Source: Ignavibacteriota bacterium (lineage in GTDB: Bacteria > Bacteroidota > Ignavibacteria > UBA10030 > UBA6906). Taken from it: 64,000 nucleotides of DNA. How positions within the stretch are numbered: the first letter of the stretch is position 1; each line of letters opens with the position of its first letter. Location: positions 13,758 through 77,757 of the forward strand of contig PMJR01000120.1 in NCBI GenBank assembly GCA_003158475.1, read 5' to 3'. The notes beneath the pieces were generated by a model that was not told the DNA's origin, did no database searches, and saw nothing but the letters and a program-made list of their open reading frames with translations. Below are positions 1 to 64,000 of the stretch, one piece after another. The position numbers were made by a program, and so were the translations under genes.

Positions 1-1963
1 AGCACATTTGACTCCGACCTGTCAGCAAACGTCATTATATCGTTGAAAGCCCGGCGGTATTGCTGCTCGGCGCGGACGGAGTCGTCGGACTGTTCCGCGA
101 TATGACCGAGGATAGCGTAACAGGAAGCGGTCGCAGTATGAGCCTCCCCGTACCTCTCGAGAAACAAAGGGAGCGCGTGCACGATGGAGCTCTCCGCCTC
201 GGCCAGTCTCCCCTCCCGAACCAGCACTCCCGCGTAGTCCTGATACGCATACGGCAGGTAAATGTCGCCGCGCTCTGTCGGCCTGCTGAGGTTGGCGATC
301 ACCCTCTTGTAGTAGGTCTCAGCGCTGTCCGCGGCAGACGTGTCAGAGGAAGCGAGATGCGAGTATGCGCCGGCGAGATAGTACTCGCTTTCCATCAGGG
401 CGTGGTTGTCGGCCGCAAATGACTGCCGCCTCAGCTGCAGCGAGGCAATAAAATGATGTACCGCCTTGTCCGCCCGTCCAAGGGCGAGGTAGGTGTTCCC
501 GATGGTGCGGTGAAGCTCGGCTTTCACCGCGGGCTCCTCCTGCAGGTCGCTCTCGAGCCGGTCTGACGCGGCGTTGAGGATGCCGACGGCGGTAGCTTCC
601 GGTCCCGTGCCATGGTTGTACCAGTTGACGTCGCTTTCTGCGATCATCTGCTGGAGGAACTCATTGATGCGCTTCGCTTTCTTCTCCTCGAGGCGCGCGA
701 AGTCCCGCTCGTCCTGGGCCCGCTTCGCCTGCCAGACGACTCCTCCGATTCCCCCGATCAGTGCCAGGGTCACAATGACAAACGCGATGCTCGCGGTGCG
801 ATTGCGGCGGATGAATTTGCCTGCCCGGTAGCGCACCTCGCCCCTGCGTGCCGCCACGGGGCGGTGTGCCAGATACCGTCCGATATCGTCGGAGAGGTCC
901 TGTACGGACTGGTACCGGCGCTCCGGCTCTTTCCGCAGTGCCATGAGGACGATCGCGTCGATGTCGCCGTTCAGTGTCCTTCGGATCTTGACGGCCGATG
1001 TCCCCGCGACAGTGATGGCGACGGCCTTCCCGCTCGGCTTGGTCGGTTCCGTGTTCAGGATCGTCTGGGACACGTCGAACGGAAGCGGACTCCGGAATTC
1101 GTACGGCTTCTGTCCGGTCAGCAATTTGTAGAGGAGCATCCCCAGTGCGTAGACATCGCTCACCGTCGTCGCCTTTTCCCCGCGCAGCTGTTCAGGACTG
1201 GCATAGTCGGGGGTCATGAATCCGAGCCCTGTGCGCGTGCGCTCGTCGGGTGTTCCCTCCTCGCTGAGGAGCTTCGCGATCCCGAAGTCAAGGAGTTTCG
1301 GCGTTCCGCCGGCGCCGACGAGGATATTCCCGGGCTTGATGTCGCGGTGGACCACAAGGTGCTGGTGGGCAAACCGGACCGCGGCGCAGACGACCTGAAA
1401 AAGACGGAGCCGTTCGGCTATGGAGAGTTGATGCTCGTCGCAGTATTCATCGATGCGCTTCCCGTCGACGAATTCCATGATGAGGTAGGGAATGGCGTCG
1501 TCGGTGGTGCCCGCGTCGATAAGCTGCGCGATGTTGGGGTGCTGCAGCGATGCCTGGACCGATCGCTCTGCCTCGAACCGCCGGTTCATTTCCGCCTGCG
1601 AGAGGGTGGAACGGACAAATTTTACCGCAACCCGCCGTTGGAACTTCCCGTCATCGCGCACCGCCTCGTACACTTCCCCCATTCCCCCGGAATCGATCTG
1701 TCGGACGATGCGATAGCTCCCGAGCGGTGCCCCTATCCGCCTGTCCGGCGACACGGCGTGCGTCGCGGTTGAAATGAGTCCTTGAGGGAGGGGCTGAAAA
1801 AGGCCGTCGGCTTTTTCGAATGCGGCAAGAAGCGATGCGACCTCACTGCGGAGTTCGCCGTCGCTGCCGCACGCCTTCTCCAGATAGGCCGTGCGATCGA
1901 TGGCGGGAAGCCGGTGTGCTTCCCCGAACACGTCACGCACTCTGCGCCACAATTCCTGGTTCA
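1..1963 (-). CDS. Ser/Thr protein kinase, partial (C-terminus beyond the left edge), in the position usually held by an anti-sigma factor; TM segment and TPR-like C-terminal region
   Basis: Hand translation of the minus strand from ATG at 1963 (MNQELWRRVRDVFGEAH...) has no stop down to nt 1. It contains kinase motifs VAVKF, HRDIKPGNIL, DFGIAK, SPEQ, a hydrophobic TM segment (FVIVTLALIGGIGGVVW) and TPR-like repeats. It is absent from the ORF track because it runs off the edge; the listed + ORF 612..1772 is its antisense. Confidence 0.85.
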
Positions 1964-2002
1964 TTGGCCGGACGGATGGATGAAGGGAGTTGGCCGGGAG
2001 GG

Positions 2003-2533
2003 TTAACTGCTCATGGTTCGGAACAGCCACGCCTTCGCGAGGTTCCAATCATTCTCCACGGTGCGTGTCGACACGGAGAGAACCTCCGCCGTCTCCCCGA
2101 CCGTGAGACCGCTGAAGTAACGCAGTTCGACGACCTTGCAGAGCCGTGCATCGACCTGCTCGAGCCGCCGGAGGGCGTCGTCGAGCATCAGCAGCCGGCT
2201 GAAGTCCTCGTCCAGCACGAGAACGCTCTCGCTCAACGATACCCGGGTCATGCCTCCCCCGCGTTTTCCCGCATTCCGCCTCCGGGCGTAATCCACCAGA
2301 ATCTGACGCATGGATCGGGCTGCGATCCCGAAGAAGTGGGCTCGATTCTGCCAGGAGATGTCCGCGTCAGCAAGCCTGAGGTAGGCCTCGTGGACGAGAT
2401 CCGAGGTCTGAATGGTGTGTCCCGAGCGTTCCTGGGAGAGATACGACGAGGCGATCTTCCTGAGCTCGTCGTACACGAGAGGAAGGAGCTTGTTCAGGGC
2501 GGACTGGTCACCTGCCCGAACAGTGAGGAGCAA
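2003..2533 (-). CDS. ECF (extracytoplasmic function) sigma-70 family RNA polymerase sigma factor
   Basis: 176 aa with sigma region 2 (GDQSALNKLLPLVYDELRKIA... DLVHEAYLRL) and region 4 HTH (LRYFSGLTVGETAEVLSVSTRTVENDW). TTG start. It ends 40 nt upstream of the kinase start. Confidence 0.85.
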   Translation of the reverse strand: MLLTVRAGDQSALNKLLPLVYDELRKIASSYLSQERSGHTIQTSDLVHEAYLRLADADISWQNRAHFFGIAARSMRQILVDYARRRNAGKRGGGMTRVSLSESVLVLDEDFSRLLMLDDALRRLEQVDARLCKVVELRYFSGLTVGETAEVLSVSTRTVENDWNLAKAWLFRTMSS

Positions 2534-2712
2534 TTGTGTTACTTCACCGGGCGTAGAGCCCTCAAGGAAGAGGCTGAATATACTCTATTCTAACAAAAAA
2601 TGGGCAGATAATCAAAGAACGACCGTCGGAGCGGTCGTGCGCTGCGGGTGTTGCGCCACTTCTGCGCATAAACTATGGAGGGCAAATCAGATCCTTCAAG
2701 AAATGACGATTC

Positions 2713-3060
2713 ATGAAATCTCCGCGGCGGGATGCGGAAGACCCATTGACGAGTTGCGGCTCGTATGAAACCGGCGTGTTTCTCTCCACGAACAACAGAG
2801 CAAACCGGACAGCCGCCAGCAATGGACTATCCAAGAACGGGGTAGTCTACTACCAAATCCTTGCGCTTGCCGCAAGCGGCACAAATCTCTTTGCGGGAAC
2901 ATATGGCGGCGGTATCTACATCTCCGCCAACAAAGTGACAAGCTGGACTGCAGTCAACGCGGGGTTGACGCGCACGAAAATCCGGGCGCTTGCCGTAAAA
3001 GGGACATATCTCTTTGCAGGGGGTGACAGCACCGGTGTGTTGCGCCGTCCGCCCCGCTAA
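2713..3060 (+). CDS. Short BNR/Ycf48-like repeat protein (2-3 repeats, no signal peptide), possibly a gene fragment related to the 38320..40461 gene
   Basis: Repeats LFAGTYGGGIYISANKVTSWTAVNAGLT match the ~47-aa unit of the downstream propeller protein. A strong hairpin follows. Confidence 0.3.
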   Translation: MKSPRRDAEDPLTSCGSYETGVFLSTNNRANRTAASNGLSKNGVVYYQILALAASGTNLFAGTYGGGIYISANKVTSWTAVNAGLTRTKIRALAVKGTYLFAGGDSTGVLRRPPR

Positions 3061-3087
3061 CTCATTGAGCAGGGAACATGTGGTTAC

Positions 3088-3115
3088 GAAAGAGCCCGAC
3101 TTGTCGGGCTCTTTC
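3088..3115 (+). terminator. 12-bp perfect stem hairpin (gaaagagcccgac/gtcgggctctttc) after the 2713..3060 ORF; candidate intrinsic terminator
   Basis: Inverted repeat read directly from the sequence. It ends in UCUUUC with no long U-run. Confidence 0.4.
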
Positions 3116-3250
3116 GACTGTACCAGACCGCTCCGGACGTCAGACCCTCAGTTTGACTATCAACTTCCTCTGCGGTATTTTTCTGCCGGTTGATCGGAGT
3201 GAAGCTTCATGCGGCAACTTCACGCTTCCCGATGACCACATGACCAGCGG

Positions 3251-4453
3251 TTGCTAACCAGGAAGGCTTCTCGTCGAATGAAACACAAATCTGAAATCCT
3301 CGTAGCCGCTTCGTTTGCGGCTTTGCAATTGACTTTTGCCCAACCGACATCAGCCAACCCAATGCAAACAGTGCCGAATCAGCCGTCAGCCATCGGGGAT
3401 AGCGCCGCAAAGCTCACTGCGGCCGACTCCGTCCGGGTCCAGGCCGAATCCTGGCTGTCAATGGCCCCGGCGATCCCGGAATTCGCCGCCCCGGTGAAGC
3501 GCGAAATCTGGGAACAGCGCCGTGCCGGCATGCGCCGGGAGCTATGGCAGCTTCTGGGCTCGATGCCCCCCCGGCCAAAAAAGCCCATCGTCCGGACGCT
3601 CTCCCATGAGGAGCGCGACGGTTACACGCTGGAGAAATTCGAGTTTGACAACGGGGCTGGCGCAACTGTGCCGGGCTATCTCCTGGTTCCGTTGATCCGA
3701 CGTGAAAAGCTTCCGGGCATCCTTTACTGCCACTGGCATGGCGGCCAGTACGATGTCGGGAAAGAGGAGCTATTCGGCACCAACGCGGTACCCGCGCCCC
3801 CCGGGCCGACGCTCGCCAGACGCGGGTACGTGGTCCTGGCCATCGATAGCTATTGCTTTGGAGAGCGAAATGGTAAAGGGCCGGGTGGCCCGGACGAGAC
3901 GGGTCAGGCGGGCGAGCTAACGGCAAGCAAGTTCAACCTCTGGCTCGGGCGCACACTCTGGGGAATGATCGTCCGTGACGACCTGATGGCTCTGGACTAT
4001 CTCGTCTCCAGGCCCGAAGTGGATCCGCAACGGATAGGCGTAACGGGTATCAGCATGGGCGCGACGCGCACCTGGTGGATTATGGCTCTGGACGACCGGC
4101 CCAGCACCGGCGTCGCTGTTGCCTGCCTCACTCGTTACCGCAATCTGATAGAGCATGGCGGCCTCAAATACCACGGCATATACTACTATGTGCCCGGCTT
4201 TTTGAACCATTTTGACACCGAGGCCGTGATTGCACTTGCCGCGCCCCGCCCGCTCCTCTTCATGACCGGCGACCAGGACGGTGGTTCGCCTGTGGACGGA
4301 ATCCGGAGCATCGAAGCCAGTGTCCGGCCGGTGTATGGCCTGTACGGAAAAGAGACTGACCTGATCAGCGTGATCTACCCGGGCATCGGACACATCTACC
4401 TCCCGGAGATGTGGGAGAAAACGCTACAATGGATGGATCGGCATCTGAAATAA
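3251..4453 (+). CDS. Secreted alpha/beta-fold hydrolase (dienelactone hydrolase / acetyl-xylan-esterase-like)
   Basis: Signal peptide (likely start at M 3278: MKHKSEILVAASFAALQLTFAQ). GISMG nucleophile elbow, HWHGG oxyanion-like motif. 400 aa. Confidence 0.75.
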   Translation: MLTRKASRRMKHKSEILVAASFAALQLTFAQPTSANPMQTVPNQPSAIGDSAAKLTAADSVRVQAESWLSMAPAIPEFAAPVKREIWEQRRAGMRRELWQLLGSMPPRPKKPIVRTLSHEERDGYTLEKFEFDNGAGATVPGYLLVPLIRREKLPGILYCHWHGGQYDVGKEELFGTNAVPAPPGPTLARRGYVVLAIDSYCFGERNGKGPGGPDETGQAGELTASKFNLWLGRTLWGMIVRDDLMALDYLVSRPEVDPQRIGVTGISMGATRTWWIMALDDRPSTGVAVACLTRYRNLIEHGGLKYHGIYYYVPGFLNHFDTEAVIALAAPRPLLFMTGDQDGGSPVDGIRSIEASVRPVYGLYGKETDLISVIYPGIGHIYLPEMWEKTLQWMDRHLK

Positions 4454-4766
4454 TCCGGAAGAGACCCGTTCATTTTCTCCTCCAGGATCAATCGGCGAAA
4501 GGCCGCGCAGCCAGTCAATCATAGATTTTGATCTCTCCCCCCCCGTCCTTCGTCATCGCGCTCACAGACAGCGCTGCAATGATGACGGCCACCCGGGAGC
4601 CGCCGAGGCGGCAACACGCCGTTCGAACTGATTTCCCGGCATTCTTCCCTTGATTTTCCGGCCGGGCTCCTGTACATTGTCGTCACCAAGTTCTTTCGGA
4701 ACCACCTCTTTTGTCCCGCACCTTCACGGAGCGGCGTAAGAGGTTTTTTTTATTGGAGGATAACGC

Positions 4767-5936
4767 ATGGACACGATGGACCGCAGGCATTTCATGAAAA
4801 GCTCCGTGATGGGTGCATCCCTCTCCCTCCTCTCCTCATCGCCGCTGACGGCAATCACTCGCCAGGCCGGCCCTTCTCCGGGAGCGCAGGGGAAGGTCAT
4901 CACGCGCCCACTCGGAAGGACAGGCATCGAACTCCCGGTGGTCAGCATGGGAGTCATGAGGGCGGACAACCCCGCACTCGTGCGCGCTGCGCTCGAATCG
5001 GGAATGAAACACCTGGACACAGCACACGGCTACCAGAAGGGGAACAACGAGACGATGCTCGGTGAGCTGCTGAAGGATTATCCCCGGGATTCATTCGTGA
5101 TATCGACCAAAGTCCCTCCCGATGCGAAGGACGCTTTCCTCGCGAACCTTGATCTGAGCCTCGAGCGCCTGCGTATGGAATATGTTGATATACTCTATGT
5201 CCACGGGCTCACAGCGGGTGATGATGTTCTGTCCCCATCGACCCTCGATGCACTCAGAGTGGCACGCGAGAGCGGGAAGGCGCGTCACATCGGCGTTTCC
5301 ACGCACAGGAATGAGCCGGAGGTGATCCGCGCTGCGATCCGGAGCGGCGTGTACGAGGTCGTCCTTACATCGGTCAATTTCAAGCAGGACCACTATCCCG
5401 ATGTGAAAAAGGCAATCGCGGAGGCTGCTGCTGCCGGGGTCGGCATCGTGGCAATGAAGACGATGGCCGGGGCGTTCCACGACAAAGAGAGAACGAAACC
5501 CATCAACTGCAAGGCCGCACTGAAGTGGGTCCTTCAGGATCCGAACGTCACGACGGCGATTCCGGGAATCACGGCATTTGATCAGCTCACGGAAAATGCC
5601 GGCGTCAACCATGATCTCGCGATGACGGAGGAGGAGAAATCGTCGCTGGTTCCCGGAAAGTCGGAGGGAGGGCTCTACTGCCCGGGATGTTCCGGCTGCA
5701 CGGAGCGGTGCACGAAAGGACTCCCGGTTCCCGACATCATGAGGGCGTACATGTACACGTACGGGTACCGGGATGCACGAATGGCGCAGGACCTCCTCGC
5801 GGGTCTTCGGATCGCAGGTGATCCATGCGGTGAGTGTGAGGAATGCACCGTCGGGTGTCCAAGGGGATTTGATGTTCCCCGGCGGGTACGGGACATTACC
5901 AGGCTGACGTCCGTCCCGGCAGAGTTTCTCCTCTGA
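4767..5936 (+). CDS. Tat-exported aldo/keto reductase with C-terminal Cys-rich (Fe-S-like) extension
   Basis: Twin-arginine signal RRHFMKSSVMGASL. AKR core (HLDTAHGYQKGNNE, IGVSTH). C-terminal CPGCSGCTERC...CGECEECTVGCP. RBS ggagga 8 nt upstream. Confidence 0.85.
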   Translation: MDTMDRRHFMKSSVMGASLSLLSSSPLTAITRQAGPSPGAQGKVITRPLGRTGIELPVVSMGVMRADNPALVRAALESGMKHLDTAHGYQKGNNETMLGELLKDYPRDSFVISTKVPPDAKDAFLANLDLSLERLRMEYVDILYVHGLTAGDDVLSPSTLDALRVARESGKARHIGVSTHRNEPEVIRAAIRSGVYEVVLTSVNFKQDHYPDVKKAIAEAAAAGVGIVAMKTMAGAFHDKERTKPINCKAALKWVLQDPNVTTAIPGITAFDQLTENAGVNHDLAMTEEEKSSLVPGKSEGGLYCPGCSGCTERCTKGLPVPDIMRAYMYTYGYRDARMAQDLLAGLRIAGDPCGECEECTVGCPRGFDVPRRVRDITRLTSVPAEFLL

Positions 5937-6815
5937 GTGCCTGTGAGACTCATCCTCGCTCCGGTTCTTTTTTTCCTCATCTCGGGTGGGGGAGCCTCCT
6001 TCGCACAAAGGGGTGAAGGGTCGGTCTTCCCGACGGTCGCCGGATGGAGAATCGCGCCCCCCCCGGGAGACAGCGTCTATAGGCCCGATAATCTCTGGGA
6101 CATCATCGACGGAGCGGCGGAGCTCTTCCTCAGTTACGGGCTTGTGGATCTGCGCATCATGGAGTACACCGATACGGCCGGGACGGATGTCCGTGTGGAA
6201 CTCTACCGTCATGATTCAAGGACGAACGCGTTCGGCATCTACAGCCAGGAAAGAAACCCCGGCGCTCACTTCATTGATATCGGCACACAGGGCTATGTCG
6301 AGGATAAGGTGTTGAATTTCCTCTGCGGCGTCTTTTACGTGAAAATCTCGAGTCACCGGGAGGGAAGTGAAGGAATCAACGCGATGCAGTTGATCGGACG
6401 CCGGGTCGCCGAACATCTGGGGCAGGAACCCGGATGGCCCGCCGCGCTGGCGCTTCTTCCCGCGGAGCAGAGGCTCCCCAACACGGAAGGCTACATCGCG
6501 GAGAATTTCCTCGGTTACAGGATTCTTCATTCGGCATTCACCGCGCGATATGAAGGTGGGTGCACGCTCTTCATCATTGATCTCGAGTCGCCTTCCCGGG
6601 CCCGCGGCGTGGCCGAGTCCTACATGGAAGCCGTGGGCAGGTTGCAGGAGATGCGGGAAGGGAAAATCACGGACATCCCCGATCCCCACAACGGACCCCT
6701 TGCGATGCTCCTCCACGACCGGATTTTGAGCGGGGCGTTCAGTACAGGGGGGGGGCCAGCGCTTGTACACCGTTACCTGGAACTCCTTGAGGCTCGGCTT
6801 CATTCCGCGAAGTAG
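5937..6815 (+). CDS. Secreted hypothetical protein, co-transcribed with the AKR
   Basis: GTG start directly after the AKR stop. Signal peptide MPVRLILAPVLFFLISGGGASFAQ. No family recognised. Confidence 0.5.
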   Translation: MPVRLILAPVLFFLISGGGASFAQRGEGSVFPTVAGWRIAPPPGDSVYRPDNLWDIIDGAAELFLSYGLVDLRIMEYTDTAGTDVRVELYRHDSRTNAFGIYSQERNPGAHFIDIGTQGYVEDKVLNFLCGVFYVKISSHREGSEGINAMQLIGRRVAEHLGQEPGWPAALALLPAEQRLPNTEGYIAENFLGYRILHSAFTARYEGGCTLFIIDLESPSRARGVAESYMEAVGRLQEMREGKITDIPDPHNGPLAMLLHDRILSGAFSTGGGPALVHRYLELLEARLHSAK

Positions 6816-7013
6816 TTGCGCGGATGGTCTTCTCCATCATCGGTATCCCCTGGCCCCGCGAGGCAGGTGAAATAACGAATTCTCGACAGTTTCGTTGCCT
6901 GTTCGTCGCACCCGATTACTCCATTCCCTGAGCCTGAAGCACTCAAACCGGCAGGGGCTCTTTCGCGCCTGAACTGCGTTGGGCCTGGCTCGAAGACCGA
7001 TGGAACTCTATTG

Positions 7014-8621
7014 TTAGAAACGGAATCCGCATTCCAGAAAATAGTGGAATCCGTTCATGGTGTTATCGAGCACGTAGTCGGCACCGAGCGCCCCGTACAG
7101 ATGGCGCGATATCCAGAGATCGGCATTGCCGCTGAACGTCTGTGTCGTATATGTCTGCTTCAGCCGGTCGACGGTGTACGAACGAGAGTCGTAGTGGAGC
7201 AGGATATCCACACGCTGGGAAAAACTCCTCCCCAATTCGATTGTCGATTGGGATCCGCTGAGAAACGACCCTCCCACAGTGCGATACCGGAAACTTCCGA
7301 ACACACGCGAAGAAAGGATGTCCGTAATACGGATTCCCCCCCCAAGCGTGTGTGATGATCCGCCGTCGACTGCATTGGATCTGACACTCGCTTCAGTGGT
7401 CAGCGTGTACCTGGTCCCCAGGCGAACGGTCCCGTTGAGACGAAATCCGTGGCTCAGCGCCTCGTGAAAAAGAGAGTCGGAAACGCTCTTCATGGATTCA
7501 AAGAGATACACGCTCCGCGTACCATCATAGCCGAAATTCGTCGACAGCCAGGGCGTAGGTAGGTAGTTGACGAATACCAGGGTACTCGATACGAAAGGGT
7601 GCGCGGAGATGACGCCGTGGGTCATCCTCTTCAGTTCCACGTCGGCACTTCCGTAGGCGCTGAAATTCGTCCCGATCGCGAGGATATTCTGGACCGAGAG
7701 GAATTCCCTGTCGAGGTTTCCATCAACGGTCTGGCGAACATAGGCAGCGCTTGCATCATACGAGTCGAAAAAGGACTCGCCTTGATGATACGCCAGAAAC
7801 CCTCCCACACTTCTCTGGTTTCCGCCAATTCCCATTACGCGTGACTGGACCCCTGTGCCGGCAAGGGCCCCTGCGGTAAATTGACCCTGTCGCAGGAACA
7901 ATTCACCGCCATCAAGCGCGCCCACGCCGGTGACATATCGGGAGATGAATCGACCGGCACTGAATCCGAATGCCGACATCTGGCGGTCGAGACCGAGTGA
8001 CAACTCCGAGAGATCGAATCGGGAATGCGTCGAATCGCCGTAGCGGAGATACGGACCACCTGCGTCATAGTACTCCCGGCCGTAGAGGGAGAGCGTCATT
8101 CCCGTTCCCCCCAGATTCTCCAGCCTCATGTGCGCGTAGAGTGACGGTTGGCTGATGTTGAGCCGGGAGTCCTCGGCAGATTGACCGTTGTACTGGAATG
8201 CCACCCTTCCGGCAAGCACGTTTTCTCCGGGCTTCCTTTCGACGTCAGGCGGTACCTGAGCAGGAAGGGGGGAAGCCACCGTTGCCGAATCACCGGCTGC
8301 CGGCGGAAGCGGAGGCAAATTTCCTTCTTTCATAAGGGTTCCGGTATCCCCGACGCGCGGTGGAAGCAGGGAGAGAAAGGGGCGACTCACGGAGGAATGC
8401 GATGAGATCGCGGTGATTACGGCCGACCCCACAATTGAATCACCCCTGGCGATCACCATGGTGTCGCCGATGGACAGTCCTTCTTCCCTCCCTCCATCGA
8501 AATATACTTGCGCAGATGTACAATAGGTGACACGGCAGCGAATGGGGTGCATCTGTCCGCCGTCGCTGGCAGAGATTGCAACGAAAAACATCATTCCCGC
8601 CAATAGAGAAGACCTGATCAT
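7014..8621 (-). CDS. Outer-membrane beta-barrel protein (porin-like), last gene of the multihaem cytochrome operon
   Basis: ATG at 8621 gives signal peptide MIRSSLLAGMMFFVAISAS. Alternating amphipathic beta-strand pattern throughout. C-terminal ...FLECGFRF aromatic OMP signature. The track ORF 7014..9296 overlaps the cytochrome gene, so the internal start was chosen. Confidence 0.65.
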   Translation of the reverse strand: MIRSSLLAGMMFFVAISASDGGQMHPIRCRVTYCTSAQVYFDGGREEGLSIGDTMVIARGDSIVGSAVITAISSHSSVSRPFLSLLPPRVGDTGTLMKEGNLPPLPPAAGDSATVASPLPAQVPPDVERKPGENVLAGRVAFQYNGQSAEDSRLNISQPSLYAHMRLENLGGTGMTLSLYGREYYDAGGPYLRYGDSTHSRFDLSELSLGLDRQMSAFGFSAGRFISRYVTGVGALDGGELFLRQGQFTAGALAGTGVQSRVMGIGGNQRSVGGFLAYHQGESFFDSYDASAAYVRQTVDGNLDREFLSVQNILAIGTNFSAYGSADVELKRMTHGVISAHPFVSSTLVFVNYLPTPWLSTNFGYDGTRSVYLFESMKSVSDSLFHEALSHGFRLNGTVRLGTRYTLTTEASVRSNAVDGGSSHTLGGGIRITDILSSRVFGSFRYRTVGGSFLSGSQSTIELGRSFSQRVDILLHYDSRSYTVDRLKQTYTTQTFSGNADLWISRHLYGALGADYVLDNTMNGFHYFLECGFRF

Positions 8622-8637
8622 GCCATAGTCCCGGCGT

Positions 8638-9483
8638 TTATCCCTGCGGATGGCATCGGTAGCACGCCGAGCTGATGTACTGGTATCCACTCCGCCCCGA
8701 ATGAGTGTTGTCGGTGCTCGCCTTGTTGTGTTCATGGCAGTTGATGCATTCAAACGCGCCGTAGTTGGCCTGGTTCCCGTGGCAGTCGGAACAGGAATTC
8801 CACCGGCCGGGACTGTGATGACTTCCCGCACCGATGGGGAACCATTGGTCATGGGGAAACAATGATGCGGGTTGCCAGGTGAGAGCCCGATGACATGTCG
8901 CGCAATCGGTGTTAAATTTCGCCGCCACATGATTGGGATTGGTGGTTCTGGTGTATTCGCGAAGATGGCACGACACGCATTCGACGCTCGTCCCACGGAA
9001 TCGATTCCGGGTGTGACACGTCGTGCAGGGGAGCGACGCATGGATTCCCCGGGTCGGGAAATTGGTGTTGTCGTGATCGAACGACGAAAGCCATGAGGAT
9101 GCCGATTCATCGTGGCACTCCGTGCACCGGGTTGAAAAGCCCGCCACGGTATGGTTGACCGCAATGGCGGATTCGAAATCTCGCCGGTGGCACCCGAAGC
9201 AGTCTGAGGTGGTCCCTGCGAAGCGGAGTGTCGTATGACAGAGCCGGCATGAAGCCTCACGGTGTTGTCCGCGAAGCGGGAACGTCGTCGTGTCATGATC
9301 GAACTGGAGGACGGGATTCAGAGTCGTCCAGGATTCGCTTCCATGGCAATCGGTGCATCGCAAGAGGAGGGGGCCGTGCGGTGAATCCTGCGCCGCGGCA
9401 ATACCGGCGAGAATCACAATGAGCTGGATTGTTCTCCGTGACAGGAGCAGCGCTCTTTGAAGCTGGTCAGTGTGTCGTTTCAT
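8638..9483 (-). CDS. Decahaem c-type cytochrome (MtrA-sized, 281 aa), Sec signal peptide
   Basis: 10 CxxCH motifs counted (CTDCH, CRLCH, CFGCH, CTECH, CTTCH, CVSCH, CATCH, CSDCH, CINCH, CYRCH). Signal peptide LIVILAGIAAAQ. Confidence 0.85.
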   Translation of the reverse strand: MKRHTDQLQRALLLSRRTIQLIVILAGIAAAQDSPHGPLLLRCTDCHGSESWTTLNPVLQFDHDTTTFPLRGQHREASCRLCHTTLRFAGTTSDCFGCHRRDFESAIAVNHTVAGFSTRCTECHDESASSWLSSFDHDNTNFPTRGIHASLPCTTCHTRNRFRGTSVECVSCHLREYTRTTNPNHVAAKFNTDCATCHRALTWQPASLFPHDQWFPIGAGSHHSPGRWNSCSDCHGNQANYGAFECINCHEHNKASTDNTHSGRSGYQYISSACYRCHPQG

Positions 9484-11107
9484 GGAGATTGGGTTTGTGA
9501 CAGTCTTCGCAGGCGACTCTCAGGGGCTTGTAACGGACCACTTGTCTGGCATCCCGTGATTCTGTCGGGTGACATTTCGCGCACTTGACGTCAGCATGGG
9601 CCCCTCTCAGAGCAAATCTCGAGCCGGTGCTGTGATCGAAAGTAATGCGCTTCCAGGATTGTGCGTTATGGCAAGGTTCACACCGTGTTGCTCCCCCTTT
9701 GACGAATTGGCCGAAGTGCGGATCCTTGTGGCAGGGTGCGCACACGGTCGTAAGGCCTGCATACTGCACGGGATCGCCCTTTCCGTGACATTTCACGCAT
9801 TGCACGGTGGAGTGCCTTCCTTCAAGCGGGAATGCGGATTTGCTGTGATCAAAGAGAAGTGAAGACCATGATTCGGTGAGATGGCATGACTCGCAATTCT
9901 TGTTCTCTCTTGTGAATTGATCCTTGTGCGGGTCCGGGTGACACGTGCTGCATGTGAGGTTCTTTTCCCAACGAAATTGTCTCGTGCTTTTCGCCTTGAT
10001 GATGTCGGGCTTGTGACAGGCGATGCAATTTGTCGCAATGTGTGCACCTGTCAGGGGATACCTGCTCTGCAGATGGCTTTCGACCGTGTAGAAAATGAGC
10101 GTAAAGTCCTTGTCCGTATGGCACGCCTCGCATTTCCCTCCGTCCGAACGCGCGGCAAACTGTCCGCCATGGGCATCCTCGTGGCATTCTGCACAGAGGT
10201 GAAACCGTGAAATGTGAAACCCTTTTTCACCGCTGGCATTCACCGCGCGGGGAGCAGGGGCGTGGCATGCCAGGCATGTGACGTTCGCGTGCTTTCCATT
10301 GAGCGGAAAATCCGTCCGCTGGTGGTCGAACGCGCCCCCCTTCGACGTCTTCCAGTCCCCGGTGGAATGGCACTCGTCGCAACGGCGGGTGAACTTTTTC
10401 ATGTGAGGATCAGGGTGGCACGATGCGCAGGTCGAAAACTCCATGCCTCGATAGAGAACGGCTTTGGAATGGTCCACGGTGGCATGGTGGCACCCAGCAC
10501 ACTCGACCTGCCTGTGCTTTCCGGTCAAAGGGTAGCGGGTATGATCATGCGAAAAGAGGCGCACCGGCTTCCATCCTTTCGTGTCGTGGCACGAGGAACA
10601 TGGAATGGAGAACTGATTGCGGTGGATGTCCGGGTGACAAGACACACAGGAGGGAGACAGACCGAGAAGAGTCTGACTGCGCTTCCCCTGAAGCATCCTC
10701 ACATCGGGTGCTGCCACGCGGCTCCACGAATGGCAGGAATCGCAAACGATGTCGGCATGCTTGCCATTCAGCGGGAAACCGGCCGTCGTGCGATGATCAA
10801 ACTTTGTTGTATCGAGTCGCACGATTTGAAATTCTTCGCCGTTGTGATCGCTATGACACTCGGCGCACCGTTTGCCTGCGATATGTGCGTGGAATCCCCG
10901 CGTGGAGTCCAAGGCTGCTTTGATCTCCTTGTGGCAATCGAGACACTTGTCGTTCGAGAGAGTTTTCCCGTACGGATGGCATGAGGTGCATTTGCCGATT
11001 CCTTCAAGGTCGTGATGCGCGCGGGCGAGTTTGCCGGGGGAGATTTGGGCCTCTGCACGAAGAGGAACGAGAGCAGCAAGTATCAGCGCTACGCTGCGTG
11101 CAATCAT
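9467..11107 (-). CDS. Multihaem c-type cytochrome with about 20 haem sites, Sec signal peptide
   Basis: 20 CxxCH motifs counted. Start chosen at MIARSVALILAALVPLRAEAQ (the track ORF begins at 11182). The stop overlaps the decahaem start by 17 nt. Confidence 0.85.
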   Translation of the reverse strand: MIARSVALILAALVPLRAEAQISPGKLARAHHDLEGIGKCTSCHPYGKTLSNDKCLDCHKEIKAALDSTRGFHAHIAGKRCAECHSDHNGEEFQIVRLDTTKFDHRTTAGFPLNGKHADIVCDSCHSWSRVAAPDVRMLQGKRSQTLLGLSPSCVSCHPDIHRNQFSIPCSSCHDTKGWKPVRLFSHDHTRYPLTGKHRQVECAGCHHATVDHSKAVLYRGMEFSTCASCHPDPHMKKFTRRCDECHSTGDWKTSKGGAFDHQRTDFPLNGKHANVTCLACHAPAPRAVNASGEKGFHISRFHLCAECHEDAHGGQFAARSDGGKCEACHTDKDFTLIFYTVESHLQSRYPLTGAHIATNCIACHKPDIIKAKSTRQFRWEKNLTCSTCHPDPHKDQFTRENKNCESCHLTESWSSLLFDHSKSAFPLEGRHSTVQCVKCHGKGDPVQYAGLTTVCAPCHKDPHFGQFVKGGATRCEPCHNAQSWKRITFDHSTGSRFALRGAHADVKCAKCHPTESRDARQVVRYKPLRVACEDCHKPNLHETTH

Positions 11108-11424
11108 CCCGCCGCCCCACATTTGGCCAAACAGATAAGCGGTTGCAACGTGGACAGGGAAAACGACAAACAGGGTGAGCATAATCGGGAGATGATGACC
11201 CCCGCCGGAATCATCACGCTGGCCGCAATGCGATAGAGATGTCGGATGCTTCCGGAAGGTTTCAGGAGGTGAAAGGGAGGGTCGAATGGTCTCTGCGCAA
11301 ACCTGCGCGTAGAGAAGTCACTCCCCATGAGCCACGGGAGAACCGCAACGAGGCAGAATGAGGCAACCAGTGCGCCTGCAAACCGGGAGTGCAACGATTT
11401 CTTCTTCAAGCAAGGAATGATCAC
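11104..11424 (-). CDS. Small putative membrane protein (106 aa), ATGA-coupled to the 20-haem cytochrome
   Basis: Two hydrophobic segments. Its stop TGA shares TG with the ATG at 11107 (atga at 11104-11107). It could also be a high-GC artefact. Confidence 0.25.
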   Translation of the reverse strand: MIIPCLKKKSLHSRFAGALVASFCLVAVLPWLMGSDFSTRRFAQRPFDPPFHLLKPSGSIRHLYRIAASVMIPAGVIISRLCSPCLSFSLSTLQPLICLAKCGAAG

Positions 11425-11553
11425 GTGGTACAGCGTAATGCGAATTTTGTAGAAGTACGGGCGGGGCGGATTCCTCTGAGAGAGTGGGGTCGATGCTTTG
11501 AGTTTAACTCATCTCTATATACGGATTACTCCTCTAAATCTCAAGTGCCGGAA

Positions 11554-11578
11554 GGGGGGTGAGAACGTCTCCCCCCCC
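11554..11578 (-). terminator. G6/C8 hairpin (ggggggtgaga-acg-tctcccccccc) about 20 nt downstream of the DUF4337 stop; terminator or regulatory structure
   Basis: 10 of 11 base pairs form. No U-run follows. Confidence 0.3.
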
Positions 11579-11598
11579 TCCCGCCTCCGAGTGAATGA

Positions 11599-12135
11599 CT
11601 AGAGTATGCCCTGTAGAAAGAAGACCATCCCTAGTGCCCCCAGCGCTAGGCTGACGAACCAGAGCCATTTCTTCCTCGTGAGCGCAGAGATCGCGCCAAG
11701 CGCAATGGCAATCTGGAATACCGTGACGCCTTTGGCGAGGATCTGGTGCGACGCAAGGTTCTGTTCCGAGGAGTGCTCTTTTTCGCGGGCTTTTTCCTCG
11801 ATCTCTTTTTGCTGATTCTTGTATTCAGTAGCCTTCTCTTCGTCTTTTGCCTCCGGTTCCTTTCCGAGAGCACGCAGCAACTCCATTTTGCTTTCGAGAA
11901 CGGCCGACTTGACGCCTTTCGCCTGGTAATATGCCCACTGGTCTGATGCTTGTATTTGTTCGATCATTGCTTCGTTTGCACGATGCCCGGCAAGGAGCGA
12001 GCAGGCGGCAGCGAGAACCGCAAGCAGAGCCGAACTCAGGGCGACAAACAGTATCCAGGTCTCGCCGCTATGATGAGCCGCGTGTTCGATATCCTCATGC
12101 AGGTGCTCGGTTGGGACTTCCATCTCTTCAGGCAT
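11599..12135 (-). CDS. DUF4337-like two-TM membrane protein with a central coiled-coil
   Basis: MPEEMEVPTEHLHEDIEHAAHHSGETWILFVALSSALLAVLAA..., charged KE-rich middle, C-terminal TM. The start was chosen at the internal MPEEM. Confidence 0.5.
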   Translation of the reverse strand: MPEEMEVPTEHLHEDIEHAAHHSGETWILFVALSSALLAVLAAACSLLAGHRANEAMIEQIQASDQWAYYQAKGVKSAVLESKMELLRALGKEPEAKDEEKATEYKNQQKEIEEKAREKEHSSEQNLASHQILAKGVTVFQIAIALGAISALTRKKWLWFVSLALGALGMVFFLQGIL

Positions 12136-12753
12136 TCCGACCTCGGCGGATTGTTGGCAAAGTAGTTGATTGGAATGGCATTTCTGATTGAAGTCGTTCT
12201 CTCTGCATTTCACGGAAGAGTGAGAGATCGAGATGGGGAACCGGCGCGGGGTCGTTCCTGAGCTACTGTTTCCAGCCCTTGTCAGAATCCCGGGCGAGCT
12301 TCAGGTCGCGTTATTCAGCTCCTAAATCCCTGTTCACGACATTATCGAAGGTAAACACCCACGTAATGAGATACGTTTCATCAAGAGAGGGGTGTCGGGC
12401 AAGGACTCCGCGGATATCATCGAGATCGCGCGGACGACCCTAGCGAGGAGTTCTTGAAACATGCGAATTCAAAGCAGCGGCGAGTCGAATGTCATCTTCA
12501 AGACCAAGGAGAATGTCATTATGCCGGAAACCCCCGAGCATGCGGGCTTCGTCGTAAAGAGATTCGAGGATGCTGTATTTTTCACCGAGACTGAGGTGGT
12601 CCTTTGCAAAGTCCAGTCTCTTAAACGCAGAGAAATATGGAGGGTCGGTAATCACCCACCAATATAGGAAGAATGACGCGAGGATTCAACCCTTGACTGT
12701 TGTGGCACAAGGCTCTACCTTCCACAGGAAAGGAGTCTTATCCTAAACCCTGC

Positions 12754-13818
12754 ATGAACAGCCACGTGGATTCCGTTTCCTCCCCGCACGAACCTCTCGA
12801 CCGGATCCCCCGCGTCCTGCTGGCGGATATTCCAACGCCGGTACAGGAAGTCCCGCGGCTTGCCCGAACGGTCGGACTCACCAGCCTCTTCATCAAACGG
12901 GATGATCAGACCGGTCTCGCCATGGGAGGGAACAAGGCGAGGAAGCTCGAGTATGACTTTGCAGAGATACTGAAGCAGGGATCCGACGTCGTCCTCACGG
13001 TCGGAGGCACACAGTCCAACCATGCGGTTATGACTGCGGCCGCGGCGCGAAGGAAGGGTCTGGATGTCAAGATTGTGCTGGGGGGCCCGGGCTTCACCGA
13101 ATATCAGGGGAACCTCCTTCTTGATCTGCTTCTGGGGGCCGAGATCCGGTATCTGAAGAACAACGACCGGAATGAAGACCTTGCCTCCGCAATGGAGGAG
13201 TGGGCGGAGGAATTGCGGCGTGAAGGTCGACGTCCCTATACGCTGCCGGTGGGAGGGTCGACAGGGATAGGCGCTCTCGGGTATGTTCGCGCGATGCGCG
13301 AGCTCGCAGCCCAGATCCGTCCCGGGCCATCGCAAATCGTTCTTGCCGTCGGCTCTTGTGGAACATTCGCCGGTGCCATCCTCGGCGCGCGGCTCTACAT
13401 GCCTGAGGCCCGCGTCATTGGGATAAGTGTCTCCCGCTCCTCAACCGAGATCGCACGCCGGACCCTGGAGATCGTTACAGAAAGTGCGGGAATCCTCCAA
13501 TGCGACTTCACACTGACAGCTGCGGAAATAGAATCGTATGACTGTTACCATCAGGAATACGGCGTGCCGACAGATTCCGGCAGGGAGGCGATCCTCTCCT
13601 GTGCGCGTCTGGAAGGGATACTGCTCGACCCGGTCTACACGGGAAAATCAATGGCAGGATTGCTGGACCTCGCGCGCCGCCGAATTCTCAATCCGGCTCT
13701 CCCGACAGTGTTCGTACACACGGGAGGGTTGCCGATCCTTTTTGCATTCGAGCGGAGCCTTCGGGATCTCGCCCGTTTGACGACAATTTCGTCCACGACG
13801 CGGAGGGAATCCGAATGA
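12754..13818 (+). CDS. PLP-dependent D-cysteine desulfhydrase / ACC deaminase family enzyme
   Basis: IKRDDQTGLAMGGNKARKLEYDFAE, the fold-type II PLP lysine motif (GGNKxRKLE). The start was chosen at MNSHVDS by alignment logic. Confidence 0.8.
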   Translation: MNSHVDSVSSPHEPLDRIPRVLLADIPTPVQEVPRLARTVGLTSLFIKRDDQTGLAMGGNKARKLEYDFAEILKQGSDVVLTVGGTQSNHAVMTAAAARRKGLDVKIVLGGPGFTEYQGNLLLDLLLGAEIRYLKNNDRNEDLASAMEEWAEELRREGRRPYTLPVGGSTGIGALGYVRAMRELAAQIRPGPSQIVLAVGSCGTFAGAILGARLYMPEARVIGISVSRSSTEIARRTLEIVTESAGILQCDFTLTAAEIESYDCYHQEYGVPTDSGREAILSCARLEGILLDPVYTGKSMAGLLDLARRRILNPALPTVFVHTGGLPILFAFERSLRDLARLTTISSTTRRESE

Positions 13819-15425
13819 GACTCTCCGGCCCCCGCGCTGTCGTGACATTATTGTTCGCTCTCTTGTCGCTTGTTCCCGAAGTCCCGGCGCAGTCCGGGGG
13901 AGGAGAGAGGGGGGATATCCCGTTACTCATCAGGGCACTTGCGGACAGCGATGAGGTGGTCCGGGAAAATGCCGCAGAGGCCCTCGGGAGATGGGGCCCG
14001 GCGGCGGAACCGGCAATTCCTGATTTGATTATGCTCCTTTCGGATAAGGACCCGTTTGTGTGCGGAAAGGCGGCCGATGCGCTGAGCAGGATTGGAAAAG
14101 GAAGCGTCCCGCACCTCATCAGCGCTTTGAGGGACGGGGAGACCAACGTCCGCTGGTGCGCCGCGATTGCCCTGGGGAAAATCGGGGGCGATGCCCGGGA
14201 AGCGGTACCAATGCTTGCCAGAGCACTTTGCGACACGGACGACAACGTGCGCTGGTCTGCCGTCGTTGCGCTCGGCGGGATGCGGACACGCGCCCGCGAT
14301 GCGATTCCGGCGCTCATCCGGTGCCTCCATGACAGGGACGAGGATGTCCGCCGGGGTGCGGACATGTCTCTCGATGCAATCGATCCCGGGCGGCGGTCAC
14401 GAACGCCGGATTGGCGGGTGGTAGTTGCAGCGGTCGACAGCCTGACTCCTGCTCTGATGGGTGAGCTCCATGTCCCCGGGGTTTCCATTGCGGTGATTCA
14501 TCGCCGGGGCATCGTCTGGTCGGGGGAATACGGGATCGCCGATGTCAGCCGGCACGCACCTGTAACACGTGAGACGCTCTTCGAAGCTGCGTCGATGTCC
14601 AAGCCGGTGTTTGCCTATATCGTCATGAAACTCGTCGAACAGGGAAAGCTCGAACTTGATCGCCCCTTGACGGGGTATCTGAAGGAGCGCGTTCTTCCCG
14701 ATCAGCCGTCGCGATCCCTGATTACGGCGCGCATGGTCCTGTCGCACACGGCGGGGTTCCCGAACTGGCGGAAAGGGGAGGAGGAAAGGGATGGCCCGCT
14801 GCCGGTCCTCTACCGACCGGGCTCGCGGTTCAGTTACTCGGGGGAGGGGATATTCTTTCTGCAGCGGGCTGTCGAGAAGATCACGGGCGAGCCCATCGCC
14901 CAGCTCGCGAAAAGGACGCTTTTCGATCCCATAGGTCTGACGCACACAAGTTACGTCTGGACAGCCCCTCTGGACAGCCTCCTCGCCTCGGGCCACGAGG
15001 CGGACGGGACATACCTGAAAAAGACAAAGTACACGCACGCAAACGCCGCGTACACGCTCTACACGACCGCCAGGGAGTATGCGGCGTTCATCGTCGAAAT
15101 CCTAAAAAGGGACAGATCCGCGCCGCATTCGCTCTCCCATGAATCGCTCGGGGTGATGCTCAAGCACCAGGTCGCCGTCGATGCTCGAGCGCCTGTCGGA
15201 CGGCCCGGAGAGGCAAAAGGCCTCGGCGTGTACTGGGGTCTCGGTTGGTCGATTACTACGACGGGGAGGGGGGACATTGTTCACCACAGCGGTGCCAACA
15301 GGTCCGGGTTCCGGTGCTTCTCCCAGTTTTCTCCCAGCCGGGGAAGCGGCATCGTTATTATGACCAATGGCATCAGGGGAGACGATCTGTGGGCCCGTCT
15401 CGTCGCCAGCGTCGGGGATATCTGA
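13815..15425 (+). CDS. Secreted fusion protein: N-terminal HEAT/PBS-lyase repeats plus serine beta-lactamase/PBP-like (class C-type) domain
   Basis: Signal peptide. Repeated DxxVRxxAAxALGxIG HEAT units x4. SMSKPV (SxxK) and YSGEG. The 4-nt overlap with the upstream gene places the two genes in one operon. Confidence 0.75.
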   Translation: MRLSGPRAVVTLLFALLSLVPEVPAQSGGGERGDIPLLIRALADSDEVVRENAAEALGRWGPAAEPAIPDLIMLLSDKDPFVCGKAADALSRIGKGSVPHLISALRDGETNVRWCAAIALGKIGGDAREAVPMLARALCDTDDNVRWSAVVALGGMRTRARDAIPALIRCLHDRDEDVRRGADMSLDAIDPGRRSRTPDWRVVVAAVDSLTPALMGELHVPGVSIAVIHRRGIVWSGEYGIADVSRHAPVTRETLFEAASMSKPVFAYIVMKLVEQGKLELDRPLTGYLKERVLPDQPSRSLITARMVLSHTAGFPNWRKGEEERDGPLPVLYRPGSRFSYSGEGIFFLQRAVEKITGEPIAQLAKRTLFDPIGLTHTSYVWTAPLDSLLASGHEADGTYLKKTKYTHANAAYTLYTTAREYAAFIVEILKRDRSAPHSLSHESLGVMLKHQVAVDARAPVGRPGEAKGLGVYWGLGWSITTTGRGDIVHHSGANRSGFRCFSQFSPSRGSGIVIMTNGIRGDDLWARLVASVGDI

Positions 15426-15452
15426 CTCCAGAATGAGGGGGGCAGGAGAGCG

Positions 15453-16898
15453 TCAATGTTCCCCGGCGGCAAAATCAGCCCACTTGTAGGATCCTCTATC
15501 CTTCAGGAGCCCGTTCATCCAATCGAACTGAGGGTGCTCTGCAAGAAATGTCCCGGCGTTGAACGGCCTCCCGCACGCTGATCCCCAGCGGGCGGCAAAG
15601 GACATGTTCTTCGCCATCGTTGCGTCGACGACTTTTGCGTCCACCGTTCCCCCCGGGTCAAAGGGGAGGCCCGTGTCCAGCGAGTCAAAGTCGCCGTGTG
15701 CGCAGAGCCCGCGCCAGCCGAGGCTGTTTCTCCGGAGATAGCAGTCGTAGTGGTCGGCCTCGAACTCTTTTGCCAATCCGATCGTGATCTTCCCCGCATA
15801 CTCCCTCATCAGTTGCTTCCAACGCACGCGGCGTGAAACTCCCGATACCCGGATGTCGGTCTCGTGCTGCTCGGTCTCCAGGCGCAGGATCTTCGTGTTC
15901 TCCGCTACGTTGGATCCGCTGTAGTACCCGTCGTGCGTCCTTTCAAGACCGACGTGCTTCAATCCGAGCTCCAGCCGCGCAATTTCGTTCGTCTTTACAT
16001 CCCCGACGAGCCATGCGTTGGCGTACCCCCCGTTGTTCCCGCTCCGCATGATCTCGCACCACGCTTCGATCGTCGACGCGTCCTGCGCGGCCCGCCGCAT
16101 CCTGACGAATTCCGGAATTCCCCCCTCGTCGAATCCGCTGAAGTCCCCGATCGTCGTCTCGGCGCCGACGATCCCTCCGGCGGTGATGAAGAAGTCAGTG
16201 CCGCTGTGGATCCAGCCGGGGCTCGTTTGCATCAGTATCCGGTATCCCTTCTCGGGGACGATGTCAAGTATGACATACGGGTCCGCCACCACGTACGAGC
16301 ACATGGTGTTGTGGCCGAGCACGATCCCGCTGTCCGCGGTCATGTGCCCTGTGGCGATGAAGCTGCTGCACGACTGTTTTTTGGTGTCGGGGGAGTGGAG
16401 GTCGAGTTTCTTCTTCTGCTCCGGCCACCAGTATCCCGAGAGCTCAATATAGGCGTTGTAGGTGATCATCTCTTCGGGTGATGTCGTCACGCCCGCCGCA
16501 TCAAGTCCCTCGGCGATTCCGCGAATCTCTTCGAGAAGTTCTCCATCGATACCGGGGAGTAACATCGGCACGGCCTTTGCAATGAGCCAGGACCATTCCA
16601 TGCCGCTCTGGTACTCCCACACCCCCCGGGTGATCCGGAGGGATTCCCTGATCTCGGGTGCCATGAGGTAGCCGTGCTGGAATCCTCTCGCCCGTGGCGT
16701 CCCCTCGCAGTGGAGGTAGACCCACCCCTCCTTTGCGTGCCGGAGCGCATGGGAAAGCCAGGAGGATTGATCCGCGGAAAGGGGACGAGCGCCGATGGCG
16801 GCGGAGGGAGGACGTTCCTCCTGCCTGGGCCTCTCCCGGCCGCAGGCCGCCCAGAACAATATCGAACCGGCCAGGATCGCAACGGACATGCTTCTCAT
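15453..16898 (-). CDS. Lipoprotein of the Ntn-hydrolase superfamily (phospholipase-B-like / peptidase C45-like)
   Basis: Lipobox ILFWAAC. Internal Cys nucleophile context CSSFIATGHMTADSGIVLGHN. The family assignment is tentative. Confidence 0.45.
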   Translation of the reverse strand: MRSMSVAILAGSILFWAACGRERPRQEERPPSAAIGARPLSADQSSWLSHALRHAKEGWVYLHCEGTPRARGFQHGYLMAPEIRESLRITRGVWEYQSGMEWSWLIAKAVPMLLPGIDGELLEEIRGIAEGLDAAGVTTSPEEMITYNAYIELSGYWWPEQKKKLDLHSPDTKKQSCSSFIATGHMTADSGIVLGHNTMCSYVVADPYVILDIVPEKGYRILMQTSPGWIHSGTDFFITAGGIVGAETTIGDFSGFDEGGIPEFVRMRRAAQDASTIEAWCEIMRSGNNGGYANAWLVGDVKTNEIARLELGLKHVGLERTHDGYYSGSNVAENTKILRLETEQHETDIRVSGVSRRVRWKQLMREYAGKITIGLAKEFEADHYDCYLRRNSLGWRGLCAHGDFDSLDTGLPFDPGGTVDAKVVDATMAKNMSFAARWGSACGRPFNAGTFLAEHPQFDWMNGLLKDRGSYKWADFAAGEH

Positions 16899-17150
16899 GG
16901 AGGGACACCCGCCTGATGGTATGAAGGGACAACGACTGCGCAATCTACTGGAGGGAAGGCCGGTAATCAAGGAGGCCGGTTAAATTGGCCCAACTAACAG
17001 ATTTTTGTGCCACCCCCCGGCGGTCGGAAGGCATCGAATAATTATCCGCCCGATACCCGGTCACCTCTTGACATTCACATTGACGCAAGGTATACTAGCC
17101 GCGAGAAGGTTTTCTCATCCCCCCCACGCCATGGGAACCTTTTTTCATCG

Positions 17151-18260
17151 ATGACAACTCCACTCGTCGATCTCTTCCTTGAAGCGGTCGCCATCGACGC
17201 GGTCTCGTTGCACGAAGCGCCCGTCGTCCGGTTCATCCGCGAGAAATTGTCCGGCCTTCCCGTCCGGATCGTGCAGGACGGAACAGGTCCGGTTGCCGGC
17301 GGGGAGACCGGGAACATCTTCTGCATCCCTCCAACGTTTGATCCCGCACGGCCGGCGGTCGCGCTTCTGGCGCACATGGACACGCCGCGATCGACGGCGA
17401 ATGTCCGTCCGGTCCTGAGCGAGTCCCGGATCTCGAGCGACGGCACCACGACTCTGGGTGTCGATAACCGTGCCGGCGTCTCGGTTCTTCTCCATGTCCT
17501 CTCCGAACATGTCCGCAAAGGGCTGAGCGGGAATTTTATCGTCGTCTTCACGTTCGGCGAGGAGATCGGCATGTACGGCTCGAAACACGTGGACCTGCAG
17601 CCGTACAACGTCAAAATGTGTTTTGTGTTTGACTGTTCGAAACGGCCCGGGACGTTCATTCAGTCCGCGGTCGGCAGTTCACTCTATACGGCGGTATTCC
17701 ACGGCAAATCGTCGCATGCAGGCGTGGCTCCTGAAAAGGGAGTGAACGCAATACAGATCGCTGCTCGGGCGCTGGGTGCGCTTGCGGTGGGACGGCTGAG
17801 TCCGACGATGACCGCAAATATCGGGATGATCGCCGGCGGCGAGGCGACGAACGTCGTCCCTGACCGGTGCAGGGTGGATGGGGAAGTCCGGGAGTTCAAC
17901 CAGCGCTCGATCGATGAGTATCTCGCGGAGGTGGAGGAGAAATTCTCCCGCGTCGCGACTGACAACGGCGGGTCTCTCACATTTGAATCGCAGATTGATT
18001 TTCCGCCGTTCGTCCTGGACCCCGACAGTGAGGCCTTCCGCACAATGACGGAGACGCTGGCGTCCGTTGGCCTTAGTCCGAACCCGATTCAGTACCTCGG
18101 GGGGAGCGATGCGAATATGCTTAATGCCAAAGGGATTCCAGCGATCAACATAGGCATCGGCGCGCAGAACCCGCACGGCAACGATGAGTTCATCCTTCTG
18201 GAAGACCTGGCCAAGACCGTGGAGATTGCGGAAGCATTGATCGCACGGAGCATCGGATGA
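17151..18260 (+). CDS. M20 family metallopeptidase (peptidase T / dipeptidase-like)
   Basis: HMDT, GVDNRAG, FGEEIGMYG and HAG metal/catalytic motifs. Start at MTTPLV. Confidence 0.8.
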   Translation: MTTPLVDLFLEAVAIDAVSLHEAPVVRFIREKLSGLPVRIVQDGTGPVAGGETGNIFCIPPTFDPARPAVALLAHMDTPRSTANVRPVLSESRISSDGTTTLGVDNRAGVSVLLHVLSEHVRKGLSGNFIVVFTFGEEIGMYGSKHVDLQPYNVKMCFVFDCSKRPGTFIQSAVGSSLYTAVFHGKSSHAGVAPEKGVNAIQIAARALGALAVGRLSPTMTANIGMIAGGEATNVVPDRCRVDGEVREFNQRSIDEYLAEVEEKFSRVATDNGGSLTFESQIDFPPFVLDPDSEAFRTMTETLASVGLSPNPIQYLGGSDANMLNAKGIPAINIGIGAQNPHGNDEFILLEDLAKTVEIAEALIARSIG

Positions 18261-19153
18261 ACGCCCCCTGCGCTTCGCACCGGCTCTGCTTCGCCGTGAT
18301 GGCTGTTGCTGTGACAGCGTGCACCGCTGCCGCACAGACGCCCCGGGGTACACTCTTTATCATCGGCGGCGGACACCGCACCACCGAGATGATGCGCCAG
18401 TTTGTGGACCTGGCAGGTGGACCCGGGAAGGCGAGACTGGTCGTGATTCCGAACGCCTCGGCTGACGGTGACACATCCTGCCGGGACATGGCAGAAGAGT
18501 TCCGTGCGCTCGGCGTCAGGACCGTGGACTGTTGTCTGCTGACGCACGAACAAGCGTCGGATCCCCGCTCTGCCGGGCAGCTTGACGGGGCGACCGGGGT
18601 CTACTTTACCGGCGGGGACCAGGTGCTCGTGACCAGGGCACTGGTCGGAACACCGGTGCACAGGAAGCTGCTGGAGTTGTATCGGGCGGGAGCAGTGATG
18701 GGGGGAACGAGTGCCGGCGCCGCCCTGATGAGCAAGGTGATGATAACGGGGGATGAGAAACTCAACAAGGATACGGTCAATGCATTCGTCTTTATAAAGA
18801 AGGACAACGTTGTTACGGTCGAGGGGATGGGTTTCCTGACGAACGCGATCATCGATCAGCATTTTGTCAGGCGGAAACGGCACAACCGGCTGATCAGCGT
18901 GGTCCTGGAGCACCCGGACCTCATCGGCGTCGGAATCGACGAAGCCACAGCGATCGTCGTTCGTGAAGGCGAACTCTTTGACGTGATCGGCCGCGGAAGC
19001 GTTGTGGTGTACGACGCGACCCGTGCAACGGGGATCAGGACCGACAGCCGGGGAAATCTGTCGGCGGAGGGCCTCTCGATGCATATACTTACCGCGGGGG
19101 ATTCGTATGAGATGAATTCGCACACCGTTCGCCCTGCGGAGGATGCCCGATGA
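18257..19153 (+). CDS. cphB: Cyanophycinase (peptidase S51, CphB/CphE-like), lipoprotein/secreted
   Basis: Collinear CphB motifs: FIIGGG, VIPNASADG, YFTGGDQVLV, GGTSAGAALM (Ser nucleophile), IDQHFVRRKRHNRLISVV...GIDEATA. Signal with lipobox VTAC. 4-nt overlap with the M20 gene. Confidence 0.8.
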   Translation: MNAPCASHRLCFAVMAVAVTACTAAAQTPRGTLFIIGGGHRTTEMMRQFVDLAGGPGKARLVVIPNASADGDTSCRDMAEEFRALGVRTVDCCLLTHEQASDPRSAGQLDGATGVYFTGGDQVLVTRALVGTPVHRKLLELYRAGAVMGGTSAGAALMSKVMITGDEKLNKDTVNAFVFIKKDNVVTVEGMGFLTNAIIDQHFVRRKRHNRLISVVLEHPDLIGVGIDEATAIVVREGELFDVIGRGSVVVYDATRATGIRTDSRGNLSAEGLSMHILTAGDSYEMNSHTVRPAEDAR

Positions 19154-20541
19154 AGGCGCGGCTTTCATTCAACACGCTCCTGATCGTCTATGGTGTCGTC
19201 CTGCTCGTCGCGCTGGCGACATGGATCGTGCCCGGGGGTGAATACCGTCGGGAAGTCAAAGACGGGAAGACTCTTGTCGTGCCCGGATCATTTGTCTACG
19301 GCGAGAGCCGGCCCCAGGGGCCTGGCGCGGTGCTTGCGGCGCCGCTCAGGGGATTCGTCGAGGCCGCAAACATTATCGCATTTCTGTTCGTCATTGGCGG
19401 ATCTTTCATGGTGATCCAGAGGACCGGGGCGATCACGGTGTCGCTTCATCGCATGGCCCTTGTGTTCGCCCGGAAGCCGCACCTTCAGAAATACTTCATC
19501 CCCGTGACCATGGTGATATTTGCGCTGGCAGGGGGACTTTTCGGCATGTGCGAGGAGACCATGCCGTTCGTGCTGATATTCATACCGCTTTCTCTCTCCC
19601 TCGGTTACGATTCACTTGTCGGCACGGCGATTCCGTTTCTGGGGGCCGCCGCAGGGTTTGCCGGGTCAGTCTTCAATCCCTTCACCGTCGGCATCGCCCA
19701 GCACATCGCCGAGCTCCCCCTCTATTCGGGGTACGAATACCGGATCGTCATCTGGGTGATCAGTACGGTCTCCATGGTCACATTCGTGATGCTGCATGCA
19801 GCCAGGGTCAGGAAGCAGCCGGAGCGGAGCCCGGTTTTTGATCTGGATCAGGAACGGAGGCGGACGCTCGAGCTTGAAGCCCGGGATGACCAGCAGATGA
19901 CACCGGGGCACAAGCTTGTCCTGGGAGCGTTCATGCTGACGCTCGTCCTCCTCGTTTACGGCGTCCTCCGCCACGGCTGGTACATCACGGAGATTGGTGC
20001 ACTGTTCCTCGGGCTCGGGCTTTTCGCCGGTCCGCTCGGCGGCCTGTCTCTGGCAAAATCGGCGGATGCTTTCAAGGAGGGTGCCCGCGACATGACGGGG
20101 GTCGCTCTTATTATCGGGTGCGCGCGCGCAATTCTCGTCGTTGCCGGCGACGGCAGGATCATTGATGTGCTCCTCTACTCGGTTGCGAGCACCATCGCCG
20201 GCCTTCACCCCATCCTCGCGTCGCAGGCCATGTTCGTCGCGCAGGGGGTTATCAACTTTTTCGTCCATTCCGGGTCGGGCCAGGCGGCCCTGACGATGCC
20301 TGTGATGGCTCCGCTGGCGGACGTCGTGGGGATCTCCCGGCAGACGGCGGTCCTGGCATTTCAGTTCGGGGAGGGATGGATCAATCCCATTCTCCCCACC
20401 TCCGGCGTCACGATGGGCGTGCTCGGGCTTGCGGGGATCTCCTGGGACCGCTGGTTCAGATGGATGCTCCCGGTGCAGGTGTATTTTTTCGTTCTCGCGC
20501 TTGTGTTGTTGATACCACCCTTTCTGTTTCATTACCACTAG
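19150..20541 (+). CDS. YfcC/DcuC-like family membrane transporter (putative basic amino acid/dipeptide carrier)
   Basis: 463 aa polytopic membrane protein. Overlaps the cyanophycinase stop by 4 nt. Confidence 0.7.
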   Translation: MKARLSFNTLLIVYGVVLLVALATWIVPGGEYRREVKDGKTLVVPGSFVYGESRPQGPGAVLAAPLRGFVEAANIIAFLFVIGGSFMVIQRTGAITVSLHRMALVFARKPHLQKYFIPVTMVIFALAGGLFGMCEETMPFVLIFIPLSLSLGYDSLVGTAIPFLGAAAGFAGSVFNPFTVGIAQHIAELPLYSGYEYRIVIWVISTVSMVTFVMLHAARVRKQPERSPVFDLDQERRRTLELEARDDQQMTPGHKLVLGAFMLTLVLLVYGVLRHGWYITEIGALFLGLGLFAGPLGGLSLAKSADAFKEGARDMTGVALIIGCARAILVVAGDGRIIDVLLYSVASTIAGLHPILASQAMFVAQGVINFFVHSGSGQAALTMPVMAPLADVVGISRQTAVLAFQFGEGWINPILPTSGVTMGVLGLAGISWDRWFRWMLPVQVYFFVLALVLLIPPFLFHYH

Positions 20542-20578
20542 CTCACCATTTCTCCAATCACTCCCGCAAGGAGGTGTT

Positions 20579-21715
20579 ATGAAACGATTCATTGCTACCG
20601 CGGCGGTTGTCCTGGCGCTGCTCTCATGCGACTACGCGCATGCGCAGGTGTACGGCCAGGGAAACGGGTTCGGCTACAGCCTGAACAAATACGGACGTGT
20701 CCGCATCTATACGCCAGACACGAACGGGACCACCCAATTGAACCGGGCGTCCATTCTTCTGGCGCTCAGCAAGACGAACGTGGGCGATTATACGGAAGAT
20801 GCCAACGCCGTGTCCGGACCGGCAATCACAGCCGACGGTCCCAGCCCCCGGACTGCGACGGTCCTGTTCGACAATTCGTACAATCTCCAGCAGCCAAAGG
20901 CCAAGGTCCGCCTGTCGACCTACACATGGCCGAACGATGCGTTTCTGATCGCCCGCTACACCGTTATCAATGATACGACAATCAGCTATCCCCTCTACCT
21001 GGGGCTTGCGGTGTCGCCCGAGCCCGGCGGGACATACGGCGGCGAGACCGTGACTTATGACGCCACAAAAAAAGTCGCTTACTTCTTCGTGTCGGGGACC
21101 GCGATGTACATGGGGGTCAAGCTGGTGAGCGGTTCACCCTATTCTTTCCACGTGCTTGACTATGGCGTGTATTCGCCGTCAGATCCAAGTTCCGACGCCG
21201 CCGACGATTCGACACGATACAATATGACAGCGCTTCCCGGATTCGATAATTCGCTCACGGTCGGCGCGAACGGATCGATCTACAATCTGAACGTCGGCGC
21301 GGTGACGATCGCCCACGGTGACTCCTCGACGTTCAGCGTCGCCTACGTCTGGGGGACCACGTTGAGCGCCATGCAGGCCGCGGCTGATTCGGCCGATGCG
21401 CGCTACAAGAAGGTGTTCACATCGATCCTGCAGACATCTCAGGCCGTTCCTCAGAGGACATCGCTCCTTCAGAACTACCCGAATCCCTTCAACCCGGCGA
21501 CCCTGATTGAGTTCCAGCTCCATCACGCAGGGGAAGTGTCGTTGAGAGTCTATGACGTCCTCGGGCGGGAAGTCGCCGTGCTTGCGAACGGCACGCTGAA
21601 TGCAGGGACGTACCGCGTCCCCTTCGACGGGCGCCAGCTTGCAAGCGGCATCTACTACTACAGGCTCGTCGCAGGTTCATTCACCGACTCGAAGCGCATG
21701 TTGCTCGTGAAATAA
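20579..21715 (+). CDS. Secreted hypothetical protein with T9SS (Por) C-terminal sorting domain
   Basis: Signal peptide. C-terminal LQNYPNPFNPATLIEFQL...GIYYYRLVAGSFTDSKRMLLVK. Confidence 0.7.
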   Translation: MKRFIATAAVVLALLSCDYAHAQVYGQGNGFGYSLNKYGRVRIYTPDTNGTTQLNRASILLALSKTNVGDYTEDANAVSGPAITADGPSPRTATVLFDNSYNLQQPKAKVRLSTYTWPNDAFLIARYTVINDTTISYPLYLGLAVSPEPGGTYGGETVTYDATKKVAYFFVSGTAMYMGVKLVSGSPYSFHVLDYGVYSPSDPSSDAADDSTRYNMTALPGFDNSLTVGANGSIYNLNVGAVTIAHGDSSTFSVAYVWGTTLSAMQAAADSADARYKKVFTSILQTSQAVPQRTSLLQNYPNPFNPATLIEFQLHHAGEVSLRVYDVLGREVAVLANGTLNAGTYRVPFDGRQLASGIYYYRLVAGSFTDSKRMLLVK

Positions 21716-21718
21716 CCG

Positions 21719-22609
21719 ATGAAACGGGCAGGCGGGAACGGGGCAGAGGAGCGGCGCGGATCGCCGGACCTGGAAGCACTCATCCAGCGGAAGTACCCCG
21801 AGCTTCCGGAGAACCAGCGCAAAGTGGCTGATTTTCTCGTCCAGCATATCCGCGAGGCGCCGTTTCTCTCCGTCATGGAGATCGAAGACCGAAGCGGGGC
21901 CAGCAAGGCGACTGTCGTCAGGCTGGCCCAGAGCCTCGGGTTCTCGGGCTTCCTCGAAATGCGCGGGAAGCTTATAAAACGCGTTCAGTCCCAGATGCGG
22001 ATTACGGAGATGTTTCCCCTGCTCCCGCGGACGAGCCGAGAGGAAACGCTCACGGCGGTCGCCGACCAGGATGTCAGGAACATCAACGAGACGATCAACC
22101 AGCTGGACCGGAAGGTCTTCGCGGACGTTGCACGGATGATTCTCAGTGCCGCGCGCGTGTATACGCTCGGCCTGGGAATCTCCTCGCTCATGGCCAGGAT
22201 CCTCGCGTACTCGCTCAGCCAGGTGGCGATCCGGTCGACGTCGCTCGTGCATGACTATGAGACCTTCATCGAACAGATCCACCAGTTCGACCGCTCGGAT
22301 CTGATCATCGCGTTCTCGTTCCCTCCGTATTCGAAGGAGACGATCGAGGTTGCCAGGGCGGCCGCAAAGAGGAAAACAACGATCGTCGCGGTAACCGACA
22401 GGGTGACATCCCCTGTGAGCGTGTACGCCGCACGCGTGCTCCCTGTCGTCAGCCAGAACATGCTGTTCACAAATTCTTTCTCCGCCATTTCCGTTATAAT
22501 TAATGCCCTCACCACGGAGGTCGCTCTCCTGAACAAGGCGAAAGCATTGAAGAACCTGAGGGAGTGCGAGAGACTGCTCGAACGAACGGGACACTACTAC
22601 GCAGGGTAG
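21719..22609 (+). CDS. RpiR/MurR family transcriptional regulator (HTH plus SIS domain)
   Basis: HTH (FLSVMEIEDRSGASKATVVRLAQSLGFSG) and a SIS sugar-isomerase fold region. The antisense 330-aa ORF was rejected. Confidence 0.8.
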   Translation: MKRAGGNGAEERRGSPDLEALIQRKYPELPENQRKVADFLVQHIREAPFLSVMEIEDRSGASKATVVRLAQSLGFSGFLEMRGKLIKRVQSQMRITEMFPLLPRTSREETLTAVADQDVRNINETINQLDRKVFADVARMILSAARVYTLGLGISSLMARILAYSLSQVAIRSTSLVHDYETFIEQIHQFDRSDLIIAFSFPPYSKETIEVARAAAKRKTTIVAVTDRVTSPVSVYAARVLPVVSQNMLFTNSFSAISVIINALTTEVALLNKAKALKNLRECERLLERTGHYYAG

Positions 22610-22619
22610 AGGAATCGCC

Positions 22620-25082
22620 ATGAAACCAACCCTTTGCCTTTTCCTGGTCCTCCTCGCGGGGGCCGGCACGCTGATTGCGGGAACAACAGGGAAGATCAGC
22701 GGTCACATCACGGACGCAGGAAGCGGTGAATCACTTGTCGGTGCAAACATGGCCCTCGTCGGCGCGCCGCTCGGGGCGTCGACGGGCACCGACGGGACCT
22801 ATGTCATACTGAACATCCCGCCGGGAACGTACGATCTGCGGGTGACGCTCGTGGGCTACGGCCCCACGCTGATCAAGGGTGTGCGGATCGTGGCCGACCA
22901 GACGACGACACTTGACGCGAAGCTCGAGGTTGCAGCGGTGGGACTGGCGGAGGTGGTGATCCAGGCCGAGCGGCCGATGGTACAGAAGGACGCGACGGCC
23001 ACAATCGCCGTCATCAACAGCGAACAGATCAAGATGATGCCGGTGAAGGACTTCGTGGAGGTGCTCCAGATGCAGTCGGGTGTGGTGGCTGACGGCAGGA
23101 ACCTCTATGTGCGGGGGGGCCGCTCGAACGAAGTTGCCTATCTCATCGACGGCATGTACGTCAAGGACCCGGTCCTGGGGACTTCGGGGACGAGGATCCA
23201 CAACGAAGCCATTTCGGAGCTGGTGTTTCTCGACGGGTCGTTCAATGCCGAGTACGGGAATGCGCTCAGCGGAGTTGTCAACATCGTGACGAAGGAGGGG
23301 GGGAAGGACTTTACAGGGTTGCTCGAAGGCCGCACGAGTGAATTCGGCATCAGTCCTTACAATCAATACCGGGAGGACCGGGTCGCGGCATTGATCAGCG
23401 GCCCGATTGCGGGTGATAACCTGAACTTCTTTGCAAGCGGCGAACGGGACGCCCGGGGAAGCTGGCTCCCCTTCGGCTACGACCGGACACTCTCCTTCAT
23501 CGGGAAAGTCAGCGGAACACTCATTCCCGGGTTTAAGACAACCCTGACGGGGAGGTACAGCGCGAACGACAACCGGCCGTACGATCAGAGCTGGAAATAC
23601 ATCGGCAATCAATACCTGAAGGTCCGGGAAAAGAGCAGGCAGACTCTCCTCACTGTCACACACACGGTTCTTCCGAATCTTTTCTACGACGTGCGGTTGT
23701 CGTATTTTAACCAGTCGTACTATTCGGGGATCGACAAGGATACCTCGCAGTATCTCTCCACGGGGAGCCGGCAGTACTTCCGGAACGCCGGGCTGGGGAC
23801 CGAGTTCTATTCCCTGGCGGATCCGGTTGAAGTCACCGATAACCGGACGGAGACGTTCAACGTCCGGGGAGACCTCACCTGGCAGATCGGGCGCAATAAC
23901 GAGGTACGCACGGGTTTCGACTTCAAGAAACACAACCTTTCCTATTTCGACGTCTACGATCCCAAGCGGGTCGCTCCGTATGTCACGGATTTCGACAAAC
24001 ACCCGGTCGAGGGGGCGGCCTACATCCAGGACAAGATCGAAATGAGCTCGCTCGTCGTCAGCCTCGGGCTCCGGTTCGATTATGCCGATCAAAGGGCGCC
24101 CTTCCGGAGCAACCCTCTCGACCCCGCATCGATCGTCCCCTCGAAGGCGAAGACACAGTGGAGTCCGCGTCTCGGCGTCGCCCACCCGATAAGCGACCGG
24201 ACGGCACTCCACTTCTCGTACGGACATTTCTTTCAGAATCCCGACTACGAGCGCCTGTATGAAAATTCGCAGTATGACGTCCACGTCAACCAGCCGATCT
24301 TCGGCCAGCCGGATCTCAATGCCGAGAGGACGACGGAATACGAGGTGGGCATCACGCATCAGTTCAGCCCGACATTTACCGCCTCTTTTACCGCCTATTA
24401 CAAGGATATTACCGGCCTCATAGGAACGATGTATTACCCGCCGTTCCAGGATGGGAGATATGTCGGCTACTACCTGTACGTCAATGAGGCATATGCCAAC
24501 GACAAGGGTTTTGAGACCCGCCTGACCATGCGAAGGTCGAAGTATCTGGCGGGATCGCTCACGTATACCTACTCGGTGGCGAAAGGGAGCGCATCGTCCG
24601 AGCTGGAGAACTATCCCAGTACGACGCAATCCACGCTTCTGTACCCGCTGAATCAGGACAGGACGCATCTCCTGAACGCCAACGTCAGCGTGATGTTCCC
24701 CGCCGACGACGGCCCTTCCATGTTCGGATCGTATCCTCTGGAAAACACGTACTGGAACGTGATCATCCGCGTCAACAGCGGGGCGCCGTACACGCCATCG
24801 AGCAGACGCAGCAGCTTCATCCCGATCAATTCCGCCCGCATGCCGACGACGTACTCCATCGATCTCGAATTCGGAAAATCGTGGAAGTTCGGCCAGTTTG
24901 GGTTCGAACCGTTCGTGGAAATTCTCAACCTTACGGACCACAAAAATGTCCTGTATGTCTGGCCGGACACCGGCGAACCCGACGTCACATTTGATACCGC
25001 CCACTCGACAGAATACCTCCAGGACCCGAGTAACTACGGGCCCCCGCGGCGAATCCGGATCGGCGCACGGCTGACGCTGTGA
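22620..25082 (+). CDS. TonB-dependent receptor-like OM protein with N-terminal carboxypeptidase-regulatory-like domain and plug
   Basis: Signal peptide. CarbopepD_reg-like (ISGHITDAGSGESLVGANMAL...TYDLRVTLVGY). Plug (NLYVRGGRSNEVAYLIDGMYV). Long beta-barrel. Confidence 0.75.
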   Translation: MKPTLCLFLVLLAGAGTLIAGTTGKISGHITDAGSGESLVGANMALVGAPLGASTGTDGTYVILNIPPGTYDLRVTLVGYGPTLIKGVRIVADQTTTLDAKLEVAAVGLAEVVIQAERPMVQKDATATIAVINSEQIKMMPVKDFVEVLQMQSGVVADGRNLYVRGGRSNEVAYLIDGMYVKDPVLGTSGTRIHNEAISELVFLDGSFNAEYGNALSGVVNIVTKEGGKDFTGLLEGRTSEFGISPYNQYREDRVAALISGPIAGDNLNFFASGERDARGSWLPFGYDRTLSFIGKVSGTLIPGFKTTLTGRYSANDNRPYDQSWKYIGNQYLKVREKSRQTLLTVTHTVLPNLFYDVRLSYFNQSYYSGIDKDTSQYLSTGSRQYFRNAGLGTEFYSLADPVEVTDNRTETFNVRGDLTWQIGRNNEVRTGFDFKKHNLSYFDVYDPKRVAPYVTDFDKHPVEGAAYIQDKIEMSSLVVSLGLRFDYADQRAPFRSNPLDPASIVPSKAKTQWSPRLGVAHPISDRTALHFSYGHFFQNPDYERLYENSQYDVHVNQPIFGQPDLNAERTTEYEVGITHQFSPTFTASFTAYYKDITGLIGTMYYPPFQDGRYVGYYLYVNEAYANDKGFETRLTMRRSKYLAGSLTYTYSVAKGSASSELENYPSTTQSTLLYPLNQDRTHLLNANVSVMFPADDGPSMFGSYPLENTYWNVIIRVNSGAPYTPSSRRSSFIPINSARMPTTYSIDLEFGKSWKFGQFGFEPFVEILNLTDHKNVLYVWPDTGEPDVTFDTAHSTEYLQDPSNYGPPRRIRIGARLTL

Positions 25083-25144
25083 GCCACGCACGCGGTGTTC
25101 GACCGTCAGCGGCTTCATCCCCAGGCGCGAAAGGACAATCAATC

Positions 25145-27676
25145 ATGACAATGAGCTCTCACGGAAGATCCAGTGCCGCGATCGCACGCTGCGCCCTGTG
25201 TCTCGTGTGGTGCCTGGCCTTCACTCCGGGGCGCGCAGACGCACAGGAGAAGAAAAACAGGAAGGAGGACGAGAGGCCCCTGACGGTGCAGAAGTCCTCC
25301 GACATACTCGACCGCGCAGGCGGGGCGCATACGAAGAGCAACATCGGCTCCTATTTCGTGAACAGGGGAAAACTCTACGCATCGGACTACTCGCAGGGTC
25401 CGACGTTCGAGTGGCCGATCGGATCCACGCATGAGTTCGTCTACCGGGCGAACCCCTACGTCGGCATTCCGGGCAACGTGGTCCAGGGTAGGTTCTACAG
25501 CCACTCGGAATGGGAGGCGGCGGCCGGATACAACAACCGCGATAGCGCACAACCGGCATTCAGCGACAGGCCCTACACGTGGCCGGCAGGCGGATGGCCG
25601 GTGAAGGACGCGTCCGGGAAGCCTGTTTTTGTCTCGAACCAGGACAGCTACTGCGTGTACAACGATTCGCTGAACACCGTGGGGATACTCAACCTTCAGA
25701 TAAACCAGACCGGCTATGCCTTCAGCCAGAAGAACGTTCGTGACATGGTCATCTACATTTTCGATGTCACGAACCGGTCGACCCGGACCTACGACAGTGT
25801 CTACTTCGGCGTCTATGCCGATATCTCCTGCGGTGGATCCGACAAGGTGCAGGATTACGGGCACCGCCGGATGGTGTTCGATAAGTCGCTGAACCGGCTC
25901 TACCTGTACAAGCCCAGCGGTGTCTCGTTTCAGTGGAATGGCGCGCCGAGCGGCTACTTCGGAGTGATTCTGATGCAAACGCCAAAGGTCAACGGCACAC
26001 AACTCGGTATCACCGACTGGCATTATAATCACTATGCGGATGATCAGGACCAGGACTGGGTGCAGTACGGTACACTCTCCAGTTCGCCGGCCCTTTTTAC
26101 AGACATACTCGGCCCGAAGTTCTTCCACCCCGGGGCGAACGCCCCCGATCTTCACTATGACGACCCGGCGACGATCCCGGCGGACGGCGATGATATCGTT
26201 TCCACGATGGGATCGGGTCCGTACAGGCTTGCACCCGGTGATACGCTCAGGTTCATCACTGCGTGGGTGGCGGCGGGAACGGCGTCCGATATGGACCAGA
26301 TTACCTCCAATGCGTACAAACTGCTGGCGCAGGAGTTCGTCACTTCGAAACCCCCCGGGGCTCCGAAGGTGACGGCTGTTCCCGGGGACAGGAAGGTCCT
26401 CCTGACGTGGGACAACACGGCGGAGAGCTCGCGTGACATTTTCACGAACGCGGTCAACTTCGAAGGGTACCACCTGTACAAGAGCGTCGACAAGGGGCAG
26501 CACTGGGATCAGATCGATCGGAACTCCGTGGCAATCGGTCCGGACCCTGTTCCGCTTGCATCCTTTGACAAAATCGACGGCATGGGAAAGGAGACCGGCC
26601 TCCAGTACAGCTTCATCGATTCGAATGTGACGAACGGATTTGAATACTGGTATTCGGTAACGGGATACACGGTGCCGGATGCAGACAATGCTGTCCTGGA
26701 AACTCCCCTTGGACGCGCGGGGGATAACAATGTGGGAGTCGCGGTCCCCCGATCCACGGCAACAGCCCGAACACCTGTCGGGACGACCCCGGTGCAGAAG
26801 ACCGGGACCGGAACGGCAAACGTCCTCTTCCGCGTCACTGCGCTTGATATCCCTCCGGCAGGCGGACTCACGTACGACGTAAGCTTCGCGCCCGCTGCAA
26901 CCCTGGAGCAAGGCAACCCGCGGATGACGGTGCAGGTCGGCATCGATTCCGTCGGGTTGCGGACCTCGGAGACATACAGCCTCGCGTTTGCCTCGCCGAC
27001 GCAGTTCGTGCTGCGAAATCTGACCGAGAAGACGGTCCTCATCGCGTCCGGCACATTGACATCGGGTGCGCCAATCCTCTTTGAAGGGATCCGTCTGACC
27101 GTGACGGTGGCCTCCGCGTCCCCGGCGGATCTTCCCAAACAGGGGGATTCGCTCGTGGTGTGCCCCGGCGTGAAGGTCGACGTCACGGGGCAGCAGAATG
27201 TCCTGCCGCTGCAGCCGTTTGAGTACGGGACCGCCTATGCCACGTCCAACGGCGTGGTGTTCTCGATCACGCCGGCCGACACGTTCGCGCAAAGCCGGAT
27301 CACGTACCGGGACCGTTACAGCTTCACGACAACCGCAGCCGCGCTGAGTCCCGCCGCGACCACTGACGACCTGGGGAAAATCAAGGTGGTGCCGAACCCG
27401 TACATCGTGTCTTCCCGGTACGAGCAGGAATTTGGGATTCTTCGCAAAGAGCCGCTCCGGCAACTCAAGTTCAACAACCTGCCGGCGAAATGCACGATCT
27501 ATATCTTCTCCCTGGCAGGCGACAAGGTCCAGACCATTGAGCACTACAGCGACAATGGCACGGAAACATGGGACATGCGCACGGCGGGGAACCGTGAGAT
27601 CGCCCCCGGGGTGTACATCTACCTCGTGAAGACGGATACAGCCGAGAAGACCGGCCGCTTTGCGGTGATCAAATAG
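25145..27676 (+). CDS. Large secreted protein (about 840 aa) with FN3-like module and T9SS-type C-terminal beta-sandwich domain
   Basis: RBS aaagga plus ATG 25145. Signal AAIARCALCLVWCLAFTPGRADAQ. FN3-like PGAPKVTAVPGDRKVLLTWDNT. C-terminal KIKVVPNPYIV...GVYIYLVKTDTAEKTGRFAVIK. Confidence 0.65.
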   Translation: MTMSSHGRSSAAIARCALCLVWCLAFTPGRADAQEKKNRKEDERPLTVQKSSDILDRAGGAHTKSNIGSYFVNRGKLYASDYSQGPTFEWPIGSTHEFVYRANPYVGIPGNVVQGRFYSHSEWEAAAGYNNRDSAQPAFSDRPYTWPAGGWPVKDASGKPVFVSNQDSYCVYNDSLNTVGILNLQINQTGYAFSQKNVRDMVIYIFDVTNRSTRTYDSVYFGVYADISCGGSDKVQDYGHRRMVFDKSLNRLYLYKPSGVSFQWNGAPSGYFGVILMQTPKVNGTQLGITDWHYNHYADDQDQDWVQYGTLSSSPALFTDILGPKFFHPGANAPDLHYDDPATIPADGDDIVSTMGSGPYRLAPGDTLRFITAWVAAGTASDMDQITSNAYKLLAQEFVTSKPPGAPKVTAVPGDRKVLLTWDNTAESSRDIFTNAVNFEGYHLYKSVDKGQHWDQIDRNSVAIGPDPVPLASFDKIDGMGKETGLQYSFIDSNVTNGFEYWYSVTGYTVPDADNAVLETPLGRAGDNNVGVAVPRSTATARTPVGTTPVQKTGTGTANVLFRVTALDIPPAGGLTYDVSFAPAATLEQGNPRMTVQVGIDSVGLRTSETYSLAFASPTQFVLRNLTEKTVLIASGTLTSGAPILFEGIRLTVTVASASPADLPKQGDSLVVCPGVKVDVTGQQNVLPLQPFEYGTAYATSNGVVFSITPADTFAQSRITYRDRYSFTTTAAALSPAATTDDLGKIKVVPNPYIVSSRYEQEFGILRKEPLRQLKFNNLPAKCTIYIFSLAGDKVQTIEHYSDNGTETWDMRTAGNREIAPGVYIYLVKTDTAEKTGRFAVIK

Positions 27677-27680
27677 GAGG

Positions 27681-28685
27681 ATGGCCATGAAGAGAGTGAT
27701 TCTTCTTGCCCTCGCGATCGCACTCTGCCAGGTTCAAACGAGAGCGCAGAATCCGAATATCGGGACAGCAGGAGCACAGTTCCTGAAAATCCCGGTCGGT
27801 CCCCGGGCGGCGGCCATGGCCGGCGCGTTCGTGTCCAACACCGATGACGCGTCTTCACTCTTCTGGAACCCGGCCGGGATCGTCGGCGTGAAATCCGGCG
27901 CGCTGTTTGCCGCGCATACCGACTGGTGGGAAACGATCAAGCTGAACCACGCCGCGCTTGTGGAGTCGTTCGAGGACATCGGCTCATTCGGCGTCTCCGT
28001 CACGGTGCTTTCGATGGGCGAAATGGAGGTCACGACCGAAGATCAACCTGAGGGGACCGGCCAGTCATTCGACGCACAGGACGTGATGATCGGCGTCAGC
28101 TATGCCCGGAGGCTGACAAATGAATTCAGCGTCGGCATCACTGCGAAGTACGTGCAGCAGCGGATCTGGAACGAATCGGCGAGCGCCATCGCGTTTGATA
28201 TCGGGACCCAGTACCGCATCGGGTTCCGGGATCTGACCATCGGCATGAGCATGATGAATTTCGGCGGCAACATGACGTACGCCGGTCCGGACCTCGGGGT
28301 CAAATACACCGTGGACCCGAACAATGCCGGCGTGCGTCTTGCACCGGCCAATCTTGCCCCGGATGACTATCCACTCCCCCTTCATTTCCAGGTCGGGGTT
28401 TCGATGTCTCCGTATACCAGCGAGAACTTTTCGATGCTGCTTGCGGTCGATGTTGCGCACCCGAACGACAACCAGGAGGAGGTGAATGTCGGGACGGAGT
28501 TGACCATTCTCCGCCAGTTCTTCCTCCGCGGGGGGTACCGGTTCGGGTACGACATCGAGAAGGCAACGTTCGGTGCCGGCGTGGCTCTCCCGCTCGGCGG
28601 CCTCAACCTGACCGTCGACTACGCCTATGCGATGTACAACCTGCTTCCCAACATCAGCCGGATCTCGGTCGGCATGGCGTTCTGA
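27681..28685 (+). CDS. PorV/PorQ family (T9SS-associated FadL-like OM protein)
   Basis: Signal peptide. N-terminal GTAGAQFLKIPVGPRAAAMAGAFVSNTDDASSLFWNPAGI signature. Ends MAF. Confidence 0.6.
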   Translation: MAMKRVILLALAIALCQVQTRAQNPNIGTAGAQFLKIPVGPRAAAMAGAFVSNTDDASSLFWNPAGIVGVKSGALFAAHTDWWETIKLNHAALVESFEDIGSFGVSVTVLSMGEMEVTTEDQPEGTGQSFDAQDVMIGVSYARRLTNEFSVGITAKYVQQRIWNESASAIAFDIGTQYRIGFRDLTIGMSMMNFGGNMTYAGPDLGVKYTVDPNNAGVRLAPANLAPDDYPLPLHFQVGVSMSPYTSENFSMLLAVDVAHPNDNQEEVNVGTELTILRQFFLRGGYRFGYDIEKATFGAGVALPLGGLNLTVDYAYAMYNLLPNISRISVGMAF

Positions 28686-30697
28686 TGCGCACCGCCTTAC
28701 GTGTTGCGGCGGCCCTGGCACTCTTCGTGCGCCCGGGCTTTGGCCAGGGATCCGTGCTTCTGGTCGGCGGCGGAAGCGAGAATTACAACGACTGGTCGGA
28801 TGCCCCGTATCGCTGGCTTGTGCAGCACGCGCCTAACGGTCATATCCTCGTTCTCCATTACTCCACCGCCTCGACTTTTCTCCCCGCGTATTTCCAGTGG
28901 CTGGGGGCGACCTCGGCGACAAACCTCATCATCCCGTCGGCCGCCACGGCGAATGATACGAACACCGCGAACGCGATTCTCGCCTGCGACGGGATCTTCC
29001 TGCGCGGAGGGGACCAGTGGCAGTATATCTCACTCTGGAGGGGGACGCTCGCCGAGACGGCACTCCGGCAGGTCTTCCAGCGGGGAGGTGTGATCGGAGG
29101 GACCAGCGCGGGGATGGCCGTTCTGAGCCAGGTGATTTTTGACGCGCGCAACACCTCCGTCGATCCACGCGACGCGCTGAGAGATCCTCTTTCCTCGGGG
29201 ATCACATTTACAGAGAACTTCCTCGGGTTTGTCCCCGGGGTCCTTGGCGACACGCATTTCTTTGAGCGCGGGCGCCTGGGCAGGCTGATGGCAATGCTCT
29301 CCGTCTACAGGGAGCGCAACGGCCGGTGGATCACCGGTGTCGGAGTCGATTACAGCACAGCGCTTGCGATCGACATGAGCGGGGATGCCCGGGTCATGGG
29401 GGCCGGGACGGTGACAGTTTTGCGCGGGACTGCCGGGACAACCTACTCGATCGCGCCCGGCAACCCGTTGGCCATGTCGAATCTTCGGATGGACATGCTG
29501 ACGCCCGGCTACCAGATCAATCTTTCCAGCGGCGAGATCCGGCCTCCCTCAGGTGCGCTTCCATTCTCACCGAACGAGGTGCACTGCGTTGCCTCGCCAC
29601 TTATACTGGACGGGAGCGGATCGGCGGCACTCTGGACAGGCGCGACAGGGAGTCTGAATCATTTCGTAGCGGCGCTCTCATCGCCGGCGGATACCGTCGG
29701 GGTGATCTCCCGGGCCGGGTCCACATCAGGCTCGGCGAGCGTTGGCGCTTTTCTGGATGCGAGGGGGGTCGCCTGGCGCGCACTCGGTGTCAGCGACGGG
29801 ACGAAGAACGACCCTGCCCTGGCCGCGCTGTGCCACGGGTGCAGGGGGTTCGTCTTCGTCAGCAACAGTGCGGAGAGTCTTGCGGGTTTCTTCACGTCGA
29901 CGCTTCTGGGTGCTTCGTTCGCGGCCCAACTCCAGAACAACTCCCCGGCCCTGATGCTCTCCGGCGACTGTGCTCTGGCCGCAGACAGCGCCGTCGGGAG
30001 TATCGGGGCAGATGCCGATGGCGCCTACTACGGCACACTGACACGCCTGAAGGGGCTCGGCATCGCCCGAGGAATTGAAATCATGCCGCGTCTCTATGAT
30101 GACGCGGACTCGATCGACAATCGCTTCAGCGGTCTTTTCTGGGGAATGGGGAGGTCGAGAGCGGCGTACGGCCTCCTCCTGGACGGGGGAACTTCAGCAC
30201 AGGTAAGCTCTGCAGGGCTTCTGAGCATCTCCGGGACGACCCCGGCAATCGTGGTCGACGCCCGCGGGGTCACCTCGCTCGACTTTCCATCATTCCGCGC
30301 CAATGTGAGGTCCAATCCACGTGTGGGTGCCGCGCTGGTAGGCGCCGTGATCCATGTCGTCCGCGACGCGCAGACATTCGATCTCGCCTCCGGCGAAATC
30401 CTCGGCGTGCGCACTGTCCGGCCGGCCCCTCCGGAGGATTTCTTCCTCTCGCAGAGTTATCCGAATCCCTTTAACCCGGCGACCCGTCTCCAGTTCCGCA
30501 TCGCACGGCATCAACCGGTTCGCCTGATCGTCTACGACCTCACAGGGAAGGAGATCGCGACGCTCCTGGATGGACCGGTGGATCCCGGGACGTACACTGT
30601 GACCTTCGACGGGAGCGGACTCGCCAGCGGCGTGTATTTCTGCCGGCTCCTCTCTCCGCCTTTCGCACAAACCCGAAAACTCGTCCTGATCCGATGA
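28685..30697 (+). CDS. Secreted tandem peptidase-S51 (cyanophycinase-like) protein with T9SS C-terminal sorting domain
   Basis: Domain 1: LLVGGGSE, FLRGGDQWQY, GGTSAGMAVL, HFFERGRLGRLMAML, paralleling CphB. Second degenerate S51-like half. C-terminal SQSYPNPFNPATRLQF...GVYFCRL. Confidence 0.75.
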   Translation: MRTALRVAAALALFVRPGFGQGSVLLVGGGSENYNDWSDAPYRWLVQHAPNGHILVLHYSTASTFLPAYFQWLGATSATNLIIPSAATANDTNTANAILACDGIFLRGGDQWQYISLWRGTLAETALRQVFQRGGVIGGTSAGMAVLSQVIFDARNTSVDPRDALRDPLSSGITFTENFLGFVPGVLGDTHFFERGRLGRLMAMLSVYRERNGRWITGVGVDYSTALAIDMSGDARVMGAGTVTVLRGTAGTTYSIAPGNPLAMSNLRMDMLTPGYQINLSSGEIRPPSGALPFSPNEVHCVASPLILDGSGSAALWTGATGSLNHFVAALSSPADTVGVISRAGSTSGSASVGAFLDARGVAWRALGVSDGTKNDPALAALCHGCRGFVFVSNSAESLAGFFTSTLLGASFAAQLQNNSPALMLSGDCALAADSAVGSIGADADGAYYGTLTRLKGLGIARGIEIMPRLYDDADSIDNRFSGLFWGMGRSRAAYGLLLDGGTSAQVSSAGLLSISGTTPAIVVDARGVTSLDFPSFRANVRSNPRVGAALVGAVIHVVRDAQTFDLASGEILGVRTVRPAPPEDFFLSQSYPNPFNPATRLQFRIARHQPVRLIVYDLTGKEIATLLDGPVDPGTYTVTFDGSGLASGVYFCRLLSPPFAQTRKLVLIR

Positions 30698-32196
30698 AAG
30701 CTCCCGCACGGTCCGTCGTCCGATCCACAGGTCTCTGCGCACTCCTGTTGCTTCTCGCGCTTCCAGTTCGCCCGCAACCACGATTACAATCCCCCGTCGA
30801 ACGTTCCGGTTTCGAACGGCTGACCTCCTACGACACGCTGCAGGCGTTTCTGGAAACCCTGGACGGGAGGGGACATTGCACGGTCAGGCGTATTGCGCAG
30901 ACGCACAAGGGGCGGAGTGTGTCGTCAGTTCTCGTCACTTCCTCCCCCCGTTTCGGCGAGGATACGTTGAAGCTGCGCGTGATGCTCTTCGCACAGCAGC
31001 ATGGGGACGAGCCCTCGGGAAAAGAAGCACTGACACTCCTCCTTGCACGGATTGCCGGGCTCGACCTGGACCGGATTCTCTCGCGGATTGACCTGATCAT
31101 CGTCCCCCAGATGAACCCCGACGGTTCGGAACTCCGCCAGCGGCGCACCGCGGATGACGTCGACCTCAACCGCAATCATCTCCTGCTGACTTCGCCTGAA
31201 ACACGCGGGCTCCACGATCTCTTTGACACCTGGTGGCCCGAGGTGACGATGGACATTCATGAGTACGGGCCGAACAGCCGGGCCTGGAGCGATTCCGGTT
31301 TCGTGAAGTCCGTCGACGTCCAGCTTGGCATGCTGACCAATCTCAACTCGTCCGGGGCGCTCCGCGTGTATGAGAGGGGTTCGGCCTTCCCCTTTGTCGA
31401 TTCGACGATGCAGAAGTGCGGCTACTCGTTCCATGAATACATTGTCGGCTCGCCGGAGGATTTCATCCGTTACAGCACGACGGAGCCCAATGACGGGCGG
31501 CAGAGTTTCGGGATACTGAACACGCTCTCGTTCATTCAGGAAGGACGCGGCGGCACGGAGCTTGAGGATGGTCTGGAACGGCGCGCCAGGTCACAGTGTG
31601 CTTCCATCGAGGCGCTGCTGGCTTTCTGTGCCGGCCGGTCCGCGGAGATCCGCACTCTCGTAGCCCGTGAACGCCGGGCGCTGGTCGCGGGTCGGGGACT
31701 GCCGGTCGTTCTCTGCATGGACCATTTCGTCGGGGGGAGGAAGATGATCATCCCCGTCCGGCGCGTACCCTCGGGACGGGATACGCTCTGGCAGGTGCAT
31801 CCGCTTCACGACCAGGTGAAGCCCCTCTGCACGCGCTCCCTCCCGTCCGGCTACATCATTCCGGGAGAACTCACCGGCATCAGGGAGATTCTCGACCGCC
31901 ACCACGTGCAGCGGGAGATCGTTGTCGGTTCGCGGCGGGTGGATGCCGTCGCCTACATAATCGAGAGCGTGCAACCCGACACCCTGGAGGGGGAGTGGCA
32001 TCCCAGGCCGTCACTCCGGGCCGAAAAAGTCAAAAGGGTTCTGCGTACGGGAGATATCGTCGTGCGTACGGATCAAACCCGTTCGCTCTTCCTGGGGATT
32101 CTCCTGGAGCCCGAATCGATGTGGGGGCTCGTCAAGTACGACGGCTTCAGTTCACTGCTCCAGGGGAGGGAGTATCCGATACTCAGGATCCCGTGA
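30694..32196 (+). CDS. Secreted M14 family zinc carboxypeptidase (MpaA / gamma-D-Glu-diamino acid peptidase-like)
   Basis: Signal peptide. HGDEPSG (HxxE zinc ligands), NRNH, DIHEY. 4-nt overlap with the upstream gene. Confidence 0.75.
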   Translation: MKAPARSVVRSTGLCALLLLLALPVRPQPRLQSPVERSGFERLTSYDTLQAFLETLDGRGHCTVRRIAQTHKGRSVSSVLVTSSPRFGEDTLKLRVMLFAQQHGDEPSGKEALTLLLARIAGLDLDRILSRIDLIIVPQMNPDGSELRQRRTADDVDLNRNHLLLTSPETRGLHDLFDTWWPEVTMDIHEYGPNSRAWSDSGFVKSVDVQLGMLTNLNSSGALRVYERGSAFPFVDSTMQKCGYSFHEYIVGSPEDFIRYSTTEPNDGRQSFGILNTLSFIQEGRGGTELEDGLERRARSQCASIEALLAFCAGRSAEIRTLVARERRALVAGRGLPVVLCMDHFVGGRKMIIPVRRVPSGRDTLWQVHPLHDQVKPLCTRSLPSGYIIPGELTGIREILDRHHVQREIVVGSRRVDAVAYIIESVQPDTLEGEWHPRPSLRAEKVKRVLRTGDIVVRTDQTRSLFLGILLEPESMWGLVKYDGFSSLLQGREYPILRIP

Positions 32197-32226
32197 GCAG
32201 GCGGCAATGCATAGGAGGAGAATCCG

Positions 32227-33336
32227 ATGCGCATTAAGAGAATTGAATTGCGACACACGAAAATGGAGCTGGTGTCCCCGTTTGAAACCTCCCTGGGTGT
32301 GGAACTCTTCGAGGAACATATCATCGTGCGCGTGGACGGGGACGGCGTCACCGGTTGGGGGGAATGCGTCGTGGAACCGACACCCTCGTATTCTTACGAG
32401 ACGCTGCAGACCGCCTGGCATATATTGAAAGATTTCCTCATCCCGGGAATCCTGGGAAAAGAGATCACCGGCGTGGGGGACGCGCTTGCGCTGAACGCCT
32501 GGGTCAGGGGGCACCGGATGGCGCGGGCGGGACTCGAGGCGGCTCTGTCGGATGCCTTCGCCAGGGCCCGAGGGGTCTCCCTTTCGGCGTTCCTCGGCGG
32601 GACGCGTGTGCGCATACCCGTCGGCGTCAGTGTCGGTCTCCAAGCGACGCCGGCGGAGCTCCTTCGCGTGATCGGAGGCTACCTGGCGGACGGATACAAG
32701 CGGATCAAGATCAAGATTGCGCCGGGAAGGGATATCGCCCTCGTGCAGGCGGTCCGGAAAGAATTCCCGGATATCCAACTCCAGGTAGATGCAAACTCAG
32801 CGTTCACGCTGAACGATAGTGATATGCTCCGCTCGCTGGATGATTACAGCCTCCAGCTCGTCGAACAACCCCTTGGCTACGATGACATCTACGATCATTC
32901 CCTCCTGCAGAGGCAGATGAGGACGCCGATCTGCCTCGACGAGAGCATCTACAATCTCTCCGATACGCGTGCGGCGCTTGCGCTGGGGAGTTGCCGCATC
33001 ATCAATATCAAGCCGGGGCGCGTCGGGGGCTACACGGAGTCGATCAAGATTCACGACTTTTGCGCGTCGCAGAACGTACCCGTGTGGCACGGGGGGATGG
33101 ATGAATCGGGGATCGGACGGGCGGGCAATGTGGCGCTCGCCTCCCTTTCCAACTTCATGCTTCCGGGAGATATTTCAGCGACAAAGCGGTACTACAGGGA
33201 AGATATTGTCGAGCCGGCGTTCGAGGTGGACGCGGACGGAACGATGGCTGTGCCTACGAAGCCTGGCATCGGCGTCGATGTGATGATGGAGAGACTGGAG
33301 AGGGTTACCGTTCGAAAGGAAGAGTTCAGGATGTAG
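32227..33336 (+). CDS. Enolase-superfamily MLE-subgroup enzyme: dipeptide (L-Ala-D/L-Glu-type) epimerase / OSBS-like
   Basis: KIKIAPGRD, QVDANSAF, LVEQPL, ICLDES, IINIKPGRVGG, the metal-ligand and Lys-acid/base positions of MR/MLE enzymes. No signal peptide. Confidence 0.8.
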   Translation: MRIKRIELRHTKMELVSPFETSLGVELFEEHIIVRVDGDGVTGWGECVVEPTPSYSYETLQTAWHILKDFLIPGILGKEITGVGDALALNAWVRGHRMARAGLEAALSDAFARARGVSLSAFLGGTRVRIPVGVSVGLQATPAELLRVIGGYLADGYKRIKIKIAPGRDIALVQAVRKEFPDIQLQVDANSAFTLNDSDMLRSLDDYSLQLVEQPLGYDDIYDHSLLQRQMRTPICLDESIYNLSDTRAALALGSCRIINIKPGRVGGYTESIKIHDFCASQNVPVWHGGMDESGIGRAGNVALASLSNFMLPGDISATKRYYREDIVEPAFEVDADGTMAVPTKPGIGVDVMMERLERVTVRKEEFRM

Positions 33337-33630
33337 TTACGCAGGCCCCTGGGCCTTTACCTGTGGACGTGTCTTCGCCGCGACCTCCTGTGTGGCGCGG
33401 GGTCGGCGCGGTTTTTTTGAGCGTGGCGTCGGTGCTTTCTTTCCTCCTTTGCGGGGGGGCTTCGCCTTCCCGGCATTCCGTTCTATCGCCTTCATCGCTT
33501 TCCGCAGATGTTTATGGATGAACGACAGATCTTTCCTTCCCGCATCGCCCATCTTGGAACTCTTCTGATGTATCCCGGCGGCAAGACGGCCGATTTCCCT
33601 TTGCAATGCTGCCGATTTCGCTTTCGACAT
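33337..33630 (-). CDS. Small Lys/Arg/Pro-rich basic protein (histone H1-like DNA-binding protein)
   Basis: 97 aa, C-terminal KPPRKGGKKAPTPRSKKPRRPRA repeats. Convergent with the epimerase (its stop is adjacent to 33336). Confidence 0.45.
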   Translation of the reverse strand: MSKAKSAALQREIGRLAAGIHQKSSKMGDAGRKDLSFIHKHLRKAMKAIERNAGKAKPPRKGGKKAPTPRSKKPRRPRATQEVAAKTRPQVKAQGPA

Positions 33631-34485
33631 GTGGTCGCCTCTCTGTTATTTTTCGATTGCCCAATAATAGGCGAAACTCCCGCCAATGTCAATGAAGCGT
33701 CCGGCAGTTGTTATTCACCTGCGGGCAGAAATCCTTCTTCGTCAGGTGGAACATGTCCACACTGGCCTTGCAGGCAGAAAAGGGACGAAGCTCTCAGAAA
33801 CAGGAATCCCAGCAACCAGGGTGGAGAGGGATGTGGGGGCTCTTCCGCTTGACACAGTTCGAAAGATTTCGTAAAGAGTATAAGCTATTTTCCCCTGGTC
33901 TGGTTCCAATTTTGCGCCACGTCCTTCGTGTCGGGGGCATTCTTCCAGTCGCGCCGGATGATGCTCGCGAAGCAACACGCCCTCCGAACTCTAGTGAGGA
34001 CACCGCATGCATTCCCGGTGTCCGCCCTCTTCATGAAGTTACTTCAATCCTCTTTTCTTCTTTTCTATGAACACCTGGGCGTCGACGGGCGATGAACAGA
34101 TGGGGCATACATAACTGCGAGTGGTCTCGTTGAAGTCCGGCTCGCGCGTCTGCCTGCAATTCGGACATCGGATTGTGAGAGGTCTTTTGTCTTCCCGTTT
34201 TGCCACAGTGCGTTCCCGGTCATTGGGAATTCTGATTCGTCGCAGCGGGCTGCTTTTCCTCTGTCCTTGGCTGCAACGACGCTGATGTCAAATAAAAAAG
34301 ATAGGAATAATACATGACAATGTCATCCGACCGCTCGAATCGATTTGTCAATCAGGCGCCCGGCGCTGACGCATTTGATTCTGTCAGGGCAGCCATCTAT
34401 CTTACTTACGTGCGGTTTGTGTATGGATGATCTGGGTAATCATTTGAACCCAATGTGACACCTATACCGGCAAAGGGGAGCAGAG

Positions 34486-35577
34486 GTGTACCGAATGAAT
34501 AATGTCGTCGGAGGGTTCATCGGACTCCTTGGTCTGGTCGCGACTGCCGCGTCGCAATCGCTGAATGTCAGCTCCCCTGCGCAGGCGTGGAACCTCGTCT
34601 GGTCGGACGAATTTGACAGTACGAGCATCAACGGGTCCAACTGGACCTATGACACCGGAGGCGGTGGATGGGGGAACGGTGAACTGGAGAACTACACAAA
34701 TCGAGCGGCGAACGCGTCCCTCCAGAATGGGGCGCTCCTGATTGTTGCGAGGAAAGAGTCCTACGGTGGAAGCAGCTACACATCCGCCCGGCTCAAATCT
34801 CAGAATCTTCGGTCCTTTACATATGGAAGGATCGAAGCCCGGCTCAGGCTTCCTGCGGCCCAGGGATTATGGCCGGCCTTCTGGATGCTCGGGAGCAGCA
34901 TAAATCAGGTCGGTTGGCCGAAGTGCGGAGAGATCGATGTCATGGAACACATCAACACCGTTCCCCTTGTGCAAGGGACAATGCACTGGGACTACAACGG
35001 TCATGTCTCGTCCGGGGGAAGCACTTCATGCGACGTGACGCAATACCACGTCTATTCCATAGAATGGAATTCGGGCGCGATAACATGGTTTGTCGATGGA
35101 AGCCAGTACTGGCAAGGGAGTATCGCGAACAACATCAACGGCACGGATGAGTTTCATGCTCCCTTCTTCATAATTCTCAATCTTGCGGTAGGTGGAAGCT
35201 GGCCGGGGAACCCGGATGCCACAACCCCATTCCCGGATACCGTGTACGTTGACTACGTCAGGGTCTATCAGCTTGCGACGAATGTCGGAAGGGATCTCCA
35301 GGGACAGACTCCTGATCAGTGCGTTCTCCTGCAGAACTATCCCAATCCCTTCAACCCGACGACGACAATCCGTTACGGAATTCCCCACCGTTCGGCGGTG
35401 AAAATCACTCTCTACAATACACTGGGCCAACCTGCAGCGGAATTTGTGAACGGAGAGATGGATCCCGGGTACTACGAATTGACGTTGGACGGAAAAGGGA
35501 TGTCAAGCGGCGTGTATTTCTGCAGGCTGACCGCCGGGGAGAACGTCCGGACCCGCCGGTTGCTCCTCCTCAAGTAG
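34486..35577 (+). CDS. Glycoside hydrolase family 16 endo-beta-1,3-glucanase (laminarinase-like) with T9SS C-terminal sorting domain
   Basis: GELENYT and catalytic EIDVME (ExDxxE). C-terminal LQNYPNPFNPTTTIRY...GVYFCRL. Confidence 0.85.
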   Translation: MYRMNNVVGGFIGLLGLVATAASQSLNVSSPAQAWNLVWSDEFDSTSINGSNWTYDTGGGGWGNGELENYTNRAANASLQNGALLIVARKESYGGSSYTSARLKSQNLRSFTYGRIEARLRLPAAQGLWPAFWMLGSSINQVGWPKCGEIDVMEHINTVPLVQGTMHWDYNGHVSSGGSTSCDVTQYHVYSIEWNSGAITWFVDGSQYWQGSIANNINGTDEFHAPFFIILNLAVGGSWPGNPDATTPFPDTVYVDYVRVYQLATNVGRDLQGQTPDQCVLLQNYPNPFNPTTTIRYGIPHRSAVKITLYNTLGQPAAEFVNGEMDPGYYELTLDGKGMSSGVYFCRLTAGENVRTRRLLLLK

Positions 35578-35877
35578 TAAGTCTGTTTTTCCGGCCAGAC
35601 GGAGAAGAGCTTCGGGCTTGTAGGGACTGACTCTGGTCATGACGAGCACAATCAGGGGCTCCCCCCCCGGGCAGCGTATGACGTTCCGGGCCGGCCGCTG
35701 ACGGTGCTTGTGAACGAAGAAAAACCGGCGGGGAATTCCCCGGTCGCATTCGATGCCGCTGGATTTGCAAACGGAGTCTCTCTACTACGGGCTTCGGGGT
35801 GCAGGCTTTGTCCGGACCCGGACGATGCTTCCCCTGAAGTCACGCTCACACTCTCTCACTCATAACGGAGGTCCCCC

Positions 35878-36240
35878 ATGATTCCGAAGACACTGTTCTT
35901 TCTCCTGTTTGTGGCGTGTTCTGCCACAGCGCTGGCCCAGGACCCGAACCCACCTCAGACCGGGAGCACAAAAACCCCGGTGATTAAACAACGCCAGATG
36001 AACCAGAGGGCGCGCATAAGGCAGGGGGTCCGTAGCGGGGAACTGACGAAAGGGGAGGCGAGGAACCTGAGGCAGGAACAAAGGACGATTCAGGCCGAAA
36101 AACAGATGGCGAAGGCGGACGGCAAGGTGACGCCTGCGGAGAGGGCGAAGCTGCGACGGGACCAGAACAAAGCCAGCAAGGATATCTACCGCCTGAAGCA
36201 TAACAACCGTGAGCGCGGGGAACAGCCCCTGACGAAGTAA
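35878..36240 (+). CDS. Small secreted charged protein (possible LTxxQ/Spy-CpxP-like periplasmic protein)
   Basis: RBS ggagg. Signal MIPKTLFFLLFVACSATALAQ. K/R/Q/E-rich helical remainder. Confidence 0.45.
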   Translation: MIPKTLFFLLFVACSATALAQDPNPPQTGSTKTPVIKQRQMNQRARIRQGVRSGELTKGEARNLRQEQRTIQAEKQMAKADGKVTPAERAKLRRDQNKASKDIYRLKHNNRERGEQPLTK

Positions 36241-36579
36241 TCCGGATGAAACCAATAAGCGGGGCTATGATCTCTTCCGGCGTCCCCCGCTGAAGCACGT
36301 TGACCGAATCGATAGTCCCTTTGTCGCCCGGTACCCGAGTGCCCGCTTCACGGATGCCGGGTCGTGACGCGTCAAACACATGGTCCTGGTCATCGTCGCT
36401 GCGTGCATCGGCTCCTGCACGCCGTCCACTTCCGCCGGACCTGCTCCGGGGGTGCACGATCCCGGCGTGTGCGGAGGTCCCCCTGGAGCGGGAGGAGCGC
36501 TCCCCGGCCTCACGGCGGACGAGACGACGTTTTTCCAGGATGGCCTCACGAGGTCCCTTGAGATGGATAGACGCACAGT

Positions 36580-36924
36580 GTGAAACGGAAATCGGAAAAG
36601 GATGCATACCTCCGTATCTGGCGCACGGTGTACCGCATACCAAGGGGGAAGGTCGCATCATACGGGACGATCGCGACTTTGAGCGGGTTCCCCCGCCAGG
36701 GGCGTCTGGCCGGATATGCTCTTCATAATCTCCCCGTTGGTACGGGGGTCCCCTGGCACAGGGTCGTTAATGTCAGGGGGATGATCTCGCTTCCGGGGAA
36801 GAGAGGAGAAAAACAGACACGCCTTCTGCGGGAGGAAGGGATCGTATTGACCCGGGGGCGCATCAATATGGAGAATTTCGAATGGCGAACCGTGTATAGG
36901 TCACGCAAAAGAAAATTGACATAG
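36580..36924 (+). CDS. Alkyltransferase-like (ATL) protein: MGMT DNA-binding domain with Trp in place of the acceptor Cys
   Basis: YRIPRGKVASYGTIA...VPWHRVVNVRGMIS (the PCHRV motif of MGMT reads PWHRV here). GTG start. Confidence 0.75.
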   Translation: MKRKSEKDAYLRIWRTVYRIPRGKVASYGTIATLSGFPRQGRLAGYALHNLPVGTGVPWHRVVNVRGMISLPGKRGEKQTRLLREEGIVLTRGRINMENFEWRTVYRSRKRKLT

Positions 36925-36960
36925 AAGCAGATTTTACTTGACATTTATAATTTATATGTG
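36915..36960 (+). promoter_or_regulatory. AT-rich promoter region with two TTGACA boxes upstream of marR
   Basis: ttgacatagaagcagattttacttgacatttataatttatatgtg; a local GC drop. Confidence 0.3.
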
Positions 36961-37413
36961 TACAGTTCATGTATGAATGACTATGGAGCTTGTCCGACTG
37001 ACGGTACACTGGGCCTTCTGACTCTCCTCATCAGGAATGGACGATTGGCAGAATCCAGATTGGATCAGGCTCTCGGGTCTGCAGGTTTGACATTTGTCAA
37101 GTGGCGGATGCTCGATGCTATCGTGAAGGCGGAATCGCCTGTCTCTCTCGGTAAACTCGCGGAACACCTGCATTGCGTGAAATCGAACGTCACACAGTTG
37201 ACAGATCGGCTGGAGGCAGAAGGGACTGTCAGGCGAGTTTCAGATCAGGAGGACCGGCGCAGCATACTCATGGAGCTGACCGAATCAGGGAGGAATATGC
37301 ATAAAGACGGACTGGAAGCGCTACAATCGACAACTCGTGAGTTCTTTGCCAGTTCGAGCGAGGAACAGAGGAACTCCCTGAGACGTTTCCTGGAGATCCT
37401 GAGTGGAGCTTGA
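36958..37413 (+). CDS. MarR family transcriptional regulator
   Basis: Winged-helix (LTFVKWRMLDAIVKAESPVSLGKLAEHLHCVKSNVTQLTDRLEAEG). Confidence 0.8.
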   Translation: MYSSCMNDYGACPTDGTLGLLTLLIRNGRLAESRLDQALGSAGLTFVKWRMLDAIVKAESPVSLGKLAEHLHCVKSNVTQLTDRLEAEGTVRRVSDQEDRRSILMELTESGRNMHKDGLEALQSTTREFFASSSEEQRNSLRRFLEILSGA

Positions 37414-37525
37414 ATCCCATTGGAAATGCGGTCGGTTTTTTTTGTATATATAATTCACTTCTGTACTGTTCTTTAATGTACAACCGCTCCGTCATAAAGG
37501 GGCACAAACCAGAAAGGAAGAAACA

Positions 37526-38056
37526 ATGGCAGCAATCGGATTGTTGATCGCCCGCCTCATCGTCGGGATAGCCATGGCGGCACACGGCTCGCAGAAGGCA
37601 TTCGGCTGGTTCGGGGGTCATGGCTTGAAGGGAACTGGGGGCTTCTTTGAGTCGCTGGGTTACAAGCCCGGCGTTCTGTTCGCAGGCTTTGCAGCCTTCG
37701 GTGAACTGGCAGGGGGCTTACTGACGGCACTCGGACTCTTCGGTCCCATCGGCCCGGCCTTAATTGTTCTCGTGATGATCGTCGCCGCCGGCACCGTCCA
37801 TGTCCAGAACGGCTTCTTCGCATCCAAGAACGGATACGAGCTCCACGCATTCTATGTCGCGGCCGCGCTTGCGCTCACGTTCGGTGGTCCGGGGACGCTC
37901 TCACTTGACGGCGTCCTGGGTCTGGATCGGTACTTCAGCGGCCCGGTCGACGCGACAGTGATCGGGGCCGGGGTCGTGATCGGCCTCATCAACCTCACGC
38001 TCCGCCGCACTGCCCGATCAGGGGGAACGCATACGGTCGCAACCCCCGGTGCATGA
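37526..38056 (+). CDS. DoxX family membrane protein
   Basis: MAAIGLLIARLIVGIAMAAHGSQK... four TM helices. The MarR-DoxX pairing is a recurrent arrangement. Confidence 0.8.
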   Translation: MAAIGLLIARLIVGIAMAAHGSQKAFGWFGGHGLKGTGGFFESLGYKPGVLFAGFAAFGELAGGLLTALGLFGPIGPALIVLVMIVAAGTVHVQNGFFASKNGYELHAFYVAAALALTFGGPGTLSLDGVLGLDRYFSGPVDATVIGAGVVIGLINLTLRRTARSGGTHTVATPGA

Positions 38057-38319
38057 GGGTCGTGATTACACGATCATGACAACCCCCGGGATCTGCTCAC
38101 TGCACTTCGGTCCCTTCCCCTCGGGGAGGGGTATTCCGGAGGAAAGGTGAAGCCCACTCCCGGGGGGAAGGGAACCCGTTGGAGTGGGAGCTGTTCAAAG
38201 ATGATTTGAGTCTCGCATTCCACTTTCGTACATTAAGTACTCCGGGATACGCTCCCGGGAGAACGGCCTCCTACTCCCGAAGACCCGACCCGTATCGCAC
38301 CCCTTATTGAAGGATTTGA

Positions 38320-40461
38320 ATGGAATCGCAGATTCGGCCCGCGACAACTCATGCTTTGATCACACCAGGTTCCAACCGACCACTCCACGCTTATGCGGCA
38401 TACGCTTTCCTGCTACTGTTCCTCGGCACTCTCAGTGCGGCGTCTGTCTCCGCCCAGTGGGTTCAGACAAACGGCCCGGGCGGAGGGCATGTCTATTCAA
38501 TTTATGCCGCCGGCCCGGGCCTTATCGCCGGAACATCCGGCGGTCCCTATGTTTCCAGCAATGGTGGGACATCCTGGACCCCTGTGAATTCCGGAATTCC
38601 GGGCAGGGTTGTCTATGTCTTCAACGGTTCCGGCGCGGGTATACTCGCCGGCACAGATGAGGGAATGTATCTCTCCAGTGACGGCGGGTTCAACTGGGCC
38701 GAATCTGATTCCGGGCTGGGTGCGAAGTCGGTGAGGGCGTATGCAACCATCGGCACACGCCTTTACGCCGGGACGGTGGGAGGGGGAGTGTTCCTGTCGA
38801 CAAATGCCGGCGCCGCCTGGACAGCGGTCGATTCGGCGTTGACATCAATGGACGTGTATTCCCTTCTTGCGCGCGGGACAACTCTTTTCGCCGGGACACG
38901 CACCGGCGGAGTGTTCATTTCCGCCGACAGCGGTACGAGCTGGACGGCCGTCAATTCGGGTCTGACGGACCTGAACGTCAATGCGCTCGCAACAATCGAT
39001 ACGAACTTGCTCGTCGCAACAGAGAGCGGCGGCCTGTTCTTCTCTTCCAACAGCGGTGCAGCCTGGACCGCACTCGGTGCGGGCATCCCCCTTCGGCACG
39101 TCGGCGTCCTCCTGAAGAGCGGCACAAACTTCTTTGCCGGGAACGACAGCGCAGGGGTGTTCGTCTCGACTGACCGGTGCCTGACCTGGGGAGCCGTGAA
39201 TGCGGGTCTCACGGACACGAAGGTCGTCGCGCTTTCCCAGGACGGGTCAAAACTCTACGCGGGGACGGAATACGGAGGCGTCTTCGTCTCTCCGGACAAC
39301 GGTGCGAGCTGGTCTTCTCTCAACGGGGGGCTGACGAACACATTTGTCAATGTGCTGCTCGCCGACGGGTCCACACTGTATGCCGGGACCAGCGGTTCGG
39401 GAGTGGCCGCGTCGACGGACAACGGGGGGACCTGGGTGCCGCTCAATCGCGGGCTGACTTCACCTGATGTATTTGCCCTGGCCTCCGACGTGACAAATCT
39501 CTATGCGGGGACGTATCACGGCGGTCTATGCCTGATGCCGAAGACAGGTTCCACCTGGTCCCCCGCGGGTGCGGGGATCACCAACAACGACGTCAATGCC
39601 CTCCTGACGGTTGGAGGTGTCCTCCTGGCCGGCACGAGCGGCGGCATCTTCCGTTCGACGGACGGCGGGCTCCACTGGTCATCCTCAAGCTCGGGGCTCA
39701 CTATCCCCTTTGTGAACGCTCTCGCTTCGGGTGCGGGAACGATCTTCGCGGGGACGTACGGCGGCGGGATCTGCAGATCCGCCGACGGGGGTGTGAACTG
39801 GGTCCCGGCACCGGGGGGCATTCCTCCGTACGGGGCGGATGTCAACGCAATCGTGACATCGGGAACGTCCCTGTTCACCGGGACGCCACTCGGCGGCCTG
39901 TATGTCTCCCGCGACAGCGCCAGGACCTGGTCCGTGGCAGGTCTCACGGACACATGCGTGACCTCTCTTGTCGCATCCGGCACGAGCGTGTTTGCCGGGA
40001 CGCTCGGTGCGGGCGTGATGCTCTCGAACGACGGCGGGGTGTCATGGACGGGGACGGGACTCCCGAGCACGGATGTCCTCGCGCTCGCCATCAACGGCAC
40101 ATTCGTGGTTGCCGGGACAAGCGGGCACGGTGTCTGGCGGCGCCCGATGTCACAGATGACCGTCATGGGTGTGGCCGCGTCGTCGGGTTCCGGACCGGCG
40201 GTGTTCCGGCTGGGGCAGAACTTCCCCAACCCGTTCAATCCGTCCACGACAATCGCGTATCAGGTGCCGGCGGCCGGCCAGGTGACACTCAGGGTTTTCG
40301 ATTTGCTGGGGAGAGAACTGGCGACGCTCGTCGATGAGCGAAAAGATGCAGGCACCTACGCGGTGCGGTTTGAAGGGGCAAATCTCGCCAGCGGAGTCTA
40401 CCTCTACCGGCTGACAGCCGGGCAATTCACGCAGACCCGCAAGATGGTAATAATGAAATAA
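38320..40461 (+). CDS. BNR/Ycf48-like repeat beta-propeller protein (about 12-14 units of about 47 aa) with T9SS C-terminal sorting domain
   Basis: Repeats LFAGTxxGGVFxSxDxGxSWTAVNSGLTxxxVNALA. C-terminal GQNFPNPFNPSTTIAY...GVYLYRLTAGQFTQTRKMVIMK. Confidence 0.75.
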   Translation: MESQIRPATTHALITPGSNRPLHAYAAYAFLLLFLGTLSAASVSAQWVQTNGPGGGHVYSIYAAGPGLIAGTSGGPYVSSNGGTSWTPVNSGIPGRVVYVFNGSGAGILAGTDEGMYLSSDGGFNWAESDSGLGAKSVRAYATIGTRLYAGTVGGGVFLSTNAGAAWTAVDSALTSMDVYSLLARGTTLFAGTRTGGVFISADSGTSWTAVNSGLTDLNVNALATIDTNLLVATESGGLFFSSNSGAAWTALGAGIPLRHVGVLLKSGTNFFAGNDSAGVFVSTDRCLTWGAVNAGLTDTKVVALSQDGSKLYAGTEYGGVFVSPDNGASWSSLNGGLTNTFVNVLLADGSTLYAGTSGSGVAASTDNGGTWVPLNRGLTSPDVFALASDVTNLYAGTYHGGLCLMPKTGSTWSPAGAGITNNDVNALLTVGGVLLAGTSGGIFRSTDGGLHWSSSSSGLTIPFVNALASGAGTIFAGTYGGGICRSADGGVNWVPAPGGIPPYGADVNAIVTSGTSLFTGTPLGGLYVSRDSARTWSVAGLTDTCVTSLVASGTSVFAGTLGAGVMLSNDGGVSWTGTGLPSTDVLALAINGTFVVAGTSGHGVWRRPMSQMTVMGVAASSGSGPAVFRLGQNFPNPFNPSTTIAYQVPAAGQVTLRVFDLLGRELATLVDERKDAGTYAVRFEGANLASGVYLYRLTAGQFTQTRKMVIMK
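38470..40130 (+). repeat. Diverged tandem repeats (about 141 bp) inside the propeller gene
   Basis: Recurrent ...ttcgccgggac...ggcgg.gtgttc...tc..cgac.gcgg....tggac.gc.gtcaa..cgggtctgac.ga... blocks at about 141-nt spacing. Confidence 0.6.
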
Positions 40462-40546
40462 GCGGTGAGCAGACGATCGGGGAAACCCCCATTGCCGACT
40501 GTTTTCAGAGTTTTTTGTTTTTTCCAAAGATTCCACTTGACAGAGT

Positions 40547-40575
40547 GGGAAGAATTCGTATTTTTGTTGTGAGAC
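40547..40575 (+). promoter_or_regulatory. Candidate sigma70-type promoter of the ilv-leu operon (TTGACA, 16-17 nt spacer, TATTTT)
   Basis: ttgacagagtgggaagaattcgtattttt, about 10 nt upstream of the leader ORF. Confidence 0.35.
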
Positions 40576-40585
40576 AACTTCCACA

Positions 40586-40726
40586 ATGGGAACGAACGCA
40601 CATATCGCGGCGACCTCAGGATCCCTCCCCGGGATCCATAGCCCGGTTCCGTCTCTTTCCCTCATTATTAACATTCTGCTGCTTATTAGCCTCCCGACCG
40701 TTCTGGGGCTGTTGATTAACAGCTAA
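40586..40726 (+). CDS. Putative ilv-leu attenuator leader peptide (46 aa, Leu/Ile-rich tail)
   Basis: MGTNAHIAATSGSLPGIHSPVPSLSLIINILLLISLPTVLGLLINS. 9 Leu, 5 Ile and 1 Val fall in a 22-residue stretch, several encoded by ATT codons that are rare in this high-GC genome. Confidence 0.45.
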   Translation: MGTNAHIAATSGSLPGIHSPVPSLSLIINILLLISLPTVLGLLINS

Positions 40727-40839
40727 CCGAACGCCGGAGGCCAACCAGCACATACCCCTAGCAACATCCAAGCGGTCAAGCGCGGTTCCCCTCCGGCGGA
40801 CAAGTGCAGCATTTTGCTCGTTCATCAAGAGGAACTGAG

Positions 40840-42525
40840 ATGGCCGACAAGGAAGCACAAAACCTCCGGAGCAGGACGATAACCCAGGGGGTCCAACGAA
40901 CTCCCAACAGGGCGATGCTGCGTGCCGTGGGATTCGGCGACGGTGATTTCAGCAAACCGATCGTGGGCGTTGCGAGCGCCTACAGCACCATCACCCCATG
41001 CAACATCGGACTTCGGGATCTGGCCGACCGTGCGGTCAAAGCCCTCCGTTCCGCCGGCACCATGCCCCAGATATTCGGGACCATCACCGTAAGCGACGGT
41101 ATCTCGATGGGGACGGAGGGGATGAAGTACTCGCTCGTTTCGCGTGAGGTGATCGCCGACTCGATCGAAACCGCCTGCAACGCCCAGAGCATGGACGGTG
41201 TCCTCGTTGTCGGCGGCTGCGACAAGAACATCCCCGGAGCGATGATCGCCATCGCGCGCATGAACATCCCCGCCATATTCGTCTACGGCGGAACGTCCAA
41301 GCCGGGACACCTTCACGGGAAGGACCTCACCGTGGTCAGCGCGTTCGAGGCGGTGGGGGAATACAGCGCAAAGAAAATCACCGAAAGCGAGCTCCAGGAT
41401 GTGGAGCGGAGCTGTTGTCCGGGCGCCGGCTCTTGCGGAGGGATGTTCACCGCCAACACGATGTCTTCGGCAATCGAGGCGATGGGGCTCAGCCTCATGT
41501 ACTCATCCACGATGGCTGCCGAAGATGCGGAAAAATCCGACAGTTCTGCACGTTCTGCCGAAGTCCTTGCCGAAGCAATTAGGCACCGCATCCTCCCTGA
41601 GCGGCTCCTCACGCGTGAGGCGTTTGAAAACGCGATCGCTGTCGTGATGGCGATCGGCGGTTCCACGAACGCCGTCCTCCACCTTCTCGCGATCGCACAC
41701 GCCTCGGGCGTCCCCCTCTCGATCGACGATTTTGAAACTGTCCGGGCTCGCGTCCCCGTTCTCTGCGACCTGAAGCCTTCGGGCCGGTTCGTCGTCACGG
41801 ACTTTCACAGGGCCGGAGGCGTCCCCCAGGTGATGAAGATCCTCCTCGCGCACGGGGTGCTACACGGAAAGGCGATGACGATAACGGGAGAGACCGTCGA
41901 AGAACTCCTGAAGAGTGTCCCGGCGGTCCCTCCCGCGGAGCAAGAAGTGATCCGTTCCTGGGAGAAACCGCTCTACCGGGAGGGGCATCTTGCGATTCTC
42001 AAAGGGAACCTCGCAGTTGAAGGAGCCGTCGCCAAAGTGACCGGTGTCAAACAGCCTGTCATTACGGGTCCGGCGCGGGTGTTCGATTCCGAAGAAGCCT
42101 GCCTGGAAGCGGTACTCGCCGGGAGGATCAGGAAAGGGGATGTGATCGTCATCCGCTACGAAGGACCGCGCGGCGGTCCGGGGATGAGGGAGATGCTCGC
42201 GCCGACATCTGCTATCATCGGTGCGGGACTCGGGGATTCGGTCGGCCTCATCACCGACGGCCGCTTTTCAGGCGGCACGTATGGTATGGTGGTCGGCCAC
42301 GTGGCGCCCGAGGCGTTCGTGGGGGGGACAATTGCGCTTGTCGAGGAGAACGACATGATCACCATCGACGCGCGGAAGCGATTGCTTCATCTTGACGTCG
42401 CGGAGGGGGAGCTCGGGCGGAGGAAGGAGGCCTGGGTCCAGCCCGGGCCCCGGTACAGGACGGGCGTTCTCGCAAAGTACGCGCGCCAGGTGTCGAGCAG
42501 CAGTGTCGGTGCTGTCACGGATTGA
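40840..42525 (+). CDS. ilvD: Dihydroxy-acid dehydratase
   Basis: RBS gagga plus ATG 40840 ([11 protein letters not shown]). [18 protein letters not shown]. Full-length IlvD collinearity. Confidence 0.9.
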
Positions 42526-42557
42526 TGCATTCACAACCACTGAGCGGAGGGTTCACG

Positions 42558-44381
42558 ATGTCACGACAGGAGCACGAGGAAGAGGGTCCGGCCACAGCGG
42601 GAGGCCGGCTCATGACCGGAGCGGAGATTTTCGTCCGGAGTCTCATCGCCGAAAATGTTGAAGTCCTCTTCGGCTACCCCGGGGGAGCGACAATCGGTGT
42701 CTACGACGCGCTCCACGACATCTCCGATATCAACCACGTCCTTACACGGCACGAGCAGGGGGCGACGCACGCTGCGGAAGGATATTCCAAGGCCACCGGG
42801 AAACCCGGCGTCGTCCTCGTCACCTCCGGCCCAGGGGCGACGAACACCGTGACCGGGATCGCGGACGCAATGATGGATTCGATCCCGCTCGTGGTCTTCT
42901 CCGGCCAGGTCCCCCTCCGGCTCATCGGCAACGATGCATTCCAGGAAGCGGACATCGTTGGTATCACGCGTCCCATCACCAAACACAACTATCTCGTCCG
43001 GGACGTCCGTGAACTTGCGCAGACGATCAAGGAGGCCTTCTACATCGCCACGAGCGGACGCCCCGGCCCGGTCCTTGTCGATCTCCCGAAGGACGTGATG
43101 GCCCAGAAAACGCACTTTGCGTACCCGCAGAGCGTCACGCTCAGGAACTACGCCCCCATCCTCGACGGGAATATCCGCCAGATACGAAAGGCGGCGGAAT
43201 TGATCAATGCGGCGAGCCGCCCGGTCCTCTACGTCGGGGGGGGAACGATACTCTCCAACGCTGCGGCCGAGCTCACGGCGCTTGCCCGGAAACTTCGCTG
43301 CCCGGTGACGACGACCCTCCACGGCCTGGGCTCGTATCCGGAGAACGACCCCCTCGCCATGGGGATGCTGGGGATGCACGGGACCTGGTATTCGAACATG
43401 GCGGTCCATTTCTGTGACGTCCTCATCGCTGTCGGAGCCCGGTTCGACGATCGTGTGACCGGCAATGTTGAGGCGTTCGCGGCCGAGGCGAAGAAGATAC
43501 ACATCGACGTCGATCCGGCCGCCATCAGCAAGAACGTCAAGGTGGACGTCCCGATCGTCGGGGACGTGAAACGTGTCCTCACCTCACTCCTGGAACTCGT
43601 CAACCCCCTCGAGACGCAGGACTGGCTCAGGACCATCGATGCCTGGAAAGACGAGCACCCTCTCCGCTACCGAAACGGCGACGAGATCCGCACGCAATAT
43701 GTTATGCAGAAACTGGGGGAAATCACGGAGGGGAACGCCATTGTCGTCACGGATGTCGGGCAGCACCAGATGTGGGCGGCTCAGTTTTTCAACTTCTCCC
43801 ATCCCCGGACGCACATCACCTCCGGGGGTCTGGGGACGATGGGGTTCTCCCTCCCCGCCGCCATGGGGGCCGTGTTCGGCCGCAGGGATCTCCCCGTCAT
43901 TTCAATCAGCGGCGACGGGGGATTCCAGATGAACAGCCAGGAGATGGCGACGATCGTCCAGCACCGCCTCCCGGTCAAGATCATCGTGATCAACAACGGT
44001 TTCCTCGGCATGGTCCGTCAATGGCAGGAGCTGTTCTGGCGGCGCAGGTACTCGCAGGTCGAGCTCGCGAACCCCGACTTCGTCCGGCTGGCGGAGGCGT
44101 ACGGCTGCACGGCCTACCGCGCCACGCGCACTTCGGAGGTGGAGGATGTCCTCCGGAAAGCGATGGGGCACACCGACGGCCCGGTCTTCGTGGAGTTTGT
44201 TGTCGCAAAAGAGGACAACGTCTACCCGATGATTCCCGCGGGACAGACGGTCAATGAAATGATCGACACCCCTGATCCCGCTCCGGGCGGGCACGAGACG
44301 GCGGGGGGCCGGATCGAAACGGTCGAAAAAGGAAAAGCCAGAAAGGTAAGCGTCCATGCCCCCGTCACAAGCAATGCTTAA
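42558..44381 (+). CDS. ilvB: Acetolactate synthase (AHAS) large subunit
   Basis: TGAEIFVRSLIAENVEVLFGYPGGA, GPGATN and GDGGFQMN ThDP motifs. RBS ggaggg plus ATG 42558. Confidence 0.9.
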   Translation: MSRQEHEEEGPATAGGRLMTGAEIFVRSLIAENVEVLFGYPGGATIGVYDALHDISDINHVLTRHEQGATHAAEGYSKATGKPGVVLVTSGPGATNTVTGIADAMMDSIPLVVFSGQVPLRLIGNDAFQEADIVGITRPITKHNYLVRDVRELAQTIKEAFYIATSGRPGPVLVDLPKDVMAQKTHFAYPQSVTLRNYAPILDGNIRQIRKAAELINAASRPVLYVGGGTILSNAAAELTALARKLRCPVTTTLHGLGSYPENDPLAMGMLGMHGTWYSNMAVHFCDVLIAVGARFDDRVTGNVEAFAAEAKKIHIDVDPAAISKNVKVDVPIVGDVKRVLTSLLELVNPLETQDWLRTIDAWKDEHPLRYRNGDEIRTQYVMQKLGEITEGNAIVVTDVGQHQMWAAQFFNFSHPRTHITSGGLGTMGFSLPAAMGAVFGRRDLPVISISGDGGFQMNSQEMATIVQHRLPVKIIVINNGFLGMVRQWQELFWRRRYSQVELANPDFVRLAEAYGCTAYRATRTSEVEDVLRKAMGHTDGPVFVEFVVAKEDNVYPMIPAGQTVNEMIDTPDPAPGGHETAGGRIETVEKGKARKVSVHAPVTSNA

Positions 44382-44904
44382 TACGCAGGCGAGCGGTGTG
44401 CCTGACGAGAAGGTGAAGCGGCATACGATCTCCATCCTCGTCCAGAACAAGTTCGGCGCGTTCAACAGGATCGCCGGCATGTTCGCCGCGAAAGGGTACA
44501 ACATCGACAGCCTGAGCGTCGGCCCGACCGAGGATGAGGGGGTGTCGCGCATGACGATTGTGGCGCGCGGGGACGATCAGATCATCGAGCAGATCACGAA
44601 ACAGCTGAACAAGCTGATCGACATCGTGAAGGTGATCGACCTGACGTTTGAAAGTTTCGTCGACAGGGAGCTTGTCCTGGTCAAGGTGCATGCCACGAAC
44701 GACACCCGCCCCGAGATCATGCAGATCGCGGAGATCTTCCGTGCCAAGGTCGTCGACATCAGTCCCAGGACGCTCACGCTGGAAGCGACGGGGAGCCAGC
44801 AGAAGGTCGATGCGATAATCAAGATGCTGAAACCCTACGCGATCAAGGAGATGGCGCGTACGGGACGCGTCGCGCTGAAACGTGAGTTCCAGGGAGAGGT
44901 ATGA
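44356..44904 (+). CDS. ilvN: Acetolactate synthase small (regulatory) subunit
   Basis: ACT domain [33 protein letters not shown]. Overlaps the ilvB end; an alternative ATG at 44374 exists. Confidence 0.85.
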
Positions 44905-45935
44905 TCATCGTCATGCAGCCGGGTGCTTCCCGGGAACAGGTCGATCATGTCTTCGAACAGGTGCGCACGCTCGGCTACCAGGTTCACCCGATTTACGGCG
45001 AGCAGAGGACGGTGATCGCCTGCGTCGGTGACGAAAGGGAAAAATACCGGCTGCAGGCGCTGGAAGTCCTGGAGGGTGTTGAAAGCGTCGTTCCCATACT
45101 CAAGCCTTACAAGCTGGCGAGCACCGACTGGAAACCCGGGCGGACGACTATCCGCCTGGGAAAGGAGGGGGAGAAGAACACGGTGACGATCGGCAGCAAC
45201 CACTTCGTCGTGATGGCGGGCCCCTGTTCGGTAGAGAGCCGGGAGCAGATTCTGACGGTTGCCGAACAGGTCAAGAAGGCCGGTGCGAAAGTCCTTCGCG
45301 GCGGGGCGTTCAAGCCACGGAGCTCCCCCTACAGCTTTCAGGGGCTCGAAGAAGCCGGACTCAGGCTGCTGGCCGAGGCGCGGGAGAAAACCGGCCTCTT
45401 CATCATCACCGAGGTGATCACACCGACGGACGTCGATCTCGTGGCGGACTATGCGGACATACTTCAGATCGGGGCCCGTAACATGCAGAACTTCGCGCTC
45501 CTCAAGGAGGTGGGAAAGGTCCGCAAGCCCGTTCTGTTGAAACGGGGGATGGCCAACACGGTGAAGGACCTTCTCCTCTCGGCGGAATACATCATGTCGC
45601 AGGGGAACTACGAGGTGATCCTGTGCGAACGGGGGATAAGGACGTTTGAAGATTACACGCGTAACACATGCGATCTTTCCGCCGTGCCGGTGGTCCACGA
45701 GACAAGCCACCTCCCCATCATCGTCGATCCGAGCCACGGCACCGGCGTCCGGAGCCTTGTCACCCCCATGGCGAAAGCCGCTGTGGCTGCAGGGGCGGAC
45801 GGTCTGATCATCGAAGTCCATTCCAAACCCGAGGAGGCATTTTCCGACGGCGCGCAGTCGCTGACCCCTCCCCAGTTCGAAGACCTCATGACGTGGGTAA
45901 AGAAACTGATAGACGTAGAAGGAAGAACACTCTAA
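44901..45935 (+). CDS. 3-deoxy-D-arabino-heptulosonate-7-phosphate (DAHP) synthase, type I-beta with N-terminal ferredoxin-like regulatory domain (Thermotoga-type)
   Basis: [10 protein letters not shown]... N-terminal domain. [40 protein letters not shown]. Collinear with T. maritima DAHPS. Confidence 0.85.
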
Positions 45936-45948
45936 GGAGATTGTATCC

Positions 45949-47511
45949 ATGAACGACCGCATCATCGTGTTCGATACGACGCTCCGGGACGGGGAGCAGT
46001 CGCCTGGTTGCAGCATGAACGTCGAGGAGAAAATGCGCATGGCCCGGCAGCTTGAACGCCTGAACGTCGACGTCATCGAGGCCGGCTTCCCTGTCGCCTC
46101 CTCCGGGGATTTTGAAGCGGTACGCATGATCGCGGGGACTCTCGAGCGCTCCTCGGTCGCGGGTCTTTCCCGGGCGATGGCGGGAGATATCGACCGGACC
46201 TGGGAGGCGATCCGCGGGGCGAAAAAACCCCGCATTCACACGTTCATCGCGACATCCGACATCCACCTTGCACACAAGCTCAAGAAGACGCGCGATCAGG
46301 TTCTGAAGGACGCCGTCCTGGCGGTGGAATATGCCCGGTCCCTCTGCGCCGATGTCGAGTTCTCCTGTGAAGACGCCTCCAGGACCGACATCGGCTTTCT
46401 CTGCGAGATCTCACAGGCGGTCATCACCGCGGGTGCCACGGTGCTCAACTTCCCCGATACGGTCGGCTACGCGATCCCGGCGGAATACGGGGCGATGTTC
46501 AGGGCAATCCGGGAACGCGTCGGCAACCTCGGGTCGGTGGTCCTCAGCGCCCACTGCCACAACGATCTCGGCATGGCCGTGGCGAATTCCCTCGCGGCGG
46601 TTGAGAACGGGGCGCGACAGATCGAGTGCACCGTCAACGGCATCGGGGAGCGGGCCGGGAACGCCGCGCTCGAGGAGATCGTCCTGGCAATCAAAGTCCG
46701 CGCGGAACGGCTCGGGGTGATGACGGGCGTCGATGCGCAGGAGATCTACCGCTCGAGCAAGCTCCTGTCGAGCCTGACGGGGATGCAGGTGCAAAGAAAC
46801 AAGGCCGTCGTCGGGGCGAATGCCTTTTCGCACGAGGCCGGCATCCACCAGGACGGGATGCTCAAGAGCGCGATCACATACGAGATCATGACCCCGCAGT
46901 CGGTCGGGATCAAGCACAGCACGCTGGTGCTGGGAAAACACTCCGGGCGCCATGCGCTCAGGAAACGATATGCTGAACTCGGGTTCGAGCTCTCCGACGC
47001 AGAACTCGACCGGGCATACGCGGGCTTCACCGCAATCGCCGACCAGAAGAAGGAGATATTCGACGAAGAATTGATTGCGATACTCGATGAGAGTGTGCGC
47101 GGCTCGGAGCTGGACTTCCATCTCGTGGGACTCCATGTGAGCACCGGCACGACAATCCGTCCGACGGCCACCGTGGAACTGAAGTTCGGAGAACAATTGA
47201 TGTTCGACTCCGCCACCGGCGACGGTCCTGTCGACGCGATGTACCGGGCCATCGAGCGGCTGACGGGAATCGTGGGGAAACTCACGGAATATTCACTCAA
47301 GTCCGTGAGGATCGGCCACGATACCGTGGGAGAGGTGTTTGTGCGGGTGGAGTTCGACGGCGTCCAGTACAACGGGAGGGCCGTGAGCACCGACGTCATC
47401 ACCGGGAGCGCGCGGGCCTACCTCGAGGCCATGAACAGGGCACTGAACGTGCGGAGGCGTCGGGAGGGGCGTGTCAAAGAGAGCATCGCCCTCGCCTCTT
47501 CTGTCGTATGA
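45949..47511 (+). CDS. leuA: 2-isopropylmalate synthase
   Basis: [33 protein letters not shown]-terminal LeuA regulatory domain. Confidence 0.9.
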
Positions 47512-47539
47512 TGATGACGCCACAAGCGGGAGGCTGACG

Positions 47540-48949
47540 ATGAACGCACCGAATCCGAAGACCCTGTTTGAGAAGGTATGGACGTCGCATGTCGTGACGC
47601 AGGAGCCGGGTTCTCCTGCGGTCCTCTCTATCGACCTTCACCTGGTGCACGAGGTCACTTCCCCCCAGGCATTCGCAGGGCTCCGGGCCCGGGGAATCCC
47701 CGTGCGGAAGCCCGGGCGGACCTTTGCCACCGTGGACCATAGCATACCCACCGGCGATCCCGCTGTTCCCCTGAGCGATCCGCTCGCATCGCGGCAGATC
47801 GGCCAGATGGAGGAGAACGCGCGGTGGGGGGGGATCCGGTTCTTCGGGATGAACAGCGCGCAGCGCGGGATCGTCCACGTCATCGGTCCCGAGCTCGGTC
47901 TCACGCAACCGGGCATGACCGTGGTGTGCGGCGACAGCCACACATCGACGCACGGGGCGTTCGGTGCCCTCGCCTTCGGGATCGGGACGAGCGAGGTGGA
48001 ACATGTGCTGGCGACGCAGTGCCTCCTCCAGCGCCGTCCCGGCGTCTGTGAAGTCCGGATCGAGGGAACCCCGGGACCGGGCGTCACGGCGAAGGACATC
48101 GTGCTGGCGCTCCTGGCGCGGATCGGGGTGGGGGGAGGGACAGGGCACGTTTTCGAATATACCGGCAGCGCGGTCGGCTCGCTCACAATGGAAGAACGGA
48201 TGACGATATGCAACATGTCGATCGAGGGCGGCGCGCGGGCCGGCATGATGGCGCCGGACGACACAACCTTCGAATACATCGCCGGGAGGGAATTTTCTCC
48301 CAGGGGTGCGGACTGGGACCGCGCCGTTGCCCGGTGGCGGAAGCTCCCGACGGACGATGGGGCCGTTTTCGACATGTCCCTGACGCTGGATATTTCCGAC
48401 CTCTCCCCCATGATCACGTTCGGCACCAATCCCGGGATGGGGCTCGCACTCGGTGCGCCCGTCCCTGCTCCGGATGAGGTGACTGATCCGGGCCAGCGTT
48501 CGGCGCTCAGGAAGGCCCTGGAGTACATGAACCTCACGCCGGGTCAGCCCCTTCTCGGCCGCCCGGTCAACGTCGTTTTTATCGGGAGCTGTACGAACGG
48601 AAGGATTTCGGATCTGCGGCTCGCCGCCTCGGTCCTCCGCGGGCGGAAGGTCGCCCCCACCGTGCGTCTCCTGGTGGTCCCGGGATCGCAGGCGGTGAAA
48701 CGGCAGGCAGAGGCTGAAGGGCTCGACCGGGTATTCAAGTCTGCGGGGGCGGAATGGAGGGAAGCCGGCTGTTCGATGTGCATCGCAATGAACGGTGACC
48801 AGCTCTCTCCGGGCGAGTATGCCGTGAGTACGAGCAACCGGAATTTCGAGGGACGGCAGGGAAAAGGGGGACGGACGTTCCTGGCTTCCCCGCTGACAGC
48901 GGCGGCAAGTGCGGTGACCGGCAAAATCACTGACGTCCGGACTTTATAA
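47540..48949 (+). CDS. leuC: 3-isopropylmalate dehydratase large subunit
   Basis: Aconitase-family motifs ([20 protein letters not shown]...). Confidence 0.9.
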
Positions 48950-48959
48950 GGAACAGCGC

Positions 48960-49553
48960 ATGCCTGGATTCACACGTTTCACCTCCCGGGTCGTCCCGCT
49001 CCTCGTCGATAACGTCGACACGGATCAGATCATACCGGCCCGGTTCCTCAAAGTAACCGATAAACTGGGGCTGGGGGAGAACCTGTTTTCGGACTGGCGG
49101 TACAACGCGGACGGTTCGGCGCGGCGCGACTTCGTCCTGAACATGCCGGAACACCGGGGGGCACAGATCCTTCTGGCCGGCGACAATTTCGGGTGTGGAT
49201 CTTCGCGTGAACATGCTCCCTGGGCGCTCACCGGGTTCGGTTTCCGGACGGTGATCAGCACGTCGTTTGCGGACATTTTCGCAAACAACGCACTGAAGAA
49301 CAGTCTCCTCCCTCTCGCTCTGAGCGGGGCGGATCACCGCGACGTCGTCGCACTCCTGAAATCGGACCCCGCCGCCGAGCTTACAGTCGACCTCTCCTCC
49401 CAGACTTTGCTCGTCCCCGGGGGAAGGTCCATGTCGTTCCCGATCGACGGTTTTGCAAAAACATGCCTGCTGGACGGGGTGGATGAGCTCGGGTACCTCC
49501 TCCGGTTCATGCGGGAGATCGAAGCGTTCGAAAAGTTCACATCGCGGGGTTGA
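48960..49553 (+). CDS. leuD: 3-isopropylmalate dehydratase small subunit
   Basis: [33 protein letters not shown]. Confidence 0.9.
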
Positions 49554-49556
49554 GCC

Positions 49557-51113
49557 ATGCGCGTACAGGTGTACGATACGACGTTGCGCGACGGCACGCA
49601 GAGAGAAGGGATTTCACTCTCGTGCGATGACAAGCTCCGGATCGCCAGGAAACTCGACGACCTGGGTGTGGCGTACATTGAAGGGGGATGGCCGGGCTCG
49701 AATCCGAAGGACGTCGAGTTCTTCTCCCGGGCGAGGGACCTCCGGTGGAATCACGCGGTGATAACATCGTTCGGTTCCACGTGCCGCGTCGGGGGACGCC
49801 CCGGCGACGACGCCAACATCGCGGCGCTCGTCGATTCGGCGACGACCGTCTGCACGCTCGTGGGAAAGACGTCGATGTTTCATGTGAAAGAGGTTCTGCG
49901 CACGAACGCGGAGGAGAACCTGAGGATCATCCGGGAGAGCACGGCATACATCGTGCAGCGGGGACGGAGGGTCTTTTACGATGCGGAACACTTTTTTGAC
50001 GGGTTCAAGCTCGACAGGGCGTACGCCCTGGAGACACTCCGCGCCGCCGCCGCCGGTGGGGCGGAGATTCTTGTACTCTGCGACACCAACGGGGGGACGA
50101 TGCCATGGGAAATTGCCGAGATCGTTGCCGTCGTCCGTGAAGGGACCCCTGTCCCTCTCGGGATACATACACACAACGACGCGGAGTGCGCGGTGGCGAA
50201 CTCCCTTGCCGCCGTACGGGAGGGGTGTATCCAGGTGCAGGGGACCATCAACGGGTACGGAGAACGCTGCGGCAACGCCAACCTGATTTCGGTGATCGCC
50301 GATCTCACGCTCAAACTGGACGGGGAGTGCCTCCCCGAGGGGAACCTCGCGCGGCTCACGGACACCGCCCACTACGTTGCGGAGATTGCGAATCTCTCCC
50401 CCGACGGCCACCTCGCCTACGTCGGGAAATCGGCGTTCGCCCACAAAGGGGGGATCCACGTCGCCGCAATCAGGCGCAGCCCCGATTCCTACCAGCACTG
50501 CGATCCGGCGCTCGTGGGGAATGTCATGCGCGTCGTGGTATCGGAGCTGTCGGGACGCGCGAACCTCGTCAGCAAATCGGAGGAGTTTGGGTTTGAGAAC
50601 GTGGACAAGGGGCGGATCGGCCAGGTCCTCGACCAGATCAAGGCTCTCGAGGCGAAGGGGTTCTCCTTTGAAGCGGCCGAGGCGTCTGTCGCTCTGATGA
50701 TGCAACGCCAGCAGGATAATTATGCCCCGCCGTTCGAGCTGATCGATCTGACGGTGAACGTCGAGCACAGGGAAGGACGGGGTATTTTTGCCGAGGCGAC
50801 CGTCAAGCTGAGTGTCGCCGGGAGCGTCATCCACACTGTTGCGGAGGGGAACGGGCCGGTCAACGCGCTCGATACGGCGGTCAGGAAGGCGCTCACCCCC
50901 GTCTACCCGAAGCTCGCTTCGTTCCAGCTTGCCGACTACAAGGTCAGGATACTGGACGGGACCAACGGCACCGCGGCCACGACACGTGTCCTGATTGAAA
51001 CGAGGAACGGCACACGCCGCTGGAGCACCGTGGGAGCGAGCGCAAACATCATCGAAGCGAGCTGGCGCGCGCTTTCCGACAGCATCGAATACGGACTGAC
51101 CTCCAATGCATGA
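49557..51113 (+). CDS. cimA: (R)-citramalate synthase (CimA-type LeuA paralog)
   Basis: MRVQVYDTTLRDGTQREGIS..., collinear along its full length with Geobacter-type CimA (518 aa). Confidence 0.8.
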   Translation: MRVQVYDTTLRDGTQREGISLSCDDKLRIARKLDDLGVAYIEGGWPGSNPKDVEFFSRARDLRWNHAVITSFGSTCRVGGRPGDDANIAALVDSATTVCTLVGKTSMFHVKEVLRTNAEENLRIIRESTAYIVQRGRRVFYDAEHFFDGFKLDRAYALETLRAAAAGGAEILVLCDTNGGTMPWEIAEIVAVVREGTPVPLGIHTHNDAECAVANSLAAVREGCIQVQGTINGYGERCGNANLISVIADLTLKLDGECLPEGNLARLTDTAHYVAEIANLSPDGHLAYVGKSAFAHKGGIHVAAIRRSPDSYQHCDPALVGNVMRVVVSELSGRANLVSKSEEFGFENVDKGRIGQVLDQIKALEAKGFSFEAAEASVALMMQRQQDNYAPPFELIDLTVNVEHREGRGIFAEATVKLSVAGSVIHTVAEGNGPVNALDTAVRKALTPVYPKLASFQLADYKVRILDGTNGTAATTRVLIETRNGTRRWSTVGASANIIEASWRALSDSIEYGLTSNA

Positions 51114-51125
51114 ACGGGGCGGCAT

Positions 51126-52193
51126 ATGAAGGCAGGCATTGTACTCCTCCCGGGTGACGGCATCGGCCCGGAAGTGGCCCGGGCGGCGCACAGGGTCCTC
51201 ACGGAAATCGCCCGGCTGGGAGGGCATGAATTCACGTTCACGACACAGCTCATCGGGGGCTGTTCCATCGACGCTTCCGGGGTCGCCCTGACGCCGGAAG
51301 TGCTCGACTCCTGCAAGAAGGCGGATGCCGTGCTTCTCGGGGCCGTAGGAGGTCCGCGCTGGGACAACCCGCAGGCAGCCGTGAGGCCGGAGCAGGGGCT
51401 CCTGGCGCTCAGAAAAGGACTATCGCTGTACGCAAATCTGAGACCCGTCAAACCCCACCCGCTTCTCCTCGACGCGACCCCGCTCAAGCCAGCACACGTG
51501 AAAGACGTCGACGTGATGGTGGTGAGGGAACTCACCGGCGGCCTCTATTTCGGCACGCCGCGGGGTCGGGACGAGGTCGACGGCCTCGTCCGGGCCTTCG
51601 ACACGATGGAGTACTACGAATATGAGATCAAGCGCGTGGTCGAGCTGGCATTCCAGCTTGCCGGGGGGAGGAGGAAGAAAGTCACTTCGGTGGACAAGGC
51701 CAACATCCTTGAGACGTCACGCCTCTGGCGCCAGACTGCCATTGACGTCGCGAAAGGCTTTCCCGATGTGACACTCGAACATATGCTTGTGGATACCGCC
51801 TCGATGCGGCTGATTTCATCCCCCGCGGCGTTCGACGTCCTCGTGACGGAGAACATGTTCGGCGACATATTGACGGACGAGGCGTCCGTTCTTGCCGGCT
51901 CGATGGGCCTTCTCCCTTCGGCGTCGATCGGAGAAGGAGGGCCCGGTGTCTATGAGCCGATTCACGGGTCCGCGCCGGACATTGCAGGGAAGGGATCCGC
52001 GAACCCGGTGGGAGCAATACTGAGCGCGGCGCTCCTCCTGCGGCACTCGCTCCACCTGGGCGACGAAGCGGAGGCCGTCGAGCGTGCCGTCGACAGGGCG
52101 ATCGCCGACGGTTTCCGGACGGCGGACATCCGGGGCACACACGGCACGGAAGAGGTCACCGAAGCCGTCGTGAAGAGAATCACACTCAGGTAG
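51126..52193 (+). CDS. leuB: 3-isopropylmalate dehydrogenase
   Basis: [36 protein letters not shown]. Confidence 0.9.
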
Positions 52194-52238
52194 GAATCGT
52201 CAACTGCAACCACACACTCAGGCAAGGAGAACGACAGC

Positions 52239-53300
52239 ATGGCGCTCATCGATTTCGGCGGTGTCAAGGAGGAAGTTGTCACCCGGGAAGAGTTCACGCT
52301 CGCGAAGGCGCGAAACGTGCTGAAGGACGAGGTCGTTGCGATCATCGGCTATGGCCCGCAGGGGCACGGCCAGTCGCTGAACCTCCGGGACAACGGGGTC
52401 AGCGTGGTGATCGGTCAGCGGAAGGGGGGAAAGGGCTGGCAGGATGCTCAGCACGATGGGTGGGAGGAGGGGAAAAACCTCTTTGAGAACATCGAAGAAG
52501 CCGTGCGTCGCGGTACGATCGTGCAGAACCTCCTCTCCGATGCGGGGCAGAAAGACCAGTGGCAACGCGTGCTGAAGAACCTCAGAAAAGGACAGGCGCT
52601 CTGTTTCTCGCACGGCTTTTCCGTGGTGTTCAAGGATCAGACGGGAGTGGTCCCGCCCAAAGACGTCGATGTGTTCCTCGTTGCCCCCAAGGGAGCGGGG
52701 CGGACCGTGCGGACGAACTTCCTTGCCGGGAGCGGCATCAACTCCAGTTTTGCGATCTACCAGGATGCGACTGGGAGGGGAGGGGAAAGGGCGGTGGCGT
52801 TCGGGATTGCGATCGGGTCAGGCTATCTCTTCCCCACGACGTTCGAGAAGGAAGTCCTGAGCGACCTCACGGGTGAACGGGGCGTGCTCATGGGGGCGAT
52901 CGCCGGGCTGATGAAAGCGCAATACGAAACTCTCCGTGAAATGGGGCACTCCCCGAGCGAGGCCTTCAACGAAACGGTGGAAGAGGCGACGCAATCGCTC
53001 TACCCCCTGATCGGTGCGAATGGCATGGACTGGATGTTCGCTTCCTGCAGCACCACCGCGCAACGGGGGGCGCTTGACTGGTCAAAGCGGTTCGAGACAG
53101 CCGCAAGGCCCCTCTTCGAGCTGCTCTACCGGGACGTCCGGGCGGGTGTGGAGTCCCAGCGCGTCCTGGATACGTGCAGCGCCCCCGACTACCGCGAGAA
53201 GCTCGAGGGAGAGCTGGGAGCGTGGCGGAACTCAGAAATGTGGCGGGCCGGGGCTGCCGTCAGGGCGCTCCGCCCCGAGAACTGGAAGAAGACCAAGTAA
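52239..53300 (+). CDS. ilvC: Ketol-acid reductoisomerase (class I)
   Basis: [26 protein letters not shown]-binding fold; the IlvC C-terminal domain. Confidence 0.9.
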
Positions 53301-53302
53301 CC

Positions 53303-53322
53303 GGCCGCGTCGCGCGGCCCGG
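53303..53322 (+). terminator. GC hairpin (ggccgcg-tcg-cgcggcc) directly after ilvC; possible operon terminator
   Basis: 7-bp GC stem, 3-nt loop, weak U tract. Confidence 0.3.
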
Positions 53323-53519
53323 GCCATGTTTCACGTATGCAACGCCGGTGCATGCCCGCGTGCACGCCACCGGCTGAACGGGCTTGATTCGTTTCTCCGT
53401 ATACTCTATCTTCCCTTCGGTCGGCACGGAGCAGAACTGATCCCTTCCGGGTCTGCTCGCCGGCGTCAGGGTTGACCTCGTACGTTCCCTTCAACTTCAC
53501 ACACTCTCCAGGAGGAAGC

Positions 53520-54110
53520 ATGAATATCGTAGACAGGGCGAAGAACATCATCATGACGCCAAAGACCGAGTGGCCGGCCATAGCGGCGGAGCAGCCCAAC
53601 GTGGGTCAGATCGTCTCCGGGTATGTGATTCCTCTCGCGCTCATCCCTGCGATTGCCGCGGTACTCGGCTACGGCCTGATTGGCCGCGGGATGGCCGCTT
53701 CGTTCACCTGGGGGATTGCGATGGCGATCATCACGTTCGTCGCCGCGGTGGTGGGCGTGTACCTTACGGCGTTCGTCATCGACATGCTTGCGCCCAACTT
53801 CGGATCACAGAAGAATTTCGGGCGGGCAATGCAGCTTGTCGCATACTCCTACACCCCGGCCTGGGTCGCGGGGATCCTGAACATCGTCCCGGTCCTGGGG
53901 GTGCTCGTACTCATTGCGAGCATTTACGGGCTCTATCTCCTCTACCTGGGGTTCCCCCAGACGATGAAGACTCCCGGGGACAAGGTGGTGGTCTACATGG
54001 TGGTCTCCATCATCGTGCTGATCGTCGTCTATTTTGTACTGACGGCGTTACTGACGGCGGTCGTGTTCGGAATATTCGGACTGAGCGCGATGTCGATGAT
54101 CGGAGGGTAG
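53520..54110 (+). CDS. Yip1-family membrane protein
   Basis: RBS ggaggaag plus ATG (MNIVDRAKNII...). Five TM helices. Confidence 0.7.
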   Translation: MNIVDRAKNIIMTPKTEWPAIAAEQPNVGQIVSGYVIPLALIPAIAAVLGYGLIGRGMAASFTWGIAMAIITFVAAVVGVYLTAFVIDMLAPNFGSQKNFGRAMQLVAYSYTPAWVAGILNIVPVLGVLVLIASIYGLYLLYLGFPQTMKTPGDKVVVYMVVSIIVLIVVYFVLTALLTAVVFGIFGLSAMSMIGG

Positions 54111-54133
54111 TGTGTGTGCGCGGGACGTGTACG

Positions 54134-54167
54134 GGGCCGCCAGGCGAAGACCGGGCGGCCCTTTTTT
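54134..54167 (+). terminator. Rho-independent terminator (gggccgcc-12 nt-ggcggccc plus TTTTTT) between convergent Yip1 and galT genes
   Basis: 8-bp perfect GC stem followed by a T6 run; an A-run on the other strand (possibly bidirectional). Confidence 0.6.
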
Positions 54168-54195
54168 CTTGGCCGCCGCAGGGGACGGTGGATGA

Positions 54196-55194
54196 TCACT
54201 CGGGCAGGACATCCCGGAGGAACCGGGCGCTCTCTTCCGGGAGAGTTGTGTTGATGTACATGCCGCTCCCTATCTCAAAACCGGCTGTCCGCACGATGCG
54301 GGGGATGACGGTGAGGTACCAGTGGAAAAATTCCCGTTGTCCCTCCCGCGCGGGGATGGAGCGGATCGAGAAATTGTAGTCGGGGTTGTTCAGACCGTGG
54401 TAGAGCTTCCCGAGCACGGTGCGGAGCGTGGCCGCCAGGTCCGTGATCTCATACTCCTCGATTTCGTCGAAGGAGGAACAGTGGCGGACGGGAAATATCC
54501 AGAGGTGGAACGGCGAGAGGGCGGCGAACGGAATGAAGGCGACGAACGAGTCCGTGGAGGCGACGATCCTGATCCCGTCGGCGAGCTCACGCCTGAGCGT
54601 GGTGCAGAACACACATTCGCCGGTCTCGTCGAAAAACCTTATAGCCTCATCCATCCTGTGACGCACCTGTGTCGGGACGATGGGGGTGGCGGTGATCTGT
54701 GAGTGCGGGTGGGCGAGCGATGTCCCCGCCGATTCGCCGTGGTTCTTGAACACAATGATCGCCTCGACCCGCGGGTCCTTCCTCATCTCCATGTAGCGCT
54801 GGCGGTAGACGCGGATCACCTTCGCCAGGTCTTCGACGGAATAGAGCGCCGGGGACAGATCGTGCCGCCTGTGTTCGACGACGACCTCGTGGAACCCTAC
54901 ACCCGACATCGAGCGGTAGACGCCGTCGATCCGCCTGACCCGGTCACCCTCCCGCGAGAGCGCGGGGAATTTATTCCCCACGACCCGTACCTTCCAGCCT
55001 TCGCCCTCCGGAATCCTGTACGTCTCGGCGGAGCTCATCGATTCGTTCCCCGGGCAGAACGGGCACCCGGGATCGAATGCCGGAACGGGAGTAATCGTCT
55101 TTTTCGGCCGGACAAACTCGTCCGGCCTCCTGGCGCGCTCTGTTGCAATGATCACCCACTCGCGGGTGATGATGTTCTGTCTGAGCTCCGGCAT
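54196..55194 (-). CDS. galT: Galactose-1-phosphate uridylyltransferase (HIT-like family 1)
   Basis: CPFCPGNE zinc site, HPHSQI (HxHxQ) active site. Confidence 0.75.
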   Translation of the reverse strand: MPELRQNIITREWVIIATERARRPDEFVRPKKTITPVPAFDPGCPFCPGNESMSSAETYRIPEGEGWKVRVVGNKFPALSREGDRVRRIDGVYRSMSGVGFHEVVVEHRRHDLSPALYSVEDLAKVIRVYRQRYMEMRKDPRVEAIIVFKNHGESAGTSLAHPHSQITATPIVPTQVRHRMDEAIRFFDETGECVFCTTLRRELADGIRIVASTDSFVAFIPFAALSPFHLWIFPVRHCSSFDEIEEYEITDLAATLRTVLGKLYHGLNNPDYNFSIRSIPAREGQREFFHWYLTVIPRIVRTAGFEIGSGMYINTTLPEESARFLRDVLPE

Positions 55195-55203
55195 GAGGTG
55201 CGG

Positions 55204-55962
55204 TTATTTTCCCGGGTCGATCTGGGAGAGGACTTTTTTCGAGTCGACTTTCTTTACCCAAGGCTCGATCTCCGGGACGGGACCCGTGACCTCGAGGGAA
55301 ACGCTCAGCACAAGCGTCCTCCTGGCGACCCCGTCTTCCGGCTGTTTCAAATCGACGCGTGAGAGTTGTTTCGTCTCCCTGAGGGAGACGGGATCAAAAT
55401 AGACGGCGATCCGCTCGGTCCCGTTTTCCGCGTTTGATTTCAACGCGATGACTCCAGGATGTTCGAACACCACTGCGTCGGGATCGATGACTGCGTTCGG
55501 GTTGCTGTTGAGCCAGACGTTGACCTGTATTGGTTCTTTGTGCGTCTCCGTCGCTTTGAGCTGCAGTGCGCCGGCTTTCTGCTGCATCTCCATGGCGAGC
55601 TTGGACATCGCCGCATAATCCCCTTTGGCCTGTGCCTCCGCCACCTTCTTCTGATATTCCTTTTGAATGTCCTTGCTCTCGTCCTCCGTCTTCTTCTCGG
55701 TTCCGAACTTCCTGTCGGCGGAGGCGCTGATAAGATTGTACTTGCTGTTGTTCGAGTTCTTGTATGCCTCGGTGGGAAGGTTGAAGCCTTCGTGCTCGAC
55801 AGAGTACCCCGCCGGCTGTCCCAGCGCCTCGAGCACGGCCACCAGTTTCTTCTTGATGACGGACACCTCGTCCCTTGTCAGCGATTTCTCGTCCTGTGTG
55901 CGGGCGTCCCCGGTCGCAAGGAACAGGACGGGGATGACGAGCAGAGAGAGTGAGCGAAACAT
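55204..55962 (-). CDS. Secreted hypothetical protein
   Basis: Signal MFRSLSLLVIPVLFLATGDARTQ. 9 nt upstream of galT. Confidence 0.5.
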   Translation of the reverse strand: MFRSLSLLVIPVLFLATGDARTQDEKSLTRDEVSVIKKKLVAVLEALGQPAGYSVEHEGFNLPTEAYKNSNNSKYNLISASADRKFGTEKKTEDESKDIQKEYQKKVAEAQAKGDYAAMSKLAMEMQQKAGALQLKATETHKEPIQVNVWLNSNPNAVIDPDAVVFEHPGVIALKSNAENGTERIAVYFDPVSLRETKQLSRVDLKQPEDGVARRTLVLSVSLEVTGPVPEIEPWVKKVDSKKVLSQIDPGK

Positions 55963-56012
55963 GGGGACCTCCTGAAATGTGTAATTTGATTTTGAGCGGG
56001 TGTCACGCTAGA

Positions 56013-56342
56013 TTATGCGCCGGGATCATCGTCGGACCCCTCTTGGGGGTCCGACAGCGCCTCCGGGTGGGCAATGAACAGTTTTGAGCAGAAATCTCCC
56101 GAAAACTTACCCTGCTGCCTGCACTGGGCGAGCGTCTTCCGGACTGCATCAAGGTCCTCTGCGGCGCTTGAAAAACAGAAATTCTCCAGCGTTGCGCCGC
56201 ATTCAGTACAGAAGATTTTGTCGCCGGCGGGAGCCGGGGCCGGTTTCTCCCCCTTTTTCCGGGCGGGCGGGGGGGTCTGTTTCGATTTTCGGTCTCCGGA
56301 TCTCATGCGCATGTCGCCCTGGAAGAGGTTTCCATCTGGCAC
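56013..56342 (-). CDS. Small hypothetical protein (109 aa); doubtful
   Basis: ORF only; a single CxxC; no recognisable family. Confidence 0.2.
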   Translation of the reverse strand: MPDGNLFQGDMRMRSGDRKSKQTPPPARKKGEKPAPAPAGDKIFCTECGATLENFCFSSAAEDLDAVRKTLAQCRQQGKFSGDFCSKLFIAHPEALSDPQEGSDDDPGA

Positions 56343-56473
56343 AATATAGAGAATAGTTGGGAAAGGAGAAAGCGGGTGGCGAGCCTGCTATCGTGTTTTG
56401 CTTTCCGGAGGCTTCATCAGTATCTTCCATGGATCTCCCGCCGGGGAATGTCTCGAACCAGTCAGGGATTGCG

Positions 56474-58729
56474 ATGAATTCCATAGTGCGCCGTGGGTTG
56501 ACCGTCATTGTCATACTCTTCTCCGGGTGTGCCGCCGTCGCCGCCCAGCCGATGGCCGGGTTCGATACGTCTCACGCCGCCGGCGAGCGGTCTCTAGAAG
56601 CGAGGTTCGACGGGGCCATCAAAGCGGAAAACATGCGGACCTGGATGAAGAATCTCTCCTCCCACGCCCATCATGTCGGGTCGAAGCACGATGAGGAGAA
56701 TGCGGCGTACATCGCATCGCTGTTCCGTTCCTGGGGGTACGACACGCGCGTCGAGGAGTTCACCGTGCTGTTCCCGACGCCGAAGACGTGCCTGCTCGAA
56801 CTCACTTCCCCCGTCACGTACCGGGCGGGCCTGGCGGAACCTCCCCTTCCTGAAGACACCACATCAGGCCAGACCGCCGAACAGCTCCCGCTGTACAATT
56901 GCTATTCATGTGACGGTGATGTCGCGGGACAACTTGTGTACGTCAACTTCGGCGTGCCGAAGGACTACGAGGAGCTGGACCGCCGGGGGATCGATGTGAA
57001 GGGGAGGATCGTCATCGCCCGGTATGGTGGCTCATGGCGCGGGATCAAGCCCAAGGTTGCCGCCGAACACGGCGCCGCCGGATGCATCATCTATTCCGAT
57101 CCGCGGGACGATGGATATTTTGAAGGGGATGTCTATCCCCGGGGAGCCTACCGGAGCGAGTTCGGCGGGCAGCGCGGATCGGTTGCCGACATGCCCCTGT
57201 ATGCGGGCGATCCGCTCACGCCGTTCGTGGGGGCCACGAAGGACGCAAAACGCCTGCCGCTGAAAGAGGCGCGGACGCTGACCACCATCCCGGTCCTCCC
57301 GATCTCCTATGGTGACGCGCTTCCCCTGCTCCGTGCGCTGGGCGGACCCGTTGCGCCGGTCGAGTGGCGGGGCGCCCTCCCGATCACATACCACCTCGGG
57401 CCGGGACCGGCCACGGTTCACCTGAAACTGGAGTTCTCATGGGACATGGTCCCGATCCGGGACGTCATCGCCACGCTGAAAGGGAGCGGAGAACCGGGCG
57501 AGTGGATCATCCGGGGGAACCACCATGACGCATGGGTCTACGGCGCAGGGGATCCGCGGAGCGGCCTCGTGTCGATGATGGAGGAAGCGCGGGGGGTGGG
57601 CCTCCTCGCCGGACGGGGATGGCATCCGAAAAGAACCATTGTCTACTGCGCCTGGGATGGCGAGGAACCGGGCCTCCTGGGCTCGACCGAATGGGTGGAG
57701 ACGCACGCCGGGGAGCTCTCGGGCCACGCCGCCGCGTATATCAACTCGGACGGGAACGGCAGGGGGTTCCTCTCTGCCGGAGGGTCCCACACGCTTGAAA
57801 AGTTCGTGAACCAGGTGGCGCGTGATGTGACGGACCCCGAAACGCACGTCAGCGTCGGGGAACGGCTCAGGGCCGTGGAGATACTCCATGCTCCGGTTCC
57901 GGAGAGGAAGGTCCTGAGGGAACGGGCGGACCTCCGGATCGGCGCGCTCGGATCCGGGTCCGATTATACTCCATTCCTCCAGCATTGCGGGATCGCGTCG
58001 CTGAATATCGGCTACGGCGGTGAGAACGGGGGAGGTTCCTATCATTCCGTCTACGATTCGTTCGACCATTATACGCGGTTCGGCGATCCGGGGTTCGTCT
58101 ACGGCGTGACACAGGCGCAGACCGCCGGGAGGATCGTGCTTCGTCTTGCGGATGCGGAAGTTCTCCCGTTCGATTTTGAGAACTTCACGGAGACGATTGC
58201 GCTGTACCTCCAGGAAGTGATGAAGCTTGCCGACGACATGCGCGATGAGACGGAGGAAATGAACAGGAAAATTCAGGAGAAGTCGTTCGACCTCTCCGCC
58301 GATCCCACCGGGGTGTGGATCACACCGAAAGGCCGGGAGCCCGTCCCGTTCCTTGATTTCTCCCCGATGCAGAACGCGCTGGCGCTCCTGAAGGGGAGTA
58401 CCTCCCGGTTCGGCGATGCGTGGAAGGCCGCGGGTGCCGCGCGGGGACCTCTCCCGGCGGAAACCGCCAGGTCGCTCGACAGGCTCTTCATGGATTTCGA
58501 GCGTTCGCTGATTACGAAGGAGGGGCTGCCCGGAAGGCCGTGGTACGTGCATCAGATCTACGCGCCCGGCCGGTACACCGGTTACGGCGTCAAGACGCTC
58601 CCGGGTGTGCGCGAGGCGATCGAAACCAGGAGGTGGAAGGAAGCAGGAGAGCAGATCCTTGTCGCCTCCGGGGTCCTTGAGCACGCGGCAGGCCTCATCG
58701 ACAGGGGGACATCGTTGTTGAAGCAGTGA
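56474..58729 (+). CDS. M28 family peptidase with PA and transferrin-receptor-like dimerisation domains (glutamate carboxypeptidase II / NAALADase-like)
   Basis: Signal/lipobox ILFSGCAAV. M28 metal ligands (HHDAW, DGEEPGLLGS, EW). C-terminal TFR dimerisation helix region. Confidence 0.8.
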   Translation: MNSIVRRGLTVIVILFSGCAAVAAQPMAGFDTSHAAGERSLEARFDGAIKAENMRTWMKNLSSHAHHVGSKHDEENAAYIASLFRSWGYDTRVEEFTVLFPTPKTCLLELTSPVTYRAGLAEPPLPEDTTSGQTAEQLPLYNCYSCDGDVAGQLVYVNFGVPKDYEELDRRGIDVKGRIVIARYGGSWRGIKPKVAAEHGAAGCIIYSDPRDDGYFEGDVYPRGAYRSEFGGQRGSVADMPLYAGDPLTPFVGATKDAKRLPLKEARTLTTIPVLPISYGDALPLLRALGGPVAPVEWRGALPITYHLGPGPATVHLKLEFSWDMVPIRDVIATLKGSGEPGEWIIRGNHHDAWVYGAGDPRSGLVSMMEEARGVGLLAGRGWHPKRTIVYCAWDGEEPGLLGSTEWVETHAGELSGHAAAYINSDGNGRGFLSAGGSHTLEKFVNQVARDVTDPETHVSVGERLRAVEILHAPVPERKVLRERADLRIGALGSGSDYTPFLQHCGIASLNIGYGGENGGGSYHSVYDSFDHYTRFGDPGFVYGVTQAQTAGRIVLRLADAEVLPFDFENFTETIALYLQEVMKLADDMRDETEEMNRKIQEKSFDLSADPTGVWITPKGREPVPFLDFSPMQNALALLKGSTSRFGDAWKAAGAARGPLPAETARSLDRLFMDFERSLITKEGLPGRPWYVHQIYAPGRYTGYGVKTLPGVREAIETRRWKEAGEQILVASGVLEHAAGLIDRGTSLLKQ

Positions 58730-58807
58730 GTTGAGTGCGTGCACTGCTGCAGGTTCTCACGCCTCTCATCATAATTGATAATCGTACATATCACCGGGAG
58801 CAAATCC

Positions 58808-59725
58808 ATGCGCCGTTCCTTACTCTTGTCCCTTTTCGTTTGCCTCGCCTTCCTGACCGCGACGGGCCAGACGTTGCCGGCGGCCACCGCCGCCTTGGCT
58901 GTCGACCTCAAGCTGAACTACTCTGTGGTTCCCAATGTGACATATTCCGTTGCGAACAATTTCAACTGCAAGCTCGATGTCTACGCCCGGAATCCCCGCG
59001 GCACTGTCGCCCCCACCCTCGTCTTCATACACGGAGGCGGCTGGGTGGCGGGGACGAAGGAAAGTGATATATTCGAACTCCTCCCGTATCTCGAGATGGG
59101 CTTTCACGTCATCAATGTCGAATACCGTCTCGCAAGGGTTTCTCCCCCACCGGCGGCTGTCGAGGATTGCCGCCTGGCGCTCCGCTGGGTGTACGAGAAC
59201 GCGAAGCAGTACGGGTTCGACACGACGCGGATCGTGGTCAGCGGGGGATCCGCGGGCGGACACCTTGCGCTGATGACCGGGATGCTTGATGCCGGGGCGG
59301 GGTTTGACGCTCCGAAGGAATGGGATGACGCGATCCCCTCGATGAAGGTCGCCGCGATCGTGAACTGGTTCGGGATCACCGACGTGAAGGAACTCCTCGA
59401 CGGACCGAACCGGCAGGGATACGCTGTCAACTGGTTCGGCAGCCTCCCCGAGAAGGAGAAGGTGGCCGTGCGTGTCTCACCCCTCACGTACGTCCGCGCA
59501 GGCCTCCCCCCGGTCCTGACAATCCACGGGGACAACGACCAGCTCGTCCCGTACACACAGGCGGTCCGCCTGCACAAGGCCCTCACGGCTGCCGGTGTGC
59601 CGAACCGGCTCATCACCATACCCGGCGGCGGGCACGGGGGATTCACGCGGGATCAACTGATGGCTGCGTATGGTACGATCCGGGAGTTCCTGGACCAGTA
59701 CGGGATTCGTCCCGCGGCCAGGTAG
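58808..59725 (+). CDS. Secreted alpha/beta hydrolase (esterase/lipase, HSL/Abhydrolase_3-like)
   Basis: HGGGW oxyanion motif, GGSAGG nucleophile. Signal peptide. Confidence 0.75.
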   Translation: MRRSLLLSLFVCLAFLTATGQTLPAATAALAVDLKLNYSVVPNVTYSVANNFNCKLDVYARNPRGTVAPTLVFIHGGGWVAGTKESDIFELLPYLEMGFHVINVEYRLARVSPPPAAVEDCRLALRWVYENAKQYGFDTTRIVVSGGSAGGHLALMTGMLDAGAGFDAPKEWDDAIPSMKVAAIVNWFGITDVKELLDGPNRQGYAVNWFGSLPEKEKVAVRVSPLTYVRAGLPPVLTIHGDNDQLVPYTQAVRLHKALTAAGVPNRLITIPGGGHGGFTRDQLMAAYGTIREFLDQYGIRPAAR

Positions 59726-59770
59726 AAGCTTCCTGACCTTACCGGAAGGAGAACAGATGACCCTCCCCCT

Positions 59771-60751
59771 TCATCGGCGAGGAGGGGCCGTGAGCCTCCC
59801 TGCGGGCGCCCCCTTGGGCTCTTTTTCGTTCCGGTACACCGGGATGCAGTGCGAGCGGTAACGCACCACGCGTCCGCGCACTATGTTGAAATACAGCTCC
59901 CGCAGCTGCCTGACCACCTGCCCCATCTTCCCCGTCCCGATCGCACGGTGATCGATCCGCGTCACCGCGATGACCTGCACGCCGGTGCCGGTGAAGAACA
60001 CCTCGTCCGCGAGGAAGAGCTCCGTCCGGTCCACCGGCCGTTCCACAACTTCCATCCCCATCTCGTCCTTCAGCAGCTTGATGATCGTCCGGCGGGTGAT
60101 CCCCTCGAGTATGTTCTCCGAAATGGAGGGGGTGATGACGACACCGTTCCGGACGAGGAATATGTTTTCCGCCGAGCCCTCCGACACATGGCCGTCCGCG
60201 CTCAGGACTATCGCCTCGTCAAATCCGGAAAGCTGCGCGTCTGATTTCGCCAGCGCGGAGTTCACGTAGGCTCCCGCTATCTTCCCCCGGGCGGGGATCA
60301 TGTTGTCGTCCACGCGCCGCCATGAAGAGATCGTACAGTGGGCATTCTCGTCGTTCTCCACGTACAGTCCGAACGGGACGGAGGTGATCGCGACGCGCGG
60401 GGTGAGGTTGTGCAGCCTGACCCCGATGATCTCGTCCCCGTAAAATGCAAGAGGGCGGATGTAACAGTCAGTCCTGTGCCCCTCGGTCCGGAGGAGCTCG
60501 AGCGTGCTTGAGGCGAGGCTCTCCGCCGTATAAGGGAGCTCCATGCGAAGGAGGCCTGCGGACTGGATGAACCGGCGGTAATGATCCACGGGACGGAAAA
60601 CGAACAGTTCCCCTTCATCATCATTCCAGTATGCCCTGATCCCCCCGAAGACGGCCGTGCCGTAGTTGAGTCCGTGTGTCAGAACCCCGACCTTTGCCTC
60701 CGCGTAAGGGACTATCTTCCCGTCGATGAACGCATAGCCCGGCAGATTCAT
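59771..60751 (-). CDS. ilvE: Branched-chain amino acid aminotransferase (class IV)
   Basis: Collinear with IlvE (KVGVLTHGLNYGTAVFGGIRAY..., EGSAENIF, LEGITR). Confidence 0.85.
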   Translation of the reverse strand: MNLPGYAFIDGKIVPYAEAKVGVLTHGLNYGTAVFGGIRAYWNDDEGELFVFRPVDHYRRFIQSAGLLRMELPYTAESLASSTLELLRTEGHRTDCYIRPLAFYGDEIIGVRLHNLTPRVAITSVPFGLYVENDENAHCTISSWRRVDDNMIPARGKIAGAYVNSALAKSDAQLSGFDEAIVLSADGHVSEGSAENIFLVRNGVVITPSISENILEGITRRTIIKLLKDEMGMEVVERPVDRTELFLADEVFFTGTGVQVIAVTRIDHRAIGTGKMGQVVRQLRELYFNIVRGRVVRYRSHCIPVYRNEKEPKGAPAGRLTAPPRR

Positions 60752-60915
60752 TGTGAGTCTCCCTGATTTTCTCGGTTGCTTGTCGTGCGAAACGGCCTGT
60801 TTTCTCTTATCATACCAAGATACGACGGAGCAAGGAAAAAGAAAACACCCCCCGCATCATTCGGCGATGGATCGCAAAGAAGTCCCGGTCGGAACGAGGT
60901 CCCACCCCTCTGCAC

Positions 60916-60944
60916 TTGACATTGCGAAAGGGTTTCCTTATGAT
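60916..60944 (+). promoter_or_regulatory. Near-consensus sigma70 promoter (TTGACA-17-TATGAT)
   Basis: ttgacattgcgaaagggtttccttatgat, in a lower-GC intergenic region. Confidence 0.4.
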
Positions 60945-60950
60945 TAGCAG

Positions 60951-61120
60951 GTTTTAATCCACTGTTCTTTCTTCTAAATTCTCTGAGCGCATCGAGCGTG
61001 CCCACAACCGTGCCGGTAGACCTGATCCCCGTTGTGTCGCGCAGTTGGTTTGCCCGCACCGTGTTTCCGATGACGTCTCATGCTGTACTTGAGAGCAACC
61101 CCCCATCGCTCTTTTTTTTA
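60951..61120 (+). ncRNA. Candidate small RNA or 5' leader (about 170 nt) between the promoter and a hairpin plus T8 run
   Basis: Transcript predicted from the promoter to gagagc-aaccccccatc-gctct plus tttttttt at 61091-61120. No ORF of at least 60 aa starts in it (the track ORF 60998..61213 only begins inside). Confidence 0.2.
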
Positions 61121-61324
61121 TTCCCTTCGACACCTATTCCTTGCACGCCAGTATTGAGTAGCCCAGACGCAGGAAATCTTCCTGTTCCGCTGTTCCATGT
61201 GAAAAAGTTGTAGCTCGTAGAGAAGTCCCGGACGGGTATGCCCTCCCGGCCTTCGAACAGAGTTTCTGACGGGACGCCTGTATCCAGGCCTCCCCTAATT
61301 TTTATACATACGGAGGGATACGCT

Positions 61325-61837
61325 ATGAAGATTCAATCTGGTCTCATCACGAAGGGAATCTCGCTTGCGCTGCTCCTGGCACTGCCGGGGGCGGGGGCGC
61401 TTTCACAGTCAAAGGAGCTTACGACCGAAGCACTGGCAGGCCAGGCGGAGGTGGTCGCCGTGGGGAAGGTCAGCTCGCTCGTTCCCCAGTGGAATGAAGA
61501 TCACTCGAGGATTTTCACGCGGGTGACGCTCTCCGTTGATCAGTACATCAAGGGGGGAAGTGCAGGGCAACCGCTCACACTGCTTGTCCCCGGGGGGGAA
61601 GTGGACGGAGTCGGCGAACTCTACAGTCATACTGCAGTATTCCAGAGTGATGAGAGCGTTCTCGTGTTCGCGCAAAAGGACAGGGAGGGGAACTACCGCG
61701 TCTCCGCAGGGCAGCAGGGAAAATACACAGTCAAGAGAGACGATGCCTCAGGCCGGCTGATGGTCGGCGGAATCCGGACACTTCAGGAAATCACCGCGGT
61801 CGTGCAGAAGGCGGCCATTGATCAAAATCAGAAATAG
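61325..61837 (+). CDS. Secreted hypothetical protein (about 170 aa)
   Basis: RBS ggaggg plus ATG. Signal MKIQSGLITKGISLALLLALPGAGALSQ. Confidence 0.5.
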   Translation: MKIQSGLITKGISLALLLALPGAGALSQSKELTTEALAGQAEVVAVGKVSSLVPQWNEDHSRIFTRVTLSVDQYIKGGSAGQPLTLLVPGGEVDGVGELYSHTAVFQSDESVLVFAQKDREGNYRVSAGQQGKYTVKRDDASGRLMVGGIRTLQEITAVVQKAAIDQNQK

Positions 61838-61891
61838 CCGGACGACGCGTCCACGAAACTCTCAGCTCTTGACAAACACAGGGGATTGATC

Positions 61892-64000
61892 ATGAAGAAT
61901 CGATATACGGATATCGGGGCTGCCATAATTCTCGGGGCAGTTCTGCTGGTTCAAACGGTCACTGCAACCCAACGTGTCATCCACTTCAGTGGATCGATCA
62001 CCGGCGGAGGGAGTTCATTTATCGCTACCCTTACATACGATGATTCTCAAGCCCCCATTGTAACAAGTCAGAGTCGAGCCGATTATCCCTCCTACACCTT
62101 TGACCTTGTCGTCAGCCCGGGAACCTCGGGAAGCGTCGTCTACCATCGAGATCCGAGCTCAACACTAACTGTTTATTATAATGATCAAACCTTCGGTGAT
62201 GCGTTTTTGACTAATGGTACGGGCCCGGGTTATGCCGGATTCAATCTCACAGGCGGTTCGGGCTTGGTGTTCAATTCGACAGCCCTGCCTGCAACTCTGC
62301 CCTCTATCGTCTCTTTTACTTCCAATTCTGTCGCGATAGGGAGTCCATCAGCGCTCGGAAGTATTTCTTTGATTTGGAGGCAGAATGCCATCGTCATACC
62401 TTACCTGGCAACTGGATACAAGTACCGGCAGTTTGCTTCCGAGGCTCTGTTTCCGGCTAACTATCAGACTTCCGGCTTCGATGATTCACAGTGGTCAAGC
62501 GGAGATGCTGGTTTCGGCTCGATTGGAGGTTGCGACCTCAACAGCCCGACATTCGTTAAGCAGAATTGGGATGTGTCTACACAAATGCTGTTGCGGAAGC
62601 ACTTCAGTCTCCCCTTCGGGGCCAACAATCTTGCGATAAGCGTCGCCATTGACAATGACGTCCAGGTGTTTATCAACGGAGCTGATGTCTCCGGCGGGCT
62701 TCAAATTCATGAGAATTGCGCGACCCGCGCAAGTTTCGTTTTCCCGGTTCCAGACAACATGCTGATTGCTGGGGACAACCTCATCGTAGTGCGAGGGAGT
62801 GATCGCGGGGGGTCTTCCTATCTTGATGTTCAGGTCGAAGCAAACCTTCCCCCGGACTTTGTCACGAACACGCTTGACGCCGGGAGCGGTTCGCTGCGGG
62901 AAGCGATCGTGAGAGCGAATTCTCATCCCGGTCCCGATTTAATACGGTTCAACATCCCTGGAACTGGAGTGCAGACCATTGCCCTCTCCTCACGCCTTCC
63001 ACAGGTGACGGATCAGGTGTTGATCGATGGCTACACGCAGCCGGGTGCGAGCCCGAACGCACTCGCAGTTGGAGACAATGCGGCGCTCGTGATCGAGCTC
63101 AACGGTCAGGGGGCTGTGGACCAGGGGCTGGTCCTTACGGGTGGAAACAGCACTGTCCGGGGTTTGGTGATTAACAGGTTCACAAATTCGGGGATAGTGT
63201 TGAGGACGCAAAACAGCGATACCGTTCAGGGAAACTTCATCGGAACCGACCCCACGGGGATGGTGGCTGAAGGGATAGGGGTGGACGGCATCTACATAGC
63301 CAATGGGGTTCCTCCCGGCACAGGGAATTTCAATCTGATCGGCGGGAACACACCAGCGGCCCGGAACCTCATCTCGGGGAACCATAGGAATGGCATGACG
63401 TTCGACCAGACAACCGGAAGCATGGTGTATGGGAACTACATCGGGACGAATGCAGCCGGTACAGCTGCGCTTGGCAATGTCCAGGCCGGAATCGGCATAT
63501 TTCTCGGAGGCGGGCAATTCAAGATAGGCGGTCCCGGAAGTTATGGAAATGTCATTTCAGGGAACGGGACAAATGGGATCCAGTTCCAATCATCGTTAAA
63601 CACGATTCAGGGGAACCTGATAGGCACGAATGCGGCCGGGACAGCGGCGATCCCGAATACAAATGATGGAATCAGGATGGCGGGGGGGGTCTACAGTAGT
63701 GTGACGGCGCCTACACAGAGCAACCAGATCGGAGGTCCCGGAGCCGGCAACATCATATCGGGAAATGGAGGGGTGGGTCTTGAGATTGTGAACGCAGGGA
63801 TCTCTCCCACCGGGAATTCGATACAGTCAAATTATATCGGCTCTGACAGGACGGGCGTTTCACCACTTGGGAACGGCGGTCACGGTATCAAATTAAGCGG
63901 GGCAACCAACAATCCGATAGGTGGTCTGGTTTCCGGTCAGGGGAACATCATAGCGTTCAACAGCGGGGCAGGTGTGTGTCTCGAGTCTAACGAGCCGGCT
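61892..64000 (+). CDS. Large secreted protein, partial (continues past the right edge): N-terminal beta-sandwich region, CSLREA domain, then right-handed parallel beta-helix (PbH1) repeats
   Basis: Hand translation shows no stop to nt 64000 (over 700 aa). ...LDAGSGSLREAIVRANSHPGPDLIRFNIPG (CSLREA motif). Repeated GNxIGTNAAGTAA / ISGNGxxG beta-helix rungs. Lower GC than the rest of the window. Confidence 0.75.
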   Translation, partial: MKNRYTDIGAAIILGAVLLVQTVTATQRVIHFSGSITGGGSSFIATLTYDDSQAPIVTSQSRADYPSYTFDLVVSPGTSGSVVYHRDPSSTLTVYYNDQTFGDAFLTNGTGPGYAGFNLTGGSGLVFNSTALPATLPSIVSFTSNSVAIGSPSALGSISLIWRQNAIVIPYLATGYKYRQFASEALFPANYQTSGFDDSQWSSGDAGFGSIGGCDLNSPTFVKQNWDVSTQMLLRKHFSLPFGANNLAISVAIDNDVQVFINGADVSGGLQIHENCATRASFVFPVPDNMLIAGDNLIVVRGSDRGGSSYLDVQVEANLPPDFVTNTLDAGSGSLREAIVRANSHPGPDLIRFNIPGTGVQTIALSSRLPQVTDQVLIDGYTQPGASPNALAVGDNAALVIELNGQGAVDQGLVLTGGNSTVRGLVINRFTNSGIVLRTQNSDTVQGNFIGTDPTGMVAEGIGVDGIYIANGVPPGTGNFNLIGGNTPAARNLISGNHRNGMTFDQTTGSMVYGNYIGTNAAGTAALGNVQAGIGIFLGGGQFKIGGPGSYGNVISGNGTNGIQFQSSLNTIQGNLIGTNAAGTAAIPNTNDGIRMAGGVYSSVTAPTQSNQIGGPGAGNIISGNGGVGLEIVNAGISPTGNSIQSNYIGSDRTGVSPLGNGGHGIKLSGATNNPIGGLVSGQGNIIAFNSGAGVCLESNEPA

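What the first reader, a model, noticed from the sequence alone, without database searches (positions are those of the whole stretch)
17151..20541. Compact cyanophycin (beta-Asp-Arg) utilisation operon: M20 peptidase, lipoprotein cyanophycinase, YfcC transporter
What the sequence shows: three plus-strand genes with ATGA/4-nt overlaps. The middle protein is collinear with CphB motif by motif (GGG, GGDQ, GTSAGA, DQHF...GIDE) and carries a lipoprotein signal (VTAC). Established knowledge: extracellular cyanophycinases (CphE) let non-cyanobacteria feed on cyanophycin, the released beta-Asp-Arg must be imported and split, and YfcC/DcuC-family carriers include basic amino-acid transporters. Inference: the M20 peptidase is a candidate beta-aspartyl dipeptidase. 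This role is normally assigned to isoaspartyl dipeptidase or Ntn asparaginase, so it would be a new enzyme partner. A second cyanophycinase-like gene sits 8 kb downstream, which suggests that isopeptide polymers matter in this organism's niche.
Basis: partly seen in the sequence, partly recalled or inferred. Interest (0 to 1): 0.6.

Follow-up and report, generated by a model that had tools for sequence, protein, structure and literature searches.

The report
Cyanophycin-scavenging locus with M20 dipeptidase candidate
The three genes are real and lead a conserved 10-gene locus that most likely lets this Ignavibacteria-type bacterium feed on the nitrogen-storage polymer cyanophycin, and the M20 peptidase is a strong untested candidate for the enzyme that splits the released beta-Asp-Arg dipeptide.

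Summary
M20 (17151-18260), S51 (18257-19153) and YfcC (19150-20541) are plus-strand genes joined by ATGA overlaps.

- **The S51 protein is a cyanophycinase.** It scores 179 bits on TIGR02069 (cutoff 126.6) and 17 bits on PepE. It keeps all nine CphB catalytic and pocket residues and has a signal peptide.
- **The trio is not a free-standing operon.** It heads a same-strand array of 10 genes reaching 32196. That array is conserved across Ignavibacteria, including the cultured Ignavibacterium album, and in a KSB1 genome.
- **The M20 clade is tightly linked to cyanophycin genes.** Of 91 informative loci, 78 have a cyanophycinase directly downstream. Seven Kapaibacterium-type loci have cyanophycinase plus cyanophycin-synthetase-like genes directly upstream.
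- **The link occurs in three different genomic settings.** One is a SusC/SusD locus in gut and rumen Bacteroidales.
- **No known dipeptidase is in the window.** I found no IadA, IaaA or CphZ. The literature I could search does not link M20 to cyanophycin, and it says the Bacteroidota dipeptidase is undiscovered.

The most likely mechanism is surface and periplasmic depolymerisation, YfcC import, then cytoplasmic M20 hydrolysis of beta-Asp-Arg. The M20 and YfcC roles are inferred from gene context, not shown. I rate this a new variant of a known kind, with interest 0.62.

The parts
17068..17096 (+). Sigma-70-like promoter match (TTGACA-17-TATACT) in the 181-bp divergent gap before the M20 gene
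   Evidence: One search gives 11 of 12 matches. This is a consensus match only. The number of such matches in the region is no higher than in shuffled sequence.
17151..18260 (+). Cytoplasmic M20 metallopeptidase (369 aa), candidate beta-Asp-Arg/Lys dipeptide hydrolase
   Evidence: Pfam M20 and M20_dimer. It scores 214 bits on TIGR01883 PepT-like, below the 274 cutoff. PDB 3gb0 matches at 4e-62. Metal and catalytic residues H75, D105, E137, E138, D161 and H342 are invariant. It has no signal peptide. It is linked to cyanophycin genes in 85 of 91 loci.
18257..19153 (+). Exported cyanophycinase (298 aa; signal peptide with a possible lipobox VTAC)
   Evidence: It scores 179 bits on TIGR02069, above the 126.6 cutoff. 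PDB cyanophycinases match at 1e-32 and 6e-24. Q122, S152, D200, Q201, H202, R206, R208, R211 and E229 align with CphB Q101, S132, D172, Q173, H174, R178, R180, R183 and E201. All orthologues carry a signal peptide.
19150..20541 (+). YfcC/DcuC-family inner-membrane carrier (463 aa), candidate beta-Asp-Arg importer
   Evidence: Pfam DcuC matches at 8e-99. It scores 386 bits on NF008611 YfcC, below the 500 cutoff. It follows the M20, or the M20-S51 pair, in 87 of 91 loci.
20579..21715 (+). Secreted protein of unknown function (378 aa) with a type IX secretion (T9SS) C-terminal sorting domain
   Evidence: TIGR04183 scores 39 bits against a cutoff of 23. It is syntenic across Ignavibacteria and KSB1. 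Its core is homologous to the N-terminal region of the 843-aa protein. No PDB relative was found.
21719..22609 (+). RpiR/MurR-family regulator (HTH_6 plus SIS domains), effector unknown
   Evidence: It is syntenic. It also accompanies the minimal receptor-M20-YfcC loci of Aminicenantes-type genomes.
22620..25082 (+). TonB-dependent outer-membrane receptor (820 aa), not SusC-type
   Evidence: Plug, beta-barrel and CarboxypepD_reg domains. It scores 65 bits on TIGR04056 SusC against a cutoff of 368. It is syntenic at 52-95% identity.
25145..27676 (+). Conserved 843-aa exported protein of unknown function with a T9SS-like tail; probably a surface accessory of the receptor
   Evidence: No Pfam domain beyond a weak tail match. 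It is labelled 'hypothetical' in every source. The profile search found no PDB hit. The AF2 model (pLDDT 69.5) gives only FN3/Ig-like beta-sandwich matches. It always lies between the receptor and the PorV/Q-like gene.
27687..28685 (+). PorV/PorQ-family outer-membrane beta-barrel
   Evidence: NF033709 scores 222 bits against a cutoff of 90. It is syntenic.
28685..30697 (+). Cyanophycinase-like S51 protein (670 aa) secreted or anchored by T9SS; candidate surface depolymerase
   Evidence: It scores 117 bits on TIGR02069, below the 126.6 cutoff. The T9SS tail scores 26.5 bits against a cutoff of 23. PDB cyanophycinases match at 7e-20. S141, H191, R195, R197 and R200 are kept, but Y223 replaces the triad Glu201. 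It is in the same position in KSB1 and in the Melioribacter-type loci.
30694..32196 (+). Exported M14 zinc carboxypeptidase-like protein (500 aa), overlapping the stop codon of the S51 gene before it
   Evidence: Pfam M14 at 5e-12, plus a weak AstE_AspA_cat match at 7.5e-5 that is below cutoff. The best PDB match is 4a37 at 2e-4. Elsewhere it is found next to the large S51 gene only in L024 and L029, and it is absent in KSB1. I treat it as an optional accessory.

Best explanation
The three genes are the inner-membrane and cytoplasmic end of a conserved cyanophycin-scavenging locus at 17151-32196. The proposed sequence of events is below.

1. The T9SS-exported S51 protein attacks cyanophycin released from lysed cells at the cell surface. 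Two unknown-function surface proteins that share a novel domain probably help.
2. The TonB-dependent receptor, with the PorV/Q-like barrel, takes fragments into the periplasm.
3. The exported cyanophycinase (18257-19153) cuts them to beta-Asp-Arg or beta-Asp-Lys dipeptides.
4. YfcC (19150-20541) carries the dipeptide across the inner membrane.
5. The cytoplasmic M20 enzyme (17151-18260) hydrolyses the isopeptide bond to give Asp plus Arg.

**What is shown:** gene content, family membership, conservation of the cyanophycinase active site, export signals, and synteny.

**What is inferred:** the substrates of M20, YfcC, the receptor and the large S51 protein; the order of events; and the effector of the RpiR regulator. 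The stated confidence of 0.6 is for the M20 and YfcC assignment. I put the cyanophycinase assignment at about 0.85.
For: **Cyanophycinase identity.**
- It passes the TIGR02069 equivalog and fails PepE.
- Its nearest solved relatives are cyanophycinases.
- All nine CphB catalytic and pocket residues are conserved, also in distant orthologues.

**Topology.** Every S51 orthologue has a signal peptide. The M20 has none. YfcC is a DcuC-family carrier.

**Linkage of the M20 clade.** The locus M20s form one clade well separated from PDB 3gb0. Among 91 informative loci:
- 78 have a cyanophycinase immediately downstream, 75 of them followed by YfcC.
- 7 Kapaibacterium-type loci read cyanophycinase (188 bits) - CphA-like 644 aa - CphA-like 707 aa - M20 - YfcC.

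**Three architectures carry the cassette.**
- Ignavibacteria and KSB1, with a TonB receptor and T9SS proteins.
- Gut and rumen Bacteroidales, with SusC (852 bits), a SusD-like protein and a choice-of-anchor-J lipoprotein.
- The Kapaibacterium storage cluster.

**Minimal loci.** RpiR, receptor, M20 and YfcC occur without a cyanophycinase. This parallels CphZ plus an Arg transporter in genomes that lack cyanophycinase (PMC9974463).

**No alternative in the window.** I found no IadA, IaaA, CphZ or CphA.

**Chemical plausibility (established knowledge).** beta-Asp-Arg is an N-(aminosuccinyl) amino acid. M20 enzymes include N-succinyl and N-acetyl amino-acid deacylases such as DapE and ArgE.

**An analogous pair.** In C. 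difficile, yfcC lies in an apparent operon with an M20D amidohydrolase behind a lysine riboswitch (PMC11477304).

**The literature gap.** PMC10206079 says the isoaspartyl dipeptidases of Firmicutes and Bacteroidota 'remain undiscovered'. My searches found nothing linking M20 to cyanophycin.
Against: - There is no biochemical evidence. The case rests on gene context.
- The nearest named relatives of the M20 are PepT-like di- and tripeptidases that act on alpha-peptides.
- Clade-specific residues did not reveal an obvious Arg-binding feature.
- Most of the 91 loci descend from a few ancestral operons, and all were seeded with the M20. They are therefore not 91 independent observations, and the reverse question (what lies next to cyanophycinases in general) was not sampled.
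- Five loci have M20-YfcC with no cyanophycin gene in the flank, and one has the M20 alone.
- I could not scan the rest of any genome for iadA, iaaA or cphZ.
- An RpiR/SIS regulator normally senses sugar phosphates, which this model does not explain.
- The large S51 protein lacks the triad Glu and scores below the cyanophycinase cutoff.
- An exported M14 enzyme in this locus could be an alternative dipeptide or side-chain hydrolase.
Confidence: 0.6

Rival explanations
1. The M20 is a general PepT-like di- or tripeptidase for ordinary alpha-peptides brought in by YfcC. The locus would be a broad peptide and nitrogen-scavenging locus in which cyanophycinase is only one of several depolymerases. 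Another enzyme elsewhere in the genome would split beta-Asp-Arg.
For: - The best family and structure matches are PepT-like (214 bits on TIGR01883; 3gb0 at 4e-62).
- JGI annotates homologues as 'tripeptide aminopeptidase'.
- M20-YfcC occurs without any cyanophycin gene in 5 loci, and with only a receptor and RpiR in Aminicenantes-type genomes.
- No specificity-determining residue was identified.
Against: - The protein scores below the cutoffs of both PepT (67 vs 286 bits) and PepT-like (214 vs 274 bits), and it sits on a long separate branch.
- Its gene overlaps the cyanophycinase gene, and the order is kept down to 39% identity and across three outer-membrane architectures.
- It sits directly after cyanophycin synthetase-like genes in Kapaibacteria.
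- No other peptide-specific enzyme is consistently present.
Confidence: 0.2
2. The isopeptide bond is cut outside the cytoplasm by the exported M14 carboxypeptidase-like protein, a functional analogue of the M14/AstE-like CphZ, or by an unlinked IadA or IaaA. YfcC then imports free arginine as a basic amino-acid antiporter, and the M20 has an unrelated role.
For: - CphZ belongs to the M14/succinylglutamate-desuccinylase group (PMC9974463, PMC10206079).
- The M14 gene overlaps the large S51 gene and gives a weak AstE_AspA_cat match.
- NCBIfam names YfcC a 'putative basic amino acid antiporter'.
Against: - The M14 is found next to the large S51 gene only in the window's lineage and in L024 and L029.
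- It is absent after that gene in KSB1, and absent from the Bacteroidales and Kapaibacterium loci.
- No solved CphZ structure appeared among its PDB matches up to E = 1; the best matches are M14 cytosolic-carboxypeptidase-like proteins at 2e-4.
- This rival does not explain why M20 is the most constant partner of cyanophycinase.
Confidence: 0.1
3. The natural substrate is not cyanophycin but another Asp-containing or isopeptide-linked material, such as other beta-aspartyl peptides or cell-wall-derived peptides. The S51 enzymes would then be cyanophycinase-like exopeptidases with a different specificity.
For: - The regulator is RpiR/MurR-type, a family that usually senses sugar phosphates such as MurNAc-6-P.
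- The M14 has a faint MpaA match.
- The large S51 lacks Glu201 and scores below the cutoff.
- The cassette is common in gut and rumen Bacteroidales, where the abundance of cyanophycin is unclear.
Against: - The small S51 keeps every CphB pocket residue and passes the equivalog cutoff here, in Bacteroidales (140 bits) and in Kapaibacteria (188 bits).
- The Kapaibacterium clusters contain cyanophycin synthetase-like genes.
- No sugar-active or muropeptide-specific enzyme is part of the conserved locus. The downstream enolase-superfamily gene is MenC-like and not syntenic.
Confidence: 0.1

Closest known systems
Cyanophycinases CphB (intracellular) and CphE (extracellular), peptidase family S51
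   Same: The 298-aa protein passes the cyanophycinase equivalog model and keeps the Ser-His-Glu triad and the Gln/Asp/Arg pocket of Synechocystis CphB. Like CphE, it is exported.
   Different: It is encoded inside a TonB-receptor and T9SS locus rather than next to cphA. It is paired with a second, 670-aa, T9SS-tailed paralogue that lacks the triad Glu.
Cyanophycin utilisation locus of Salinivirga cyanobacteriivorans (Ben Hania et al. 2017, as summarised in PMC10206079 and PMC6243061)
   Same: Both are scavenging loci in an organism of the Fibrobacteres-Chlorobi-Bacteroidetes (FCB) group without cphA. Both combine a small cyanophycinase, a larger one with a Por-secretion domain, a dipeptidase and a transporter.
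   Different: The dipeptidase there is IadA, while here an M20 enzyme occupies that role. I could not read the original paper or that genome, so the identity of its transporter and outer-membrane components could not be compared.
CphZ/AotO with the AotJQMP transporter (cyanophycin dipeptide hydrolase, M14/AstE-like; PMC9974463)
   Same: The logic is the same. A dedicated hydrolase is encoded with a basic-amino-acid-type transporter, often in genomes without any cyanophycinase. The receptor-M20-YfcC loci of Aminicenantes-type genomes look like this.
   Different: The protein fold (M20 vs M14-like) and the transporter family (YfcC/DcuC vs ABC) are unrelated. CphZ activity has been demonstrated, whereas the M20 activity has not.
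PepT and PepT-like peptidases (M20B; TIGR01882/TIGR01883; PDB 3gb0, 1fno)
   Same: They share the fold, the dimerisation domain and the metal ligands. PDB 3gb0 matches over the full length at E = 4e-62.
   Different: The protein scores below both family cutoffs and forms a separate clade. Its genomic context is cyanophycin genes rather than general peptide metabolism.
SusC/SusD polysaccharide-utilisation loci of Bacteroidota
   Same: The overall design is shared: surface enzymes and binding proteins, a TonB-dependent importer, a periplasmic enzyme, an inner-membrane carrier, a cytoplasmic enzyme and a local regulator. In Bacteroidales the same M20-S51-YfcC cassette sits in a true SusC/SusD locus.
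   Different: In this window there is no SusD, and the receptor is not SusC-type. Its partners are an unknown 843-aa protein and a PorV/Q-like barrel. The substrate is a polyamide, not a glycan.

Membership tests
Cyanophycinase (TIGR02069; S51) - small protein 18257-19153 | Score above the curated equivalog cutoff, and well above the sister family PepE | tested here: met
   It scores 179.2 bits against a cutoff of 126.6. PepE NF003642 scores 17.3 bits against a cutoff of 156.
Cyanophycinase (TIGR02069; S51) - small protein 18257-19153 | Catalytic Ser132-His174-Glu201 (CphB numbering) | tested here: met
   S152, H202 and E229 align with them. The numbering offset of 20 for PDB chain 3en0 was inferred from the alignment.
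Cyanophycinase (TIGR02069; S51) - small protein 18257-19153 | Substrate pocket Gln101, Asp172, Gln173, Arg178, Arg180, Arg183 (recalled from Law et al. 2009; the residue identities match the 3en0 sequence) | tested here: met
   Q122, D200, Q201, R206, R208 and R211 are present. The Melioribacter-type orthologue (L038) included in the alignment also keeps them.
Cyanophycinase (TIGR02069; S51) - small protein 18257-19153 | Hydrolysis of cyanophycin to beta-Asp-Arg | not testable with these tools
   This needs an enzyme assay.
CphE-type (exported) cyanophycinase | N-terminal secretion signal | tested here: met
   A hydrophobic N-terminal signal is present in the window protein and in all orthologues inspected. 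This was judged by eye, without a predictor. The lipobox Cys occurs only in some lineages.
Cyanophycinase - large protein 28685-30697 | Equivalog cutoff and complete catalytic triad | tested here: not met
   It scores 117 bits, below 126.6. Glu201 is replaced by Tyr223 here and by Val or Ala in the Melioribacter-type orthologues. Ser, His and the three Arg residues are kept. I therefore call it cyanophycinase-like only.
T9SS cargo (type A C-terminal sorting domain) | TIGR04183 above cutoff | tested here: met
   The 378-aa protein scores 39.3 bits and the large S51 scores 26.5 bits, both above the cutoff of 23. The 843-aa protein scores 18.6 bits, below the cutoff.
Peptidase family M20 | Pfam M20 and M20_dimer above gathering score; metal and catalytic residues present | tested here: met
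   PF01546 scores 62 bits and PF07687 scores 67 bits. H75, D105, E137, E138, D161 and H342 are invariant in 87 sequences.
Peptidase T / PepT-like (TIGR01882, TIGR01883) | Score above the curated cutoff | tested here: not met
   It scores 67.4 bits against 285.75, and 213.8 bits against 274.25. It sits on a separate branch from 3gb0.
Known beta-aspartyl dipeptidases (IadA, IaaA, CphZ) | Homology to the amidohydrolase (M38), Ntn asparaginase-2 or M14/AstE-like families | tested here: not met
   The M20 protein matches none of these. If the function is right, it is an analogue and not a member.
Known beta-aspartyl dipeptidases (IadA, IaaA, CphZ) | Hydrolysis of beta-Asp-Arg or beta-Asp-Lys | not testable with these tools
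   This needs an enzyme assay.
YfcC (NF008611) / DcuC family | Family model score | tested here: inconclusive
   Pfam DcuC scores 332 bits, far above its cutoff. The YfcC equivalog scores 386 bits, below its cutoff of 500. The protein is therefore a family member but not an E. coli YfcC equivalog. Its substrate is unknown.
SusC/SusD-type utilisation locus | Adjacent SusC-type receptor and SusD lipoprotein | tested here: not met
   The receptor scores 65 bits on TIGR04056 against a cutoff of 368, and no SusD is present. Bacteroidales relatives of the cassette do meet this criterion.
Cyanophycin utilisation locus sensu Ben Hania 2017 | Cyanophycinase(s), iadA and a transporter, with no cphA | tested here: inconclusive
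   Cyanophycinases and a transporter are present, and no cphA lies in the 64-kb window. iadA is absent. The original description could not be read.

The most novel reading that the evidence does not exclude
The most novel reading has three parts.

- This M20 clade is a fourth, convergently evolved family of cyanophycin dipeptide hydrolases, after IadA, IaaA and CphZ. It would be the 'missing' enzyme of Bacteroidota in the broad sense.
- Its constant partner YfcC is the first dedicated beta-Asp-Arg permease.
- The two unknown-function surface proteins share a new domain that binds or processes cyanophycin on a T9SS-anchored, TonB-dependent uptake machine.

Because the same cassette sits in SusC/SusD loci of human-gut and rumen Bacteroidales, cyanophycin or its dipeptides would be a dedicated nutrient in animal guts as well.
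Probability: 0.4. Interest if true: 0.75.

Novelty: new variant of a known kind. Interest (0 to 1): 0.62.

Why it matters
**It addresses a stated open question.** Cyanophycin turnover needs a last step, splitting beta-Asp-Arg. The field's own survey says the enzyme for this step is unknown in Bacteroidota and Firmicutes (PMC10206079). This locus gives a specific, widely conserved candidate, an M20 enzyme. It also suggests a candidate importer and a complete outer-to-inner uptake route.

**It is testable now.** Ignavibacterium album is cultured and carries the locus. [quoted passage not shown]

**It would widen where cyanophycin matters.** If confirmed, cyanophycin would count as a shared nitrogen and carbon resource in peat and soil Ignavibacteria, in KSB1 and in gut and rumen Bacteroidales.

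**It would add tools.** The enzymes could be useful for making or degrading cyanophycin-derived dipeptides.

Tried and rejected
- **The 843-aa protein.** The profile search against PDB found nothing. The AF2 model was only moderate (pLDDT 69.5), and Foldseek returned generic FN3/Ig beta-sandwich chains with TM-scores near 0.1. No function could be assigned.
- **The 378-aa protein.** It gave only its T9SS tail in PDB. It is not related to the choice-of-anchor-J lipoprotein of the Bacteroidales loci.
- **M14 as a CphZ homologue.** I rejected this. No CphZ match appeared up to E = 1, and the gene is not conserved in the locus.
- **A murein-peptide recycling locus (M14/MpaA-like plus enolase-superfamily epimerase plus RpiR/MurR).** I rejected this. 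The enolase-superfamily gene at 32227-33336 is MenC/NSAR-type (344 bits on TIGR01928; 1sja at 5e-105). It is not syntenic elsewhere.
- **Clade-specific residues of the M20 versus 3gb0.** I listed them, but they gave no interpretable specificity signal.
- **Literature.** The Ben Hania 2017 paper is not held. The supplements of PMC10206079 contain no Ignavibacteria entries. Searches for cyanophycinase with M20, SusC or Ignavibacteria found nothing on this cassette.
- **Promoter and terminator scan.** The counts were no higher than in shuffled sequence, and there was no convincing internal terminator.
- **Not possible with these tools.** I could not scan whole genomes for iadA, iaaA or cphZ, or build a CphB/CphE/PepE tree with reference sequences.

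Full report
**1. What is in the sequence**

The three ORFs exist as described: 17151-18260, 18257-19153 and 19150-20541, all on the plus strand. Both junctions are ATGA start/stop overlaps.

The M20 gene starts at 17151, not at the upstream GTG at 17007. Three things support this. Orthologues align from residue 1. Independent gene calls on six metagenome contigs that carry the identical protein give 369 aa. A TTGACA-17-TATACT match lies at 17068-17096, although such matches are not enriched over shuffled sequence.

Those six contigs include a 99-kb scaffold named WOOD18-1. The closest genomes are 'fen' Ignavibacteriae metagenome-assembled genomes. The organism is therefore an uncultured member of the Ignavibacteria, with about 60% G+C.

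**2. Identity of the three proteins**

*The S51 protein.*
- It scores 179.2 bits on the NCBIfam cyanophycinase equivalog TIGR02069 (cutoff 126.6). It scores only 17.3 bits on PepE (cutoff 156).
- Its best solved relatives are cyanophycinases 7uqv (1e-32) and 3en0 (6e-24).
- Counting along the 3en0 alignment shows that the chain carries a 20-residue offset. With that offset, the residues I recalled from Law et al. (2009) all fall on the expected letters. These are the triad Ser132, His174 and Glu201, and the pocket Gln101, Asp172, Gln173, Arg178, Arg180 and Arg183.
- The window protein has the same residue at every one of these positions: Q122, S152, D200, Q201, H202, R206, R208, R211 and E229.
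- It has an N-terminal signal peptide, as do all orthologues inspected.
- The VTAC lipobox is confined to the window's lineage. Most Ignavibacteria orthologues have no Cys there. Bacteroidales orthologues have a clear lipobox.

*The M20 protein.*
- It has the M20 catalytic and dimerisation domains, invariant metal and catalytic residues, and no signal peptide.
- It resembles the PepT-like structure 3gb0 (4e-62).
- It scores below the cutoffs of both PepT-like (214 vs 274 bits) and PepT (67 vs 286 bits).
- In a neighbour-joining tree, it and its relatives form a clade on a long branch away from 3gb0.

*The third protein.*
- It is a DcuC/YfcC-family carrier. Pfam DcuC matches at 8e-99. It scores 386 bits on the YfcC equivalog, below the 500 cutoff.

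**3. The trio is the head of a larger locus**

Same-strand genes follow with gaps of 38 nt or less, or with overlaps:

| Coordinates | Product |
|---|---|
| 20579-21715 | 378-aa T9SS-tailed protein, function unknown |
| 21719-22609 | RpiR/SIS regulator |
| 22620-25082 | TonB-dependent receptor |
| 25145-27676 | 843-aa protein with no recognisable domain |
| 27687-28685 | PorV/PorQ-family barrel |
| 30694-32196 | Exported M14 carboxypeptidase-like protein |

I scanned one genome per species with an alignment of M20 homologues. This returned 80 loci, almost all from Ignavibacteria.

tblastn with the window's proteins showed a conserved order: M20, S51, YfcC, 378-aa protein, RpiR, receptor, 843-aa protein, PorV/Q. 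The order holds down to about 40% M20 identity.

Three further results extend this:
- The cultured Ignavibacterium album JCM 16511 has the locus.
- So does a candidate-division KSB1 genome. There the large S51 again follows the PorV/Q-like gene, but no M14 gene is present.
- The large S51 follows the PorV/Q-like gene in the Melioribacter-type loci too.

M14 is next to the large S51 only here and in L024 and L029.

**4. Independent contexts for the M20**

*Kapaibacterium.* These genomes and matching metagenome contigs carry five genes in a row on one strand:
1. a signal-less cyanophycinase (188 bits);
2. a 644-aa CphA-like ATP-grasp protein;
3. a 707-aa protein with the cyanophycin-synthetase N-terminal domain;
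4. the M20;
5. YfcC.

*Gut and rumen Bacteroidales.* These genomes carry the following order:
1. SusC (852 bits on TIGR04056);
2. a SusD-like protein;
3. a choice-of-anchor-J lipoprotein;
4. the M20;
5. a lipoprotein cyanophycinase (140 bits, above the cutoff, and named cyanophycinase by NCBI);
6. YfcC.

*Aminicenantes- and Chrysiogenales-type contigs.* These have a divergent RpiR gene, a TonB-dependent receptor, the M20 and YfcC, with no cyanophycinase.

*Overall tally* of 95 loci holding an M20 of this clade:

| Class | Loci |
|---|---|
| Contig ends too soon to judge | 4 |
| Cyanophycinase immediately downstream | 78 (75 of them followed by YfcC) |
| Cyanophycinase or CphA-like genes immediately upstream | 7 |
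| YfcC only | 5 |
| M20 alone | 1 |

These are not independent events, and all were found by seeding with the M20. Even so, the association recurs in three architectures with different outer-membrane machinery, and with S51 paralogues only 29-39% identical to each other.

**5. Mechanism**

The most economical reading is a cyanophycin-scavenging route.
- Surface attack is by the T9SS-exported S51-like enzyme.
- TonB-dependent uptake brings the fragments into the periplasm.
- The exported cyanophycinase cuts them to beta-Asp-Arg.
- YfcC imports the dipeptide.
- The M20 hydrolyses it in the cytoplasm.

*Shown:* family memberships, active-site conservation of the small S51, export signals and synteny.

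*Inferred:* every substrate other than that of the small S51.

*Supporting context:*
- I found no IadA, IaaA, CphZ or CphA in the 64-kb window.
- beta-Asp-Arg is an N-(aminosuccinyl) amino acid, close to the N-succinyl and N-acetyl amino acids handled by M20 deacylases such as DapE and ArgE (established knowledge).
- A YfcC plus M20D-amidohydrolase operon behind a lysine riboswitch in C. difficile suggests a general 'import a basic-amino-acid conjugate, then release the amino acid' module (PMC11477304).
- M20-YfcC loci without cyanophycinase mirror CphZ/AotO with the Aot transporter in Pseudomonas, which consumes dipeptides made by neighbouring organisms (PMC9974463).

**6. Weak points and rivals**

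- There is no biochemistry.
- The nearest named relatives of the M20 act on alpha-peptides.
- Clade-specific residues gave no specificity clue.
- The RpiR/SIS regulator normally senses sugar phosphates, and the model does not explain it.
- The large S51 protein scores below the cutoff (117 bits). It has Tyr in place of the triad Glu, and Val or Ala in the Melioribacter-type orthologues. Its activity is therefore uncertain.
- The exported M14 could in principle strip Arg from the dipeptide or the polymer, as CphZ is M14-like. However, it is not conserved in the locus, and no CphZ structure appeared among its PDB matches.
- I considered a murein-peptide reading and dropped it. The downstream enolase-superfamily gene is MenC/NSAR-type and not syntenic.

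**7. Comparison with what is known**

- Cyanophycinases, extracellular CphE, and a 'cyanophycin utilisation locus' with two cyanophycinases (one with a Por-secretion domain), IadA and a transporter are already described in FCB-group bacteria (PMC10206079, PMC6243061).
- CphZ is the most recent dipeptide hydrolase (PMC9974463).
- The new elements are the M20 enzyme in the dipeptidase position, the constant YfcC partner, and the TonB-receptor/843-aa/PorV-Q/T9SS form of the locus. The same cassette also sits in SusC/SusD loci of gut Bacteroidales.
- PMC10206079 states that the isoaspartyl dipeptidases of Firmicutes and Bacteroidota 'remain undiscovered'.
- My searches found no paper linking M20 to cyanophycin. 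The library lacks most subscription journals, including the original cyanophycin utilisation locus paper.

**8. Verdict**

- Novelty: a new variant of a known kind.
- Interest is 0.62. This is a concrete, well-supported and readily testable candidate for a stated gap in cyanophycin biology. It is not a new principle, and the function is still unproven.

Noticed in passing
window 25145-27676 and 20579-21715: The 843-aa and 378-aa exported proteins have no Pfam or PDB relatives. They share a homologous region of about 220-300 residues (hhalign probability 94.8%, E = 5e-8). It contains many invariant Asp, His, Trp and Gly residues. This is an undescribed domain family that always lies next to a TonB-dependent receptor and a PorV/Q-like barrel.
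   Followed up: partly
window 28685-30697; also L024, L029, L038, L055, L064, L087: The T9SS-tailed S51 paralogue replaces the catalytic-triad Glu201 with Tyr, or with Val or Ala in the Melioribacter-type orthologues. It keeps Ser, His and the three pocket Arg residues. It also carries about 330 extra residues before the sorting domain. It may be a Ser-His dyad enzyme, use another acid, or act as a binding protein.
   Followed up: partly
window 21719-22609; also L089, L090: An RpiR/SIS regulator travels with M20-YfcC even in minimal loci that have no cyanophycinase. This family usually senses sugar phosphates. No sugar-handling gene is present, and its effector is unexplained.
   Followed up: no
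L047-L049, L091-L094, L103 (Kapaibacterium-type): The cyanophycinase is followed by two shortened cyanophycin-synthetase-like genes of 644 aa and 707 aa. Each covers different parts of the CphA model. They could form a split or CphA2-like synthetase. The cluster sits between purH and M20-YfcC. In the close relative L070, purH sits directly upstream of M20-YfcC with no cph genes between.
   Followed up: partly
window 32227-33336: An enolase-superfamily gene starts 31 nt after the M14 gene. It is o-succinylbenzoate synthase / N-succinylamino-acid racemase type (344 bits on TIGR01928; PDB 1sja at 5e-105). It is not syntenic with the locus elsewhere, apart from a different position in L016. N-succinyl-Arg is nearly isosteric with beta-Asp-Arg, so a link cannot be excluded.
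   Followed up: partly
window 15453-16898 (-) and 13815-15425 (+): Divergent from the M20 gene lies an exported C45-family Ntn hydrolase/acyltransferase (126 bits on NF040521, cutoff 85). Upstream of it is an exported fusion of HEAT repeats with a serine beta-lactamase/DD-peptidase fold. Both are conserved only in the closest relatives.
   Followed up: no
L002 7570-8961 (metagenome copy of the same locus): In one assembly the YfcC gene is called as two pieces of 49 aa and 403 aa. This could be a frameshift or an assembly error in that population.
   Followed up: no
window 7014-11182 (-): Two large genes lie here, and at least one encodes multihaem cytochrome c domains of the c7/c3 type.
   Followed up: no
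window 34486-35577, 38320-40461, 56357-58729: There are further secreted proteins: a T9SS-tailed GH16 glycoside hydrolase, a T9SS-tailed BNR/sortilin-like protein, and a PA-M28-TFR_dimer protein resembling glutamate carboxypeptidase II.
   Followed up: no
L095-L099, L101 (gut and rumen Bacteroidales): The M20-cyanophycinase-YfcC cassette sits in a SusC/SusD locus with a choice-of-anchor-J lipoprotein. Members of these protein clusters were seen on up to about 100 contigs each. This suggests that use of cyanophycin or its dipeptides is common in animal-gut Bacteroidales.
   Followed up: partly

Follow-up and report, generated by a model that had tools for sequence, protein, structure and literature searches.

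A T9SS-linked, TonB-dependent gene cluster from an Ignavibacteriota bacterium and its proposed role in scavenging a cyanophycin-type polymer

The open reading frame list and family profiles of the window (the whole 64-kb stretch of DNA that was analysed) show a co-directional cluster of 11 genes on the forward strand, spanning positions 17151-33336. In order, these encode an M20 metallopeptidase, a 298-aa S51 protein, a YfcC-family carrier, a 378-aa T9SS cargo, an RpiR regulator, a TonB-dependent receptor (TBDR), an 843-aa secreted protein, a PorV/Q-like barrel, a large S51 protein with a T9SS C-terminal domain (S51-CTD), an M14 carboxypeptidase and an NSAR/OSBS-subfamily enzyme (Table 1). A preliminary description of this DNA had recognised a six-gene operon preceded by an RpiR/SIS regulator. 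The six reading frames, their direction and spacing, and the family of the regulator were all recovered, but the row does not start there: four further co-directional genes, overlapping or near-abutting, lie upstream of RpiR (17151 to 21715), and the regulator is therefore inside the row.

The junctions were described as overlaps or gaps of 0-4 nt and gaps of less than 35 nt, and this is the case for most of them. RpiR is separated from the TBDR gene by 10 nt, the 843-aa gene from the PorV/Q-like gene by 4 nt and the M14 gene from the NSAR/OSBS gene by 30 nt, whereas the PorV/Q-like and S51-CTD genes overlap by 1 nt and the S51-CTD and M14 genes by 4 nt. The genes for the 298-aa S51 protein and the YfcC carrier also overlap by 4 nt. 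The exception is the junction downstream of the TBDR gene, where a 4-nt overlap is obtained only with a GTG start at 25079; the ATG at 25145, which agrees with the 843-aa homologue called in another genome (locus L004), leaves a gap of 62 nt. A promoter-like site is found ahead of the M20 gene, in the divergent gap between this gene and that of a C45-family enzyme. At the far end of the row a terminator-like hairpin is present in the minimum-free-energy fold; the folding energy of the region is no better than that of shuffled sequences (z -0.12), and the consensus scan gave no entry for it. The 11 genes probably form a single transcript.

Table 1. Features of the cluster and its flanks. Scores are in bits, followed by the model cutoff where there is one.
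Feature	Position	Strand	Basis
Possible accessory pair: PLP enzyme (D-cysteine desulfhydrase/ACC deaminase family) and secreted HEAT/class C beta-lactamase-fold serine hydrolase	12700..15425	+	Family profiles
C45-family autoproteolytic acyltransferase/hydrolase, transcribed away from the 11 genes	15453..16970	-	NF040521 125.8 vs 85
Promoter-like site, TTGACA-17-TATACT	17068..17096	+	Consensus match only, 11/12
M20 PepT-like metallopeptidase, no signal peptide	17151..18260	+	Pfam M20 and M20_dimer
298-aa S51 cyanophycinase-family protein	18257..19153	+	TIGR02069; signal peptide, possible lipobox VTAC
YfcC/DcuC-family inner-membrane carrier	19150..20541	+	PF03606 331.7
378-aa T9SS cargo: signal peptide, ~290-aa N-domain, type A CTD	20579..21715	+	TIGR04183 39.3 vs 23
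RpiR/MurR-family regulator	21719..22609	+	Pfam HTH_6 and SIS
TonB-dependent receptor	22620..25082	+	Pfam CarboxypepD_reg (N-terminal), Plug and barrel
843-aa secreted multidomain protein (840 aa in the preliminary description)	25145..27676	+	Supersandwich, FN3/Ig-like beta-sandwiches, CTD-like end
PorV/PorQ-family outer-membrane beta-barrel	27681..28685	+	NF033709 221.6 vs 90
670-aa T9SS cargo: S51, S51 duplicate, type A CTD	28685..30697	+	Family profiles, AF2, Foldseek
500-aa secreted M14 zinc carboxypeptidase	30694..32196	+	PF00246 46.5 vs 21.6; signal peptide
NSAR/OSBS-subfamily enolase-superfamily enzyme, cytoplasmic, no signal peptide	32227..33336	+	TIGR01928 344.5 vs 200.65
Terminator-like GC-rich hairpin and U7	33368..33418	+	End of gene row

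Of the four upstream proteins, the M20 enzyme matches TIGR01883 at 213 bits, under the cutoff of 274, and has the PepT-like structures 3GB0 and 3RZA as its best PDB matches. Its mechanical reading frame begins at GTG 17007, while homologues begin at the equivalent of ATG 17151. The gene has kept its place beside the S51 gene in locus L083 and in 10 of the genome loci, and its product is a candidate cytoplasmic hydrolase for an imported (iso)dipeptide. The 298-aa S51 protein, predicted from its signal peptide to be periplasmic, passes the NCBI cyanophycinase equivalog model (TIGR02069, 179.2 bits; cutoff 126.6), and its homologues elsewhere likewise begin with signal peptides. The carrier reaches 386 bits, under the cutoff of 500, on NF008611 (‘putative basic amino acid antiporter YfcC’) and shows 47-89% identity in related loci. 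For the N-domain of the 378-aa cargo no PDB match was obtained, a 16-homologue profile finding only a T9SS CTD chain.

The RpiR protein matches the MurR model NF012026 at 69 bits, and all of its regulator matches are far under equivalog cutoffs. RpiR/SIS regulators usually sense sugar phosphates, so that one is an odd partner for a peptide-polymer locus. The TBDR has the CarboxypepD-like N-terminus noted previously, but is not of the SusC type, since the SusC/RagA model TIGR04056 gives 65.1 bits, short of its cutoff of 368, and aligns with N-terminal residues 25-229 only. A family profile scan of the cluster proteins found no SusD/RagB-like lipoprotein; in the place of SusD, the gene after the TBDR encodes the 843-aa beta-rich CTD protein. 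This had been described as an FN3 protein with a T9SS C-terminal domain, which stands in part: Pfam detects no FN3, the FN3-like strings and the supersandwich being visible only in the fold of a moderately confident model, and the terminal domain falls short of threshold (TIGR04183, 18.6 against 23; CHU_C, 18 against 27), although a C-terminal beta-sandwich resembling those of PorZ/PorU is modelled. It is the candidate surface binding protein of the locus. The assignment of the following gene as PorV/PorQ-like is borne out at family level. It scores 118.8 bits on the PorQ model (cutoff 220) and 78.1 on the PorV model (cutoff 250) and is, by sequence, a paralogue nearer PorQ than PorV that is neither core PorV nor core PorQ. 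In related loci its gene always follows that of the 843-aa protein, for which the barrel is a candidate cognate anchor. The module of TBDR, 843-aa-type CTD protein and PorV/Q-like barrel is also found in loci lacking S51 genes.

The 670-aa protein comprises an S51 domain (residues ~22-295), a degenerate S51 domain (~300-575) and a CTD (588-668; TIGR04183, 26.5 bits against 23), confirming that an S51 protein here carries a T9SS signal. Its AF2 model (pLDDT 89.4) has 7UQV as the best Foldseek match, followed by the CphB entries 7UQW/3EN0 (TM 0.78-0.85); against the CphB structures the model gives TM 0.78-0.81. The tandem arrangement proposed earlier is thus present as a fold, but the second domain lacks both Ser and His and is, as judged from these residues, a catalytically dead duplicate. 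The first domain looks active: S141, H191, Q111, R195, R197 and R200 are invariant in 30 homologues. On alignment to 3EN0, the equivalents of CphB S132, H174, Q101, D172, R178, R180 and R183 are kept in both S51 proteins, as are GTSAG and D(T/Q)H, and the pocket of the large enzyme is represented by Q111, D189, R195, R197 and R200. Two positions differ. CphB Q173 is kept in the 298-aa protein but is Thr/Ser in the large enzyme, and CphB Glu201, reported by Law et al. 2009 as the triad acid, corresponds to Tyr223, a position occupied by Y/D/A/V across the family; the Asp222 just before it is shared by 28 of 30 sequences. The Ser and His of the triad are therefore in place in the first domain, with Tyr at the position of the acid. 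In the 298-aa protein, alignment to 3EN0 and 7UQV shows GGDQ, GTSAG, DQH, R..R..R and IDE all to be kept, the last at the triad-acid position. The large enzyme scores just under the TIGR02069 cutoff (117.0 bits against 126.6).

His174 and Arg178 of CphB are required to bind beta-(Asp-Arg)2 (PMC12661447), and both have equivalents here. However, the nearest solved homologue of both S51 proteins, 7UQV, was deposited as ‘pseudo-CphB’, and was reportedly found by Sharon et al. 2022 to lack cyanophycinase activity. Since its alignment with the 298-aa protein shows the Ser, the His and all three Arg to be present in 7UQV too, these residues are necessary but insufficient for that activity.

The M14 protein is secreted, as previously noted, and appears catalytically intact from its residues: the zinc ligands (HxxE...H), the substrate-carboxylate N-R pair and the catalytic Glu are all present, with H103, E106, R150, N159, R160, H189, Y249 and E283 invariant in 30 homologues. 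Its family profile finds 4a37/4b6z/3k2k in the PDB (CCP-like or unassigned M14), then CPD/CPM/CPN. The CCP-like group trims acidic and isopeptide-linked Glu. The suggested analogy to MpaA was not upheld, as NF007897 gives 23.4 bits against 157 and no MpaA chain was found in the PDB profile search. An identity as CphZ, AstE or AspA was also rejected, no such PDB chain being found by sequence or family profile; a weak AstE_AspA_cat match (22.8 bits) is under threshold.

The last gene was previously taken for a dipeptide epimerase. [quoted passage not shown] In PDB sequence comparisons dipeptide epimerase structures score 91-117 bits, compared with 354 bits for the Amycolatopsis NSAR 1SJA, to which the protein is ~55% identical (counted by eye). 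The motifs KIKI, VDAN, VEQP, LDES and IKPGRVGG align with 1SJA, and the catalytic K163/K263, the metal ligands D189/E214/D239 and R266 are kept.

The block from M20 to S51-CTD, with the S51, YfcC, cargo, RpiR, TBDR, 843-aa cargo and PorV/Q genes between them, recurs at 30-60% identity in Ignavibacteria, KSB1/Zhuqueibacter and Cytophagia MAGs, and this synteny in other genomes indicates that the arrangement is not due to chance. Among 53 informative loci, 36 have the TBDR and 843-aa genes together with that for S51-CTD. Of these 36 core loci, 33 contain the PorV/Q-like gene, 32 contain RpiR (directly upstream of the TBDR gene), 25 contain YfcC (a count limited by the 10-kb flank taken around the loci) and 19 the 378-aa cargo. 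Out of 54 loci, 15 carry an M14 gene, and six of these 15 also have NSAR. Counting them as members of the locus proper, as was done earlier, is not supported; both are lineage-specific accessories outside the conserved core. The PLP and HEAT-beta-lactamase genes upstream of the cluster also lie beside M14/NSAR in L059 and L082, and on the basis of these three arrangements the pair is a possible accessory to the locus. The C45 enzyme, which has a homologue (55% identity) within the L082 cluster, may be another.

We consider the odds to lean modestly towards a locus for scavenging an extracellular cyanophycin-type polymer, that is a beta-aspartyl isopeptide and most likely cyanophycin itself. 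The three T9SS cargos (378, 843 and 670 aa) would be exported to the cell surface, where the 843-aa protein would bind the polymer, probably while anchored beside the TBDR by a PorV/Q-like barrel of its own. The surface S51 enzyme would fragment it, with the dead duplicate perhaps serving as a binding domain, and the TBDR would take up the fragments. In the periplasm the 298-aa cyanophycinase would trim these to beta-Asp-Arg-type dipeptides, which the YfcC/DcuC carrier would move over the inner membrane for cleavage by the cytoplasmic M20 enzyme, with RpiR controlling expression of the row. The periplasmic M14 and cytoplasmic NSAR/OSBS enzymes would be additions in this lineage, and M14 could strip residues with a free alpha-carboxylate, such as Arg branches. 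The order of compartments resembles the relay of a polysaccharide utilisation locus (PUL), with a CTD on the large S51 enzyme, signal peptides on the small S51 enzyme and M14, and none on M20 or NSAR. The preliminary proposal of a PUL-like isopeptide-polymer locus is in this respect sustained as T9SS-linked, TonB-dependent and S51-based; of the two substrates it offered, cyanophycin is favoured over muropeptides by the upstream periplasmic cyanophycinase, YfcC-type carrier and M20 peptidase. The chief point against cyanophycin is that the nearest solved S51 homologue is the pseudo-CphB 7UQV. Further points are the shortfall and variable Glu201 position of the large enzyme, the type of regulator and the fact that supersandwich domains, such as that predicted in the 843-aa protein, are best known from carbohydrate-active enzymes. 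In addition, neither IadA, IaaA or CphZ nor an arginine- or aspartate-specific catabolic gene was found in the cluster, leaving the M20 enzyme and M14 as the sole dipeptidase candidates.

The same machinery might act on another substrate, the S51 enzymes being ‘pseudo-cyanophycinases’ for a different polyanionic or isopeptide polymer or peptide pool, such as poly-gamma-glutamate, polyaspartate-like material or D-residue-bearing peptides, and M14, NSAR, the beta-lactamase-fold hydrolase and the PLP enzyme forming a module for D-amino-acid-containing products. That 7UQV is the top PDB match of both S51 proteins would fit, as would the variable acid position, the CCP-like relatives of M14, the three arrangements of M14/NSAR with the PALP and HEAT-beta-lactamase pair (window, L059 and L082) and, in L059, an NSAR gene adjoining Amidohydro_3, a family that includes D-aminoacylases. 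We nevertheless regard this as unlikely, if still appreciable, given that the small S51 protein passes a curated cyanophycinase model, that every Arg of the CphB pocket is preserved without exception across 30 homologues, and that genes missing from most loci cannot define the core substrate; against poly-gamma-glutamate, no GGT or NlpC/P60 PgdS was found among the scanned genes. Peptidoglycan stem peptides or muropeptides are very improbable, and at the level of protein families this reading is largely refuted. It would cast M14 as MpaA, the enolase-superfamily enzyme as an epimerase, M20 as PepD-like and the regulator as MurR-like, after the MpaA-YcjG-PepD route for murein peptides in E. coli. 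The formal likeness of M14, an MLE-subgroup racemase and M20 to that trio, the RpiR/MurR family of the regulator and an AmpH-like match (NF007943, 66 bits) in the upstream beta-lactamase-fold protein are outweighed by the failure of the MpaA, epimerase and regulator models, by the absence of M14 and NSAR from most syntenic loci and by a cluster in which no amidase, lytic transglycosylase, NagZ, MurQ, LdcA or sugar kinase was found.

A separate question is whether the last gene belongs to the locus at all, or simply provides the bacterium with o-succinylbenzoate synthase (MenC) for making menaquinone. We give this a substantial minority share of belief. The protein passes the menC_lowGC_arch model, its gene is missing from most loci, and in L072 and L082 it is conserved at 69-78% identity compared with 31-49% for its neighbours, as a housekeeping enzyme might be. 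R266 does not discriminate, being conserved in all members of the subfamily, in some of which OSBS is the sole biological function (PMC12006748). The literature uses genomic context to assign NSAR or bifunctional enzymes (PMC12006748), a men operon indicating OSBS and D-amino-acid conversion genes indicating NSAR. Several features of the context here count against MenC: no men-pathway family is found among the ~37 proteins scanned across the window, the gene follows M14 closely, has an RBS-like AGGAGG and is itself followed by the terminator-like hairpin, and it adjoins M14 in the distant L072 and L082 and is paired with Amidohydro_3 in L059.

The earlier claim that a locus of this kind was new is too strong. 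The abstract of the 2017 study by Ben Hania is said to describe its locus as homologous to polysaccharide utilisation loci. This ‘cyanophycin utilization locus’ of a Bacteroidetes isolate is cited (Ben Hania 2017) in PMC10206079. According to the same paper, clusters of cyanophycinase, dipeptidase and transporter genes in genomes without cphA1 are cyanophycin-scavenging loci, and the Bacteroidota dipeptidase is as yet undiscovered; the pairing of a plain S51 protein with one bearing a Por secretion domain has also been noted (PMC6243061). The cluster resembles the locus of Ben Hania et al. 2017, from Salinivirga cyanobacteriivorans L21-Spi-D4, and the clusters of Sharon et al. 2023 in combining cyanophycinase genes with a dipeptidase and transporters, as in scavengers rather than makers, and in having both a plain S51 and one with a Por/T9SS secretion domain. 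The Salinivirga locus is reported to contain iadA, while an M20 PepT-like gene is in the dipeptidase position here; RpiR, M14 and NSAR are extra, and a non-SusC TBDR, the 843-aa CTD protein and the PorV/Q-like barrel are present without SusD. Compared with CphB (3EN0, 7UQW) and CphE of peptidase family S51, the fold, GTSAG elbow, His, GGDQ and R178/R180/R183 pocket are shared, but the large enzyme is a tandem of an active-looking and a dead domain with a T9SS CTD. CphZ/AotO with the Aot transporter (PMC9974463) similarly groups a zinc M14-type enzyme with a cyanophycinase and a basic-amino-acid-type transporter; the present M14, secreted, 500 aa long and under the AstE/AspA threshold, is not of the CphZ subfamily.

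To our knowledge an M14/S51 neighbourhood has not been described for the NSAR/OSBS subfamily. Its family score, catalytic residues and R266, with no men operon nearby, recall the D-amino-acid conversion operons (Sakai 2006; Glasner laboratory), but no GNAT succinyltransferase was found in the cluster and the neighbours are secreted M14 and S51 enzymes.

What is new here is the SusD-less outer-membrane module of TBDR, large CTD protein and PorV/Q-like barrel. As in SusC/SusD PULs and the Bacteroidota peptide importer RagAB, a surface enzyme and binder, a CarboxypepD_reg TBDR, periplasmic trimming, a carrier and a dedicated regulator would be combined, but the partners of the receptor are T9SS cargos and a barrel. 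The 843-aa protein and barrel also recall the PorZ-PorQ attachment complex and SprB-SprF-type pairs, although they do not reach the PorZ, PorQ or PorV equivalog cutoffs, and because they always lie downstream of the TBDR we infer a pair serving nutrient capture rather than cargo attachment. More speculatively, and with a good deal of doubt about the whole, a CarboxypepD_reg-type TBDR, a ~850-1000-aa T9SS-CTD supersandwich/FN3 protein and a PorV/Q-like barrel might form a general, hitherto unrecognised SusD-independent capture module for nutrients, used here for a cyanophycin-type polymer, with M20 as the missing beta-Asp-Arg dipeptidase of lineages related to Bacteroidota and M14 and NSAR dealing with branch removal and with D-residue-bearing N-acyl/isopeptide products. 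If this were true, T9SS-bearing bacteria would secrete a binding protein and keep it next to the transporter by means of a dedicated PorQ-like barrel.

Eleven consecutive ORFs occupy the + strand from 17007 to 33336, and the six genes and RpiR regulator of the preliminary description (21719–33336) are the downstream seven of these. Families were assigned with Pfam and NCBIfam (see table). With the preferred start codons the successive spacings are −4, −4, 37, 3, 10, 62, 4, −1, −4 and 30 nt. The gene boundaries described previously were recovered as reported, with the exception of the gene following the TonB-dependent receptor (TBDR): the overlap between the TBDR gene and its neighbour holds only if GTG 25079 is used, whereas ATG 25145, which gives an 843-aa product as in homologues, leaves a gap of 62 nt. 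Homologues of the first gene (M20) begin at the equivalent of ATG 17151, and a promoter-like site lies upstream of this codon. A scan for promoters and intrinsic terminators returned counts at chance level, with only this site and a hairpin beyond the last gene being noteworthy; the hairpin region folds no better than shuffled sequences, and neither element is statistically distinguished.

Features of the locus, its surroundings and related loci. Positions are those of the window unless a related locus from another genome or contig (L-number) is named.
Feature	Position	Strand	Remarks
571-aa ORF	9467–11182	−	partial match to DmsE-family decahaem cytochromes, 53 bits, below cutoff
Genes recurring beside M14/NSAR	12700–16970
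Promoter-like TTGACA-17-TATACT	17068–17096	+	upstream of likely true start
M20 PepT-like peptidase	17151–18260	+	without signal peptide; PDB 3GB0/3RZA
298-aa S51 (small S51)	18257–19153	+	signal peptide; TIGR02069 179 bits vs 126.6
YfcC/DcuC carrier	19150–20541	+	PF03606 331.7 bits
378-aa T9SS type A cargo	20579–21715	+	N-domain without detectable solved-structure relatives
RpiR regulator	21719–22609	+	HTH_6 + SIS
TBDR	22620–25082	+	CarboxypepD_reg
843-aa protein	25145–27676	+	no Pfam domain above threshold
PorV/PorQ-family barrel	27681–28685	+	family 221.6 vs 90; PorQ 119, PorV 78, both below cutoff
670-aa S51 (large S51)	28685–30697	+	type A CTD
Secreted M14	30694–32196	+
Enolase-superfamily enzyme	32227–33336	+
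GC-rich hairpin, then U7	33368–33418	+	downstream of last gene
GH16 beta-glucanase	34486–35577		T9SS type A cargo
BNR/sortilin-repeat protein	38320–40461		T9SS type A cargo
Branched-chain amino acid biosynthesis row	40804–53300
790-aa PA + M28 + TFR_dimer protein	56357–58729
ArgD-like class III aminotransferase	L001 8650–9858
NSAR/OSBS homologue and Amidohydro_3 protein	L059 18633–21505	−
Two adjoining 378-aa cargo genes	L072 216–2700
645-aa tandem cargo fusion	L083 4701–6638
Distant TBDR/843-aa/barrel trio	L085 2362–8430
Distant trio	L086 1–5351
Distant trio	L087 4624–12948
Distant trio	L088 2790–9923

Thirty homologues of the 670-aa protein were aligned, leading to the recovery of 75 loci from species-representative genomes, and the window proteins were run against all of these by tblastn. 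Nearly all the loci belong to MAGs labelled Ignavibacteria/Ignavibacteriota, Bacteroidota, Cytophagia or KSB1, the closest (86–89% identity) being fen and Bacteroidota MAGs. The TBDR and 843-aa genes accompany the gene for the large S51 in 36 of the 53 loci having enough flank; among those 36 the PorV/Q-like gene is found in 33, RpiR in 32 and YfcC in 25, and the M20 and small S51 genes are present whenever the 10-kb flank extends far enough. Gene order is mostly identical between loci, and look-ups started from the 670-aa, M14 or 843-aa protein agree with this synteny. The M14 gene follows that of the large S51 in 15 of 54 loci, and the enolase gene lies beside it in close relatives and also in the distant genomes L072 (69% identity) and L082 (78%); in L059 it is nearby. 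These counts define a conserved core of M20-S51-YfcC-(cargo)-RpiR-TBDR-843aa-PorV/Q-S51CTD, to which the M14 and enolase genes are accessories.

Several loci show further variation. One MAG, MFD00032.bin.2.15, carries at least three paralogues of the large S51 (L018, L020, L070), some without a TBDR module nearby. Some loci contain the 378-aa cargo gene twice, as adjoining copies (L072) or fused in tandem (L083); a profile of 16 homologues of the cargo, built to place its N-domain, matches the CTD alone in the PDB. On the L084 metagenome contig the locus is split into many short ORFs, with the TBDR, large S51 and M14 genes broken, which most likely reflects assembly frameshift errors and not decay. 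In a 3.75-Mb Bacteroidetes MAG (L001, on a contig shared with L028) the ArgD-like aminotransferase gene lies directly upstream of the large S51 gene; ArgD binds and stimulates the cyanophycinase CphB (PMC12661447, 2025).

Both S51 proteins align with cyanophycinase structures (chain numbering in 3EN0 is native + 20). The large S51 keeps S141 (S132 in CphB), H191 (H174), Q111 (Q101), D189 (D172), R195 (R178), R197 (R180) and R200 (R183), all invariant or nearly so in 30 homologues, with Q173 replaced by T/S. The small S51 keeps every CphB residue on the list, the wider part of which reportedly goes back to Law et al. 2009. At the position of CphB Glu201 the large S51 has a Tyr, variable in its family, and the preceding Asp222 is conserved. 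Binding of beta-(Asp-Arg)2 is reported to need His174 and Arg178 (PMC12661447).

The AF2 model of the large S51 is confident (pLDDT 89.4, pTM 0.80) and comprises two alpha/beta domains (residues 23–295 and 306–575) with an equal order of secondary-structure elements, followed by a beta-sandwich CTD. By hhalign the two halves are colinear over 243 columns (E 0.02, with an HH probability of only 2.4%), and GTSAG and DTH of the first half stand opposite D..LAG and N.D in the second. The tandem S51 architecture proposed previously therefore holds at the level of the fold, but with these replacements the second copy is a pseudo-enzyme. Since it has invariant residues of its own it probably serves some function, such as binding. 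Foldseek searches with the model retrieved 7UQV, 7UQW and 3EN0 (TM 0.78–0.85) and then PepE, and the CTD matched T9SS CTD structures. For both S51 proteins the top match, by sequence as well as by fold, is 7UQV, deposited as 'Pseudobacteroides cellulosolvens pseudo-CphB', which in the 2022 work of Sharon et al. was reportedly structurally CphB-like and inactive on cyanophycin; the literature searched here contained no paper on the pseudo-CphB enzyme. As the Ser, His and all three Arg are retained in 7UQV, conservation of these residues is not proof of substrate.

All homologues of the 843-aa protein are hypothetical. AF2 modelled it with moderate quality (pLDDT 69.5) and poorly over the first ~100 residues, and Foldseek matched the model to strings of FN3 domains, levan utilisome chain 8aa2 (prob 0.54), PorU and PorZ. 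Its C-terminus is T9SS CTD-like but scores under the threshold (18.6 vs 23; CHU_C 18 vs 27). Distant members of the family (27–29% identity) are encoded in L085–L088 between a CarboxypepD_reg TBDR (31–36%) and a PorV/Q-like barrel (33–41%), and no S51, YfcC or M20 gene was found in the contig parts covered, which are short (5–10 kb) for L085, L086 and L088. This suggests that the trio is an uptake module of general use, employed for other substrates as well. We infer that the TBDR, big CTD protein and PorV/Q-like barrel form a substrate-independent capture module, and that the S51, YfcC and M20 genes confer specificity on the locus. Downstream of the trio in L087 are genes resembling those for dihydropyrimidine dehydrogenase, dihydropyrimidinase and an aminotransferase, which looks like pyrimidine catabolism. 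PorZ-PorQ and SprB-SprF are cargo-barrel pairs, and by analogy the big CTD protein may have the PorV/Q-like barrel as its cognate anchor. A canonical SusC/D PUL was rejected, as the TBDR fails the SusC model (65 vs 368 bits).

The M14 protein has a signal peptide, and invariance of H103, E106, H189, R150, N159, R160, Y249 and E283 predicts that it should be active. Each Arg branch of cyanophycin bears a free alpha-carboxylate, so a periplasmic M14 carboxypeptidase could conceivably debranch cyanophycin fragments. The family profile matches 4a37, 4b6z and 3k2k (CCP-like or unassigned M14), then CPD/CPM/CPN; in the PDB it matched neither MpaA nor any CphZ/AstE/AspA chain, and since the sequence likewise matched none of the latter, homology to CphZ was rejected. 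CphZ demonstrates that M14-clan enzymes can hydrolyse beta-Asp-Arg (PMC9974463), and although the window M14 is not a CphZ member, a functional analogy is possible.

The last gene had been described as a dipeptide epimerase. Its product instead matches TIGR01928 (344.5 bits) and Amycolatopsis NSAR (1SJA, 354 bits), with R266 and all the catalytic residues retained. The enzyme may racemise N-acyl amino acids, be bifunctional or be a plain MenC. As beta-Asp-Arg is formally amino-succinyl-arginine, the enzyme could act on such products. That the gene is merely MenC, whatever the substrate of the locus, is less likely than not. All members of the NSAR/OSBS subfamily share R266, and their biological function is assigned by genomic neighbourhood (PMC12006748). 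Among the scanned proteins of the 64-kb window no men-pathway family was found, and a menaquinone context was rejected, though the enzyme may still have OSBS function.

Genes upstream of the locus specify a D-cysteine desulfhydrase/ACC deaminase-family PLP enzyme, a secreted hydrolase that combines HEAT repeats with a class C beta-lactamase fold and, divergently transcribed, a C45-family hydrolase, and these recur beside M14/NSAR in L059 and L082 in other orders. This hints at a D-amino-acid-oriented accessory module, and support for the 'D-residue' idea of the preliminary description comes solely from these neighbours. In L059 the NSAR/OSBS homologue (69% identity) has a 575-aa Amidohydro_3 protein as its partner, and the two genes run convergently to the PALP/HEAT-beta-lactamase pair; the Amidohydro_3 family includes D-aminoacylases.

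We propose that binding proteins displayed by the T9SS, together with the large S51 enzyme, would act on a polymer at the cell surface. The TBDR would import fragments, which the periplasmic S51 (and M14 where present) would trim, and the YfcC carrier would take up the products for hydrolysis by the cytoplasmic M20. The case for a conserved capture-import-degradation locus is much firmer than that for any one substrate, and we consider it moderately probable that the relay acts on cyanophycin or a very close polymer. The pseudo-CphB relationship of the S51 proteins, the sugar-phosphate-type regulator, the supersandwich domain of the 843-aa protein and the D-amino-acid accessories would all fit identical machinery directed at another polymer, which on present evidence we judge unlikely. 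A locus for peptidoglycan peptides is very improbable: the earlier murein-peptide reading, built on an MpaA/YcjG pair, fails at the family level, given that the M14 profile finds no MpaA and the enolase gene is NSAR/OSBS.

Cyanophycin is a widespread nitrogen-rich storage polymer. To our knowledge its capture by non-producers is known only from secreted CphE and one genome-based proposal for a Bacteroidetes isolate. Clusters of cyanophycinase, dipeptidase and transporter genes have been described as scavenging loci (Sharon et al. 2023, PMC10206079), a 'cyanophycin utilization locus' in Bacteroidetes isolate L21-Spi-D4 is attributed there to Ben Hania et al. 2017, and a 'plain S51 + S51 with Por secretion domain' pair occurs in Salinivirga and Cyclonatronum (PMC6243061). 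The concept of a cyanophycin-scavenging locus is therefore already known. Our literature search found no paper combining cyanophycinase with type IX secretion, and what look new are a TBDR/CTD-protein/PorV/Q-like module without SusD, an S51 cargo with an active and a dead domain in tandem, an M20 occupying the dipeptidase position, an RpiR gene embedded in the row and the M14 + NSAR add-on. The locus is a solid, testable lead, purely computational in basis and with prior art.

Elsewhere in the window, on the downstream side of the locus, a BNR/sortilin-repeat protein and a GH16 beta-glucanase, the latter similarly placed in L004, are further T9SS cargos; the organism evidently depends heavily on this system for surface hydrolases. 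The domain arrangement of the 790-aa protein is that of glutamate carboxypeptidase II-type enzymes. The biosynthesis row encodes dihydroxy-acid dehydratase, acetolactate synthase, isopropylmalate synthase, an aconitase-type isomerase subunit and ketol-acid reductoisomerase, and a DAHP synthase gene is embedded among these genes.

The Bacteroidota isoaspartyl dipeptidase has been stated to be undiscovered (Sharon et al. 2023, PMC10206079), and the M20 PepT-like enzyme, possibly also the M14, is a concrete candidate for it. With a 'pseudo-CphB' as the nearest solved S51 relative, 'cyanophycinase' annotations in this clade may conceal another substrate. The big-CTD family numbers 855 cluster representatives (E ≤ 1e-30, profile search of 1.84 billion representatives), and the locus highlights an outer-membrane uptake module yet to be characterised. 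Loci of this type are common in Ignavibacteria, KSB1 and Cytophagia MAGs, which suggests that these groups regularly scavenge this or a related polymer.

Follow-up and report, generated by a model that had tools for sequence, protein, structure and literature searches.

We identified a candidate regulatory RNA in the intergenic region preceding ilvD in a stretch of 64,000 nucleotides from an Ignavibacteriota bacterium (hereafter the window). The gap is 378 nt long (40462-40839). It runs from the stop codon of a BNR/Sortilin propeller gene, which ends at 40461 and has a Por_Secre_tail match in Pfam, to the ATG of ilvD (40840-40842). Downstream, ten genes occupy positions 40840-53300 of the plus strand: ilvD, ilvB, ilvN, a DAHP synthase gene, leuA, leuC, leuD, cimA, leuB and ilvC. 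Each was assigned by NCBIfam, with E-values from 1e-61 to 1e-250. The genes overlap or are separated by short gaps, SD-like motifs precede most of them, and the ten are probably co-transcribed as a branched-chain amino acid (BCAA) operon. A preliminary description of this DNA had likewise spoken of a ten-gene operon, to which we add that gene 4 is the DAHP synthase gene and gene 10 is ilvC. The same description had put the GC content at about 64 %, whereas that of the window is 59.9 %.

The gap contains a sigma-70-like promoter on the plus strand (40537-40564) that consists of a -35 box TTGACA (40537-40542), a 16-nt spacer, and a -10 box TATTTT (40559-40564). The element had been noted earlier with a spacer of 16 or 17 nt, and 10 of its 12 positions agree with the consensus. 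A promoter scan of the region returned 2 sites compared with 0.2 expected. In addition, all 26 relatives have TTGAC(A/T)-16-TATATT-like boxes, spaced from the leader as in the window. Transcription is predicted to start near 40570-40573, which would leave a 5' UTR of approximately 13-16 nt before a short leader ORF. There is no SD sequence ahead of the ORF in this short 5' UTR, a finding that counts against the explanation we favor below.

The leader ORF (40586-40726, plus strand) has 46 codons followed by TAA (40724-40726), and its product is MGTNAHIAATSGSLPGIHSPVPSLSLIINILLLISLPTVLGLLINS. Translation thus bears out the 46-codon ORF of the preliminary description. It also bears out the composition given there for the end of the peptide, as residues 24-45 include 9 Leu, 5 Ile and 1 Val. 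Leu, Ile and Val codons make up 15 of the last 25. The remark that ATT is a rare codon holds as well: all five Ile codons in the tail are ATT, which accounts for 17.7 % of Ile codons across 18 window genes. A Pfam search of the ORF gave no match. Several further ORFs of 30-174 amino acids overlap the same gap, and the size of the leader ORF alone is not beyond chance.

The comparison covered 26 distinct homologous leaders and, in addition, L131, all from MAGs and metagenomes labelled as Bacteroidota or Ignavibacteria. All of them adjoin ilvD on its upstream side. The gene upstream of the leader differs between relatives, and ilvD is always directly downstream. In an IlvD search of genome contigs the element was found in only two (L044 and L045) among the 80 loci listed. 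These 80 loci are mostly from cyanobacteria, Acidobacteria and Gemmatimonadota, and IlvD is very highly conserved.

Conservation of the leader ORF upstream of ilvD had been proposed as a check on the preliminary description, and the ORF is kept in all 26 distinct relatives. In each, the frame is open from a homologous ATG or GTG to a homologous stop. The lengths range from 135 to 174 nt in seven distinct values, every one a multiple of 3. The last 25 codons hold on average 9.4 Leu, 4.0 Ile and 1.9 Val, or 15.3 together (61 %; n = 26), compared with a share of about 23 % for these residues in window proteins. ATT is used for 87 of the 104 Ile codons in the tails across the family. Toward the N-terminus, the peptide sequence varies freely among close relatives. 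It is only because they are conserved in relatives that the leader ORF and the inverted repeat described below are significant. From this pattern the leader ORF is presumably translated. We also observed a conserved CAYANCGC block within the leader for which an attenuation model gives no explanation. In length and hydrophobicity the last 22 residues would suffice for a helix that spans a membrane, and the ORF is annotated as a gene by some pipelines.

The leader and the sequence between it and ilvD contain segments on the plus strand that can pair in alternative ways. R1 (40676-40694, CTGCTGCTTATTAGCCTCC) covers leader codons 31-37 (L L L I S L P) and can pair with R2. R2 (40732-40750, CGCCGGAGGCCAACCAGCA) begins 5 nt past the TAA, with 40727-40731 in between, and has either R1 or R3 as its partner. 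Its motif GCCGGAGG at 40733 is located 6 nt after the leader stop. The distance from the stop to R2 is 5-7 nt in 26 of 26 relatives; the frameshifted contig L117 is the one exception. R3 (40783-40798, CGGTTCCCCTCCGGCG) can pair either with R2 through 40784-40798 (the anti-sequestor) or with R4 through 40783-40789 (the sequestor). R4 (GGAACTG, 40831-40837) is part of the ilvD initiation region (TIR; 40827-40842), which also includes the SD-like sequence AAGAGGAA (40827-40834) and the ATG.

The R2:R3 pairing contains the inverted repeat CGCCGGAGG / CCTCCGGCG of the preliminary description. The repeat exists, although its left arm lies at 40732-40740 and does not start at 40731. A repeat search extends it to 15 nt (40732-40746 with 40784-40798, 87 % complementary). 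The corresponding search result for R1:R2 in the window is 40680-40694 with 40736-40750 (15 nt, 80 %). The R3:R4 helix is CGGTTCC/GGAACTG in the window (7 bp; -12.9 kcal/mol for the whole duplex). R4 ends 2 nt before the start codon of ilvD, with AG followed by ATG.

All three helices show covariation. For R1:R2, 73.5 % of cells in the family pair compared with 29-43 % when the helix is slid, and covarying pairs include GC11/AU5 and CG9/UA4. R2:R3 pairs in 87.7 % of cells (27-48 % slid) and shows compensatory changes, with one pair found as AU16/GC8/UA1/GU1; no other helix appears in the RNAalifold consensus. In alignment A1, R2 columns 101 and 106 covary with both R1 and R3. For R3:R4, 83.5 % of cells pair compared with 17-48 % slid in the unbiased alignment A2. 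In the same alignment its covariation is 0.306 compared with 0.177±0.023 in shuffles (0/500), and one position shows five pair types (AU10/GC5/CG4/GU2/UG1). In most lineages the R3-TIR duplexes have energies of -15 to -24 kcal/mol. Mutually exclusive hairpins had been suggested earlier as something to look for, and the three helices do exclude one another, as nucleotides are shared among R1:R2, R2:R3 and R3:R4. Because the Leu/Ile codons occupy nucleotides that also pair, conservation of a given nucleotide is not cleanly attributable to codons or to pairing. The R2:R3 loop has two conserved unpaired blocks, GCACAYACC and CGGTMAAGC, neither of which is explained by an attenuation model.

Additional local structures are found within the leader. 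The Hs hairpin (40708-40723, plus strand; GCTGTT-gatt-AACAGC) ends at the last sense codon, directly before the stop. Hs pairs in 83.8 % of cells in the family (13-58 % slid), includes one pair found as UA9/AU8/GU2, and has a covariation of 0.199 compared with 0.113±0.017 in shuffles (0/500). We had considered GCTGTTG (40708-40714) as a second R1 candidate that pairs with R2, and dropped it since the covarying local hairpin explains these bases better. The N-terminal half of the leader carries a perfect 7-bp inverted repeat, GGATCCC/GGGATCC (40619-40637, plus strand). On visual inspection, each subgroup has a hairpin at this place, with differing sequences; in a sequence-based alignment the position is 60 % paired compared with 59 % when slid by -1. 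This hairpin could be a pause or folding element. Pairing of GGGAAAC at the leader start with GTTTCCC reaches 69 % compared with 63-68 % when slid by -1 or -2, and the sequences are of low complexity.

Based on these features, we think it probable that the RNA is a ribosome-mediated leader-peptide attenuator of the ilvD-led BCAA operon whose output is access to the ilvD RBS. On our best reading, the element senses like the trp and ilv leaders and acts like ermC through RBS sequestration. The conserved promoter would be transcribed and the 46-codon leader then translated. With Leu, Ile and Val plentiful, a ribosome would reach the TAA (40724-40726) and cover the 5' half of R2, and once it is released at the stop, R1 would re-pair with R2. 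Either way R3 would be free to pair with R4 (40783-40789 with 40831-40837). This helix would bury the SD region up to 2 nt before the ATG and leave ilvD untranslated, and polarity or decay would probably then remove the untranslated operon RNA. A shortage of charged Leu or Ile tRNA would instead stall the ribosome at leader codons 27-40, the Leu/Ile codons overlapping R1. R2 would then be free to pair with R3, R4 would be released, and ilvD would be translated. We infer both the stall signal and the level of the output, translation or transcription. The ilvD operon would presumably respond in this way to the supply of Ile and Leu.

Folding predictions, computed at 37 °C, which may not be the growth temperature of the source organism, are in part consistent with such a switch. 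The probability of R2:R3 is 0.77 with R1 masked and 0.00 for a ribosome placed at the stop codon. Between the same two states the mean R3-TIR pairing over 26 leaders rises from 2.5 to 9.0 bp. The two conformers of the window are nearly isoenergetic (-87.0 and -85.7 kcal/mol). Several results count against the switch. Total predicted TIR pairing changes little between states (family mean 0.61 vs 0.71), and in the subclade to which the window belongs the R3:R4 duplex is modest (7 bp, -12.9 kcal/mol; z about -0.5 against shuffled TIRs). With a ribosome at the stop, the TIR of the window pairs with R0 and not R3. R0 (40650-40663, plus strand, CGTCTCTTTCCCTC; leader codons 22-26) is a second possible anti-RBS segment. 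In the minimum-energy fold of the window its partner is GAGG...GAGATG in the region where ilvD starts, and the R0:TIR duplex has an energy of -16.9 kcal/mol (z -4.5). We rejected R0:TIR as a family-wide mechanism, as the mean z is -0.7 and z falls below -2 in only 5 of 26 relatives. By these predictions, the pairing is specific to a lineage. The z-scores for folding of whole leaders are weak (-1.6 and -2.0), and single-sequence folding alone is therefore insufficient to support the finding.

Leader peptides are known to control Rho-dependent termination in leaders of the tnaC and mgtA type. Such control is an alternative here if the position of the ribosome, or an untranslated ilvD, exposes a Rho loading site; the output would then be exerted primarily on transcription. 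The loop and linker of R2:R3 are C-rich, G-poor and rut-like (CCAACCAGCACATACCCCTAGCAACATCC at 40741-40769). Furthermore, polarity is expected anyway once translation of ilvD is blocked, as seen in mycobacteria (bioRxiv 10.1101/834739). However, the strong covariation between R3 and the SD region would be left unexplained, and the C-rich loop would be only partly sequestered within R2:R3 in the ON state. We regard Rho-dependent control as unlikely, and it is nonetheless the strongest of the alternatives.

The preliminary description had proposed classical transcription attenuation. The sensor part of that model is supported (promoter, Leu/Ile-rich ORF, and alternative pairing in 26 relatives) and is identical to that of RBS sequestration; the termination output is not supported. 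An intrinsic terminator before ilvD would have to form from the inverted repeat, from a hairpin before the TTTT at 40812-40815, or from both. Because R2:R3 forms when a ribosome masks R1, it is the anti-sequestor or ON-state helix and not a terminator. A terminator at R2:R3 would therefore have the wrong sign, shutting the operon down in starved cells. The cattttg sequence noted earlier is present at 40810-40816, and the subgroup of the window conserves a T-rich (A/T)TTTG(C/T) between R3 and R4. However, the TTTT run is 12 nt beyond the R2:R3 stem. A scan of the window past R3 found no terminator, that is, no hairpin with a U-run. The only terminator-like sites in the gap fall within the ORF, and their number is no more than chance would give (2 vs 1.6 expected). 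In addition, the covarying partner of R3 is the SD region, which is followed by the ATG. In one relative (L114) R3 forms the 5' arm of a canonical terminator, CGCCTCTggcgaAGAGGCG followed by T8, and another (L115) has a weak terminator-like site. Judging from L114, termination is used somewhere in the family. For the window, we consider it improbable, somewhat more so than an effect of Rho.

A riboswitch-like RNA that binds a protein or small ligand, with the ORF incidental or tolerated, would offer a place for the conserved blocks in the leader (CAYANCGC) and in the R2:R3 loop that attenuation does not explain. However, it does not account for a leader frame kept in 26 of 26 relatives over seven lengths, for the fixed spacing between stop and R2, or for a tail that is 61 % Leu/Ile/Val, and the RNA matches no Rfam riboswitch or leader family; we judge this slightly less probable still than termination. 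The remaining alternative, a small hydrophobic membrane peptide with its own function and no regulatory role, would fit the 22-residue C-terminus and the gene calls, but it is very improbable given that close relatives differ freely in the N-terminal half, that the ORF has neither an SD nor a Pfam match, that it always abuts ilvD whatever the upstream gene, and that it is interlocked with covarying helices reaching the ilvD RBS.

In enterobacteria, the attenuation of ilv and leu operons by leader peptides is textbook knowledge, and ilvGMEDA (ilvL), ilvBN (ivbL) and leu (leuL) have transcription attenuators of this kind. The proposed RBS-sequestering element resembles these leaders in several respects. 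A short Leu/Ile/Val-rich ORF precedes a BCAA operon, and more than one amino acid would be sensed. The regulatory codons overlap region 1, the helices 1:2, 2:3 and 3:4 are mutually exclusive, and the stop is placed so that a terminating ribosome would cover region 2. However, the 3:4 helix here is not a terminator, has no U-run, and ends 2 nt before the ATG. The leader also has no SD, shows no sequence or Rfam similarity to the enterobacterial leaders, and comes from a Bacteroidota/Ignavibacteria-like host lineage.

In its proposed output the element resembles ermC and cat, whose translational attenuation is summarised in bioRxiv 10.1101/834739. These also have four segments, and a ribosome stalled on segment 1 allows 2:3 to form and frees segment 4 with the SD and start. 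The stall signal there is an antibiotic together with the nascent peptide, whereas here it is presumed to be scarce charged Leu, Ile or Val tRNA at a run of cognate codons. In mycobacteria, translational control by a poly-Cys sORF (Ms5788A), with downstream genes affected by polarity, has been shown experimentally (bioRxiv 10.1101/834739). Here too an sORF rich in codons for particular amino acids would govern whether the SD of the following gene is accessible. However, the mycobacterial sORF is leaderless and its Cys codons pair directly with the SD in a two-state arrangement, whereas the present family has a conserved R2/R3 relay. Direct codon-SD pairing of the mycobacterial style is represented here by R0 in the window and is not family-wide.

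Other structured RNAs have been described upstream of BCAA genes. The actinobacterial LEU element upstream of leuA, predicted by comparative genomics, consists of a pseudoknot and a base stem, and its authors favoured protein binding (PMC1262725). It likewise has a candidate Leu-rich leader. Its Leu codons pair with the SD of a BCAA gene, as R0 may do in the window, but there is no sequence relationship and the layout of the helices is different. The 'ilvD motif' of Veillonella (WRC-18-2) and the 'ilvB motif' of Leptospira are restricted to those genera and are weak riboswitch candidates (PMC8632094). They share with our element a conserved structured RNA before ilvD or ilvB; however, they have no leader ORF and are unrelated.

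A search of positions 40462-40840 against Rfam release 15 (4227 models) gave no match at E ≤ 10, and a search with five diverse relatives gave none at E ≤ 1. Attenuation in the FCB superphylum is poorly charted, and many genomes there are known as MAGs only. We found no description of an ilvD leader from Bacteroidetes, Chlorobi or Ignavibacteria in the papers searched, and a survey by Lopatovskaya et al. from 2010, which reportedly covers attenuators across phyla including Bacteroidetes and Chlorobi, may hold an earlier prediction. The proposed control would be known in kind, with its lineage and form not yet described. We tentatively suggest, at a little under even chances, that the leaders form an undescribed Bacteroidota/Ignavibacteria-like family in which one Leu/Ile/Val sensor (ORF, R1, R2 and R3) is joined to interchangeable outputs, mostly RBS-sequestering, as in the window, with a terminator in at least one member (L114).

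With the element, an entire uncultured lineage would have a regulatory RNA, backed by covariation, for its main BCAA operon. The element can be annotated from sequence alone by its promoter, sORF and three helices. Such annotation should treat the 46-codon ORF as a leader and not as a membrane protein. If the proposed mechanism is true, starvation-sensing translational attenuation would extend beyond mycobacteria, whose poly-Cys sORFs are the only experimental case we found. If the suggested family is real, leader-peptide attenuators would also swap output modules as riboswitches do, and a single sensor with a translational or a terminator output would provide a test case for the evolution of attenuator expression platforms. 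In MAGs of this kind, expression of the operon is likely tuned by the supply of Leu and Ile.

A putative leader-peptide attenuator was identified in the 378-nt gap between the stop codon of a BNR/Sortilin-type propeller gene with a T9SS Por_Secre_tail (38320-40461) and the ATG of ilvD (40840; TIGR00110, 4e-233), the head of a branched-chain amino acid (BCAA) operon. The operon has ten genes as previously described, with the correction that the fourth encodes 3-deoxy-7-phosphoheptulonate (DAHP) synthase (44901-45935; NF006421, 1.5e-150) and the tenth is ilvC (52239-53300). DAHP synthase is an aromatic-pathway enzyme, set here between ilvN and leuA. SD-like motifs precede most operon genes, and initiation in this organism therefore appears to be SD-dependent. 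The GC content of the window is 59.9 %, rather than the value of about 64 % given earlier.

IlvD of the window is present on metagenome contigs, and homologues graded from 94 to 78 % identity occur in MAGs labelled Bacteroidota or Ignavibacteriales. Sequences upstream of ilvD were collected from the homologues returned by protein look-up, from two GTDB genomes (L044 and L045), and from one metagenome scan using a 25-nt pattern from a conserved block (R3, below). The scan returned 32 loci, consisting of 26 true examples, all upstream of ilvD, and six chance matches. Conservation of the leader ahead of ilvD, suggested as a check in the preliminary description, was found in 26 distinct leaders plus that of one Ignavibacteriales MAG (L131). 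The genes 5' of the element vary (propeller, peptidase M13, sulfate transporter, CARDB protein, glutamine synthetase, UvrC-like protein, LipA), indicating that it travels with ilvD. It is single-copy in the window and absent at the IlvD loci examined in cyanobacteria, Acidobacteria, Gemmatimonadota and others. A Bacteroidota MAG whose IlvD is 76 % identical (L098, 1041-1503) also lacks the element; there ilvD stands alone with no ilvB after it.

The promoter-like site noted previously, TTGACA-16-TATTTT, is present at 40537-40564 with 10 of 12 positions matching, and a scan of the region found two sites against 0.2 expected. TTGAC(A/T), a spacer of exactly 16 nt and a TATATT-like box are kept in all 26 leaders. 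Promoters in Bacteroides are of the TTTG/TAnnTTTG type; every leader promoter is sigma-70-like, though the MAGs are labelled Bacteroidota or Ignavibacteriae. Just 5' of the -35 box and past the propeller stop (40479-40526), a short GGGG-AAA-CCCC hairpin is followed by long T-runs (gttttttgtttttt), which could terminate the propeller gene, serve as an UP-like element, or do both; the folding predicted for this region does no better than shuffles. The intergenic region 5' of the propeller gene (38057-38319) has a predicted fold of -115 kcal/mol (z -3.8), matched in stability by 0 of 200 shuffles, and only chance-level miRNA-like matches to Rfam.

The leader ORF described earlier (40586-40726) is present and translates to MGTNAHIAATSGSLPGIHSPVPSLSLIINILLLISLPTVLGLLINS. 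Several other ORFs of 30-174 aa also overlap the gap, so that taken alone it is unremarkable. In the leader alignment an open frame runs between a start (ATG/GTG) and a stop codon that are each homologous across the family in 26 of 26 cases, with lengths of 135, 138, 141, 144, 147, 150 and 174 nt, every one a multiple of three. The N-terminal half of the peptide varies freely, close relatives included. The final 25 codons average 9.4 Leu, 4.0 Ile and 1.9 Val across the family, or 61 %, compared with about 23 % for these residues in window proteins. ATT is a minor codon as claimed, accounting for 17.7 % of the Ile codons across 18 genes of the window, and it encodes all five Ile of the window leader's hydrophobic tail. 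In all leaders apart from the frameshifted L117, 5-7 nt separate the stop codon from the helix that follows. At the L117 locus (minus strand, about 1994-2300 in reverse-complement coordinates) indels disrupt the frame and the RNA blocks are intact; the break is probably an assembly error in a low-coverage contig. No SD was found ahead of the leader ORF in the window. Codons 6-8 carry a block, CAYANCGC (40601-40608; columns 47-54 of the unbiased alignment), that is conserved at the nucleotide level while neighbouring codons drift, and for which no pairing partner was found.

Folding of the single sequence gives only a weak gain over shuffles (z -1.6 to -2.0). Five helices were examined, and three have strong support. 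The inverted repeat reported previously, CGCCGGAGG / CCTCCGGCG, exists, although its left arm starts at 40732 instead of 40731; a repeat search extends the arms to 40732-46 / 40784-98. It pairs the post-stop segment (R2) with R3 in 87.7 % of alignment cells, against 27-48 % with the arms slid out of register, includes a compensatory pair (AU16/GC8/UA1/GU1), and is the sole helix in the RNAalifold consensus. R1, CTGCTGCTTATTAGCCTCC, spans leader codons 31-37 and pairs with R2 in 73.5 % of cells (29-43 % slid); the R2 columns covarying with R3 also covary with R1. R4 is an SD-like region ending 2 nt 5' of the ilvD ATG. In the unbiased alignment R3:R4 pairs in 83.5 % of cells (17-48 % slid), with a covariation of 0.306 compared with 0.177±0.023 in shuffles (0 of 500 reach it) and a variable pair of AU10/GC5/CG4/GU2/UG1. 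Most lineages have duplexes between R3 and the ilvD translation-initiation region (TIR) as strong as -15 to -24 kcal/mol. As R1:R2, R2:R3 and R3:R4 share nucleotides, they are mutually exclusive; alternatives of this kind, which the preliminary description proposed to look for, are present and show covariation. A small hairpin closing the ORF just before its stop is also supported by pair counts. In the same kind of count, a candidate hairpin in the N-terminal part of the ORF pairs in 60 % of cells (59 % slid by -1), and a possible leader-start helix in 69 % (63-68 % slid by -1 or -2). The R2:R3 loop contains conserved blocks GCACAYACC (40748-40756) and CGGTMAAGC (40773-40781). The latter, whose conservation is partly fixed by the search pattern, resembles R2 and could by its sequence be an extra partner for R1. 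A T-rich patch between R3 and R4 is conserved too, in the window's subgroup; the attenuation model gives no account of it, of CAYANCGC, or of the loop motifs.

With ample Leu, Ile and Val, a ribosome would reach the leader stop and cover R2, or depart and let R1:R2 form; R3 would then pair with R4, hiding the ilvD ribosome-binding site. When charged tRNA is scarce, a ribosome stalled over R1 would favor R2:R3 and free R4, and the nine downstream genes would presumably be affected via polarity or decay. Such a switch is in line with constrained folding of the full set of 26 leaders: masking R1 gives R2:R3 a probability of 0.77, placing a ribosome at the stop codon gives 0.00, and R3-TIR pairing averages 2.5 and 9.0 bp, respectively. 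The two window conformers are nearly isoenergetic (-87.0 vs -85.7 kcal/mol).

In the window subclade R3:R4 is only 7 bp (CGGTTCC/GGAACTG), and the whole R3-TIR duplex of the window (-12.9 kcal/mol) is no better than shuffled TIRs. The predicted window folds instead pair the TIR with leader codons 22-26 (40650-63; -16.9 kcal/mol, z -4.5), a pairing significant in 5 of 26 leaders and not conserved family-wide. In these models a ribosome on the leader would relieve this codon-to-SD pairing too.

The layout matches the classical four-region attenuator in three respects: regulatory codons on region 1, a stop just before region 2, and 2:3 pairing upon masking region 1. The 3:4 helix departs from that scheme in not being a terminator: AG and the ATG come after it, and it lacks a U-run. 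The terminator proposed earlier was not recovered; a scan finds nothing 3' of R3 in the window, R2:R3 in that role would switch the operon off during starvation, and TTTT (40812-15) sits 12 nt past its stem. Translational attenuation is therefore the best-supported reading. Among relatives, L114 has a canonical intrinsic terminator (1397-1425) in which R3 is the 5' arm of a 7-bp stem with five GC pairs, CGCCTCTggcgaAGAGGCG then T8, replacing the RBS-sequestering helix. The scan detects a weak terminator in L115 and none in L045 or L111, both of which have R3-TIR pairing. One sensor thus seems to serve different outputs. The core idea of leader-peptide attenuation before ilvD holds, and the element is very probably a BCAA-sensing attenuator; that a Leu/Ile/Val leader acts here through ribosome-binding-site sequestration is reasonably likely.

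Neither the window leader (E ≤ 10) nor five diverse relatives (E ≤ 1) match any model in Rfam 15. We found no earlier description in the literature searched, though it may have been predicted in a 2010 cross-phylum survey by Lopatovskaya et al., reportedly of attenuators. The sensing logic resembles that of enterobacterial ilvL, ivbL and leuL, but their defining terminator was not found in the window leader. The four-segment output topology is like that of ermC-type translational attenuation, with a different stall signal. The closest experimentally shown case is the mycobacterial poly-Cys sORFs, where stalling of the ribosome makes the SD accessible and polarity carries the effect to the genes downstream (bioRxiv 10.1101/834739). 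The window's codon-to-SD pairing resembles their layout and that of the actinobacterial LEU element, a predicted Leu-codon:SD stem (PMC1262725). The Veillonella 'ilvD motif' is unrelated (PMC8632094). The leader-peptide attenuator is a known kind of regulator; what would be new is an RBS-sequestering output for a Leu/Ile/Val leader, in an uncultured Bacteroidota/Ignavibacteria-like lineage.
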